From Tubiluchus corallicola (Eukaryota > Animalia > Priapulida): a DNA stretch of 64,000 bases. A program made the position numbers and the translations under genes. Positions 1-64,000 of the stretch are shown here, one piece after another (position 1 is the first letter of the stretch; each line of letters starts with the position of its first letter). The stretch is from NCBI GenBank assembly GCA_030141605.1, contig JAQGDQ010000336.1, positions 124,001 through 188,000 on the forward strand, in the 5' to 3' direction. The notes beneath the pieces are model-generated. The model was not told where the DNA came from. It saw nothing but the letters and a program-made list of their open reading frames with translations, and made no database searches.

Positions 1-411
1 AATAGTGGAGATGAAGAATCACATGTGATTAAAGTCAGAGGTGGTATGTCTCTTTAGGGAAGGTGTGTTACGTTAATAGATTCGTTTAAAGGTGTAATAA
101 ATTTGCAAGTTTTGGAGATGCCTAATATTTTTTGTTACGTTTTTCTTATTTACGATTGATTGCAGTAACATCACATCAGGTACACAATAATGCAGAGATT
201 CAATTCAAACTGTTGTTCCAGTAGCTAAGACCATATAAAATAGAAATGCTAAAATGAAATAAAATACAATGCTATACAAAATCACAATATATATAAATAA
301 ATAAATAAAATAAATAAATTCGATGGATGTGTTATATCAAAAACACTTGAATTCAACACTACCCTTTGCTCGCTGATTTATAATCTTTTGGTTTTTGAAC
401 TAAGTATGCAA

Positions 412-414
<3 letters not shown>

Positions 415-447
<33 letters not shown>
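415..447. repeat. (TA)n microsatellite
   Basis: Near-perfect TA run read directly from the sequence. Confidence 0.9.
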
Positions 448-450
<3 letters not shown>

Positions 451-1035
451 TGTAAGTGTTTCTGATATTAATCATCCATTGAATTTATTTATCACTAGTT
501 TTCTTTTCGCTAGTATTCGCTAGTACTCGAAATTCAAGTTGTTAGCTATGGTATCTCACATGGTCATAACGTTTCTTCGTCACAACCTGCATGTCTGCCT
601 CTTATTCTGTCAATCTTCCACCTTGTCTAACAGATTGAAATATTGAACAAATCATTTAAAAGCCTGAAGCCATTATAGACCTTTATCATCTTCAAGTTGC
701 AAAATGATGAAAAATCATAATACGAAAATAAACGAACACGTTTGAAGGATTGTTGTACTTTAGGCAACTAGTTTGACAATCCTTGATCTATTAGGTTTTA
801 AGTGTGGCTTTTGAGTTACGCCTCGAATTAGTATGCATGCAGGGAAATTTGGATCTTCCTCTTGTGTGAAATTTCTCTAGAATGGTATTTTGCTTCTGAA
901 TAATGCACGTGTACCAACGATCAAGCTGCACCATAAAGATAGAAGCTAGCGCTTCATTTGCAGCTTGAACACCACTAACATTATGCAAAAAAAAACAAGA
1001 GACTTGTAAGAGTTTAGATAGGTTGTGCAACTTAC

Positions 1036-1103
1036 CTAGAAGCTGTCATTACTAGTAAAGTTAATAATAGGAATGCTGCAGGCAACCATTGTCTAGCATC
1101 CAT
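1036..1103 (-). CDS. Probable first coding exon (signal peptide) of a minus-strand gene continuing out of the window
   Basis: ATG at 1103 gives MDARQWLPAAFLLLTLLVMTAS, followed immediately by the consensus donor AG|GTAAGT (1035-1030). A GC box GGGCGGGCGGG lies at about 1409-1420. I found no in-frame second exon in 1-1030. Confidence 0.45.
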
Positions 1104-2750
1104 TATGAAGACGTAATAACAAATCCACTACATCAAATCAACACAGAGATTCAATCGCTAGTTATTACAGCTCTTGCGTCCACAATTTTTTACACTCTAT
1201 CCACAGATGAGATTAAGGTCTTTCGCAATAGCTATTAGAAATCTATAGTCGATTAAATAATTGTACTTTCACAAACTTCGAGTTTGGAGCAGTCTTCAAC
1301 AAACGTCTGTAACCGGTTTCACTGAACAATAATTAACACGTTGTGACCGTTGCGTCTTTGGCTACAAATGAAACCATGCTCTCTTGCATTCGCATTGTGC
1401 TTGCATGAAGGGCGGGCGGGATTCACGCAATATTAACACTTGCAGGCTGCGCACGATTTTATATAAGTTTTACCATCGTAAACGAAGTAATCAACGTTGT
1501 CTGTCTCTGTGTATAGCTATAACACGCGTTTTACTGCTATAGTTTATAACATTTGCCAGTAAGCTTGTCCGGACGCTTGCCAAGTCTCACCGAAATTTAT
1601 TTCTAACTAATGTTTGCTTTGTTGCACGCAGGGTTGCAGCACTGAGCTCTAAATATAAACGGCTTGCTACATGCTTTGTGGCTTTCGTTGTTGAATCTTA
1701 CAAAAAGACTTTCCGGGCGATTATTGTCATAATCTAACTTTCCATATCCACAACTTTTCATAATTAATTATAAAAAAACTTACAGTCAAGTTCAAAATTT
1801 CAACGTCATTTTACAAGACCATCGTTTCATGTCCATTTGACCTAATCCACGATCTTTGTTTATTTTCTCTCTCCCAGAATACCAATTGTCTGTCTGTGAA
1901 GTGAAACCTCGGTTTCCTCGTTGTTTAACCCGCTGTGTCTCCACTAAACTGGTCAATTGGTTTCTTAACCAGTTATCTCAGTTTCGAGCCACTAATACTT
2001 TAGCCTTTAAGTCCAGAAGTTACTCAATCAAACATAAATCATTTTGACTAATACAAAAAGGGTAGTATGCTAGGCAACTAAGCCCAAAGTAGGCATGTAA
2101 TGTGACGAATGATCAATAATAAAGATACACTTAACGAGCTAAGTCACCAAAGGATAGAGGTAACAACGATTACTGCTAGTATGTAATAGTTTTGAGTTAC
2201 ACTAGTTTCAATATACCTCCTGGTAAAATCATCCTAGGTTCAATATACGATATACCACAAGGATAATTTAAACCTAGGTTTAAATCACCTCTACCATGTT
2301 CAAATTACCCCAATTTTTGTCCATGACCGCGGTGTACTGTATATAAAAAAGTGTGCGCCACAACTGCACGTGGCGTACTAAAAGTACACAAGCGGTAAAA
2401 AGCCTCAAATTGCCAATGCATTTTAGAATGAGGGGTAACGTGGTACTCTTTTGTGTGCTCTGTGTTGCCTCAGAACAAGTACACAAAATTTCGTCCTTTA
2501 CTTCTGTTCAGCTGAAAATATCTGTAATTCATCGTTCTTTGTAAGAGCCTCTTGTTAACATTTTATTTAAAAATTCCGTATTCTCATAATCAATGACATT
2601 AATAAGTCTAAAATGCATGTTTTGTACAGATTTCTTAAATAATTTTATTGCCTTGTTTCTAAAAGGATGACTAAAGTATTGAATGTTTTAATCCGATATA
2701 ATGGTAGTATCGAATAAAATAAATAGTATTCCATTAAGTAATACTAGTAA

Positions 2751-2992
2751 TAGTCCAAGAACCCGTGACGAAATACTATCCTCATCAGGAACATGATTTT
2801 GGATCAAGTGTGATTGTGACATTACCCAAATGACTATTCGTTTGTCATGGAAGCGGGGTTTTTAGGGTGTGCGTCATAAAATAGGTACCCCAAAAGGCCT
2901 ATAACCTCCTCATTACGAACGTGATTCGTTATGCAGAGGTCCAAAATCATATTCTTGATAAGGAAGTTGTTTCGTCACGGGTTCTTGGACTA
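2751..2992. mobile_element. Non-autonomous DNA transposon (MITE) with ~53-bp TIRs, TAG...CTA ends and a 3-bp TAA TSD (Academ- or Harbinger-like)
   Basis: TAGTCCAAGAACCCGTGACGAAA at 2751 has its reverse complement TTTCGTCACGGGTTCTTGGACTA ending at 2992. TAA lies at 2748-2750 and 2993-2995. Confidence 0.8.
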
Positions 2993-5900
2993 TAAATATA
3001 ATAAATAATAAAATAATAATGCTGTAAAGACCCCAGAATGTACTACATTTTATACCTAAAAGCTTTTTAAGCTTTTAGAGCTGTAATACACTATTTAGTA
3101 TTCATTAAAGGTGATTTTAATTTAGTGTACATATAAATATTTGTATGTGATATGTTTTTAGTTACCATTTGGGTCACTCCAATTTTTTTTGTTCGCATGA
3201 ACTTCATAACTTATATTCAGTTTCGCGAAGTTGTGATAAAACTCAATCATACTCTACTTCTGTAACACTCGAGAAATGAGTTTTAATTGCACCGAGTTTA
3301 CCTTTCAGGAAACTGTTATTACCTAGAACTAAAAAAATAATTCAACGGCATTAAAACTGGGCTTGCATTACTCGAAGATCGTATATTGAATGGGGGGAGG
3401 GAGCATATTTCAATTGGGACAACGATACGCATAGCGAAATGTCATGTCATGTTCTGTTGTGTTGTTTTGCAAATGTACTTGTCCAAAGTTCTTATATACA
3501 TGCACGTGAATGAATCATGTACAATTTGACGTTTCTGGGTGTTGAGATGACACCATCATGACGGACGCTGAGGTTATGCTGGTCGGTATCAGGTGCTGAG
3601 TTTACACTCAGCGAATGAGGAGGCGTGAGCAATTTTAAATATTGCCATCAAGTAGTTTATGATTATGATCAAGTAGTTTTTGTACAGTGTTTTATCTAAA
3701 TACACAAAAATACAATATACATCCCAGATTCCTTTGTGTTCTTTCGTTACAACTAATAAGAAGCAACTTTAAAGGACCGTCGTGCGTGGGATAAACCTGA
3801 TAGAAATGTATGCGGATGCAAAAGTTTATACAAAGTTTGGTAAACTTTCTTGGTTTTTCCATTAAGTAAAGCCCACGCCTTACGTTGAGCTTCGTTCACG
3901 TTGTAGCGATGTAGGCCTATATGTAATTATGTGAAGAATACACGTTTTACCATACAAGTGAAATTATACTCACAGCAAAAGTACACATATGGGGGGACAA
4001 AAATCCACGCTTCAATCGTGTTATCATGTATAGGCATGTAGATGGTAAAAGTCACTAATTATCTATACTGAAGCTATGTAAAGTTAACAAAATTGTTCAC
4101 GTTTCATTCATGCTATTAAAAGTTCTTTTAAGCTACTAATTTACGTTAAATTGAGACTTATGGGGCAATTTATATTGTTTGCGGGATATGACAAAAATAT
4201 AGCTTTGTAATTATAATTATTCAAACGTGTCACATTCTACGCCGGTGATCGATAACTTTTCTGAATTAGTTATTCTTGACCGTAGCTCAGCTGCACGTAA
4301 TTACTCGTAATTAGAAAACTAATTACATAATCTAGAAAAGGTTTAAAAGAGTAATATTAGAAAAATGAAATCATGTGAACTGAAGCGAAACTAAAGCAAA
4401 ACCGAATAAAAAAACTAGTGGATAGATCTTATGTATTAATATATACATATATCCAAACCAAAATAACCCGAAAATGTATTCATTTATGATAGTGATTTAT
4501 GATGGGCCGTGACATTTGAATATTTTTTTCAATACATTTCGCGCTACTGTACAGCTAAATTTGTTATCGATTTTGATTAGCAATACAAAGATTATTTGTC
4601 GATAAAATAGTTGCATTATTTACACCCAAAGGGCAAATATAATGTTTTGCATGTTTTGCGTGTGTTGTTGATTCATTGCTCCTGCACATACAGAATGCAT
4701 AATGCATGCAAAACATCAATCATCTAATAGGCGGGTGTTTATAAATTCATGGTGTATAGTAAACTCACAACAGCAAAGTCTGAACAGGATAACATGAAGA
4801 TTAAATTGATTAGGGTCTTGTCAGTATTAATTACGTTAGACGCCAAACAAAATAATTAAATTCCTAGGCAATGTAAATTACTATAAGATATATATGTAGT
4901 GATAATTACTTAATTGGATCTAATAAGGACTTTTAATTTCCACTCCATATAGCACTTGTTTTAATCAAATACATTGCTTCACTTTGGAGGGAACTGGTTG
5001 AATTGGAGACCGTCCTATTTGCTAATAATCTTAGCATTTTTGCGTCATTATCAGGCTAAGCTTGCGAAAGCGATATGATTATGAAGTTAATTTCATTTTC
5101 GTTGTCATGAAGTTTTACTTGATAATTGTGACCCTATGGCTACAAAACTATGGACTTACTTGAGCTTTTAACAGTGATTCCCAATTTTTGTCATATTTTC
5201 TTGTAACAGCAGGGCATCATTATAATGAACCATTTGCGACACGACCTAACTACTGCAAAATACTGTCTACAATTATTGTACATAAACTGCTGATCTTGTA
5301 CAATATACATTACTAAAAACGTAATAACTGAAACTACACATAAAGGACAGTTCTAAATTCAGAAATCTAATTAAATGGGACGCGAAATTAATTAGCTGCC
5401 AAATTGCAGTTGCGGGTGTATTTGCCGTTACATCGTCTGTTATAGCTTCGCAATCTGTATTGAGTTCATTAAAAATAATAGGTATGTTGCAGCGCCATAG
5501 ATGGCACCACGTGCAAGTTTTGTACAAGCAAATTTACGTACAAAAATGATAATAAGGACTATGAAGACGAATTTGATTTGCTTAAAGCATGCTTAGCCTG
5601 GATTGTTAACTCAGATTACATATATAACTCAGATTCTATAATTTTTTATTAACAACATTAATTCTTATTACTTTAAAATTTCGAAAAACATTTTTCGTAA
5701 TAGATTAACGGAAAGTGATTCCCTTCGCAAAAAGTGACGCCTTCTGGGCAGCCTCTTGGCTAGTTTCTCGTTAATGAAATGCGCATCTGGCGAGTCAAAG
5801 ACATCCTGAAAATCCCTGTAGAAAACTGCTTTTGGCAGTCAGCTAGATTCCTGCACAGGTGCAAAATTAATGCACGTTAACTAGGTAAACTTCTAAATAG

Positions 5901-8469
5901 TTTCATAAAGTAAAGTGATATCAATATGACAAACTCATATTTATTTTGGTTGTTTCATTGTTATAATGATGGTTATAAAAATCTGTTTTTTCGTTACGGC
6001 TGTGTTGAAGTACGTGCTAGTTTGGTTTGCAATAAATAGTAAAATAGAGGTATTTCTTAAAAAAATTTACTGACAAACAAAAGATGTCTATTCTAGTTTA
6101 TTTAAGAAATTTGAAGTAAGTTTACTTCAAGCTGTGTAAATGTCGCTAAAAAATATCACGAGTAAAAAATATTTAAGGCGGATGCGAAAGAGTTAGAGTG
6201 TGGCTCCCACAATTTCGTTAGCTTAGGGATCTCAAAAAATCGTAATCAGGCCTTGCCAACAAGTGTGTAACAACAGTTCTTGTTACGGTTGTACGTAAAG
6301 ATAACTGACAATGTCAACTTAGCGGCATCTATAGTTGTACATAACGTCTTTCTAGATAGTCTTAAATAGGAAACTGATTTGTGGGTGCTAAGTTCATAAG
6401 CACCGAGTCTCGGGATGCAAGCGCCAAGTTTGGTTAAACTGAGCCAAAATATGTCCACACAGTGTTTCAGTGCGTTAATGATGTTAATACGTTGTTCAAT
6501 AAAGTCGCCACACTTTTATGCTGTTTTCTTAATTTTTGTAGTTGCTTAATAACGAGCATAAATCGTTTCAATTCACTTTCACTGACCACTGCAACGTTTA
6601 CACCACTCACAATCCAGCAACAAACTCACGTTACACATACCCGTTGAAGTGACAGTTGTGGCGATGGCTTTTATACTGAATTTTAAGATCCTGACATCCT
6701 TACGAATTTCTTGCCACAATCAAATGACTTTGCTTAACAACAGTACCTATTTAGAGAAGTTCTATTGTTGTAGTTCAGGATTTACAGTTGTCCTGAAATC
6801 GCAATGTAAAAAAACTAAAAGAATGGTTTCCTGCATCACCAAGAATCTTTACTTCGATGTGCTGCACCATTAAAAATTATTACTGATAAATAATAGAGTT
6901 TTTAACGAACTATCATGTAATTTACTTTAGCTGTTTATAGAGTAAAAATTACAAATAAACTTTTCTATTCTGTCTTAGATTTGGAGCATTTTAGAAATTA
7001 CTATTATTACTATTACGGTATTACTATTTTAGAAATTGTCTGCAGATCGTTGCTTTCGCTGAATAAACCGTCCACACGATCCTTCAAAACATTGTCATTC
7101 TCGAGTTTGTCAATGTTGAAGACCGTGTGGACGAGGCGTAAATTGGTCTAAGAAGCAAGTACAAGTCACAAGGGGCTCACTTGTCGTCAGCTGTAGTGTT
7201 TGGTAGATTCATGTAAAATATTTATTAAATTTATATACATAATTTTATAAAAACTTTGTTTGCACTTGCAATATCGTTTTTAAAAAGTCAATGTTTTAAA
7301 TGTTTATGTCAATGTTTATTATGGAGTCTCCCTACATGCACGATTTTCCATTTAATAATTAATGAATCTACTTCAGACATAACTATGTTGCCACACCTGG
7401 TTTATGAATAACTAACTTACATTGAGCGAGAGAAATTACTGCCTATTACAGCGAGCAAAAACCTATAATTATGCACCATAGATTATAATTCAGCCTGTCA
7501 TGAACGGCGAGGACTTTATAGCTGTAGCTTTTGTGTAGCTTGCGATGCACATCACGACTTGATGGAATTTTAGGTACTGAGGAAAATTTTGATTCTTGAA
7601 CCTTTGCAAGAGATGGAGAAAAAACGAAAGAATGAGCTCTCATTAAACAAATAATACTGTTGAGCCGGTTGCTCTGTACACATGTTATAGTTATATAGGT
7701 GCACTTATATACGTGTGTTACAAGCCCAATTATCAATTTGATTTTTAAATATGGCAGTTTGTAATACAGAAACTTAATTCCTGATTTTTTCGCAAGGCCT
7801 GATCATACAGGCTGGATTCGGGCCGAAATTTACACTTACCTAGATGATAAAAATGGGCAAAATCGGTAACTGCTGCTCGTCAAAACTTAGCGAAAACCAG
7901 TTCAGTTTTGTTATTATCTACATTGATATCGTTTGCATATGTCAAACTTAATAAATAATTATTTAAATCTGTTTTAATGAATGTTAACTGGTGGGAATGC
8001 AATATATCTAAGCCAGAGAGGATTATACTCCAAAAATAACTGCAATTCATAGCGACTTTGATAGCATGAAAATGAGGCGATGGTATTTTAATCCAGCTAT
8101 ACAGAATACAATTTCATCTGTGACGAGGTTTCTGTGATTTACCTTGGCATGAATTTGTTTTATCGACACGTTTTGAGAGTAATCAGACCTTAATGGAACG
8201 ATAAACTTAACTGAAGAATAAAATGGAGTGACTGAAATGTAAAGGTTTACGTGTGATTATATCGCTCAAGCCAAACTTTGCTATTCGTATGTTTATTAAA
8301 CAGGTATTCAGCAATCTGTTTCTTTGAAAACGATTCAGTGTAAGAAAAATCATGACAAACCTAATTGAATTGTATATGTTAACGAAGTGTTGTTTAAATA
8401 TAATCATTATGGAGACGTCATTGTGGTAAGTGTAATGCATACTGACGTACGTGGGATAGTTACTCCGTG

Positions 8470-8557
8470 ATATGATGATGCTGATGATGATGACAATGAT
8501 GATGATGACGATTGATGATGATGGTGACAACAATAATGATGATGATGATGGTGATGA
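8470..8557. repeat. Imperfect (GAT)n microsatellite
   Basis: GATGATGAT tracts; these explain the spurious ORF 8207-8584. Confidence 0.85.
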
Positions 8558-10229
8558 ACTTAACTTACGATGAGAAGGAAGCATGTTGTATTTCTCAAAA
8601 GTTGTTGAAAAATGTAGGTTCCTAAATTGAAATTGTTGTTGATGATGATAGGTCTTTATTAGCCTCTTTTTGCACGCTAATAAATTGAAAGAAAATTGGC
8701 TTAATCAAAATTATGCAAATTATGCGACTAACTGTAAAAATATGTCTTTTGTATGTAATGTAATTTAAATATGTGAGATAAGTTTTCTGTTATTTTTTTA
8801 TTTTGTTTAGTTTTTAATAATTGAAATATTCACATAAACCAGTAAATCAATAAAAACAGACCCCATGGTTTATCAGATACGAAAACAATTTTTATGTTAA
8901 TATGCAGAAGAAATCATTTCATTAAATTTTAATATTTGTTTTGGTACACAAGAATGGTGTAGCGGGCTTCCTAAAATTAAATGGGTAAATGAATGTATTA
9001 TCTTGCAGGAGATATGCATAGTTTTTAAATGTAGTTTTAGAGCTTGTCCAGAAACTTTGGAAATTGAACCGATTAACTTTAATCGCAGTTAATTAATTCT
9101 ACCAAACTTACCCAAGAAATTATTTTACATAAAAAGACAGGATTGGTTTAAAGGGCAAATTAGAATTAGGCATAAAACTGGTGTAGGTCACCAAAGGTCG
9201 CATTTTCCCGAAGTACTCGTATGTATATATACCTAAAGCCTAAAGGATACTCATAAGCGTACGTTGTATTTATGTACATTAAATTTACATGAATACATCT
9301 GGAGCTTGGGCAAATACGCTCAATAAATGGGTAGTGACCTCTGACTAAGCAAGCACAGCTAGGGTATATGAGAGGGAGGTATCCCTAGGTAACAACTGGT
9401 TTATAGTGTTCAGTGAACCCGTCAGAATGATGGGTCTATAATATCTACACTAGAATAGCGTCAATACGAGTATGCTTTATTTCTCCAGCTGTTTTAATGC
9501 AATCAGGCACTGGAGCGGTGCGTGTAAAAACATATTTTAATCACGCTCACTGTACAAGTTGACAATGGGAAGGCATGGACTGGAATACCGAAAACAGCTT
9601 GATGAAGCGAACCATGATTTGATCAATTTCACCCAAACATCCGGCGGGATTTCTGGGATCAGTTTGGACGCAGATAATTATGACGACATTTGGGCCGGCA
9701 GTTTTATTAATTTCAAATTGAAATAAGTTGCCAAATCATTGAGCGACTTTACAGCAAGTTGTATTTTAAGCAGGCGCACCACATTAAATCGTCATTTGGG
9801 TTAGTGACTCATTAGTTCATACATACTGATTACAAAAGATGGCTGACTAAGTTTCTAGTGATTTTGCCGTTAATAGGTAATTTTTAACCAGACGAAGAGA
9901 TAAATTAGTCGGAATGCGAAGCATTGTGTTATTCGCTTATTGAGTTTTTCTGCCCATCTGCCAGGTTATGTCGTTTTCAGCTCCACTTATTGTTGTTATT
10001 TAAGCTTGCTTTTTACAAAAAATAGTTCCTTGTTGTTTTGTCTTGTCGACTATTCTTCATGCGTTTGAAACCTTGACATTAAAGAAGTTTTGAGGATGGC
10101 TGACGAAAACAGATCTTTAATTTTTGTTTTTAAACAACGCAAAGTTCAATATTTTGGCTACCAAGTTCGTACCAATGGGATACAATCATTGTTGTTGTAA
10201 AGTACCATCGATGGTAAGCTTAAGGGAGG

Positions 10230-10400
10230 AAGAAAATGGTTTATAGATGTAATGGGTTACATGGAAACGACGTATCCTGAATGTGAGAAGTTAGTAGAGA
10301 GGATATGCGACTGGGAAGCCAGACAATCCACTTCATTTGGAGAGGACACCAAAAGAAGAAGATTATTGCCATGGAATCAGTTTTTCTCGTGACAATGCTA
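10230..10400 (+). mobile_element. Possible highly decayed RTE-type LINE 3' fragment
   Basis: Frameshifted translation MGYM...ERICDWEA...RGHQKK loosely resembles the RTE C-terminal pattern GHVxRM...W...RGRPKK. Weak evidence. Confidence 0.25.
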
Positions 10401-13400
10401 GTTAGAACACGATTTAGCGTGGTTCTTGAATTCGTTTATCATAAATATTTAGAATGCAAAATAGCTATTGTGACGCCACAATGGGAGCATTGAACCATAC
10501 ACAACTAGAGCAACGAGAATGGCTTCACTTCTGTTTACATTGCATGATCGCAAGCGATTAAACCAAAAACTGTTTGAGAAAAACAAGAACCGCTCAGTTT
10601 TATTTAGTTATAACTAACCAATGCTTTCACATTCAAATTTAATTTGTGATACTTAATTTAAAAAAAAGTACAACTCAAATGCTAAAACTTTCCACAGAAA
10701 GTAAAGTATGACAAAAAAGCAATGTGATAATGCATTGCATGTATGTGCACATAGTATTATTCTTATAACTGCATCTTCCCCATCTTTGTTTTAGCGACAA
10801 TGATAACTTGAGGCTGTTAATTATCGACCTATCGGACAGATATGTCTGGTCTTTCGAAGTTACACATTCGCCCCTGTATTTTTTATCCTCAAGTTAATGA
10901 CATCTTCCATTCGATTTCACTAGTTTTGTTCAACGGAATTTATGGCAGTTTTTGCCAGCATAGTTTTTTCTCACTTCTGCACTGGCACTTTACAACAAAA
11001 GTCAATTGAACGCACATTAGCGTGTGAATCCTTCGTAGTTGAAATTATTGGTTAATCGAAAGCCGAACTTTTTTGACTCGCATAAGTGGTTCACAGTTGT
11101 CTTGTGTGTCCGTTTCAGCTATTCTGTGGACTTAGGCTACAGCTTTGCTGCAGGCAAAAATAATAACTGAGTCATTGAATCATTAATTTCTCAATCACAA
11201 ACGTAGACTAGACTTCAGTTATTGTTCCCCCTCTTTTCTATTTCGGTATTTGAAGTTTTGCTGTAGAGAAAAATTCACGCAATTTTGTTGCTTGGATAAG
11301 TATTTTTTTATTTGGTATAAGGTTTACGAAAACACTTTTTTAGGAAAGTAAAAATCTCGTTTTGTATCCAAAGTTGTGACGTTAAGACCATTGCATATTA
11401 GATATGTACAACTACTGGAAATAATAATTTCACCAACAATAAAATAAAAGCTAACATTCAACAGGAAATACCATGTTGAATTTATATATCAGTAAAGTTG
11501 TTTTTGAACTACTGATAAAGAGCCTCAAGTAAATGTACCAGTCAAAGTTTTTGAGATGTTTTAAGATCAAATTAAACTTGACTTTAATTACTAAAAAAAT
11601 ACAAAGACAAGTAACGAACATAGTTAATAACTTAGCTTTATAGAAGCCTTTTTAACTGCATGCATTTACTCAATATTGATAAGGTTCTGACAAAACTTGT
11701 ATTATTGGTTTAACGCCAGGCGGGTTTAACGTTGCATGCCTCCTGAGCAAATTGTCCCATATCACGTCAGGTTCTGCAGCATGTTATTAGGTCTAAAGAT
11801 TAAACAGTGTGAACAGAACATGACCAGAATCTCTTAATGCTGATAAAATACTAAATTACACCTGCCTCGCTAAGTCAATCATCTTACCTGTTGATGAAGC
11901 GTCGCACAGGCGCATGCGCTGTAGAAAGCAAACTTGAACCTGTGTTTGAAGTGAGCGACCAGTGAATGATGCAGTGCATTGTAACGTGCGAAGGATAATA
12001 GCACCACATAAGGTGAAAATGAGTGGCTCAAGTAAGTGAGAAAAATAACAGATCGTTTGTTCATGCGCATGTTTTACGTGGATTTTACCTAAGACTTAAA
12101 GAAGGATAATTTTTGTCCACGTGGCTGACTTTGTGTAAAAATTGTGCAGAAAAATTCTGAGCTGTATTGGTTTGTATAAGATAATTTGTTTGCTAACTTA
12201 TTCTGCTCAAAATTTTCGTTCGTAGAATTGGCACCATAAAATATAGTCACTGTATTATATGCTTTATTTATTTGAAATCTCTTAACCCTCAGAAAAGGGG
12301 TGGATTTTATAAGTTGCACCAAACGGGCTCGCGTGGTAGATAAAATCCCAAAAGCCGCATATTCATTTCTAGCCTGTGGCTTTGGGCGAGGTCGTTCTGC
12401 TGTTGTGTAAAAATTAGCCCTGTTTGCACGAAACACATGCAATGTATCATGCAACACCAAAATATCACGCATTGCTCAAGTGCCCGTGAAATTTTTATTA
12501 AAATAATTTAATTCTAATGCGAAAATGATGAAGATATTAAAGTAAGTAGTTATAGTTGACATGCATTAGTTAGTCAGCGCATTATTCTTGCAAGCAGGCT
12601 TCTGTCATTTCATAAAGGAGTTCGTAAATGACATCTGATTTTGAGTAGGTGTACCTGAAATATGTTTACTTGTTTATCAATAAAATATAAAAAGCGGGAC
12701 CACCTATGTTTGGCTGAAATAAATTGCTATTGTACCATACCCATTACATAATAAAAATTTTTATTGAACTTCCTTTAGTAAATTATCCTCTTAGTTCATG
12801 GCTGATTCCAAAATATTCGAACCACAGAGGCCCTGTAAATAAAAAAAATCAATACTCGTAATTAATACGTTTATGTGATATGATACATACATACACCCAC
12901 GCGCGCTTGCACTCATCTTTACGAGTAGTTTAAATTACTTTGCTTGCATTTCCATTTCTGGTAAAAAGGGTAAATGAATTTGTTAGAGAAAAACTTCTAA
13001 ATGCATTGTTTTCAGTCATCACTGCATGTCTTAAGCAGCATGATTCTAATCAAAGCTTGTTAGTGCCTAAAATTTAAATGCCCCCTGCTTTCCTGATTGA
13101 CAAGGTTTAGATAAGAAAATAAGATAAGAGTAAATCGTCGTTTTGTTGAAAAGACCCGATTCATTGCGATAAATATGTATTTAAACAGTGTCTAATTACT
13201 TCCGCTTCACATCTTTTGAAGAACTGGTAATTTATGAGTAGTTTAAATTTTTAATGGTTTATGTAGTGCAGAAACTATGCATGATTTTGTCTGGTAAATT
13301 TTTAGTGTAGAGACTAAATGTATAGTGTACAGACCTGGTTTAAATTTATCGTATGAGCTAAATCACACATCGATTTTTCTTACATTTCTGTGAGATTACT

Positions 13401-15081
13401 ACTTGTATCTTCTCGTATGCTAAATAGTAACTTTTGCCATACTGTATAGAGAGTCTACGTTAGCACTAAGGCAATAAATCCATGCAGCATTTTATTGCCG
13501 TGCCTAAATCTCATAATATATAATACAGAAATAAATGTTTTTTCGTGATTCACCGAATACGATTTATAAAGCTCTATAAAATCATGATTGAAACAAGGAA
13601 GATGTTATCCTGACATGTTCTTTATTATTATACCTGAAAGACCAGTGTATGTAATCGCCTTGCCCTTCAGATTTGTTATGTATGCCCATTTTTCCATTTT
13701 CAGAGCGCTTCCATTGCAAGCAAGCTGTTACAAACCCTGCAATGTGTATCAGCACTGATAGAGCGTAAAGATAAAACAAGTGACTCATTGTTCTCAAACC
13801 GTTTGTTTAGAAGCGGCTTTTCAACACCTGGTTTAGCCGGATCACAGGTGAGACCTGAAATTGGGTCCTAGTTTTAGCCGTCTTAATAAGCTATAGTCAG
13901 TATTCTCAAAATCGTCCAGCACAAAAGCCGTTGAAAGGCTTAAGTTGCAAATCCTCGTCGTAGCCTACTTCTAGTTTACTGCATTTTAAAAAGTTCAACT
14001 TTTCGAAATTGGTTGTATCCATATCGTTTGCCAAGCTATGTTTCAATGTGCACCAAAGTATATTTAAACTGCGGATTAACCAAACTCACAAGAGAAAGCC
14101 TAATTGCATAAGTTACCCAAAAAGTCGAAAATAAGAAAAAAGGTCAACGTTACGATAACGAGTTGACTTTCAAGTTAAAATTGTTCTAAACGACGTAATG
14201 GAGGCAATTATCTTGCAAAACACCTTAGCTTTTCATGTTTAAATGCTACAAAGTTGTAAAATTAGTGGCGTTTCTCATGTACCGCACACACACAGTAGGG
14301 AAAGTGGGCAGTTACGAAATTTTAACAAAGTGTAAACTGCGTTTATAGTAAAAAAATGCTGTGAAGTTGCTGCAGAAAGATTTTTGTAATTGGTAACAGC
14401 CTGACAGGTAACAGGTAATTGGTAACAAGCTGATTCACGCATATCAGATTGTACATCTTAGATCAGCCAAATTTCTCTTGCAAATACACTCAACAAATTA
14501 TACACTCAACATAATATGTAAACAGATATGTAAACAGAATGATGCAAATCATATTATCATAATAATAAGCAGTATGAAAAAATTGCATACTAACTGTTTT
14601 TATGAAGGTTTAAGAGTATTTGGTGGCTTTCTTCCGTTCTGGCAAGTTTAAAGTTTTATTTGCTCTCTATTCTTTAGTTGCAGCTTCTAAAAACAGCAAG
14701 TAGAAGTCCACAGAACATTACAAAAATTAGATAGATAAACTATATGAAGGAAATAGCAATTTCAGGTATCACGGGTGCACATCCATAAGATAAAAATTAC
14801 GCTTATTTTCAAAAGGAACCTGACATATAATACAATACATTAATACACAGATAAAAGCTCACATTTCAGCAAAATTGTGACAGCAATGAAGTGAGCAAGA
14901 AAATGAAGCGAGCAACAAACCAAAGCAGGTCGTTTATGAAGTAAGAATTAGAGTCATGGGTGTCACTGGTTAACAGGTGTCAACAAGTGTGTTTATATAA
15001 TATATTGAAAAATTCACTTAGTACAAAATTTGACTAGACACGAATGGCAAGACCAGATGAGCCGTAATTTTTTAAAATATA

Positions 15082-15662
15082 TCAGGTGGCGCAAAAAATT
15101 ACGGTAACAAAAGAGTAACCGAATAAATTGAAAATTGCTGCATTGATATTACAGATGCTTTTGTATAAACAGCAAAAAATTTGTCATTCCCTTAGACGTT
15201 TTCAAAGATTCAGGAAGTTTAAAGAGCTACTAAAAAATAAATGCATAAATGCTGGAAATAACTTTGTGTCTCCATTGCTGTAATTTATAAGTGCTCTATG
15301 TGCCCACGTTTTCTCGCTTCTTTAAGGTGGTTGATTCCAGCACTCAACAGTTTTTGCCTTTAGTTCCTCTGTATCAAGTAGATTTGTGCGGCCATTGTAC
15401 ACTTTCTCTTTAAGGGAATTCAAGATAACATAATCCAGAGGATTAAGCCGCATTTTTTGGCAACAAATCTTTCTTAACGCTTTTTTTCTCTGGTGATGAC
15501 CATGATGTAAACTGGTTGATTCTTTTATTGTTTTGCTCCACGTATTGAGTGCTATAGATGTCACTGAACGTGGCTGTTTTCCCGTTGATGATTAGCTGAC
15601 ATTGTTCCGCTCTAATCTTTTATTCTAGTCTAAACTTCGTCACATTTTTTTGCACCACGCGA
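15082..15662 (-). mobile_element. Internally deleted Tc1/mariner element
   Basis: TA-flanked imperfect TIRs (TA-TCAGGTGGCGCAAAAAA / TTTTTTGCACCACGCGA-TA). ORF 15322-15564 encodes [17 protein letters not shown]...EELK...ECW, matching the (SPD)LNPxD/E C-terminal block of Tc1/mariner transposases. Confidence 0.8.
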
Positions 15663-18600
15663 TACATACACGCTTTCTTTATATAGGTTGACCAGAACAG
15701 AAAGATATTTTTCAGAGTAGATTTGAATCTCGTTTCACTTCTAATTGTGGACCCCTGTTGTAAAAGATGTTATGCACTAAGGTCAGTGTTAAAAGGTTCG
15801 CATTTAAAAGGTTGTCAGGTTTCTTTTGTCTGACATGTTTTCTAGGTTCCGCTTGACAGAATCATCTTACTAGTTTATTTTGGATAACTTGAAGATTTTG
15901 CACAGACGTATTATCAAAACTGTAATACAAGATGGAACTTCTTAATTGAACTGTGGATTTGAAGTATATAAAGAGAAACCAACTGTCCCCTTCAGATAAG
16001 TGGAAAAATATTTTGAATGGTTGATTGCTTGTGTAAAAATTGAAATCTGGAGTTAATCTGAACTCTGAACCATTTTTTGCACAAGATAAGAGCTATTCAT
16101 CGTCTGATCGTCACTCAAAGATACCTTATGGAGTTGCTTCCACAATTCACATATCGTTTTAAAAACCATTTAAATTCACTAAAATAGATTTATCATTTTA
16201 CACTAGACGCTAATAAGCTAGTCTCACACTTTCCAGTATGTAAAGCAAGATTATTTTGAATAAGACAGCTATTACAAGACCAATTCTTCTGTTATTTTCT
16301 TATAAGCTTATCATTTTCAAACATTTCACTTGTTAAACCAAATATATGAAAGTGATGTGTCACCTCCTGTCCAGATGATTATTTGTTTGGGTGTCCGCGT
16401 GTTTGTAAATTATTCATGTTTTAAATAGAACTTCTAGCAACTACAGGTAAGCTTAGATTAAAGCTTGCGATTTTTAACAACTAATTCGGGTAGCAATGGG
16501 ATCTGCCTCATAAAATTATAAAATCTGTTAGGTCTGCATTTCAGATCCTATAATAATAATTTAATTGTATTAAAAGTTAGCGTAATAATGATGCATGTAC
16601 TTTAATTTCTAAACTTGAATCAGCTTTCCAAAATATCATGTAGCTGATATATGTTGCAAAAACCATCACATCTAATGACTATATGGGAAGACCTAATTAA
16701 CTTGAATTAAAGGCGAGTATAAAATTAAATCGCAACTCGTTCTTTATACCTACTAAAATGAAAACAAAACTTGTGAATTTGTCTTTTTCTTTATGGCTGC
16801 TAGGAAAATATTTTTAATCCGGTATTTCTGTTTCAACCCGTTTTATCGATCTCGGTTTTCATTCATTGTATAACTGATTAGTAAGTAAGCCAGTAGTGGT
16901 TTCCTTAATGAAGAATTGCGTAACAGGTCTCTTGTACTGAACAGCACCCTAATTAATGTTGTCTAATGGGTAACTCGTGTTGAAATACATTATTGACGAA
17001 CCGTGTTTAATGGCGGTTGCAAAATATAGAAACTTGGCGTGTTCTTCAAATTTACCCGTGCTTATTGCGCAACATGAGCTTTAAAAACTACTCGAGTTAA
17101 GCAAGGCTATTATGTGTTAATCGCTTTTTGGCTAATCTGAGGAAAAGTGTACAAATACAGTTAATGAGAAAAAGCTAGGCGCATATATAATCACTTAGTA
17201 ACTTGCACTTGTGCAGTGAGGTTAATATCGTATTTCGTGTCACGAGATCTGACAAGAAGCAGTTATACAATGTGTGTGTAAAATCTCCAGCACGGAAACT
17301 GTTTAACGTTACATCAGAAATGACTTTCAAAAGCAAACACATTTTTTTGCAAAAAAAAATCAATTTAAAAATTTCAGTTAAAATTACAAGCCATCCCATT
17401 TTGATCTCGAGTAAAATTTTTGTTTGTTTGGCTTGCCATTGATGTTATTGAAGATTGCTAAGTAGGTTATATGCACATTGGTTGACAGTTGTGCTATACG
17501 AAATCCCTTACATGTAACTAAAATGCACTTACATCCCAAATGGCTTCGTTTAGGTAAAGCAATTAGCAATAAAATTTAAAAATATGTAACGTTTAACATA
17601 TGGAATAAAAAATGAACTACTAATTAATACTATTATATATCTAAGTCATGTACAGACTATAGACCCAGCTTTGAGTTGACGGTTGACATAAAAGATTAAA
17701 GTTTATGGAATAGCTCTCGTTGATTGACACTTTGATGTTTCAATTTGATGTTTTCTGTGGTAGATGAAGATTAAAACATGCGCGCTGTTATTTTGTATCA
17801 CGTGAATTAAGACTCGTCATTGGCGATCAGCCAAATTCAACCAAGACTATGAGGTCAGAACACCAGACGTGAGGGATTGTTTTTTATTACGAGTTCCTCT
17901 GTAATAATTACGAGTTCATTGTAGACGAACCAGACCCTAATTATTACCTTGCTTAATTTGACAATTTTTCTGAATAAACAGCTAAACTGACAAGAGTCTT
18001 TCGTTTTTCTCTCTCGATAATAACTCTCGTTTTCATCAATTAACTTTGCGTTTTGCTTTCCTTTACATGATGGTCTGTGGTCACCTTCTTTCATGATCTT
18101 ATATGCCACTTTTTCGCTTGCCTTCATGCTACGTCAAGTCTTTTTAAGTCAACTTAAGTTTCAAGTGCCCTTTCAGAACATCTTTAAATCGCTGTTTTTT
18201 TAACTCCGACTCTTCGAGATTCTTGAGCAATTTCTAGCTTTCTATATAAGCAATCGGCGCCCTTTATTAGAGATATAATTAACACTATATTGAGAACGCT
18301 GGATGCGGTTATCTACTCAATCTCAAAGCTTTGCTGTTTTGCCGCTGTTTTTATACTCGATACGTGAGCACGTTTAAGAACTTCTGCATTTGGAGCATGG
18401 TCCTTATAGGAGATATTTAGAATTTAACTGAAAAGCCTTAGTTTATAAATTAGGCTCTGGTGTTAGGCTATGATTAAGTAAGTCAGCCATTTACTTCTGC
18501 TGCCCTGTAAACTCTGGACTTCATTGTGAGTGTTGAGTCACGTGATGTCCCAGGTCCTTTTTTGCATAAATTAATTTTTTCCTTTATTAATTTATTTCAT

Positions 18601-20339
18601 TTAATATATTTGGTCATAAATTTAGCACAAAAATGCAACTCGAATTTAACCTACTTTACATTATAATCCATGTGTTTGTTAGGTAATTGGGTGCAGAGAC
18701 CTTGCTATAGCAGTAAGTATAAATGGAACTATAAATCATAATCAGCATGCACAGCTAAAGGTCATAGAAGCGTAAATCCCATCTACCTGTTTTTGATTTA
18801 TGTTCATATTTAAATTTAACAATTGAATTTGCTATATTTGTGAATTTTAACATGTTGTGGAAATCAAAATTAACAGTTGCTGTTTAAATAAGACTCTTCT
18901 GAAACTTATACAAAAGTTTTTTTTCCTAATGGTTCTTTCTGCAGTCTTCGCTTAATAAACATTGTGTGTACTACTAATTTATGCTAAGAACAAATCATGC
19001 TGTTTTTCTTTAGAAATGTCCATGCAGAGTCCAGGATTGTCCACTCAAATTTGAATAGATGATATTGGATCGGTTAATTTCTTATTTAGTTTGGCATTTT
19101 ACTGGCTGTGATTTAGCACTCAAGGTAGTTTGTTATGGCCGATCTAACTCATTATCAAGAATAATTCGTTAATTCGAAGATGAGGCACTAGACCAGCAGA
19201 TGTTTGAGGACCGGGTGTTTTAACACGCTCATGGCTTGTATGTTTCATTCTATACCGTTATGCACTCAAACAAATCAAAATGAAAGATTTTTGTTGAGAT
19301 TTTACATAAAAGCGATGCCCAGCAACAACCTCCTGTTCACCAGTTCACGTTTAACATCTCTATGCTGCTTTTGGAAATTCTAAACAGTTTACTTCTTCGG
19401 AAATTTTCCGTCATTTGCTGGTACCTCACAGCGTGTGATTCAATTAAAGTTCGTCTGCAAGCGCTCATGGGGTAAAGGACAGCAAAAAGAATTCCATACG
19501 CGCATTTTCCCACAAAGAATCACTAATATTTCCATTATGTGTCTTCAAGTGGCATAATTAACGTCTTTAAAGCTCCAACCTGTATTGTGTTCCTTCAATT
19601 CTGTGCTATGCAGTGTCATACTATTATACAGACATAATGATCTCTCCCATTATCTTGCAGCTGTACGTATGGTCAAGCCATTTGCAATATTATAGAGGTG
19701 TAATATACCTGGTACTAGTGCAAAGTTGAAAGGTCATTCTACAACATGGAGATCGCTATAGGACTGTAAATACAGAAAAAAGAGAACGCGTACAGCCCAT
19801 CTAATCCAGAGAAATAATTATAAAAATCTACTTTGTTCATTAAATTTTTGCTGCATCTATGCTTGGGTTTTATTAATGCAGTGCAATAGTAGGTATTTAT
19901 TTTTTATTCTCATCGCAGCAACTGTTTGCATAACCACCCTTGAAAACTTTGTGAAAATTATAGAGAATACCTGCCGGTATAAAGGTTGCCATGACACCGG
20001 ATAACAGGCTAAAGGCCAATGAAATGGCAATGAAATTTTACAGATATTCTATAATAACACCGTTAATTTGTAATAATAATAGTGGTTTACTGAATATACT
20101 GTGTGTTTTACAACTTCGCGGCTGTTTTCAGTAAGAAGGAAGTGTAATAATTTGTCCTTTAAAATATTACGTGAATTAGCTTCTGTCAGAGAAAAACCAT
20201 GTAGGTGAACGTGTTTGCTTGACATTTTCTCGGCACTTATTACTTCGGTGCTTACAATTTTAGCGAACAACCGGGCATTTACTTCAAAAGCGGGAGTTGC
20301 CGCAGTGGTGCAATGAAGATTTACTAGGCGTCGCCATCG

Positions 20340-20480
20340 TCGACCTTGCTGTTGCTGTCTCATAACCATTGTTATTGCTGTTTGTTGTGGTTGCTGTAAT
20401 TGCTTTGTTATTGTCATTGTTGTTGTAGTTATTGTTGCCGTAGTCGTCGTTGTCATCGCCACTACTGCGGTTGCTGTTGT
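20340..20480. repeat. Degenerate (GTT/GCT)n low-complexity tract
   Basis: Triplet repeats that explain ORFs 20049-20462 and 20284-20634. Confidence 0.75.
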
Positions 20481-20660
20481 GGATGCCGATTTTTGTCATG
20501 CAGCAAACTAGGCTGTAATGCGAGGCATTGGGTACTCGCTTATTGAATTGTTTCTGTTCAATTGACGTCAAACATATTGGTCTATCGCCCCGCCCCCGCT
20601 GCAACGCAAGCACGCTCAGCAGCATTCGGGACAACAGCTCACGCAGGACAATTGTCTAAG

Positions 20661-20800
20661 CTAAACTAAACTAAACTAAACTAAACTAAACTAAACTAAA
20701 CTAAACTAAACTAAACTAAACTAAACTAAACTAAACTAAACTAAACTAAACTAAACTAAACTAAACTAAACTAAACTAAACTAAACTAAACTAAACTAAA
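20661..20800. repeat. Perfect (CTAAA)28 pentanucleotide microsatellite
   Basis: 140 bp of uninterrupted CTAAA. Confidence 0.95.
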
Positions 20801-22185
20801 CAACATGACAGTCACAATTAATGTCTGATCAGCAGGCAACTGATTGCTCTTTTTCATTCTTTTTCAGAGCAGCAGCTATTTTAACACGAAACTAACACTT
20901 CAAGTAGCCAAAAAATGAGTTTCAATTTAAACAGAATGTTGCGACGAAGTTTCAAAGCATTGCAAAATACAGAGACATAAATGTAATAAAGAAACTAAGC
21001 CAGTTAGCCTTGCCTTACAATAAATGAGTAACAAAAATATTAAGTCTTTCTTGCCTTTAAACATACGAACATCTAGCCTGCGATGTAGTTTTCTATATTA
21101 ATTAGCCATGTGCTCGTCTGCCAGATTTATTAAGTTTTTGTATTTTGCCGTTTGTCAGGCTACGGAAATCGAATAAATTTGACTGTTCCATTCCATAGAT
21201 GACTCTTATATTGAATGCCCGAGTCACATAAGTGCCAATGGTAGCTTTTACCATGATTATAACCAGAAAAATAGCGTAAAATTAGCTAATATTACATTGA
21301 TGCATATTATAAGTTTTGGCCATATTTGAATTAATTTTGACTGTGAAGATCTCATTGAGGTTTATAAAAACTGGCCAGAAAAGAAAACACTTTGTTTTGT
21401 CATTATTTAAAGTTAATCAAATAGTTATTTTTATTTAACTTACAAAGCCATAAACTAAACTAAATTGCGTATTTTCTTTTATTGCAAAACGGTTTAATCA
21501 GCAACTCATAGACGTAAGCGTTGTGAATTTCTCCCTATAAACGAAACTAGACTATATATTTCCACCAATTCAGTTGCAATTTCAATTGACAATAATAAAA
21601 TCTAGAATCAGGTTAATATTTCTCCCGCTAACTAATGAAAAGTTGAGCATCTTTCATAACAGTGTTAGACGGAGCTGTAGCTGAATGTCCCGAACGTATC
21701 TGCTGCATGGGTGTATGAAATGACCCTGCAACCTGAATGGGCAGTCAATTGCCTAGATATATCACTTAAAACGATACTTACCCAGTTGCCAAGGAAACCG
21801 TGTTTTCGTAAAAATTAGAATACAGAATAACTCTATTGTGACGTTACGGTATAAAAATTAGCTAAGAGTTGAACAACAACGAGAACGAAAACGAGACCGA
21901 CCGTTTCTTGGGCTTATACTGGTGCAAACACCTACTGCCCGTTTTATATTCATTATTTTTAGAAAGCTTCACTTTAATTTATAAGCTCAGTTGCTGTTAA
22001 TGAACTTTCTGCCTAATTTATGTTTTAATGAAAAAGCTTGCAAGGTTTTTTGCTGAAAATAATTGACAGGTCCGTCCATCGTGTAACTGAAGTTATGGCA
22101 AGAAATACTGGATAAAGCAGAACAATGTTGGCGGCAATGTAGCTACAACAATGGTTCGGGAAAAGGTTCAGCTTCACCAATTGTC

Positions 22186-22252
22186 ATGACACATAATCAT
22201 ATATTTTTCATCGTTTCTGTGGCTATTATAGCTTCAGCAACCCGTAGTCAAG
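22186..22252 (+). CDS. Cadherin exon 1 (signal peptide)
   Basis: [22 protein letters not shown]; donor G|GTAAGA, phase 1. Confidence 0.75.
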
Positions 22253-25200
22253 GTAAGAATTAATTAATCAGTTGTTCAGCTTCTTGGCAATTGAAGCGAA
22301 ACGATGTTTTCATACCTTTATAAGCATTGTATATTACATGTTCTGATATATGGAAAATTTAACTATATAAATAATATGTAGCGATAATGTAGCTATGGTT
22401 AGATATGTGTGTATTCACAATTGTCACATTTGTGTGAAAAAAGTAAATTTACAACCTGTTGTAGCAGCAGGTAAAAGCGGAACTCCAGCGGGTTGTCAAG
22501 TAAATTGGTTAATTAAAAAGCTATTCACCAGAAGTAGTTACTTTTTCTTTGTATCTGTGTAAGTGTATACGTGCCTGTTCGTTTTTCAGATTTGTGTGAC
22601 CACAAGGGACCTCCTGGGCCTGTTTTCTTTGAAGCGTTAGAAACAGAAACAGTTGGTAATTACGAATTTTTACTTGCTGTTTATTTTTCGCGTACTTAGC
22701 TTAAAGTAAGCTTATTTTTTGGAACTGAGAATTAAAATTACTTTTAATTTTCCATAGGCCGATGTTAGTTTAAATTTGTAAAAGCGCCAACTCTCACATT
22801 TATTGTTTATCATAAATTTTTCTTGTGTAAATGAAAATAATTGCGTGGAATACGAAATCAGGTCAGTTATTTTATAATTGTTATAGAATATTCTACCCAT
22901 GAATTATTGGACGAATAGGCCTATTATTTTGTATGATTATCGCAATCCTATTGTGGCTATATGAGTGGCATAAGAGCTATAAGTGAATATAATAGATTAT
23001 TATATTAAGGTTCCATGTATATTATTAGTTAGTGATATTTATTTTAGTGTTATGCATTTTTTGGCATTCTAGGTCACGTGGTGGGAAAATTAGACATACA
23101 TGGTTCTAAAACAGAGATTGAACTGGAACAAGTGAACCAGCATGATTTAATTGCGCTCGATCCAGCCACAAGAGAAATCAAACTTATATCGGATTTGCAC
23201 ACTTTTGTGAGTCAGCTGAAAAGGCGTTTCGCACGTTTGCTAACAGTTTGAACGTTTATTTAATCACACTTGTATTTTTGCTGGTCACATTTTTGTAATC
23301 TTTTTGCATGTATATAATATTCTTGAAATTTTTGAATGGATGAACATAAAATTTTCTATTTTTTTAGTCTTTTCATGCATTGGTGAGTATTGCAGTTACT
23401 TTAGGATACAGGATCGTTAGGCTTAGCCCAGTGGTCACTCAAAATAATTAAACTTTCAAAAAATCTTCAGTGTTTGGAGTTTCGCTTGTTTTGCCAGTTG
23501 ATTATTCTCTCAAAGTATTTTAATTCAATAGTGAAACTATTTTAAAAAAGAATTATCCCCAACACTATTCCTACTTATAACCAAAACAGTAATGTTAATT
23601 CAAATCATAACCCTGACATAACCAGCCTTAACTGTTAGTTAAAGGCAGGTTAATCCTAAAACAGAAACATTGGGCTGAGGAACTACTGGGTGGAGACTGA
23701 GACTATAATATAAAACGCCCTGGCCGATCAACAAAGTTAAAAACGCAATATCCTGGTTATGCCATAAAGTTATTAAAGATAAACTTTTTTTATCCAGTAT
23801 GGGTGTGACGCCCAATAATTCTGATCATGAGACAGAATTAAAGGCTAAACTTCATGTTCATTGTTCACACTTAGCAGGTTTATTTTGATGGTGTTCCACT
23901 GTCTTTATTATATAAAGACGCTGACGCAGAGCAATAACTAGGGTCTTTTTTGTTATTCAGATGCAAAATGTGAGTGATCCTGTCAATAATCCCCCAGTTA
24001 TTGCACTGAACATTCGCTGTATTGTGAAAGCTTCTAATAAGGTAAATAAGTATTGATTTGCTCTCTGCTGCATAGTAAACATTTAAAAACGTTGTTTGTG
24101 CTTGCTTGATGTAAACGGCAATAATTGGCTGGCTGCCAGCCTTAGTAATTATTAACATCATTTTATTTCGAATATACTTTACATAAGTAATTCATAAAAA
24201 AGTGTTATCGTTCAAGATTATTTACACAGTTAGTAATAAAACAACATAACGATAGTAAAAATAATTAATGGCCCAGTATTTCTGACAAAATATATAAGCA
24301 GTACAGTTTCTTGCAAATTAACATGTTACAATGTAATCTAGAATTGATTGCAGCTATGCTGTGTTTAAAAAAATGAAATCATTACATTCTAAGCATTCGA
24401 CGCAGTCTCTAGCCATATTAACAATTACCGTTGGTTTCTTATTAAAGCTTTTTTCCTCACAGATCACCTTGCCAAAATATTATATCCATTATCTAACTGA
24501 TAACTATTATAGTTCAGATAACTACTACATACTATAATTATATCTACTTCGGCACTTGTTTACTCAAAAATCTAATAAAATTTAGCGTGAATAGCACAAA
24601 TCAACGTGGTCCAAAATTTTGAAACGTGTTAGTACCGCAATTACAGTTATAATTTTCAAATTCACTTTACTTTTTGCAGCAACAAATAATACCGGTGAAA
24701 GTGGAAATCTTAGACGTAAATGACAACGCTCCGTACTTTCTGAATACACCGTACTTCAGCAATATTAGCGAGGTAAATATAAGAGAAATGTTGTGTTTTG
24801 CGTGCAATAAAATACACTATGAGAAATACGCTATGTTACGAAGTTTTGGTCACGATATTATAAGAAGAAAATAGCGAAATGGCTTGAAAATTGCCACACT
24901 GATGTCTGATGTTATAGACGCTTGTGAATAAACACGAAAGATTTTAGGTCATTTCCTTGGACGTTCCCAAAGATAAAGAAGTTTTAAAACAACGAGTCAG
25001 AAAATTAATGCTGTAAAAATGCTTGTATTAATACTGTTACAGCGAATGCTACTCGCAATTGTAATAAATTAGTCATGCCTAAAATTCGAATAGAACACAA
25101 ACGTTCAGCAATGCCTGTTGTAATTAGAACCATAAATAGTAATGCCTTACTTCTTTCTAAATTGTAGTAATAGACATATTGCTACAGTTGGTCGTTTTTT

Positions 25201-28200
25201 TTTTCTTGCAAGTTTTTTTTTTGCAAGTAATGACTCTTGTGCAATTTTGTGTTTACTCCTTAAGTGTTTTTATTACTCTTTTTTCTATATTTTTGTTGTA
25301 TTCACACCTTTGATGTCAGTTGTTGCTGCTATGGTGTGGTTATTTAATAAAACCTATTGGTTTATTTATGAAGTGCTCTATGCGTTTTCCATTTTCATTG
25401 CAAGCTAGACGAAGGCATTTCTTCCAACATAGAGTTGACATAGTTTATCACCTCTTTAAGTGGTATTTAGTCCCAGCACTCACTAAGTTTTGCTTTTATT
25501 TCCTTTGCATCAAACGGTTCTACGTGGCATCCGTACACTTTCTCTTTAAGGGAATTTCAGATACCATAGTCCAGTAGATATAGACAAATCCTTATCATCG
25601 CTTTTTCTGAGGTCAAGACCATGATGTAAACTGTAAAATTTCTTTATTGTTTTGTAGCTATGTAGTGAGTGCTTTATGCGTCTACAATCTCTGAATTGCT
25701 GGCATTGTTCCTGCTTTTAATTTTTTAACGTGTAAAAGTTTTTCGACCTTAACTTAAAAACTCTTAAAACTGTAAACTTGTAACTTTCGCAGCCCAAAGC
25801 CAACTGTACTGTAATATCATGCTGCGAAATTTCTGTTTTGCTTCTAATATTACTTTAGTCTAAACTTCGATCTCAATTTTTTGAGCCAACAGATAGATAG
25901 CGCAAGAAACGGAACCTTTTGCCAAATTTCTTCTATTTTGTGTTTTTCATTGCTTTGTTTCGCGGTTTTTCGGCGCTTAGTCCCTTAGTGATTCTGTTTT
26001 ATTTGTGTTACAGTAAAAGACAAAAATTTTGCACATTTTGTGTACTTTTCTGATTTTTTTTTATCTATTTCCACTTTTCTTTGTTGAAATCAGCTTTGGA
26101 AAACATGATTTTCAAGAATATTACGTGGTTAATATAAATAATATACAAACCCTACATCTATACTTGGTGTGGGGGGAACTTACCCTATTTATATTTAGGC
26201 GAATATTTCCTACTTATGTTTAATGATCGTGGAATAATTTACGACTCGTGTAAACTTGTTTAGTCTACTTCCTGATTATAGTGTTACCAGGTAAAGGTAT
26301 TCTTAGTGCACTCTTAACCTATTATCCCCATCATGATGACTAGTTCGTATTTTTAAATTTGTTTTGGAGTCACATTCGTTAATAATGGACGAATTTTTAA
26401 GAATGCTTTATAGGCCTTTCATGTAAGTGAGTAGTGACAGAATTAAGACAAATTTTGTGCTCCATTTGTGACATTTAGCTAATTAGCATATTAATACAAG
26501 TAGCAGGTTTAACTCTGGGAACAAATAATGTATAAAGAGGGGGAAAATTTATAAGTGTACAGGGTGTTAGAAAATTTCTACTCGTTGCACTTAAAAGTAA
26601 TCACAAATAGATATAAACCTTTTTAATGTTTTAATCATTGTAATAATTTTCGTTTAATATGTTTTTTAAATTCTTCCCACTCTTTATTGTCACAAATCAA
26701 ACATCGACGTGCTAAGTTCTTGAAGAAATGACTCGCGTACCTTCTTTGAGAAATCAACACAAACTACTTCTCTGTCCATTACCTTGCGAATTACTTTATA
26801 CTCAAAATTGAATGCTTTTTCTTATGTTTTTTACGCTTATCCCGATACCCTTTATTGTTAAGTGGCTTGTTGCTCTTAATATTTTGGAATTTATTTGTAT
26901 GGTTCTGAAGAATTTTTTTTTAAATTTATTTTTCAGATGACTCTGGTCGGCTACACAATTTTTGATATCCACGCTGCTGATAATGACTTTAGTTATCCAA
27001 ACAACTTTATTTATTTTGAAATTGAACAAGGACCATTTTCTGTGAGTGACTCATGTTTGAATTTGTTATTTTACTTAAAAACAATGGAAATTGAGAAGTA
27101 AATGAACATTAAGTTTTATTTTAATTACAACGTGAACTATTTTTAGCTGAACTTCTGTGTCTTTTTATATAATGAAATGATTAAAATTACTCAGTTAAAC
27201 CACTTCGTTAAACTATAAGTTTTTAATCCCCACTCATTTAAATCACCAGCATTGTATAATTAGCTTTTTAATAATTACATAGGACTATGTAGCCCTTCCC
27301 AACGAATACGAGGGGAAAATTGTTTTACGAAAACAGCTGGACTTTCGAGAATTTTCTTTTTTCTTCGTGACTGTCAAAGTCTTGGTAAGTTGTTGAATGA
27401 GAATTTGACAAGTTATGTAATTTTTATCTCACATAAATGCAATCTAAGAAGACAGTGGCTTTTGTTATTACATTCGAAGGTGTTTTATGTTGCTAAAGAT
27501 CAAGCATGTTAGATTGTGATAAAATATTGTCTGGCAATTTAGATAAAGCGTGCGCGCAGTAAGAGATTGCTAGCTTACGTATAACAATACATCAGAAGTG
27601 TGTCGCTCAAGGGCGCCGTTTTTGCTTAAAGCCCAAGAAAACCCTCCACTTATATAAAGCTTAAAAAATTCGTCTTGAAATTTTATATCATTTACTTACT
27701 GCCTTTTGCCGTGCAGGATTTGCATCGGCCGTAACGTCGTATAAAACTTGTAAATTTAAACTCCCGCCATGACCGTTAGGCGCAGTCATTTTAATGGTAG
27801 GTCGTTTGAATTAAGCTTAGAGAACATTGCGTGAAATTTGAACAAATAATCGGAACATTCGTAGCACACACGTCACTAACTAAATAAAATATTAAATTAC
27901 TGTATCGTGTCAATAAGATTAAAAATACGTTTTTGGTTAGTGAGTGGCGCACCCTGGAGGGTGAGTCAGCGACATTTTACCAATTGGTACGAACATTTTA
28001 AATTATTATTCTTAGTTACATAAGTCTTTTCAGCAGGTAAGCGAAATGTTAAGTAATATAGATTTGCATGGAAATTTTTTTTCGGACATAATTTAACATT
28101 GCCTTTCCTTTCCCTGATTTATGTTTGCACAGTGACGTCATGTAATGGCGTCATCGGAACAGTAATGCGGGAAATTTAAAATGAAAACACAAAAATTCCT

Positions 28201-31200
28201 TTCAACGCGTGTACGATATATGCATAAAATTGCTATGAAGTAGTATGAAGTAGAGAATTTTCCGAAACCTACTTCAGGTAACACTTTTCTTGGCCTTTAA
28301 CAGTCGAATGCAGTTTTGCCCAACAACATGGCGCTCATTGTTTGCCCAGCAGCAGAGCGTAGAAATTGTATTAGAAAATGTCGCCCATTGTTTGCTTCAT
28401 TTGCCTCACTTTCTGAGCGAGCCTAGTAAATTCTCTCTCTGAAGACGCATCTTATCTGTGCCACAAATACTGTTTATCATGCAGCGATCCAAGTTTCATA
28501 ATTGTTCAATGATTGTTACATTGTTGCTGTTTCATGTCTCACAACCCAAAATAGAATACATGTAAATGTATGTGTGGTTATATTGACCAAATTACACTTG
28601 CTGTGGTTTATCAGATGAACATCAAAACTCATGAAAACCACGTTAATATGGTAGCTAAATTTTGAACGAATTGGATATTGCAAATGTGTAACGCATCGAA
28701 ACATCTAAACTTTATTATAGGACTCAGGGAATCCAAGTTTATTTGACTCAGAGAATATCACCGTCTGGATCGTTGACGAGGATAATCTGAATCCCGTTTT
28801 CAGGGATACTGGTTATACGGCTGAGATGCTCCATACTTCTAATCCTGTAAGTTTGCGTTCAGTTCTGTAAACTGCAAAGAGTTGTTAGAAGATTAACTGA
28901 TCAAAGTTTCATGAATTGCAGAGTGTAGAGAAAACGTCTAACATTTAAGTATTGAGTTTTGAACCTACTTTGCAGAATATGGATTATAGATGTCGCCACT
29001 AGTACGGGTATATTGCTTTATAGTTTAGTGACTTTAATGGATAACAGTTCCGCACAGTATAGGCCTTATTACGAAGAATGGCACTAAATATCAATAATCG
29101 TAGTAAAAGCTCATATATGTTGTCTCTGATCTTGAATTGATTTCATTTTGTTATTATTATTTTTTACTATTATTTTTCTTTTTTGTTTTCTGTGAGTGTA
29201 AGATTTTAGTACAATTTAGCAAGCCGGTCCTCAGCACACAAACAGTGAGACCTTATGTAATAATAAAATTAATATCTAATTACTTTAATTTAGTACTTGT
29301 TTGTCACATAGAAAGTTAATTTTTTTTAAACAATTTTAACTTTAAATAAACTTGATTTTGTTTTAAGGGTATGCAATTGTTGGTGAAACCTAGACCAATA
29401 TTAGCTGAAGACCAGGACAAAGGCGTCATGAGCCCCATTACGTATACTATCGAATACGGTAATTAATATGATTAGCCAAATTCTAATTCTAATAAATTCT
29501 ATTATAAAGATTAACATATATTTAAGAATAATGTTGTCTTAATAAGATTATCAAAAAAATAAAAATAAAACGAAAAGCATAAATATATAGACGGCGCTGC
29601 TTATTATTCATTGCAAATTATTTTTTGGTGGCTTTAACGTATTTTCTCGCAGGTTTACTTGTTCTGTATAATACCCACTGTCTTTCTATTAATCTAACCG
29701 CTTCAAAAAATCAAAATATGCGATTCCATACATTTATAAATTTAATAGGTTTATTTAAAAAAATTCGAAGCACCAGATTTCAGACAAGACCACGAGAATT
29801 TTACAGACGCATACAAAACCACAGGAAGCTTAAGAAGACGGTATGGTGTTGAGCTCTTAATTACAATTATGGAGATAGTGTGGCTTGATTTCAAGTGAAG
29901 AAAACCTAAAGCACAGGAAAACCCTCCACTTACATAAAGCTTTAAAAAATTCTCTCGAAATTTTACACCATTTACATACTGCTTTTTTGCGTGTAAAAAT
30001 GTAAATTTGAACTCCCGCGATGACCGTTAGGCGCAGCCATTTTCATGGTAGTTTAGACAACACTGCATGAAGTTTGGAAATATAATTAGAACATTCGTAG
30101 CATACATGTTGCTAACTAAGTAAAATTTTAATTACTGTATCTCAACAAGATTAAAAATACGTTTTTGGCTAGTGAGGGGCGCACCATGGAGAGTGAGTCA
30201 GCGACATTTTATCATTTGGCTCAAACTTTTTAAATTATTATTTCTAATTACCTAAATCTTTCCAGCAGGTAAGCGAAATGCTAAGTAATATAGATTTGCA
30301 TGGAATGTTTTTTTGGGACGTAATTTAATATTGATTTACGTTTGCGTAGATGACATCATGTTATGGCGAGGTCCGAACAGTCTTGCAGGCATTTAAAATG
30401 GAAACAAACAAAAATTCCTTTCAACGCGAGTACAATATATGCATAAAATTGCTGTAAAATAGTATAATTTTTTTAAGGCGATTTTTCTGAAACCTACTTC
30501 AGGTAACCCTTTTCTTGTCCTTTAAGAACACATGTAGGAAACAGCAGAATATGGCATTATAGACAAAGCATTAATACTTCTAGGCGATGCTGGTTACTTC
30601 ATAATAAACAACAGTACAGCTGATGTGTTCTTGAGCAAACCAGTGAAAATAGGAATGCAGTTTGCGATGCTAATCAAGGCAACAGAATTGTACAACGGAG
30701 ACCACTACGCCAGCACGTCACTGACGGTCAAAGTTAGACGGCAAAACGAAAATAAACCTCAGTTTGATCAGTTGCATTATAAAGTCAGCGTGATGGAGAA
30801 TGTACCAATAGGAAGTACAGTATTACGAGTATCAGCTCATGATGCTGATCAGGTATGTATTCAATTTGAACAGGTAAAAAAGTAACAGGTAAAAATTCAC
30901 AGGAAAAAAGTCACAGGGAAATCGGCACAGGAAACAAAGAAATTTCCCTAACCCTACTATAATGCTGACCGTAATATTCCGATCATATTGTACTAAGTTC
31001 TACTGTTCTTGTCTACGGAAGAAATTTAATCTGTACAATATTCGTAAACTTAGATCTACGTATAATACTGCTGTTAAAATTTTTTTAATTATGAATATGG
31101 CACTAGGACTTCGTATTCTACATTTTACTGTAATAAGAAGAAAACCTGCACATAGTATCAGATGTATCGGGTCAAGAATCAACGAAAAAAGTGATAATTT

Positions 31201-34200
31201 CATTAATAATGGTTTTATTAATGTATCTGACGTACGATGTAAGCCAAACATCCTGTTGCACTGGTCGCAGGTGCTTTTATCAAGCTCAATTATATAACCT
31301 CTGCGTATACAATAACTTTTACTTTGTATATAATGTTTTACCCTAATATTTAATTTTATGTAATTTTTTTAGTTATAGGTTTTTAACATTGTGTGCTATA
31401 GTTTAAATTTTATTGTATGTGTGTATGTGGCTTTTAGCTGAAATAAACTGATAAGTCAATCAATCAACCTAACCCCTAACCCTAACACTAACCCTAGTCA
31501 AAATTAATTGTAACTTTTTACTGTAACATTTTCCTAGCCGAAATGGTGACTTTTTTCCTGCAATTTTTATCATAACCAAATCATATTCACAGTGTTTAAT
31601 AAGATTTTATGCTACATGGAGTGATCTACAAGTTTTAGACCAATGTCTGCATGAATTATATGAGTAAATCAGCACGGGCACGCACTCGCACATATGTAAG
31701 CCTGTTAAATGTCAGCCCAATATTAATTTGTTGTATGTTGGCATGTCCGACTGTTCTTGTCTTTAAAATGATAACTAAAATGTTCTTAACTTCTTATTTA
31801 TTCTATACAGCTTTAAATATTTCCGCAAGCTTGCATCACAAATTATTTTTCGCGTTTCTTTCTTAGTTTATTCATGCACGTGGTGTCTTGCATTTGACCT
31901 TTCTAAAGCTTTAAAGGCCGTTAATCTTGCTTTTACTTTATAGGACCCTACGATGAAATTGATGTACAGCATAATTGAGGGGAATCAAGCGGACGATTTC
32001 AAAATGAACGATGAGTACGGCTAAACAATAGCATTTCTAAATGTTGTTATTTAAAATCCATGCATTCTATGTGACTTAGTAGTTTCAGCGAGTTTGTAAA
32101 TAGCCTAGAACTAGTTCCACACGAATGCAACCACGCACGCATATCAAATTTGAAAAAATGTATTAGTGTCAACGATTATAGGACATTTTTCAGTAATAAA
32201 GAAACTGTTGTTGAATTAAGAAAATTCAAGTACAGATTTTTTTTAAGGAAGTAACTTATGAAATTGTAATTATTTTTAACAGGAATTTTGTTTTTATTTT
32301 ACAGTGGGTTGCTTTTGATAAATCACAAACTACAATATACCAGGACTTCAGAATATTGGCTGACAGCTCGTGTCACCGATGGAAAATTTGTGAGTATTCG
32401 GCATTTCTTTTCTTTATTTTGATAGCATTAGTGAGGACAACAATGACGCCATTGTGTGGCTAAGGTGCATACGCATGCATCTCAGGTAAACTACTCATAG
32501 ACCATAGACAAAGCAGATTGACTACTTAATCGATCAGATTCAGAACTTATAATAAGTATTATAATAAGTAATAAATATGATTTATTGATCAAACATTGGC
32601 ACTATAATTGGTAGTTTTTTGATGTATTGTGGTCAGTAACCTTTAGCTATTTTCTTACATGAGTTTCATTTATTTTAACTCATAGCTAGTAGTTCACTAA
32701 TAGGAGCTGTTAATTTGATTTAATTAGTTCCTCCCGCAACATTTCTCTTCCAGACTGATTAGGAGTTGAAAAAAGTTATTTCAGAATCGTGTACCAAATG
32801 CTGTTAATTTTTATACTTTCAGAGCGATGAAGCCACAGTGAGAGTAGTAGTTGTCAACACGAATAACCAGAATCCCGTCTTTCAAGCAGCTGCATTTAAT
32901 TTTGAGGCAGAGAGATATGAGGACACTTTTGTTGGTCAAATAATGGCGTCTGATCCTTCTGGACAACGTTTAACGTATAAAGTTTTAGGATATGATAAGT
33001 AAGTTAAAACTTAACTTTAGGATTCTGTTGATAATTTTATCAGTTAATATAGGCCTAAGTTCATAATCACGTAGGCATAATCTGCCGTTTTGGAGCATGC
33101 GGCAGATACCGTACCGATACGCCAGGAGGTACGTTTTATGTGGCAGTGTACGGACTACGAAGTGTTTCTAGTGGCGTTTGCTTAAGAAGGAGGTGTCGCA
33201 AAAATCTCACATTTAATGCCACGCATTACTCGCATGTACCGGTCCCGCTTATTCTGGATGCATGTGTATGCGCCATAAAAATGAGTATGGATTATTTATG
33301 TGTCTCATGCAATTGTAACTAATAACCCTAAGAATAAGATGCCAAACTAAAAGAGGCTTTGTTTTTGGTGACAGATGTAAAATTATATCTTAATTATCCA
33401 AGTGTATCTAGCCAAGGTATTTTTTAGTTTTATATCACTATTGACTCTTATTTTGCATGTGTTCCTTGTAACATCCTGGAATTATAGCTTTGTCTTTTCT
33501 GATGGTTAAGTTTTTCGAATTTTCTGTCTTCTGCAATAAATTGTAACACTATATAGTACGCTATTACTCTTTTGTAATGTTAAGTTGAAGTTACTTTAAA
33601 CTAATAACAAGCAGAGGAGAGGTTTACATTACAAAGTACATTAGTCACAGTAAAGGGTGGTGCATAATCTCATGCTAGAGGGTAGAAAAACAACAGGAAA
33701 CAGCATTAATTTATTTATTACATCAATGTATTGCTGAATTTGTATTCTGTAAAGAATTTGTCATGCCTTCGAAATTTAGTGTGAGGTTTTTGCACAGTGG
33801 CAACCTGAAGGGTGACTTGAAAATTCTGAAATTATTTTTTGGATTGAATTAAATGGCTTGGAAATTCACTAGATCCCCATCTGCCAATACATTGTAGCTA
33901 CCCCAAAATACAGAAAGAATGCTAAAATGATAAATCACCTATGTTTGAGTAATATTTTGATGTAATAAATTGTCCTCTACTACTCGTTGTTTTTGTACCC
34001 CCTCCCCCAGCAAAATGTGCCAGCCTGTACCTTGGCGTAATGATGTCTTCTGTGCTAAATTGTACAATAATTGTCGGCATTATAATCTTGTTTTTTTGTT
34101 TAAGATATTTCACAATAACAAACAAAGGACAGTTGTACACTACAAAGTACACTAAAGAGTTAAAGCACAGTGAATATCATTTGACCGTGAAAGCGTGTAA

Positions 34201-37200
34201 TGAGGAGGTGCTAGAACTAGCAGAGGAGCAGCGGTGTTCAGTTGCCCTTGTCACTGTTAATCTACCTCAAATTTTACCAAGTAAGTAAGGAGTACCAAAG
34301 AAAGTCGTGGGTGATGTCTGATAATTAATGCGCAAGAGTAGTTTTATGTATTGTTGTTTTAAAGCCAATTCAGTTCTACATTTCAAGCCGTATAAAAATA
34401 ATCATCTAAGCAGTTTACCGATAATTATATTAACTGATAAAAAGTAATAGCATCTATTAATTTTTTCAGTTTTTGAGTGGTCACAAACTAGCTCCATTTA
34501 GACATGCGGCAATTGTAAGCACTTAGGAAACAGCTTACCTTTTATTAGGTTCAGAGAAGTTTTATAAAGTTGATGTTTTCAGGACAACTAACAACAACAA
34601 TCCGCCAATTTAAGATGACAGAGAAAAATAGAAACTGAAATGAAGTGAATGATGTACTATATGTTGTATATAGCTAATTATGTTGTATTCGCTCCCCTAA
34701 TTCTAACAAGGTGCACTAAAAATAATTCAATATACAATAAAGAATGTATTTCTTAAAAAATTATTTGAACATTTTAAAGTAATATATATAATGGTCGTAA
34801 ATAATTATTGTTTTAAGGTGCAATTATTGTACGATGAGTCTCATACCTATTAAATATTATAGATTATCTTTATTATTATATTACGAAAACCAAAACGGCA
34901 TAGTCATAATTGTATTGATAGCGGTATCGAAAGCACGCAATAATAGACAATTAACATAATAGTGATGGCACTTCTGTAAAATTGTAATGAAGATGAATTT
35001 TCATTAAAATACGTTTCACTAACATAATTTTTCAATGGACCTACTTCAGAGTTCTAATAAAATGTCACAAGAAATAGTATTGAACTACATTATTGTTTAC
35101 ACTCAATTTATACTATTACGTAATTATTTAAGAATTGTATCTTGGATAAAGATGAGAAAAGCTTGAATTCTAGTGTAGAAACTGTACTTATCGCGCGCGC
35201 ATAACGATCCACCTCCACTCACAATCCCATACTGCACATATCGTTTTCCTTCTGCCCGTACTAGTGGACCACCACTGTCACCTCTACAAGCGTCAGCACG
35301 TCTGTCATCAAATCCTGCACACATTTGCGTATCACCCATAATCTCGTATGGTTTAAATACTCGTTGGCATTCTGAGTGTTCCACTATTGGTAAATTGGCT
35401 TCCAGTAATTCCGGAGATGGTGGTTGTTTGCCGTTGGCAGTGACACCCCATCCCGTGACTGTTAACTGCTCACCTGGGCTTGGAGGCCTACTCCTGCCTG
35501 AAGGAAGACAAATTGTTCTTGCGCATTTTCCAATTTCCACCAAGCCATTAAGTTTTATCAACGCTAAGTCATTGTATAATTGTTCATCAAATGAGGGATT
35601 TGAGACAAGCCTTTCAACATTGAAAAACTGAGCATTAGCTTCGTTTGCATCTCTTGCACTCTTATGTTTTCCAATGCCAACTTCAAGATCTGAAGCCAGA
35701 AGAAGACGACCCGTGGAACGCACCACCACACAGTGTGCTGCCGTCAACACCCAGTTTTCAGAAATTAATGAGCCACCACATCTAAATGCACCTCTATGAT
35801 AAAGTGCCACTTGCCAAGGCCATTCACAAGGAACTGTAAAATTGCCACCAAGAATTGTCCTCCTAATTGAAGGATCTTTTGTTCCACACTCTGGGACACA
35901 ACGTGGGACTTGGTTAACATTGCTCCATTGTCCGTCTGAACCACATGAGGCTGTAGAGCTTCCTTGGATTATATATCCAAATTCACAGCTATATTGTGCT
36001 TGTGTGCCAGGCGGGTACCAACCAGCCGGTAAGCTGCTGGGATTTACACCAGGACCAAAAGCAATTGAAGTACTCGAGGCTTTTCTTACTAAACGTGGGG
36101 GTTCCCCACAGGCAATTTCTGAAGCCGGTTCTTCACATGCATCTCCTTTGTATGCTCCCACACAGAAACAATCAAATTTCCCTTGCAATAACTGTCTGCA
36201 TATTCCTCCATTTTTGCAAGGATTTTGAATGCAAGGGTTAAGCTCTTTGCTTTCACAATTATTTCCAATGTACCCTTTTGGGCACAGGCATGTATAAGAT
36301 GAGACGGAAGCTTCGCACAGGCCTCCATTCTTGCATGGAGCACTTAGACAAGGACTTATCTGTCTGTCACAGTTACGACCAGTAAAGCCATTTTCACACT
36401 GACATTCATAATTTTGAACAAGGTTTCTGCATGTTCCTCCATTCCTACAAGGCTCGCTAGAACAAAAATCTGATTCACAGTTGTCTCCAGTAAATCCAGG
36501 TCTGCAAAGACAGATGTAGGTAGACTCAGAAATTGTCAGACACAAGCCCTGATTCAAGCATGGATTATTCTTAGGGGAGCAAATGGCTTCGTCAACAACT
36601 TGCATTTCAGTTTGACACCTTTCTCCCACAAACTTGTCTGTACATTCACATAACAATTGGGCATCTTCTGATCGGCATATTCCGCCGTTCAAACACGGTG
36701 ACGAATCACAAACATTTGCCTGAGGCATTTCCGTCTCACATTCTGTTCCTGTGTACATAGCAGGACAAGAGCACTTAAAGTTATCTCCAAAATTTTGACA
36801 CGAGCCGCCATTTTGGCAAGGGAGACTGGCACAGAAGTCACGGCCATTTTCACAGAGACTACCAGTGTGTGTGACGGTGCAAATACAGATGAAGCTATTC
36901 GTGAGGGTTATACAGGATCCACCATTTCTACAAGGAGACGAGGCACAAAAATCTTTTGTTTGGTCACAGCGAGGACCACTAAAAGAAGATAGACAGTTAC
37001 AAATGAAGCTACTATTACCATTTACGCACGATCCACCATTTCTGCAAGGAAAAGAGGCACAGAAGTTTGGCAGTTGACGCCGCACCTCACAAAGACCTCC
37101 TGCATAATCCAAAGGACAGTCACACGTAAAACTTGATCCAGAATTTTTGCAGGATCCTCCATTTTGGCATGGTGCAGATTGGCAAGGATCCTGTCGTCTC

Positions 37201-40200
37201 TTTTGACAGATGGCCCCAGAGTATGGTGAAGGACAGTCACAAGCAAAGCCCAGAGCTGAACTAGGAGCTTCTAGACAAGTTCCACCATTCAAACATGGTG
37301 CTAGTCGGCACAAGTTTTGCTGGTCGTTCATTTCACAGTTAGTTCCTGTATAAAAGGATGGACAATTACAGACGAAACTTTCATCTACCGATATGCACGT
37401 ACCTCCATTCAAACATGGGTTCCCACCACATGGATCGAAAGGTTTGATTTCACATGTACTACCTGCGTAACCTCCAACACAACTGCACGTGAAAAACCTC
37501 CCATTAGAAAAACATTCTCCTCCATTTTTACAAGGGGCCGAAGCACATGCTGAAATTTCCTGACATCGACGACCTGAATAGAGTCCTGAGCACAAGCATC
37601 TGTACCGCCCAGGTGCTGTTTCTCTGCACGTACCCCCATTGAGACAAGGCGAACTTGAACACACATCATTTATTTCACACAGTGTTCCAGTAAGTCCAGG
37701 TAGACAAGAACACGTGTAAACGGTTGTATCGCCAATCTGGGAACATGTTGCGCCGTTTTTGCATGGATTTGGTGCACAGGCATCTTTCTTGTCACATGTG
37801 TTACCTGTATATCCACTGGGACAAAAACATGAATAAGTCCCTGAAGCCAGATCAATACATGTTCCCCCATTCAAACAAGGCGATGACTCGCATCCTATTA
37901 TTTGAACAGTAGCTGCAAACGAATTGCATTCAATTCCCAGAAGAAATTCAAGTTGCTTGCACAGTTCTGGATCGTTCCTAATTTGTTCTTGGATGTCTAT
38001 TTGCGCTGAGACTCCACAAGCGAAAAGTAAAAGAATTTGGCACGCGGTGAACATACTGCCAGCAACAGCGACACGCCACTCCTTGCACTGCAGAGCCGGA
38101 AAATAGGTTGTATAGGCAAGACAGCAACAAATAATCCAAATGTACAGGCTGTGAAAGTCGTGATGATGAAGTTACTGCAATGTACGGCACCCATTCAAGC
38201 CTAACGAATTGGAAAATGCTTTCCGGGAAAAACTGTAATCACTTGTTAACTAGACGGCCTAATGGCCTTTTTGTGATGTAAATTCGGTGACCACTGTCCA
38301 GTTTCAATAACCTGCAGATTTTGTCCCTAATAAAACTTTACTACGTGAATATAATAAAATATGTACAGTTAGCACTAGTGTAAGAAGGAAAGTTATTTTT
38401 AATATTAATACAGGATATAACACTACCGGATAAATATGCTATTTGTGTTTAAAATCAAACTTACGGAGTAATGGGTGAACGCCAATATCTCTAAACTTAC
38501 GATACATTGTATTGTCAGCTTTTTCTATTTCTAGTCGGAGCTCAAGTTCAGTTAAATAGTTAGTGATACAAATAGTCTTAATAACTGCATACACGTGCAA
38601 AGAGCTTTGATTTTTAACCCTGGGACGTGATTGAAAAAGTTTTTTTCGTGTTAATTTTGCCCATTTATCAATAAAATATAGACGCAGTATGGTATATAAA
38701 GAGCAAAGTTGCACCAAACATGAAAGAAATTGGCGGAATAAACCCGAATGGAATGAAATGTTGGGATTGAAATTAGATAAAACTAGACGCTTCCAATTGC
38801 CTGTCGAATGAATTGACCATGACCATGACAAAATAAATGGGGTTGAGCAGTATAGTGGTCATGCAATTCGATTTATAAGCAAAAGGTTCTAACCAGGCTC
38901 AGTCTCGAGTTTTTCACCTGTCCTTCTTTTCGGAAAGTTTGGATTCAAAATCCAATAACTGTGAGTTAATCCCATTATTAATCAGTAATTTTGAAATTAA
39001 GATTGTGAATAATAAGCTGAGGGAATTACAAAAGTCAAATTAACATTTATTTTTCAAATGCGTGATAGTTGATACCAATTTTTTGTTGCTACTGTTGGTA
39101 CCAATGGCGACTGTTCTATGTCACAATTGTCGCCATAGTTGTTGTCTTCACCAATTAACTCTTTGTATTATTTTATTTTAGATACGGTGAAAGCTGATGG
39201 TGTTGAACAGACGAGCCTGATTATTGCTTTAGCTGTCATTGCCAGTATTATGCTAATTACGATAATAATTATGGCAGTTATGTTACTTAAGCAGTAAGTA
39301 TAAGCAGAGAGGTGTCATTGTCTACAGTAATACCTCTCTGGTATAAGTCATAAATATCGAAAATTTGTTTTATAGTATGTGATTTTTACGTTAATAAAAC
39401 TCACGGGAGAAACCTATGGTACACTAACCTGGTAATCTATTTGTAACAGGACTGAAACTGTCAGAAATCTTTATATGATTGTCGTTAATATAAGGTTATG
39501 CGATTATCCATTTTTAAAGTAAACCTCGATATGTATTTCTTTAATTGTTTGTGTCTCACTCAGGGCCTATTTCAGGGGGGGAAGTGGGGATACTTCCCCG
39601 GGACCTCACCCTCCGGGGGGCTGGCGCCGAGGTAACATTTTTTTTGCTTTATGCGAACATTCAATTGTTCTTTTTCTTTCCTTTAACAGCTGTATAACTC
39701 CATATTTTCTCTTCGAAAATGCTTCTCCAGCATTCGAGCAGTTCAAAAATTTTCTGGGCGCCAACCATGGTGGCACCCGACCCACCCCCCGAGGGGGCCT
39801 CACACGCCCCACTTCCCCGGGCCTCGCTTTGGCTGACATAGGCCCTGGTCTCACTACTTTGAACATTTAATCATTTTCATTTAGTCATTTGTACTTCCTA
39901 TTTCAAAAGAGCACAAACCAACAATAAAAAGCAGACAAGATTTGATTAAAATGTGGCCACAATAAATACATCATTATTTCATTCAAGGAACACTCATCAC
40001 AAATTTCACAAATATAAAGCGTTAGTTTAATAAATGTTTACTTACATACTACCACTTACACGAATAGCATAATTATTACAAGTAGCACTATGCACTAAAG
40101 CACAATAATCACCTTATGAAGCAAAATAGGTGCACCATCATATTAACTATAATTCAGCACTACAGGCCTATATAGGGGGACTTGCTCTATTAACCAGTGA

Positions 40201-43200
40201 AAGCTAAGAGAGTCGTTCTCGTTGCTCATGTCGAGCGGCCTTATATAAACTTTTCCTTCATAAATTAGTCTAAATAGTGGGCTTCATGCAAGTCGTTCTC
40301 GTTGCTCATGTCGAGCGGCCTTATATAAACTTTTCCTTCATAAATTAGTCTAAATAGTGGGCTTCATGCAATGCATACATGCATACTTGTATGGTCTGAA
40401 ACTACCTACAGACCTATTCTAAGGGCAAATCTAAGTTTAACATTCAAGGCTATATTATAAGACTGTAGTTAAAGGAAAATTCACTAAGTAAGAAAAAAAT
40501 ACTAGAGAATTTAGGGGGAATTTTATAGACACATAAAATTAAATTTATCTTCGGGAAATATATATGCGATTTCCCGACACTCCCGAAATCAAAAAGAGAA
40601 AGTGATCATAGGGATGCTAAAAATTTCTGCAAGTACAGACAAAAATTCTTATTTCCAATACTAGATGCAACTAGAGATTAAAGTATGTGATCAATTGCAA
40701 ACAGTAGTAATCAACTAAATTGTCATACAAATCAAATAAATCATCAACAAGACAAATCAAATGACAATGCACGGGCATAATTGGGTTAGTAGCATAAAAG
40801 TGTAAACAAGTAACAAATGGTGTATAATACGATGAGGATACATGGTGATATTTTTGAGTTTCCTGTTGTAATCGTTTTCTTTATGTTTTCTTCTTTCATG
40901 GACCGTTTTAAATCTCCAGTAAAAAGTATTTTATCAGGAACATAGTCCGTCCACTAAACGCTTGAGTACTGGATCAAGTTAAGAAAGTATAAACCGTAAA
41001 CTTGGTGAACCAACAACCAGCAAACCGTTAGATGGAAAATGTGCGCACAATGAACGGTACTTGGAGGTGAAGAAACTGCTGGAACCATATGAGGAATATA
41101 TCACCCTTTGATTAGATGACATCTTCATCAATCATCTGCTGCAATAACTGGCGAGCCTTCTTTGCTGACTGACGCTGAGGTCGTGAAGTACTGGTGCTAG
41201 GAGTGTCACATGACTTGATGACATCATCGGTTGATTTATTTGCACCTACAAATGAAGCAGCATTACTGTTCGTGGAAGAACAAGAAGGGTCATGCACAGT
41301 TTTAGATGTTAAGTCTACGTTATTGCATTGATGATTGTTATGATCAATGTACTCTAAAGGATAAAGATGATTTATGTTTCTGATTAGTTTAGTACCATTA
41401 ACTAAAACACAAACAGAACGAATATGTCCATCAGCACTAGGTTTTAGCTCTAATATTTTCCTGTATCGCCATTGTCCACGGGTAACGTTGTCGTCCACAA
41501 GGACAACATCGCCTACATGGGGAATGACTGATAGAGTTACCTTCTCTTGTTTAATAAAAGTTTGATGACGCTCATGAAGACTAGAAAGGTATTCTGATCG
41601 CCAGATGTCCCAAAAACGTCCGAGGTAAAATTGACCTTTCTTCCAAACATTGAGTAAATTCCTTGCTGAAACTTTCTTACCAGTAAGGAAGTCCTGAACG
41701 TCATAATCGAAATCAGGTATAGATTCAATAACCTGCAAGTTGATAAGATGGGATGGTGTAAGAGCAACAGATGAATTAATATCTGTATCCACATAGACAA
41801 TGGGACTATTATTAATCATAGACTCTACCTGTGTAATTAAAGTAGTTAGCTGCACAGGTGTTAAGGGGCGACTAGCTATAGTCTTTCTAAGCGCCTTTTT
41901 AACCAAACTGTTCAGACGTTCATACACTCCACCTGTCCAAGCTGCCTTTGGTGTTATAAAATGCCATTCTACCCCTTTAGAAGTAACTGAGTCTACTACA
42001 GCATTCTCAAAGATGTAATTAATAGTTTCATGAGCTAGTTTAAATGATGAAAAATTATCAGAGAGAATAAACTTTGGAAGCTCACGCCTAGCAAAAAATC
42101 TTTGCAGACAAAGTAAAAATGTTCTGCTGTCAGATTGTGGACTAACTCTAAGTGGACTCCACGGGTGACAAAACATGTAAAGAGACAAATCCATGCCTTC
42201 TCGAACACGGTGTTACCCTCTCTAAAAATCTTTACCCTTACTGGCCCGAGGTAGTCGAGTCCACAACACAAAAAGGGTTTAGTGACTTTTATCCGTAATA
42301 AAGGAAGGTCCGCCATTTTAGGTAAGGCGTAAGGACTTCCATCAATTCTACGACATGATTGACATTCAGACAAAACCCGGCGGGTGACAACACGCCCACT
42401 GGGAATCCAATATTTTTGACGCACTAACGCGAGTGTCTGAGATGGGCCAGTATGTAAATTAATAACATGAACATGTCTTACCACTAATTTTGTGAATTCA
42501 TGATCCTTAGGTAAGAGGATAGGCCTCTGAGAACCATAAGTAACTAGGTTACCTAAGCGTCCTGTACATCGAATAATACCATCCTCATCTATGATGAGAC
42601 CTAAATTTTTCATATTCCTCAGCTGCTCAGGAGTGAAAGAGCGCTGTGCCTGCCTCACCCATGATAAAGTTGACTCTTCCAAGTCAGCAGCAGAGACACG
42701 TGCCCTAACGGGAAGATTACGAAACCGTTTCACAGCTTTAAAGACGTAACACGTCGTTCGAAGCAACCTGAGAAGAGAAGAGAACTTATTAACTGATATG
42801 ACAGTAAGATCACATGTTACATTATCTGTAGCACTAAGAACAGATTCAAAAGCAATCATTTCTTTGGACTCTTTAGTTTTGACCTCTGCCTCTATCTGCT
42901 CTAATTGCAAAGATGTAAGAGGAGGCAAATCACAAGTAGGCCATTCCGTTTTTTCAGAAAGCGAAAATTCAGGCCCATGAAACCAACTTTCAGATAACGG
43001 ACCAGAATTTGGCCTGGTAGCACAATCAGCAATGTTCTGCTCAGCTGGTACATAGCGTAAGGAAAAATTGTCAAAACTACGTATTTCTACTACTCTGTTG
43101 TGCACAAACGTAGTAAGAGGTTTACTAGACTTTAACCAGTATAATACGCACAAAGAGTCAGTAAACAGTGTACATGCTACAGTATTTAACTTAAGTTCTT

Positions 43201-46200
43201 GACGAGCATAGTTAACAGCCCGAGCGCCAACTAAAACTCCAAGAAGTTCTAAGCGTGGAATGCTGACATTCTTAGGAACGAGGCGAGTCTTTGAAAAGAC
43301 CAAATCCACTCTAACTTGCCCATCATGAAGTACCTGGCGTAGAAAGACAACACAAGCATAAGCATACATAGAAGCATTAGTAAAACACAACAGATCAAAT
43401 AAAATATCATCATCCACATTAGTACAAATACAAAGGGGTATATGCAAAGAAAAATGGTATACGAACGATCAGCAATCAATTTCCATTGTTCTAAATGATG
43501 CTCACTAAGTGGCTGGTCCCAGCCATACTTTTCTACCCAAAGTTGAGCTAAAAACAACTTTGCATCAAGGGTAAGCGGAGATACATAACCACAGGGGTCA
43601 AACAGACTCGTAACTTGTTTTAATATCTCACGTTTAGTGGAACAATTGTGCATACTTACATCAATCTTGTGCGAAATAGACAATGTGTCATCCTTGGTGT
43701 TCCATTTTAATCCTAATACTTTAATTTCTGAGGATGCAATTTTATCTTCCTCAGGAAGAGAAGCAACAAACTCTAGGTTATTAGAACCCCATTCCCTCAA
43801 ATTCACAGATGCCGTGGAAAACAGATCTTTAGCTAATTTGTAGAAGGAAATGGCTTCATCAGTTGTGGCAACACCAGTTATGATGTTGTCAACATACATG
43901 TTAGCTAGAATGCGACTCGCAATGGGTATCTTACCAGACATTTTACTAAGATGATGCTGGACAGTACCTGCTAGCATCCATGGGCTACTCAGAATGCCAA
44001 ACGGACAGCGAGTAAAGCGAAATATTTGCAAGTTACCAGTAGGATCAGTGTTACCTATATCCTTTAACCAAAGAAAACGTGTGACGTCTCGATCAGGCTC
44101 ATGTAAACCAACTGCAAGGAAGGCCTTCTCAATGTCACAAACTAATCCGTACTCGTGCATCCTGGAACGAAGTAGTACACCACATAAGTCGGGCATTAGA
44201 ACAGGACCGCGGTATAAGCAGTCATTTAGGGATGGACTAGATTTATTCACCTTAGCAGAGGCATTATAAACTATTCTTAATTTAGTGCTAGCTCTCTGGG
44301 GGGTGATAACTGGGTGATGAGGAATATAATGAATAGTTTTACCTGTAACGGTATCTTCGGTAACAGGCTCAATGATACCTTTTTCTAACTGATCCTGTAT
44401 GACACTGTCATATTTCTCCAAGAGCTGTGGTTGTTTAACTAAACGACGCAAACAAGATTTTAATTGGCCTAGTGAAAGTGCAAAAATATCAGGAAGTATA
44501 TCTTGTTTACATTGCCAAGGCCATGATACGTAATAGCGGCCGTCACGATACTCAACAGTATTATCAAAATTCTTTTTGGCTTCTAAATCTCCAGCACTTG
44601 TTGGGCAGTCAGAAATTCCCAACAAGTCTAAACCGCAAAATCGGTTTACATCCAAATTAATGTCATGTTTATTTACTTGATACAGATGATCAAAGGCTGC
44701 TAATGATGTTTCTAAGGTGTGTTTCTCCAAAGTAACTAAACCATCAGTTGTAATACCTGGTTCTATGCAAAGTAATCCAGCTCTGTGCTCAGGGGCTATT
44801 CTTGAAATTTGGATATGTTCCTCCTAAGACGTATCCTAAACATGTTGCAAAAAGATATAAACCAGGTCTAATTTCTTCTTTAAATGGCAAAAGAGTTTGG
44901 AAGTAGTAATCATTACCAATTAACAAATCTGTGGTATTGACATGATGGTTTGGATTACAATAGTCATCGGCTAAGCTATAGCCGTAAGTACATTCTAGGA
45001 AATCAGCTATTTCACGTGGCAAAGGTTCACGCAATGTAGGGGAAGATATGCATTCAGCCACGCGGACTACTAACGGTAGATACAAATTTTCTTTAGTAAT
45101 CAAATTAACACGTGTTGTAAAGCACGGTACCCTAGATAAGGTATGACTGCCAAAAGTAGCAAATTGTAAAAACTCACATTTAGTTGGCTTAATGCCTAAT
45201 TGTATAGCTAAACGTGTAGTTATATAAGAACAAGCACTTCCTGAATCAAGCGTTGCATTAACTTGAACCCGTTGATTAGTAACAGGATTACTTACAATAC
45301 AAGAAGCAGTTTGCATACATACGCTCTCCGAGTTTGAATACAGAGCCTTTTCTGAAATAGCTTATGTAGTTGGAAATCAAAGAGAAACTTCTTTAAACAA
45401 AGACTTCGGTGATGACCTGATCGGCTACAATGGACACAAACACGTGAAGACTTACAGTTAAGTGCATAATGGTTAATGCTTAAACACTTAAGGCACCTAC
45501 CAGCTAAAAGTGCTTTACGAGCAGCAAGAGTAGAATGAACAGTACATTCATCGCTATAATGCTGGTTTGATTTACAAAATGTGCAAAGAATTTTCCTACC
45601 AGAAGCGTTATTGGGCTTTTGCCGTGACTGAGGTGCTACCTTCTTAGGCTGATCCACAGCTTGCAGTACACTCTCACCTCGAGAAACACTCTGTGATTTG
45701 GAATAATCAGGCTTACGGTTGAAATGATCTGGCTTCCGAAGAGGACGAAGTGAAGAAGCTTCTTCTTCAACAGCTTCCAAGTTACCAACATAATTCTGCA
45801 AACGGTCACGAAGCTCTTCGGTGGTCCAAATAGCGGAATCGAATAGCTGCAAGCACAGATTTAGGTAAGCGGCTAGTTATTAGTGGAACTGCCATATAAT
45901 CATCTATTTTTCTACCAGCACATTCTATAAAACGCAAATGGACTTCAAGCCTATCTAGAAAACTGCACAAGTTTTTAGCACCTTCACCAACACGTTCTAA
46001 AGAAGACAGAGCTTTGTAATGTCTATCAAGCAAAACATCTTTATTACCAAAGCGCTGTTGAAGCACTGACAAAACAGTAGGATAATTCTCTTTTGCAAAT
46101 TACGTAACCATCTATAGAACGAGCTGCTGCACCAGTAAGTTTCAACTTAAGATGCTGAAATTTTTCCACGTCACTTAAATCTGGGTTGTTATGGATAGCG

Positions 46201-49200
46201 CTACAAAAAATCTGCCAAAAAGATGGCCACTGCAAAGCATCCCCACTAAAACTTTTGATTTCTAATTTAGGGACTTTACAATGTACTTTACCGTGTGCAT
46301 GTGTGCAAGAATTTTGAAACATTACCTGTGATACATTAGAGGCTGTAGGTGTGGAAGCAGGAGGTGAATGATGTGAATGAGATGATTCGTCAAGTCCATG
46401 AAGTTCCGTCATAACATCTAACTGTGCTATAAGTCGGTTGACTTCATCAGCCAAGTAAAGATTCTCATCAATATACTCATTAGTTTTTTGCATAAGTTCA
46501 GCAGGGTCATGAGACTGCAAGGCTTGGTCATTAAGTGTTTCAACACGGCGAAGTTTCTCAGATAAAGAAGATTTTATTGCCCGCACTTTGCTGGTAATAG
46601 ATAGAGGGTCTTTGTTAATGGCCTGAGAAGATAATTTGGAAAGATCTTCAGCTGTTTTTAAGTCTTTGCGCATCGCGCTACATGTTTTACTCGAACAAGA
46701 ATGGTAGAAGCCAAACGAGTAGCCGCAGCTGAGATTTAGTCTGTTTGAGAATTTTTGGACTGGCACCTTTCTGTTCGCCATATTTAAAAGAATCGACCTC
46801 AAGTTTGCCATAGGAAATTGGCTGAAGAGCAGGAAGGCCAATATCATCATCTGAATCAGTTGCATTGGAAGAAACTGCATCATGCTCCGGCTGGTTTGTT
46901 GGCTTAACTGGCTGAGCCGCATCGCCACAGTTCTTAGCAGTTTTAACGTCAAGGTCAACTATCTGAGTCTCTTCGTCTGCCGAGGTATCAGATTCAACGC
47001 GTTTTGCATACCCAGGGGATTTCATGATTTTCTTGGCCTGGCTACGGGTTCGAATAGGTGATTGCTCTGACATTCTGAAAAAAGGCTGTTCGTCAACATG
47101 CAAAAATTCTGTAAATCAATATCAAATATACAAATCAGCATCAACACAACAAACTGTTAGCAAACAAGCAAAACTTCCGAAAAACTGAGCAACAACAGTT
47201 CTTCAGGCTTAGCTAATCTAAATCCAGACCATACGGATAACAAATCTTTGTACTATTATCAAACTTCTAATTTAGAAACAAGTGATTTACAGGAAGCACA
47301 AAAAAGTAAATTAGAACAATTTGCAAAATTGCAGAGCCGACACTTTCAGCACCATATCGAAAATTTGTTTTATAGTATGTGATTTTTACGTTAATAAAAC
47401 TCAGGGGAAAAACCTATGGTACACTAACCTGGTAATCTATTTGTAACAGGACTGAAACTGTCAGAAATCTTTTTATGATTGTCGTTAATATAGGGTTATG
47501 CGATTATCCTTTTAAAGTAAACCTTGATATGCATTTCTTTAATTGTTTGTGTCTCACTCAGGGCCTATTTCAGGGGGGGGGAAGTGGGGATACTTCCCCG
47601 GGACCTCACCCTCGGGGGGGGGGGGGGGGCTGGCGCCGAGGTAACATTTTTTTGCTTTATGCGAACATTCAATTGTTCTTTTTCTTTCCTTTAACAGCTG
47701 TATAACTCCATATTTTCTCTTCGAAAATGCTTCTCCGGCATTCGAGCAGTTCAAAAATTTTCTGGCCGCCAACCATGGTGGCGCCAGCCCCACCCCCCAA
47801 GGGGGCCTCACACGCCCCACTTCCCCGGGCCTCACTTAGGCTGAAATAGGCCCTGGTCTCACTACTTTGAACATTTAATCATTTCCATTTAGTCATTCGT
47901 ACTTCCTACTTCAAAAGAGCACAAACCAACAATAAAAAGCAGACAAGATTTGATTAAAATGTGGCCACAATAAAATACATCATTATTTCATTCAAGGAAC
48001 ACTCATCACAAATTTCACAAATATAAAGCGTTAGTTTAATAAATGTTTACTTACATACTACCATTTACACGAACAGCATAATTATTACAAGTAGTACAAT
48101 AATCACCTTATGAAGCACAATATAAATTCAATTTAGGTGCACCATAATATTAACTATAATTTAGCACTATAGGCCTATATAGGGGACTTGCTCTATTAGC
48201 CAGTGAAAGCTAATAAGAGAGTCGTTCTCGTTGCTCATGTCGAGCGGCCTTATATAAACTTTTCCTTCATAAATTAGTCTAAATAGTGGGCTTCATGCAA
48301 TGCATACATGCATACTTGTATGGTCTGAAACTACCTACAGGCCTATTCTATGGGCAAATCTAAGTTTAACATTCAAGGCTATATTATAAGACTGTAGTTA
48401 AGAAAAAATGCTAGAGAATTTAGGCGTGGGGACTTTATAGACACATGAAATTAAATTTATCTTCGGGAAATATATATGCGATTTCCCGACAATAAATATT
48501 TTATAAACTTTTCCTAAATATTTCATAAGTATTATCTAAACAAAAACAACGTCATTAAAATAGTGTCAAGTAATGTTGATTGAATGTTATGTTGAAGAAT
48601 GTATACTAACTATGTCATGAAATTAGCCAATTTCTTTCATCTTGATGAAGTATGTGCAGGCGTATAACACCAAGTTTTGTTCATAATTCAGTCAGCTGCA
48701 AGTGTTGACAAGTGTTTCACAATGAACACAATATCTAAAATATTGTTCTGCTGCATAGAAAAGCTTTTGTGTGAGCTGTATAATCATTGTGAGTACTGGT
48801 TTTTGAGCTGGATGTTGCACGGTGCTGCCATCTGGCAACGAAAATACTACGAAAACAATTTACAATTCCTTTAAGGCCAAATAGGTAGAATTAATAAAAA
48901 TATCCAAAGACAGTGACTGCCCGACCTTAAAATTTTTTTGAATTTGAATTCGCGCAGTTCCATACTGGACAGAGGTTTCTAATAGAAGTTTTTAGTAACA
49001 ACTGATTTATTTTGTGTCAACTCTCTCGCTGGTATAGCTTAAATCTGGGCCGGGTTTCAGCCTAATGGTCCCTGGTTCAAATCCTGTCCCAACAGCTTCA
49101 CTATTCCATTTTTTTCGGTTATTTAGGCCTCTAAGTTTCGTATAATAGTCCTGTGTATGTAACCTCCTTTGTATGATCCTGCTTATTGAGACTACTGAGG

Positions 49201-51657
49201 AAATGCTAATTTAATTTTCATATTCCTGTATAATTATATAGGAATATAGCTGATTTGTCTCATTTGTGTTTTTTATACGCAAATTTCAATTTAAAGGACC
49301 ATTAAACCTCAATAACTTTACAGATGAAACATAAAAGTCCAATGCATTTGCTATATGAGAAATACTCATTGTAGATAAAAATGCATTGTGTCGTGAATTC
49401 CGAGAGCCAATATAGCTATTTTTTGCCTACTGTATGTGATATTAATTGGTAAATTTAAAGTTTCACATTTAAAGAAAAATCCCCAGGCTCCACAAAGCTG
49501 CTATACTATAACATTAATTTATGTTCAAAATGTTGATGTGCCATTTCGTTTTCTGCTACCAGATTAATCGAGTCACATCTCTGTGAAGTTTTTGTTTCGT
49601 TTTAAAATTACAAATCATGCTAACAGTAGTTTATTATCCAGGAATAGAGCGCTTGTGAAAAAGGAAGCTTCCAGACCTCCTGAACCATACAGCAGCGACA
49701 GTGAGTCTATATTAGAATGCAGACCAGGAAAAGAGCAGCCATCTGGTAATTTTTAAGTTTTCTTGTCATGTTTCTCCTCTATATTTTTACGGCGAACTTG
49801 TACAGAAATTGCAACCATGACTAGCTGGTTCTAAAGCTTATTATCTTAATCCATTTAACGTATTGTAAAATAACGTTGTCACTCTTGAAATGAAAAGTAT
49901 GAGACTGTATATGATAAAAAAATGTTCTCTATTGGGACTCTTTAATTGCCTGGCCTCTGTAGTATAAAACACTATTGCAATTCTACGATAACTGTACTTG
50001 GGTGGACTTGGTTCGAGAAACAGTGGAGTCGATTTTTTTAAAAAAAATTCTGTCTGATTGCTGAGAAGTACAGAATTTATTTACATACTAGTGCTTAGTG
50101 GAGTTTTCCAATAAATGATTGTTCTTATAGGTTTGCCAAATGCGTTCTATCCTAGTGGCGTTTACAACAACGTTGTTCTAGCTGATGCCGAGTCCTCAGA
50201 TCAAAGTGAACGATCATTACAAAACAGCAGCACGGAACATTTGTACAAGAACACGCAACGTAACCGCAATAATCTCTCACCTAATGGCATCTCTGTCAGC
50301 AGAGAGAAACTCCGAAAAGATGACAGCCCAACTGACCCGAAGAAAAAGAAACATGTGACGATAGGTGGGACAGAAGAAGTTGATGACTGGGGCGGGGAGC
50401 ATCCTCAGACAGATTCACAAGTGGAGGTAATTTGTCCACATTGCGGGCGCGTTTGCAATTATGCATCGTATATATTAATTTCGGTGGTATGTATGTATAT
50501 ATATTTTTGGACGCTTTTCGCCCCCCCCCCGTTCGTCCCGGTGGGCCCGATTCGAAAAATTAAGAATACAAGAATCGGGCCCCACCATTTGCGGTGATAT
50601 CAAATGAAGGGTCTCGATCTAGTGTCGTGCCATTGGGGTTTATTTTTCGAATCGGGCCCACCGGGAGGAACGGGGGGCGAAAAACCTCCAAAAATGGCCA
50701 TTTTTCGGCCGTTTTAGCAAAACTTATACCTCTTATTTCTGGAGAACGGGAACCGTGCCGGGGGCGGTGCCAGACATGGGATAGATAGCCCGTTCAGCGG
50801 TGGGTGTAGTAGGCCTATTTAGAAATCGCGAGAGGGCCACGGCGTCCCGTAATGGACGTTTTCCCGGACCCAACTCGCGATTTTTTCGAAATTTTGGTCA
50901 AACGGCCCGTAGAAAAACGTTCTAGCGGCGCTTAGTGTGACTCTCGAAAGGAGATATATAGCTCCTTAGAAAGAGGAAGAACAGGGCTACGCGATGATGT
51001 GGGCCATATTTTAGGACACGTCTATCAAGAGGAGTGACGACGAGTTAATTGGATGTTCCATTTTTGGCAAATTTCGCTTGGAAAACTGCTGACGCAAAGC
51101 CGTTGTTCTGACGTCATCCATTATATTCTGCCTATGACTTTTAATCAGCTGCTGCTGCTGTCTTTGTGTTAGGTAAATAAACGAACACTAGGTAGGATGT
51201 TCACGCATTGTTGATTATAAGTGGATTTATACGCAAATTTTTTTGCGGGGCCTTTGCTAGTCTATATGGTTGTGGTTCAGTTAGTTTAAAGTATTTTTAA
51301 GGGGTGAAGATATAAATCACGGTTATTAAGAAACAGAACAAACAGCATGTATGTGACTCACACTAGGCCTTACAATATGGCATAAGCGTGATAGAGATTA
51401 CTGAGTCTTAGGCAAATCACATAATTCAAGACGCAGTCCAGTAAACTGCAACAAGTGCCGATTTGCTTATATATTTTCTTAGGTCAGTATATTTTTACAG
51501 AACATAATAATTATGCACATAATTCTCATAATTCTGTGAAAAACAAATCTTCTTTTTGTTTCAGACAATTTTAGACCCTAACGTAAGCGTGGAACCACTT
51601 TACGATTATGATGATACACCAGTGTCTTCCAAACCAGATTTGACTATTTATTTCTGA
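22186..51657 (+). CDS. Multi-exon cadherin-related protein (PCDH15/Cad99C/CDHR5-like): signal peptide, 5 EC repeats, TM helix, cytoplasmic tail with PDZ-binding-like C-terminus; ~748 aa
   Basis: 18 GT-AG exons with consistent phases: 22186-22252, 22590-22655, 23073-23206, 23961-24041, 24680-24772, 26937-27041, 27283-27384, 28721-28846, 29368-29458, 30584-30852, 31944-32014, 32305-32389, 32823-32998, 34105-34280, 39182-39293, 49642-49745, 50131-50426, 51565-51657 (2247 nt including stop). Cadherin motifs include DVNDNAP, AADND, LDFRE, DEDNLNP, AEDQD, NENKPQF, ENVPIGS, AHDAD and NTNNQNP. Confidence 0.88.
22590..22655 (+). CDS. Cadherin exon 2 (start of EC1)
   Basis: Acceptor TTTTTCAG|; [22 protein letters not shown]; donor |GTAATT. 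Confidence 0.8.
23073..23206 (+). CDS. Cadherin exon 3 (EC1)
   Basis: Acceptor TTCTAG|; [18 protein letters not shown]...[20 protein letters not shown]; donor |GTGAGT. Confidence 0.82.
23368..23382 (+). CDS. Candidate 15-nt in-frame microexon (SFHAL) in cadherin EC1
   Basis: Strong polypyrimidine acceptor ATTTTCTATTTTTTTAG| and donor |GTGAGT; phase 0-0, matching both flanking exons. Confidence 0.45.
23961..24041 (+). CDS. Cadherin exon 4 (EC1, second Cys)
   Basis: Acceptor TTGTTATTCAG|; [27 protein letters not shown]; donor |GTAAAT. Confidence 0.78.
24680..24772 (+). CDS. Cadherin exon 5 (EC1/EC2 linker)
   Basis: [31 protein letters not shown], containing the DxNDNxP motif. Confidence 0.92.
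25400..25895 (-). mobile_element. Second, more decayed copy of the Tc1/mariner element
   Basis: Shares GTACACTTTCTCTTTAAGGGAATT, GACCATGATGTAAACTG and TAGTCTAAACTTCG...TTTTTG with 15082-15662. Left boundary is approximate. Confidence 0.7.
26937..27041 (+). CDS. Cadherin exon 6 (EC2)
   Basis: [35 protein letters not shown]; donor |GTGAGT. Confidence 0.9.
27283..27384 (+). CDS. Cadherin exon 7 (EC2)
   Basis: [34 protein letters not shown]; donor |GTAAGT. Confidence 0.9.
27630..28296. mobile_element. Kolobok-like non-autonomous DNA transposon, copy 1
   Basis: TTAA|AGCCCAAGAAAA ... TTTTCTTGGCCT|TTAA: TTAA TSD, AG...CT ends and short TIRs. Homologous along its length to 29910-30521. Confidence 0.78.
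28721..28846 (+). CDS. Cadherin exon 8 (EC2/EC3)
   Basis: [42 protein letters not shown]; donor |GTAAGT. Confidence 0.9.
29368..29458 (+). CDS. Cadherin exon 9 (EC3)
   Basis: [30 protein letters not shown]; the PxPIxAxDxD pattern recalls EC3 of PCDH15/Cad99C/CDHR5. Confidence 0.9.
29910..30521. mobile_element. Kolobok-like non-autonomous DNA transposon, copy 2
   Basis: CTAA|AGCACAGGAAAACCCTCCACTT ... TTTTCTTGTCCT|TTAA; same orientation as copy 1, with small deletions. Confidence 0.78.
30584..30852 (+). CDS. Cadherin exon 10 (EC3/EC4)
   Basis: [17 protein letters not shown]...[37 protein letters not shown]; donor |GTATGT. Confidence 0.92.
30870..31575. mobile_element. MITE-like element with tandem subterminal inverted units and a central (AACCCT)n tract, interrupted by a LINE fragment
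   Basis: Left arm has CAGGTAAAAAAGTAA/GTCA units (30870-30935). Right arm has complementary TGTAACTTTTTAC/GTGACTTTTTTCCTG units (31510-31575). CCTAACCCT tracts occur at about 30946 and 31468-31495. Confidence 0.55.
30957..31467 (+). mobile_element. 5'-truncated LINE 3' end (L2/Daphne-like ORF2 C-terminus plus 3' UTR)
   Basis: ORF 30962-31297 reads [13 protein letters not shown]...[15 protein letters not shown]...[13 protein letters not shown], resembling the post-RT C-terminus of CR1-group LINEs. AATAAA at 31442 and a (TCAA)3 tail at 31456-31467. Confidence 0.65.
31944..32014 (+). CDS. Cadherin exon 11 (EC4)
   Basis: [23 protein letters not shown]; phase-2 donor. Confidence 0.88.
32305..32389 (+). 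CDS. Cadherin exon 12 (EC4)
   Basis: [29 protein letters not shown]; donor |GTGAGT. Confidence 0.88.
32823..32998 (+). CDS. Cadherin exon 13 (EC4/EC5)
   Basis: [20 protein letters not shown]...[23 protein letters not shown]; donor |GTAAGT. Confidence 0.9.
34105..34280 (+). CDS. Cadherin exon 14 (EC5)
   Basis: [13 protein letters not shown]...[12 protein letters not shown]...[16 protein letters not shown]; donor |GTAAGT. Confidence 0.88.
35124..38054 (-). CDS. Intronless secreted multidomain serine protease: signal peptide, 15 Notch-type EGF repeats, 1 CCP/sushi domain, S1A trypsin domain (976 aa)
   Basis: Single uninterrupted ORF with a hydrophobic leader [17 protein letters not shown]. 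It has 15 six-Cys EGF units and a CCP domain (CGEPP...YSCEFGY...C...GQWS...PRC). The protease starts ILGG and has an intact triad ([21 protein letters not shown]). Confidence 0.95.
39182..39293 (+). CDS. Cadherin exon 15 (transmembrane helix)
   Basis: Acceptor TTTTATTTTAG|; [36 protein letters not shown]; donor |GTAAGT. Confidence 0.9.
39305..39340. mobile_element. 36-bp palindromic mini-element with a 7-bp TSD (P-element-like ends)
   Basis: CAGAGAGGT...ACCTCTCTG flanked by GTATAAG at 39298-39304 and 39341-39347. Confidence 0.6.
39561..39847. mobile_element. hAT-type MITE inside the 3' LTR
   Basis: TIRs CAGGGCCTATTTCAG / CTGACATAGGCCCTG; 8-bp TSD GTCTCACT at 39553-39560 and 39848-39855. Confidence 0.88.
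40211..40370. repeat. Exact 80-bp tandem duplication in the 3' LTR, containing a TATA-like box
   Basis: 40211-40290 is identical to 40291-40370; the 5' LTR has only one copy (about 48220-48299). Confidence 0.93.
41112..47103 (-). pseudogene. BEL/Pao gag-pol polyprotein pseudogene (about 7 frameshifts)
   Basis: Gag fragments 46687-47103, 46044-46958 ([22 protein letters not shown]), 45806-46072 and 45292-45852 (3 Zn knuckles). Protease 44789-45316 (LDSGS). RT 43249-44730 (CDIEKAF, YVDN). RNase H and IN-HHCC 42035-43447. IN core 41112-42194 (SDN, GGVYERL). Confidence 0.93.
47337..47354 (-). promoter_or_regulatory. Primer-binding site of the retrotransposon
   Basis: Minus-strand TGGTGCTGAAAG directly abuts the 5' LTR end. 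The TGG is complementary to tRNA CCA; the first ~11 nt resemble a tRNA-Phe 3' complement, but the tRNA identity is uncertain. Confidence 0.7.
47355..48491 (-). repeat. 5' LTR (1137 bp)
   Basis: Direct repeat of 39355-40579 with scattered substitutions and several indels. Confidence 0.93.
47559..47855. mobile_element. hAT-type MITE inside the 5' LTR (same site as in the 3' LTR)
   Basis: Perfect 15-bp TIRs CAGGGCCTATTTCAG / CTGAAATAGGCCCTG; TSD GTCTCACT at 47551-47558 and 47856-47863. Confidence 0.9.
49025..49200 (+). mobile_element. Possible decayed tRNA-derived SINE
   Basis: Pol III B-box-like GGTTCAAATCC at about 49074-49084, with an A-box-like TGGTATAGCT about 45 nt upstream. No intact cloverleaf. 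Confidence 0.35.
49642..49745 (+). CDS. Cadherin exon 16 (cytoplasmic)
   Basis: Acceptor TTATCCAG|; [34 protein letters not shown]; phases 2 and 1 match the neighbouring exons. Confidence 0.8.
50131..50426 (+). CDS. Cadherin exon 17 (cytoplasmic)
   Basis: Acceptor TTCTTATAG|; [14 protein letters not shown]...[30 protein letters not shown]; donor |GTAATT. Confidence 0.85.
50431..51261 (+). mobile_element. Helentron/HINE (DINE-1-like) non-autonomous element with an internal palindrome
   Basis: GC-rich island starting TTGTCCAC, with a (TATG)n tract and an internal inverted repeat at 50504-50695. The 3' end has GTGGA, a CGCAAA-TTTT-TTTGCG hairpin and a terminal CTAG|T. Confidence 0.55.
51565..51657 (+). 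CDS. Cadherin terminal exon 18
   Basis: Acceptor TTTTTGTTTCAG|; [30 protein letters not shown]. Confidence 0.85.
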   Translation, partial: TILDPNVSVEPLYDYDDTPVSSKPDLTIYF

Positions 51658-53293
51658 TCGATAGATATTTGATTAGATAACTGTGAATCATGTTGTGTAA
51701 TGAAACAGCTACGAAGCTGATTCAATCGACGGGCAGCTGACTATTTATGAAGTATGTAACGATACAGAATTAAAGTGCCTTGTCATTTATAATATGAAAC
51801 AAAGTGTTTTCTGCAAAAGTGAAAGCTGAACTGATTTTGGTGTTACACAATTTTGTATGACAGATGTGGTATGGACATTCATTGTAGACAGAAAGTTTTG
51901 GAGAAACTGAGCTAATAATGTCTTCTTATAAATATTAGTTCAAGTGTGGCATTTTAAAAACTTATTGTCTCGTAACTTGTAAAAATTATAAATTGTAAAT
52001 GATTACAATGTGTTTTATTGTATATAGTTGTAAATAATTATGACATGTATTGAGTAAAATGTTAGAATTGAAGCTTTCACGCAACTTTATGTTTTACACA
52101 GCGAATTTACATTTCTTGTTTGAAATTAACTGTTACAGAAGGCAGTACAGTAGGCCACAGAATAGCTGTACTGTCTAGATACCAAAAGTTTTTAGCAATT
52201 CTATTTTTTCTGACTGGGCGTCTCAACTATCCACTTTTGACTTTTAGTCTGCGGGGCTGTGACTTGTGGTTGAACTTCCCAGAGCTTTCGAGATGCAACC
52301 AGAAAACTTGTTCTAATGGTGGTGGTCTGCTCGGTGGTGTTTGTTGCGTGAAAACGGTGACAGTAGGTGTGTGCAACAAAAATTTTGATGGCACCGAAAT
52401 AACATGTTTGCTACCCAAAGGTATTGTAATATATCATGCTTGAGATAATGCGGATTGCGCTGGGTTAGTAGAGCTAAGATGAAAGTCAACTGAAGGTCAC
52501 GAGAAATCGTATAGACTTATAACGCTGTAGGCCTGCGTTTGCTTTCTAGCTACATTCACTGCCGTCTCTATACGTGAACCGTTTTGGAGCATTGGCTGAT
52601 TATATGAAATAGCCAACGACAAGGGCTGAAGGCTGCGTATTATACCTAGCTTTTGTCATTGCTTTAGCTGTCCAGAAGAAAATAACAGATGAAAGAGGTG
52701 AAAATCCGATTATAAGCAGAATAACACTAGAAGATGGAAAAGTGAAAAATTTTTGGGTATAATTAAAAGTTTTTACATTAAATACAAATTAAAAACAATA
52801 GCAGACACGTTCGATGCGAATAGGGCTATTTTATGCTTTTTATATAAAACTTAAACGACTGTGGTGCTTGATTTGATACAATGACCATGGCTGTTGACCA
52901 TAAAAGTAGTGCCCGATTTTTTTCGATCCGCAAACAAAGTGTGGGTCAGTCTGTAATAATTATTACTACAAAAATAATTGATACTAGACATACAGTATAA
53001 GGAGCATCGTGTTTATTTTTCATTTTCTTTCAAATTACTTTTTTTCCGTAAACGAAAATTATCTTCCGCACCCAATAGGCTCGCATTTATTACGTGTTTC
53101 GCCCACTATAGGCTAACGATTAAGAATTTCAAGGTTTTAATAATTTGTAAGCTTATGCACAGAGAAACGTTATCACCTATTATAAACACGATTTTGTTTG
53201 CAAGCTGAATTACTGTTCTTGTAAATTCTGTAAACGTTAGCTTGTATTTAAATAACTGAAGTAACGATTGTTTTCGTATCTTTGCGAAAGAAT

Positions 53294-53340
53294 AATAAAC
53301 ATTTATTCGTGTACAGTGTGTACTTTGTTTTGTTTTTGAG
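53294..53340 (+). terminator. Candidate polyadenylation signal of the cadherin mRNA
   Basis: AATAAA at 53294 followed by a GT/T-rich downstream element (GTGTGTACTTTGTTTTGTTTTTG). This would imply a ~1.65-kb 3' UTR. Confidence 0.35.
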
Positions 53341-55089
53341 GTTGTGGCGAGTTTACAACATATGGCTTTTAGAAAACTTACTTATTTTTTGTAATTTCTT
53401 GATTTGAGATGTGACACATTTGCACACAGTATGTGAATGTTGCAAATTTCGAAAATCTGTGTGTTGTAATTTGAGCACCGTTAAGAAGTAATTAAGAATC
53501 AGGCGTCTAAAAATAACACCCGGATGCGGACCTACGCAAACACAAGACAGTCAGGACGCTAGACCATTATAATGTTGTTTCAGAGTCACTCCGTCTAGAG
53601 CAAGAGACACTTAATCCTGATTTCATCGAAATGGATAAACGTTCTTTCAGCATACTGTTTTCCACAAACAACTCTCAAAAATGAAGTTAAAAAGAAACTT
53701 AGGAAAACAAAAAGCAATATCACGCAAAACGACATCCGCGAGTGCACCTCACTGAGAAAGGAACAAATGAGGACAGTTTGCGAAAGGGAAGGTTGTCAGT
53801 TTAATTTCTTCAAAGTTTCTTGTAAGTGTAAATTCATTTTCCCCGAAACGTCTTTATAATTATTTCCAAAGTAATTAAACACAAAGTCCAAATCGTTCAA
53901 CCTGCCAAATGAAAGGTCTTGGTGAGCTGATTTGAATAGTATAAGTTGATAGGAGATTCGTTGACCTTTAGCCACGGGTCACTTGTTGAAAAATTACGAT
54001 TTCATTGTGAAGTGCAATTCTTAGTTAATCAAGCAATGCGAATTCAATAAAATGATGATAACGAAAGCAAAAATTATGACCTTCAAACAAAAGGCTGTTG
54101 TCATTTCAAAGTCGATTTCTGTAACAATTGTTTGCAGAATCTTCAGTTTCTGACCACGTCACAAACATTGTCAATTAGTTTATGTTTTTGCATTTTAATT
54201 GCGTGTTTGTAGCACGAAAGTATAATAAACAAATATCATAAAAGAGCAACAGTGAAAAATTGTGACAGATTTTGTCCGCACTATGGACAATATTTGACGA
54301 GAAGACCTTAGTTATTCACTGTATCAGTGGTCAACCTTTTTGGTCAACCAGTTGGCTTTCAGAAGAAAACGTCGGGACCCCTCTACATTCTACGGACATC
54401 TATTTGGCATTTGAGTAGGTGTGCATGTTGTTCCTGGTGTTTTTCCAAATATTAAATAGAGGACGAGAAAAGACAATTCTGTTGAAATCGCTTTTTTAAA
54501 TCATTTCCCACTCTTTGACAGAACTTTCTCCTAATTCACAAAAAGGATATATAAAGCATTTCAGAAGTCACTGTCTTGTGGTAAACTTTTGTTCAGTAAT
54601 TAAGAACTATTTTAGTCGACATTTGAGGTCTTGCGTCGTGTTACCACTGATAATGTACTAATTGTCTGATATTGTAATACAGAAAAAATGCATAATGTAA
54701 TAAAAATCAACTCATGATATAATAAAAAAACTAACGCATAATGTAGTAATTGAAGTTTGTGGCATATTGTGACGCCACATTACAACCACCCAACACATCT
54801 CCCACACACCCGCACGCACACACAATGAACAGACCAATATTCAAAAGTATATAAAAAAATTCTAAATTCTTTAGCGTATTTCATCTTTTATCTCTGTAAA
54901 TACTGTGCAGGTCAGCTAACTCCTAGTCCTATCGCACCTTCACGGCTGTTGAATATATACCTAAATGAGTAAAACAGGAGATGCAGGCTCCGCAAGGACA
55001 AGCGGCGTGTTGTGTTAAATTAAGGTATTTCAGAAATACATTAAAATTATAGTGCAGTGCAGTAAACGAATAAACGAATGCTAAAGGCA

Positions 55090-55100
<11 letters not shown>

Positions 55101-55182
<82 letters not shown>

Positions 55183-55197
55183 AGAAGAGAGAGAGAG

Positions 55198-55271
<74 letters not shown>

Positions 55272-55274
55272 AGA
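55101..55274. repeat. (GA)n microsatellite
   Basis: About 170 bp of GA repeat; explains the poly-RE and poly-SL ORFs. Confidence 0.95.
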
Positions 55275-55877
55275 GAATTATATTGAGAAAAAATAGAAAC
55301 AGAACAATAGCAATATAACATTAAAGGAGCAGGTTAGTTGAGTAATTGAGCTGATATTACTATATCTCATATTATATAGTATACTATTATATCTCAATTA
55401 TATTACTATTACTCATCACACATGAACAGCGTTGTGATGCCAAAGAATCGAGTAGCTAACTTGTATCACCTTTAGATTTCAACAAATAAAAAATATTTTA
55501 TTATACGTAAGAAAATTGTATCTATTTAATATTTAAATTAATTTTGCTAGTTGTTATACATCATCGGTTAGAATTTTTGTTATTACATAATGCGTTTTGT
55601 GGTGTTAACGATGTATGTTAAACTTCCGGTTATTACATTTTGCGTTTTGGTGGCATTATATTATGCGTTTGTTTTTTTTGTTATATTATCAGATTTCTAT
55701 TACATTATCGGCTATTTATTTACTACGTAGACGTAGACTCCAAAATTGTTAACAGTTTCTTGAAACACACTATATTTGGCAATATAGAAAGAAAAGCTAT
55801 CTTGAATAGGTTAGTGAATCAGCGACTGAAAACACTTTCTATGCATGGCAGGGTTGACCACTTAGTTAGCTATCTAG

Positions 55878-55975
55878 TCATTCATTCATTCATTCATTCA
55901 TTCATTCATTCATTCATTCATTCATTCATTCATTCATTCATTCATTCTGTCAGTCAGTCAGTCGGTCAGTCAGCA
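55878..55975. repeat. (TTCA)n followed by (GTCA)n microsatellite
   Basis: Read directly from the sequence. Confidence 0.9.
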
Positions 55976-58026
55976 ACCATTTAATTAGAACTATTTGTGA
56001 ACTTTATTTACTTAATTTTATAGGTAGCAAGGTACATAACTTGTCTACATGGTAATGCTGTGAACTAAAATGTAATTGCGTTTTAGCTAACTGTAACTTT
56101 ATAATAACACGAAGTTATTTAATTGTCTATTTAGGCATTTATTTATGCAAATATTTGTGTGAAATTGCGTGTGTTTGCGAAGATAGGAACTTATTTGTTC
56201 GAAATAAAGTAAATCAGTCAATCGTTCAATCAGTCATAGGTGATTACAAAATTGACAATTATATCGATCAGTCGGCTGAAAAACCGTTGAACCTAGTAAG
56301 AACAGTTTTTCTAGCACTCTCTTTTTAGCACCGTGAGATTTTTATGTTAATATTATTTTTTTGTTGAAAGTTAAGCGTTATGTATGAACGACGTGTAAGA
56401 GCCAAAAAATTCAGTGTGTCTGCTGGCAGGAATGGATAAATGACCAACCTTCAGGAAGAATTAATATAGCAGATGAGTTTCTAAGATAAATGAAGATGGT
56501 TTCCAAAATGTTGAAGGAAGAACAAGCATGTAATATTACTTTATGTGTGCTACTGGTGTGTTCTTTCGGAATGTTGGAATCATTTAAGATACGCGAATTT
56601 AACCTCAAAGCAGAGGAAACCGCGTGACACATATAAACCAAAGAAAAACATTCAACTGATTGAAGTTTCCTTTTCCTTAAATCAACACCCAGCTTTGCAA
56701 CGCATCTGTACAACCTAAACCACGCAGCGAGCCTCGTGGCACCTTCATTAAATTAACAATTAATGTATTCGGACAATAATACAGACAGGAATAGGGTGTA
56801 TTTGCTCAGTCTCGGCAGCACAATGTATCAAATCAACAATATTTACAAACGCTGAAAACACGGCTTGTGTACACTGCAGTCCGGCGTGATTTTCTAGTCG
56901 AAAAGCGACGGAAAGGCGAAATTTCGGGATTGTTTAGCAAAGTTCAGATACCTCTGCATGTAATTATCTATACGCGTGCATTTGTGTGCCCTGCCATTCC
57001 AAAGACAATAGGTATGTGACCGCCAATAATATTTACACTGCCCGTCTATCAGATTCCTTCTCGTACAAATAAACACGAGCTCGTCACTATTCTTTACTAA
57101 TGAGATAATCGCTTGTTTTTCCAAGTTGTCAGTAAGCATCCACCACCGACCAATATCGGCCATCGACCTGTCTGTATCTATTATTACTGTTAATAATATT
57201 CTTCACTTATTATTTTTTTGATATGGCGACTTCCGTACTCCAGTTTCCCGTTGTGTAAAACGGTTTTTACGCCACATGAATGCAATTGACTTTCTGGAAA
57301 GGGAAAACGTATGACTCTCAGAACATTGCTATACGCAATTATAAAATTGTTTAGTGTCGTTGCACTATCTAAAATTGATCATCTAAGTTACTAATTTGCT
57401 GTTTGATAGCAAACGTTTTTCTTCATCTTAAACAACTCCTAAGCCAATAATGCCATAATTCCGTGATTAGGAGCAAAAATACTTTTCGTGAACAGCGTAT
57501 AAACTTTACACAAAAGAACAACGCATTATAGGCTTAACTTATTAAGCAAAAAAGCTGAGCAATCCGAGAGAAAATTTGCCACTTATCGCTTACACAGGAA
57601 CAGCTGATGCGTGAAACTATCACAAATGAGTTAAGTGGTAGAACTACGTCAAAACTACATTTTGCAAGAGAGAATGGAAGTTCACAAATGTCTTTGCTCT
57701 TGTAGGAGAGGTCAGACTATTAATCAACTGATACTAGCTCTAAAATTGATGGCAAAAAACAAACAATGCAGCAATGTCCAATGGAACATTAAAAAGAAAA
57801 CTTATATTGATTTAATTAAATACCATTTTAAGGAAGAAATTTTTCATAAACTCGCAATAGTGCAATGCGTTGCGATATGTCTATATGCTTAGGTTACATT
57901 ACAATGCAAGATATAAACGATATCAGCAAGAGAATTTCTGCATCTTGTGTGATAACTCTTAATTATTGAACTCTTACAAAGAAGTGATATTTGCAGAAGA
58001 TAAGTGATGTAATGCTAGCTGCTCGA

Positions 58027-58042
58027 CCACTAGATGGCGGTA
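58027..58042 (+). promoter_or_regulatory. CTCF-like motif
   Basis: CCACTAGATGGCGGTA matches the core CCASYAGRKGGCRS. Confidence 0.4.
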
Positions 58043-58832
58043 GTATAGTATAATCAAACGCTCCAAAAGGGCCAAGTTTTCAAACCTAGAGCGGCGTGCA
58101 CTGTAGGAACTGGGTTTAAGCAGTACACGTTATACATGGCAGATCAGGCGTTTAGTGACAACCGAATCAACGAAAAGCATGATGGCACAAAAAACTCGGT
58201 CGGTGGATTAATGTGGTCGTCCACGATTGATCGTATTTGAGATGAAGCTTTGAAGCCCCGTCTATCACGTGACAAAAACCTACTGCCTTTTCAGAAGAGA
58301 GATCGTTCCCAATTATTTCTGTATGGTCTATACCGAAATGCAATATGTGCATTGAAATTTACGTGTTTCTTTCAATATTTTTAGTTGAAATTAGTTTAGA
58401 GGGGCACATTTTTAGGCGACACAAAGTTTCAAATCTATGACTAAATTCACGCCGTTGAGTCACTTTCACTAAGAACATGCTTAATGTTCATTTATCAACC
58501 ACCATTTTTTCACTTTAAGTCATTTGCAGTCTCCTAACAGGTCTAATTTTTAAATTGGTATAAATTTTGCGTACTCTATAACGGCTTGTAGACACATGGT
58601 CCTCTGTTCTGGTTTAGCAACAGGTGCATTAATTATATGTAGGTTGCAAAAAAACAATAAGATGTAATAAGGTATTTCTTAAAGTTAAATATACTCCTAC
58701 TTTAATTTAATATTTCAACCGTTCCATTCCTCAAATAGCATATAGCTCAGTCTAAAACCTTTGTATTCGTTCACAACAGTTTTGAACTGCATACTTGCTT
58801 TGATTACACACTGATAAGCAGCCCTTGGTGAC

Positions 58833-59540
58833 TTTAGTACTAGTAAGTTTAGTACTAGTAAATTTAGTACAGGTAAGTTTGGTAGTGGTAATTTTGGTAC
58901 TAGAAATTTTTAGTATGCGGTAATTTGATACAGAGAAAATATGGTACTAACGAGGAATTTTGGTGCAAGTAAAAATGGTAGTTATGATAGTTAAAAATCT
59001 TGGTACTAGGAAAGTTTAGTGCTGGGAAAGTTTGGTGCTAGGAAGATTCGATGCAGAAAATGTTTGGTGCTAGGAAAGTTTGGTACTACGAAAATATATT
59101 TTATATAACCTACTTGAGCAAGTTAGAGGCTCATAGTGTTGCATCCTTTGTTTGTTTTTTGTTCGCTTCCTTTTATTTGCTTGTCTGTTATTTGTTATTT
59201 GTCATATGTGTTTTTTGCTTGTCATGTTTGTTATTTGTCATTGTTGTTGTTTATCTCTTTCTTGTTCGCTCCTTTGTTGTGATTATTACAACCACTACTA
59301 CCGCCACTACCACCATCGTCATCTTCATCATTGCTGTCATCATGTCACCATTGTTAATTTTGTCGGTTTGTTCCTGTTGTTAATGTTTCTTGTTATTATT
59401 ATATGTCGTCGTCGTTACTGTTGTTGTTGTTGTTGTTGCTGCGGCTGCTGTTGTTGTTGTTGCTGCTGCGGCTGCTGTTGTTGTTTATTTTTGTTGTATG
59501 TCAGTTTCTTGCTTGCTGTTTTTGCTGTCATCATAATCAT

Positions 59541-59572
<32 letters not shown>

Positions 59573-60380
59573 GCAGCATTGTCAATATTACCAACACGCG
59601 TCTCTATCTATTACCATGTTAATAACAGCTGCCAACACCAACATCATGATAACATTACACCATCACCGTCACTACTGCCAGCAGCAGCAGTAGTAGGAGT
59701 ATCGAGAAGAACGGTTCTCACTCCATACTGTGGGCCTCGCGGAAAACCAAACTGCGCTAAGACGTTTTTCCAGTGATATCATCTGCCATCACTGCCTTGT
59801 TCTTATATAAGTTTGATATTTTGTAAAAAAGCGCAGAGAAAATGATCCATTTTTTCCGAAGAAAGAAAAACAAATTGACCGAACTTTTCGAAAATTTGCT
59901 TGGTGAGTTGGAGACCTTTCATTTTTTGTTGAAAGAATTCTCAAATTTACCTACATGGGTGGAATAATCACGGATAAACTTTAAGTGCGACGCATTATTA
60001 GTTACAGTATAATGTTTTATGAACTTTTTAATAAACCAGACTTTTCTAGTACCAAATTCCTCCCTACTGTATAAACTTCTTTATTTTCTAGTTGAAACAA
60101 TTATTTTATGCTGTGATATAGAAATGCTTTCTTTTTCGTTTAGTAACAAATTTTCCAGTACCAAGCTTTCCTAATTCCAAAATTTTCGTGTACTAATATT
60201 TCTTAGTACTAAACAATTTCAGTACCATATTTTCCTCATACCAAACATTTCCCGTACCACATTTTCTTAGTACCAAAAATTCCAAGTACCTAAAGATGAT
60301 AGTACCAAATTTATTTGTACCAAAATTACCGCATGCTAAAAATTTGTAGTACCAAATTTACCTGCGCCAAACTTACTTGT
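58833..60380. mobile_element. Foldback-type element: long inverted arms built of ~15-bp subrepeats around a low-complexity core
   Basis: The left arm (58833-59098) has TTTGGTACTAGRAA units and the right arm (60040-60380) has TAGTACCAAA units. The outer parts align as reverse complements, e.g. TTTTTAGTATGCGGTAATTT versus AAATTACCGCATGCTAAAAA. Confidence 0.7.
59150..59700. repeat. Compound triplet low-complexity region (GTT/GCT/CAT/CAG)
   Basis: Explains the poly-C, poly-L and poly-Q ORFs at 59051-59776. Confidence 0.9.
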
Positions 60381-63300
60381 TCCCACATTGCCACATTCTC
60401 CCTTATTCCCACAATGTGGAAAACTTTCCCACATTCCTTGCACTGAGTTAAACAGAGATCATTTGAAGTTTCTACCGCCACCAGTTACAAACGATGCGAT
60501 TGAGAATGAGGCTTCCAAGCCAGGAAAAGAAATTAAGGAAAGAACGATATGAAATCGCTTGCATGGGAGAGTTGACTTTTGCATAAAACCTGCTGTAGAT
60601 TTCACCAAATTACCATGCAAAAATATATTTCTACAGAAAGCAATGAGTTATAACTGTACGGCCGTTGCCATTATTTTTAGAAAAAGAAAGCTTTCAAAAA
60701 AATGTGGCATACGTAGGAATTATAGCACTATGACGCCACTTTCCAAACAGGTTTGGAACAAGCTAGAAAATTTCGATTCACCCTCTATAAGCTTTCACTC
60801 CGTATAATTTTCGTAAGATATGACACAGGTACGCCGATATAAACCTCTTAACATCAAGTACACCTGATTCAAACCGCCAAGCATTTATAGTAAGAAGCTG
60901 TTTCTGGCATTTAGATTTGATCGTATAGAAGAAAAACTTACATAACATTTACAGATGTACCATACGATTTCTATAGAGCAGCTCAAGAAACGTATTTTGC
61001 TAGCAGACAGAAAGAAGTGCACGTTAAACTTAAACGGCTCAGTAAAAATTAAGCTTCAAGCATCAAGCCCCAAAATAGATAAATTTAACGTCTATGTTGT
61101 TTTTCAGGGTACGATAGTCTGACTAAGAAAACTGTGTCTATCGAATATTTCTTAAAACACTCACTCAAGTGGCAACCAAAATAAGGAATCCCATTAGCAT
61201 TAAAGATATTACAATTCATTAAATTACTGTGCCGTAATTATAGATAACACTATATAACTAGAGTTTTTGCCAATAAATCTGAATGAATTTGCAAAGAAAC
61301 TGTCTATAAAAGAAGAACAAGTACAAAGCATAACTGGCATGTACTTGAGTATCAGAAAGGTTTCACGCGGCGTATATCTCTTTCCTGTATAATCATAGAG
61401 CTTAACTAAACCTGGAAATTATGCACACCTGTCCTGCCTACTATACAGGTGAGTTTAAAAGGCGAAGGCCGCTTACATTGTGAAAATTCGGCAGTTAAAA
61501 CAAAAATGTTAGAAAAACTGGTTTCGGTTGAAGAGTGAAAACTTTTCGCAAGGCAAAAACTTGTTCTGAGCATCAGAAAAACTTGACATATTTAGAAAAT
61601 TGATTATGAGAGAAACAACAATTATGATCTTTCAGAACAGGAGCTTCAAAGCTGATTGCAGACTGTACCACATGGGCAGATTATTGTTAAGTTGAAGACC
61701 TGTGTTCATACTAAGTAGTCACCCATCTGTTTTTATAATATGTATGTTTGATTTTGATTGTTAACTTTTGTGTAATGATTATTTATAATCTTTTTAATTA
61801 TATTCTTATTGAAGGAATTTATTCTGTGTAAATAATTTATGTATTTTTCATAACATGTAGGCTAAATGAAGTTCTTAGCCTAATTACTAAAATATTTGGT
61901 TAATGGTTTAAGTTTATCATTGTAAAATAAATTTTATTTATATATTAAATGAAACGTTTATTAATATTGAAATGATTTTAAGGTAGTATTAACGTGAGAA
62001 TTAGAGAGTCGTATATGTCGTAATAGGCTGTATATCATGTGTGTCATGTGTCATATAACTCTAAAGAATCTAAAGGTATAAAGAATTATAATTCAAAGGG
62101 GAGAAAAAGGAATTTAAATTATATCATTAAGTAAGAACCTTCCATACATACAATTGTGTTACCTAGCAGTACCATTACCTGTCTGAAAACTTTATGTAAC
62201 TGGAAAAGAAAGTATGTTCGCGTCAGCTGGTAAAACATCAGGCATCACCGTCCCAGTGTGCACCATTGGTTCACCCAAAATACACCATTGACCTTATTTG
62301 ACAATCTATAAAGTAATTTACACTTTTGCTTAATTAGCGAAGAGTGTGTTACAAACGCTCTGATTATTTTTTCAAGCTTCACACAATGTTATCTAAACTG
62401 TTTCAAACGATTAGCCGGTTAAAAAACTGCGCTTAACGGTCATGGCGAGACTTTGTTGCCAACGCAATCTCTGTATGCAATAAAATAGCTCATATATAAG
62501 TGAATTTCAAGGCGAATTATTTAAGCTTTACATTATCATTATTTATGAAGAGCGTTTTTGTCTTTTAAGAGCAAAATAAACAGCACAAAACTTTACTTCT
62601 ATAGCGGCTAAGTTCGCTGTATGTACACCTCAAATCGTAAACAAGAGCGTTATCGTATCGGTGCTAGTAGCATGATTGCCCTGAGAGTTTAACCATTACG
62701 TTGTACTTGATGACGCTGTAATGCTAAATTTTTTGGGCATATTTGCTACCGAATTATGAAATCATTCGTAAAGCACGAACGTGGCTTTACTTGGAGTGAA
62801 ACGAAGTTTTCATAATACAGTGCCTTTTATTTTAGCGAGCACCCCCCCCCCGTTGGTCCAAGATTTAAAATAAGAACTGCAATTTATGAGTAATTTATAA
62901 GATGGCCTATATCATTCGTGTTATTGAACCACAAAGTTTAATTGTTGAAAAATTAAGACAGGAACGCTAAAAACTAATTAATACTGTTCTTTCTTGTATT
63001 TTGCATGAATTTTACTTTGCAACTTACTATTGTTGGTTGAAATTGTGTGCTATAGATTTTAGCTAGTTGTTCTGGTCCTCTAGACTAGTGCTTCTAAAAA
63101 TACATTAAAAAGAGACTAGACCACTAGGCAGATATTTGGTTTTCAAGTGAAGCTATAGTTTTCTTCCACATACATTGGGCAGCTTACAGCGCTTATTTCT
63201 AGTTTCAGATATAGTTTCTCTTTTTCATATCTATTTCACATTATAATTCCATTTTCATTGTAAGTGTCTGTTGTCACCATTCTACTGCTTGGAATTTCAC

Positions 63301-64000
63301 AGGTGTCTTCCCCCATTTAAGGCACTGCATGAGCTGCAGGATTTCATAATTGTCTGTTTCCTCTGTATCCATTTTATGAGCTGTCATTTTACGACTCATT
63401 CTATAGCAAGCCAAATATCCAATAATTAAAAATATTTATTCTTTTTGGGCAAAACTCAACAGTTTCTCTATAGAAAACCCTAGGTTTTGCTACCAAACAA
63501 AATACTACCAAAATTTTAAACAAGCAAAGAAAATGTTTGAAAAATTGTACAAAGCAACTAAGAATTTTAGTATGTAATTCTTTGAGTCAAATTACACGAA
63601 AGCCTTAGAAGAACTATTGCACTTTCTGATGAACTTGAGTTGATAACCGAAGGATTTCTTACGAAGGTGAACTTGCACTTCATTTTTTGACGTTAGTGTC
63701 TACGTCATGGCAATGGGATTCCAGTCATAAAATAATTAAAATGAAAAGCTAAGACCCTCTTTTGATTCGTGTAAGAACTTGTTGGGATTAGAAAAAAATT
63801 TGGAAAGAAAAATTAGAAATCAAAGTTTTCAAACAACCTATATATATTTCATAATATAACAACTCATTTCATTTGAATATAATGTAATAATATAGATTAA
63901 TTAATGAATGTTGAAGGACAATGAATGTTTTATTATTTATCAATTAACGAACAATCCGTATTTTTGAATTAACAGTAGGGAATGATGTACCATTCAATTA

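What the first reader, a model, noticed from the sequence alone, without database searches (positions are those of the whole stretch)
35124..38054. Intact intronless 15xEGF-CCP-trypsin protease gene nested antisense inside a cadherin intron
Seen: a 2.9-kb single-exon ORF with no stops or frameshifts lies on the opposite strand, inside the intron between the last ectodomain exon and the TM exon. The host gene's own exons are only 66-296 nt. Known: EGF-array genes normally have phase-1 introns between repeats, and a CCP directly before a trypsin domain is the hallmark of the MASP/C1r/C1s/Limulus factor C group. I do not recognise a named protein that combines a long Notch-like EGF stalk with a single CCP and a protease. 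Inference: this is a lineage-specific, possibly retroposed, innate-immune, clotting or matrix protease with a new architecture, kept intact by selection.
Basis: partly seen in the sequence, partly recalled or inferred. Interest (0 to 1): 0.75.

Follow-up and report, generated by a model that had tools for sequence, protein, structure and literature searches.

The report
EGF-stalk protease nested in cadherin intron
A gene with an intact, intron-free coding region lies backwards inside a cadherin intron and encodes a predicted secreted protease on a stalk of 15 EGF repeats; its only family match found is an unstudied priapulid-worm protein, and it likely triggers an extracellular defence or clotting cascade as horseshoe-crab factor C does.

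Summary
A 976-codon ORF (38054-35124, minus strand) encodes a signal peptide, a short two-Cys cap, 15 EGF repeats, one CCP and a trypsin domain with an intact triad. A spliced contig from a probable RNA run joins six cadherin exons across intron 34281-39181, which proves the nesting. Variants in related runs are mostly synonymous, and the same RNA run holds pieces of the gene and of a paralog-like copy.

The architecture is not unique. Priapulus caudatus XP_014674105.1, misnamed Notch2-like, has 7 EGF-CCP-trypsin, is 46% identical over CCP plus protease, and forms a 100/99 clade with the query. I found no third member. Unreviewed notes call this genome a probable priapulid, so the family is likely priapulid-restricted.

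The nearest named kin are Limulus factor C and ModSP (tree 90/89, MASP grouping not rejected). They share a non-basic activation site and, with factor C, a lengthened last CCP. It lacks factor C's LPS-binding, LCCL and lectin modules, so it is not a member. Retroposition is unproven, and antisense nesting is common.

Verdict: new variant of a known kind, interest 0.38.

The parts
35124..38054 (-). Protease coding sequence, 976 aa plus stop, no intron in the coding region
38004..38054 (-). Predicted signal peptide (aa 1-17, likely cut after VSA)
   Evidence: N-terminal hydropathy peak 2.5 and no other strongly hydrophobic segment; no dedicated predictor was run
37893..38003 (-). Short N-terminal cap with two Cys (aa 18-54), no Pfam family; a paralog-like RNA piece keeps it
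   Evidence: X6 record 10
36135..37892 (-). 15 tandem EGF repeats (aa 55-640); 0 of 15 have the calcium-binding consensus; 10 of 15 have an O-fucose and 10 of 15 an O-glucose consensus (consensus patterns recalled)
35898..36110 (-). Single CCP/sushi module (aa 649-719) with a lengthened Cys1-Cys2 loop (41 residues) ending in a factor C-like PxGxY motif
35850..35855 (-). Predicted zymogen activation bond Thr734-Ile735 (non-basic P1; Thr also in Priapulus)
35127..35852 (-). Trypsin-fold domain: His774, Asp829, Ser927 (AGT codon); Asp189, Gly215, Tyr225, Ser226 in chymotrypsin numbering; extra Cys743/Cys844 pair shared with Priapulus
34869..34874 (-). First AATAAA downstream of the stop, inside the host intron (candidate poly(A) signal)
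   Evidence: use not shown
34281..39181 (+). Host cadherin intron (GT..AG, 4901 nt) that contains the protease gene
   Evidence: spliced contig X6 record 25
34105..34280 (+). Host cadherin exon before the intron (last ectodomain exon)
39182..39293 (+). Host cadherin transmembrane exon
30699..32999 (+). Four further host cadherin exons seen spliced (30699-30850 partial, 31942-32014, 32305-32389, 32823-32999)

Best explanation
This is an intact, likely independently transcribed gene of a small, likely priapulid-restricted family of predicted secreted CCP-serine-protease zymogens related to factor C and ModSP, which likely acts as an upstream trigger of an extracellular defence, clotting or wound cascade. 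Shown: reading frame, domains, catalytic triad, antisense nesting, excess of synonymous change, and orthology-level kinship with a Priapulus protein. Inferred from family knowledge: the signal peptide exports it, and the CCP packs against the protease as in MASP CCP2-SP. Cleavage at Thr734-Ile735 would free the new N-terminus and form the active site, with the chains still tied by Cys723-Cys849. Asp189 predicts cutting after Arg/Lys, in a pocket altered by Ser226 and Gly215. Because P1 is non-basic, an ordinary trypsin-like upstream enzyme is unlikely to activate it. It would be switched on either by clustering-driven self-cleavage, as factor C is at Phe-Ile, or by a chymotrypsin- or elastase-like enzyme. 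The 15-EGF stalk stands where factor C has its LPS-binding, LCCL and lectin modules and would serve as a glycosylated spacer and docking rod. The nesting is likely an incidental insertion into a large intron, with no functional link to the cadherin.
For: ORF, domains and triad. Nesting by a spliced contig. Selection: of the 40 differences shown (of 87) in runs X5 and X6, 20 codons change synonymously and 13 do not, against 22% synonymous sites, p 2.4e-6; the ortholog-like RNA piece gives pN/pS between 0.06 and 0.21. RNA: 3 contigs of X6 lie on the ORF at 82-94% identity. Priapulus protein: 278 bits over CCP plus protease against 178 for the next best of 1025 domain hits, and the next nine rows are all factor C-like. 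Tree: query plus Priapulus 100/99, sister to factor C plus ModSP at 90/89 (92 in the 68-row quick tree). P1 is Thr here, Phe/Leu/Tyr/Ser in the factor C-like and ModSP-like rows, and Arg in all five MASP-like rows. The Cys1-Cys2 gap of the last CCP is 41 and 36 here, 69-87 in five factor C-like rows (36-37 in Centruroides) and 26-30 in MASP-like rows. Factor C's FI activation site and domain list come from PMC11836539 and PMC10672452 (passages).
Against: No activity, tissue or substrate data exist. The link to factor C plus ModSP is not a starred branch, and grouping with MASPs is not rejected (p-AU 0.223). The factor C plus ModSP clade (99/99) excludes the query. None of the known pattern-recognition modules is present, so nothing shows how it would sense a trigger. 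The RNA contigs are unstranded and come from a lineage about 8% diverged in the cadherin exons, so the ortholog-like piece could be host pre-mRNA. The priapulid identity rests on unreviewed notes plus my single homolog. The homolog searches scored only about 7,900 candidates each and were crowded by multi-domain proteases.
Confidence: 0.5

Rival explanations
1. It is a secreted matrix, cuticle/moulting, egg-coat or developmental protease. The EGF stalk tethers it in extracellular matrix and it has no immune role, despite its kinship.
For: No microbial-recognition module. Long non-calcium-binding EGF arrays are typical of matrix and signalling proteins (recalled). Drosophila nested genes are enriched for narrow, testis-biased expression (PMC3814207, passages).
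Against: The nearest named relatives are cascade initiators. The non-basic activation site and the Tyr225/AGY markers are those of regulatory cascade proteases (interpretation of the markers recalled).
Confidence: 0.3
2. It is an old protostome or bilaterian family, retained in scattered poorly sampled phyla, and the window is not from a priapulid.
For: Only 46% identity to the Priapulus protein and a different EGF count, 15 against at least 7. Factor C itself spans chelicerates and amphioxus. I could not test the taxon myself.
Against: No third member among the 150 best of 1.84 billion representatives or the 120 best down to 157 bits. Several notes on this genome name Priapulus as the closest relative (unreviewed).
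Confidence: 0.15
3. It is a young retrocopy of an intron-containing parent elsewhere in the genome, and the retroposition explains both the missing introns and the nesting.
For: The coding region of 2.9 kb has no intron while host exons are 73-177 nt. Paralog-like sequences at 82-86% identity exist in X5 and X6.
Against: No A-run of 8 or more in 2.1 kb downstream. The only flanking direct repeat (12 of 14 nt) lies upstream of the first AATAAA. The paralog-like pieces continue in frame past their aligned ends without a splice site (loose ends, read by eye), so they look intronless too. In Drosophila only 16.67% of young opposite-strand nested duplicates arose through RNA (PMC3814207, passage). 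An ancient intron loss followed by DNA duplication fits equally well.
Confidence: 0.2
4. It is a catalytically silent or never-activated protease homolog that works as a scaffold or decoy.
For: Thr at P1, Gly215 in place of Trp and Ser226 are unusual. Cleavage after Arg733 would leave a Thr at the N-terminus that may not insert (inference).
Against: The triad, Asp189, Asp194, the oxyanion Gly and all expected disulfide Cys are intact in both species. The model superposes on thrombin at Z 36, rmsd 2.1 over 251 residues.
Confidence: 0.1

Closest known systems
Priapulus caudatus XP_014674105.1 ('neurogenic locus notch homolog protein 2-like, partial'; predicted, uncharacterised)
   Same: EGF array-CCP-trypsin order; 46% identity over CCP plus protease; Thr at P1; extra Cys pair; small residue at 215 (Gly/Ala), Tyr225 and Ser/Thr226; a 4- then 6-residue linker near the end of the EGF array; 100/99 clade.
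   Different: At least 7 EGF repeats (the record is partial) against 15. Its exon structure and genomic position could not be seen.
Limulus clotting factor C family (chelicerates, amphioxus)
   Same: Best-scoring named CCP-protease units; lengthened last CCP with PxGxY/F motif; non-basic activation site; Asn-x-Ser/Thr just after it; Asp189 and Tyr225.
   Different: No Cys-rich RWR LPS site, LCCL, C-type lectin or multiple CCPs; 15 EGF in place of one; outside the 99/99 factor C plus ModSP clade (PMC10672452 and PMC11836539, passages).
Insect/crustacean modular serine protease (ModSP / HP14 / MSP) type
   Same: One CCP before the protease and a non-basic P1; neighbouring clade.
   Different: No LDLa repeats; a different CCP spacing (Cys gap 13-14 in the ModSP-like rows).
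MASP-1/2/3, C1r, C1s
   Same: CCP-SP fold, best Foldseek matches. The AGY Ser codon and single-exon protease domain recall MASP-2/3 and C1r/s (recalled).
   Different: No CUB-EGF-CUB, one CCP only, no Arg at P1, and the histidine-loop disulfide is kept. The tree prefers another place, but the grouping is not rejected.
Opposite-strand nested genes (Drosophila, human)
   Same: Independent gene inside a long intron on the opposite strand, probably unrelated in function to the host.
   Different: Nothing unusual: about 10% of fly genes are nested (PMC4394429, passage), and 37.41% of opposite-strand nested fly genes are single-exon (PMC3814207, passage).

Membership tests
Peptidase S1A, active type | His57/Asp102/Ser195 triad in a trypsin fold | tested here: met
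   His774, Asp829, Ser927; fold Z 36 to thrombin
Peptidase S1A, active type | Measured proteolytic activity | not testable with these tools
   needs recombinant protein
Limulus factor C | N-terminal Cys-rich region with the RWR LPS-binding tripeptide | tested here: not met
   no basic-aromatic-basic tripeptide in aa 1-60; the cap has only two Cys after the signal peptide
Limulus factor C | LCCL domain, C-type lectin domain and five CCP modules | tested here: not met
   Pfam finds LCCL and 4-5 Sushi in P0469 and P0480 but none of LCCL or lectin in the query; the query has one CCP
Limulus factor C | Protease domain inside the factor C clade | tested here: not met
   the factor C plus ModSP clade (99/99) excludes query plus Priapulus; sister position 90/89
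Limulus factor C | Activation at Phe-Ile; heavy/light chain cut at Arg-Ser | tested here: inconclusive
   Thr-Ile in place of Phe-Ile, non-basic like factor C; a dibasic RK in the CCP loop but no RS site
Limulus factor C | LPS-dependent autocatalytic activation | not testable with these tools
   bench test
MASP/C1r/C1s | CUB-EGF-CUB-CCP-CCP-SP architecture | tested here: not met
   no CUB, one CCP
MASP/C1r/C1s | Arg-Ile activation bond | tested here: not met
   P1 Thr, against Arg in 5 of 5 MASP-like rows
MASP/C1r/C1s | Protease-domain clade | tested here: inconclusive
   not recovered in the free tree; not rejected, p-AU 0.223
ModSP/HP14 | N-terminal LDLa repeats | tested here: not met
   none found by Pfam
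ModSP/HP14 | Single CCP before the protease with a non-basic P1 | tested here: met
Retrogene | Intronless coding region | tested here: met
Retrogene | Intron-containing parent gene | not testable with these tools
   no whole genome is held for this window
Retrogene | Poly(A) remnant and target-site duplication | tested here: inconclusive
   none found, but such marks decay in old copies
Nested antisense gene | Whole coding region inside a spliced intron of another gene on the opposite strand | tested here: met

The most novel reading that the evidence does not exclude
Priapulids keep a third lineage of cascade-initiating proteases, sister to factor C and ModSP, in which a Notch-like glycosylated 15-EGF rod and a small two-Cys cap replace all known pattern-recognition modules. 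The zymogen self-activates at a Thr-Ile bond when the rods are clustered on a microbial or wound surface, and the family spread as intronless copies into introns of unrelated genes.
Probability: 0.17. Interest if true: 0.62.

Novelty: new variant of a known kind. Interest (0 to 1): 0.38.

Why it matters
Priapulids are a slowly evolving ecdysozoan outgroup to arthropods. A CCP-protease lineage next to factor C and ModSP would help show how the initiator proteases of arthropod clotting and Toll activation arose by swapping N-terminal modules on one CCP-protease unit. It also corrects a database misnomer (a 'Notch2-like' record that is a protease) and gives a testable Thr-Ile zymogen. The nesting and the lack of introns are of little interest in themselves. 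Domain shuffling among S1A proteases is common, so a specialist would find this a neat new architecture, not a surprise.

Tried and rejected
No whole genome is held, so parent-gene, paralog and synteny searches in the own assembly were impossible. The exact protein is not in the collection.

Word-based homolog searches with the query's C-terminal part and with the two-sequence profile returned almost only multi-domain trypsins. The Priapulus protein scores 278 bits, just under one search's cut-off of 287, so one search is no evidence of absence. The metagenome scan gave 79 loci at 28-39% identity and no family member; the best, L001, is a MASP-type protein. The ESM Atlas gave only generic EGF/CCP-trypsin clusters.

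No RNA holder was listed by the run search; X6 came in only by species label. The lack of X6 cover on non-coding intron DNA was not used as a control, because introns diverge faster. The first fold, with two sequences, failed (pLDDT 36.7). EGF-by-EGF scoring did not give a one-to-one register with Priapulus; only the linker pattern agrees, and 4-residue linkers make up 120 of 2740 linkers in other arrays.

Rejected: artefact or chance ORF, pseudogene, Notch/Crumbs fragment (signal peptide and protease are in one frame, no transmembrane segment), and an exon of the host (opposite strand, spliced out). Rfam found nothing in the window.

Literature searches for this architecture gave 0 papers; two searches gave 0; one search gave 3 papers (2 listed, both versions of one Lineus study); one search gave 1 unrelated review; one search gave 5 (4 listed), none describing MReM architecture. 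I could not compare the protein with MReMs in detail, and most subscription papers are not in the library. No earlier finding of this scan matched by sequence, words or nearby place.
Full report
OBSERVATION. The reading frame at 38054-35124 on the minus strand is open for 976 codons. It holds an N-terminal hydrophobic stretch, a 37-residue cap with two Cys and no Pfam family, 15 six-Cys EGF repeats, one CCP and a trypsin domain. Pfam missed the CCP in the whole protein but scores it at 36.2 bits (cut-off 20.7) when scanned alone. A model of CCP plus protease built on a 31-row alignment (pLDDT 85.9) matches MASP-1 CCP2-SP fragments first in Foldseek and superposes on thrombin at Z 36, rmsd 2.1. 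The triad His774/Asp829/Ser927 and Asp189 are intact. Positions 215, 225 and 226 are Gly, Tyr and Ser, and Ser195 and Ser214 use AGT codons.

NESTING. A 774-nt contig of run X6 lies on six separate window pieces with GT/AG borders that read as one cadherin frame ending in a transmembrane helix. It skips 34281-39181, which contains the whole ORF and the first downstream AATAAA. The splicing shows that X6 contains cDNA. 'Single exon' is shown for the coding region only; a possible acceptor lies 33 nt upstream of the ATG.

SELECTION AND EXPRESSION. Runs X5 and X6 carry the same species label as the best holder, but X6 differs by 65 of 774 nt in the cadherin exons, so they come from a diverged lineage. 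One search showed 40 of 87 differences in the ORF, chosen by depth. By codon, 20 are synonymous and 13 are not, against 22% synonymous sites (p 2.4e-6). For the ortholog-like RNA piece (94% identity, 9 of 12 differences shown) pN/pS lies between 0.06 and 0.21. No stop or indel was listed. Four differences in X3 split 2 and 2. Caveats: the likeness filter favours conserved pieces, and orthologs and paralogs are pooled in the first count. X6 has three contigs on the ORF at depths 37-53, against 162 for the cadherin contig. With only 13 million letters of contigs in the run, genomic contamination is unlikely (inference), but the strand is unknown.

PARALOGS. Two of the three X6 pieces are only 82-83% identical. 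X5 holds two different sequences over 36211-36265, and one of them shares most variants with the X6 piece. Their loose ends, read by eye, continue as a different signal peptide, cap and EGF in frame. This points to at least one further family member, probably also without introns at those places. An internal EGF duplication could explain the EGF piece alone.

RELATIVES. A full HMMER scan of 1.84 billion representatives listed 150 proteins. Of 269 proteins held at that point, only one besides the query had an EGF array followed by a protease with both catalytic motifs: Priapulus caudatus XP_014674105.1, named Notch2-like and partial. It has 7 EGF, a CCP and a protease (its CCP is seen by alignment, Pfam does not list it) and is 46% identical over CCP plus protease. 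It scores 278 bits where the next of 1025 domain hits scores 178. It shares Thr at P1 and an extra Cys pair found in only 3 proteins among 244 pattern-matched protease domains: the query, Priapulus and one dinoflagellate protein. P0219 has a trypsin-like domain in front of 13 EGF and a vWA domain, a different order. A search with the Priapulus protein (120 listed of 545 hits, down to 157 bits, lengths 354-1127) found no third member; the best single CCP-protease units were factor C proteins. These searches score about 7,900 candidates each, so absence is not proven. Earlier unreviewed notes on this genome repeatedly call it a probable priapulid. I could not test that, but it fits the single homolog and moved my reading from an old cross-phylum family to a likely priapulid-restricted one.

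PHYLOGENY. A quick tree of 68 protease domains gave query plus Priapulus 99 and a join to factor C plus ModSP at 92. I then dropped 35 redundant or long-branch rows and ran a careful tree on 33: query plus Priapulus 100/99; factor C plus ModSP 99/99, excluding them; the two together against the rest 90/89, not starred. Forcing the pair into one clade with five MASP-like rows was not rejected (p-AU 0.223). Discrete characters side with factor C: non-basic P1, a lengthened last CCP with a PxGxY motif, and Asn-x-Ser/Thr after the activation site. The defining factor C modules are absent: RWR site, LCCL, lectin and five CCPs (PMC10672452 and PMC11836539, passages). So it is built like a factor C/ModSP-type initiator at its catalytic end but is not a member of factor C, ModSP or MASP.

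MECHANISM. The most likely reading (0.5) is a secreted zymogen opened at Thr734-Ile735, held together by Cys723-Cys849, and cutting after Arg/Lys. The non-basic P1 argues against activation by an ordinary trypsin-like enzyme and for clustering-driven self-activation or a chymotrypsin- or elastase-like activator. The EGF rod (0 of 15 calcium-binding consensus, 10 of 15 O-fucose consensus; patterns recalled) would act as spacer and docking arm. An upstream role in a defence, clotting or wound cascade is inferred from kinship alone. A matrix or developmental role (0.3) and a silent scaffold (0.1) remain open.

ORIGIN. The coding region has no intron, but no poly(A) remnant or convincing target-site duplication was found and no parent could be sought. 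In Drosophila 37.41% of opposite-strand nested genes are single-exon, and only 16.67% of young opposite-strand nested duplicates arose through RNA (PMC3814207, passages). About 10% of fly genes are nested (PMC4394429, passage). The nesting is therefore ordinary, and retroposition is possible but unshown.

LITERATURE SEEN. Passages only of PMC10672452, PMC11836539, PMC9835746, PMC4394429 and PMC3814207; no supplements were opened, and a supplementary gene table could list this protein unseen. Searches for the architecture found no paper; subscription literature, including the MReM paper, was out of reach. Recalled without a call: the AGY/Tyr225 markers, the single-exon protease domains of MASP-2/3 and C1r/s, ModSP biology, and the glycosylation consensus patterns.

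VERDICT. The feature is real. It is an undescribed architecture already present as a misnamed Priapulus prediction: a new variant of a known kind, interest 0.38.

Noticed in passing
window 39354-48491: A BEL/Pao LTR retrotransposon on the minus strand (gag-like, protease, RT, integrase in several frameshifted ORFs, 41112-47115) with direct repeats of about 1.1-1.2 kb, 90-92% identical (39354-40579 and 47354-48491), sits in the host intron right after the transmembrane exon.
   Followed up: partly
window 39523-39870 and 47436-47878: A very high-copy GC-rich element with inverted arms lies inside both long direct repeats (summed depth 180,000-410,000 in X1 at the first copy); probably a MITE-like repeat.
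   Followed up: no
window 24653-24871, 29356-29463, 49640-49750, 50132-50426, 51565-51658: Further likely host cadherin exons: two upstream with cadherin motifs and three cytoplasmic-tail exons, the last ending in a TIYF C-terminus that looks like a PDZ-binding end. The host family was not identified.
   Followed up: partly
window 27627-28300, 29907-30525, 62106-62454: Three copies of a high-copy dispersed repeat, 70-77% alike, one inverted.
   Followed up: no
window 35344-35677 and 37682-38015: Summed contig depth in the same-species run X1 rises to 258 and 333 against about 200 elsewhere in the ORF, a weak hint of a paralog in this species too.
   Followed up: partly
runs X5, X6 on window 30699-39293: Runs with the same species label differ from the window by about 8% in coding exons, which suggests a cryptic species or deep population split.
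   Followed up: no
L001:162-2267: A complete intron-free MASP-type ORF (CUB-EGF-CUB-CCP-CCP-protease by eye, 701 aa) in a metagenome-collection contig, probably an animal transcript; used as an outgroup.
   Followed up: partly
protein P0219: An unnamed 1172-aa protein with a trypsin-like domain followed by 13 EGF and a vWA domain, an independent EGF-array protease architecture.
   Followed up: no
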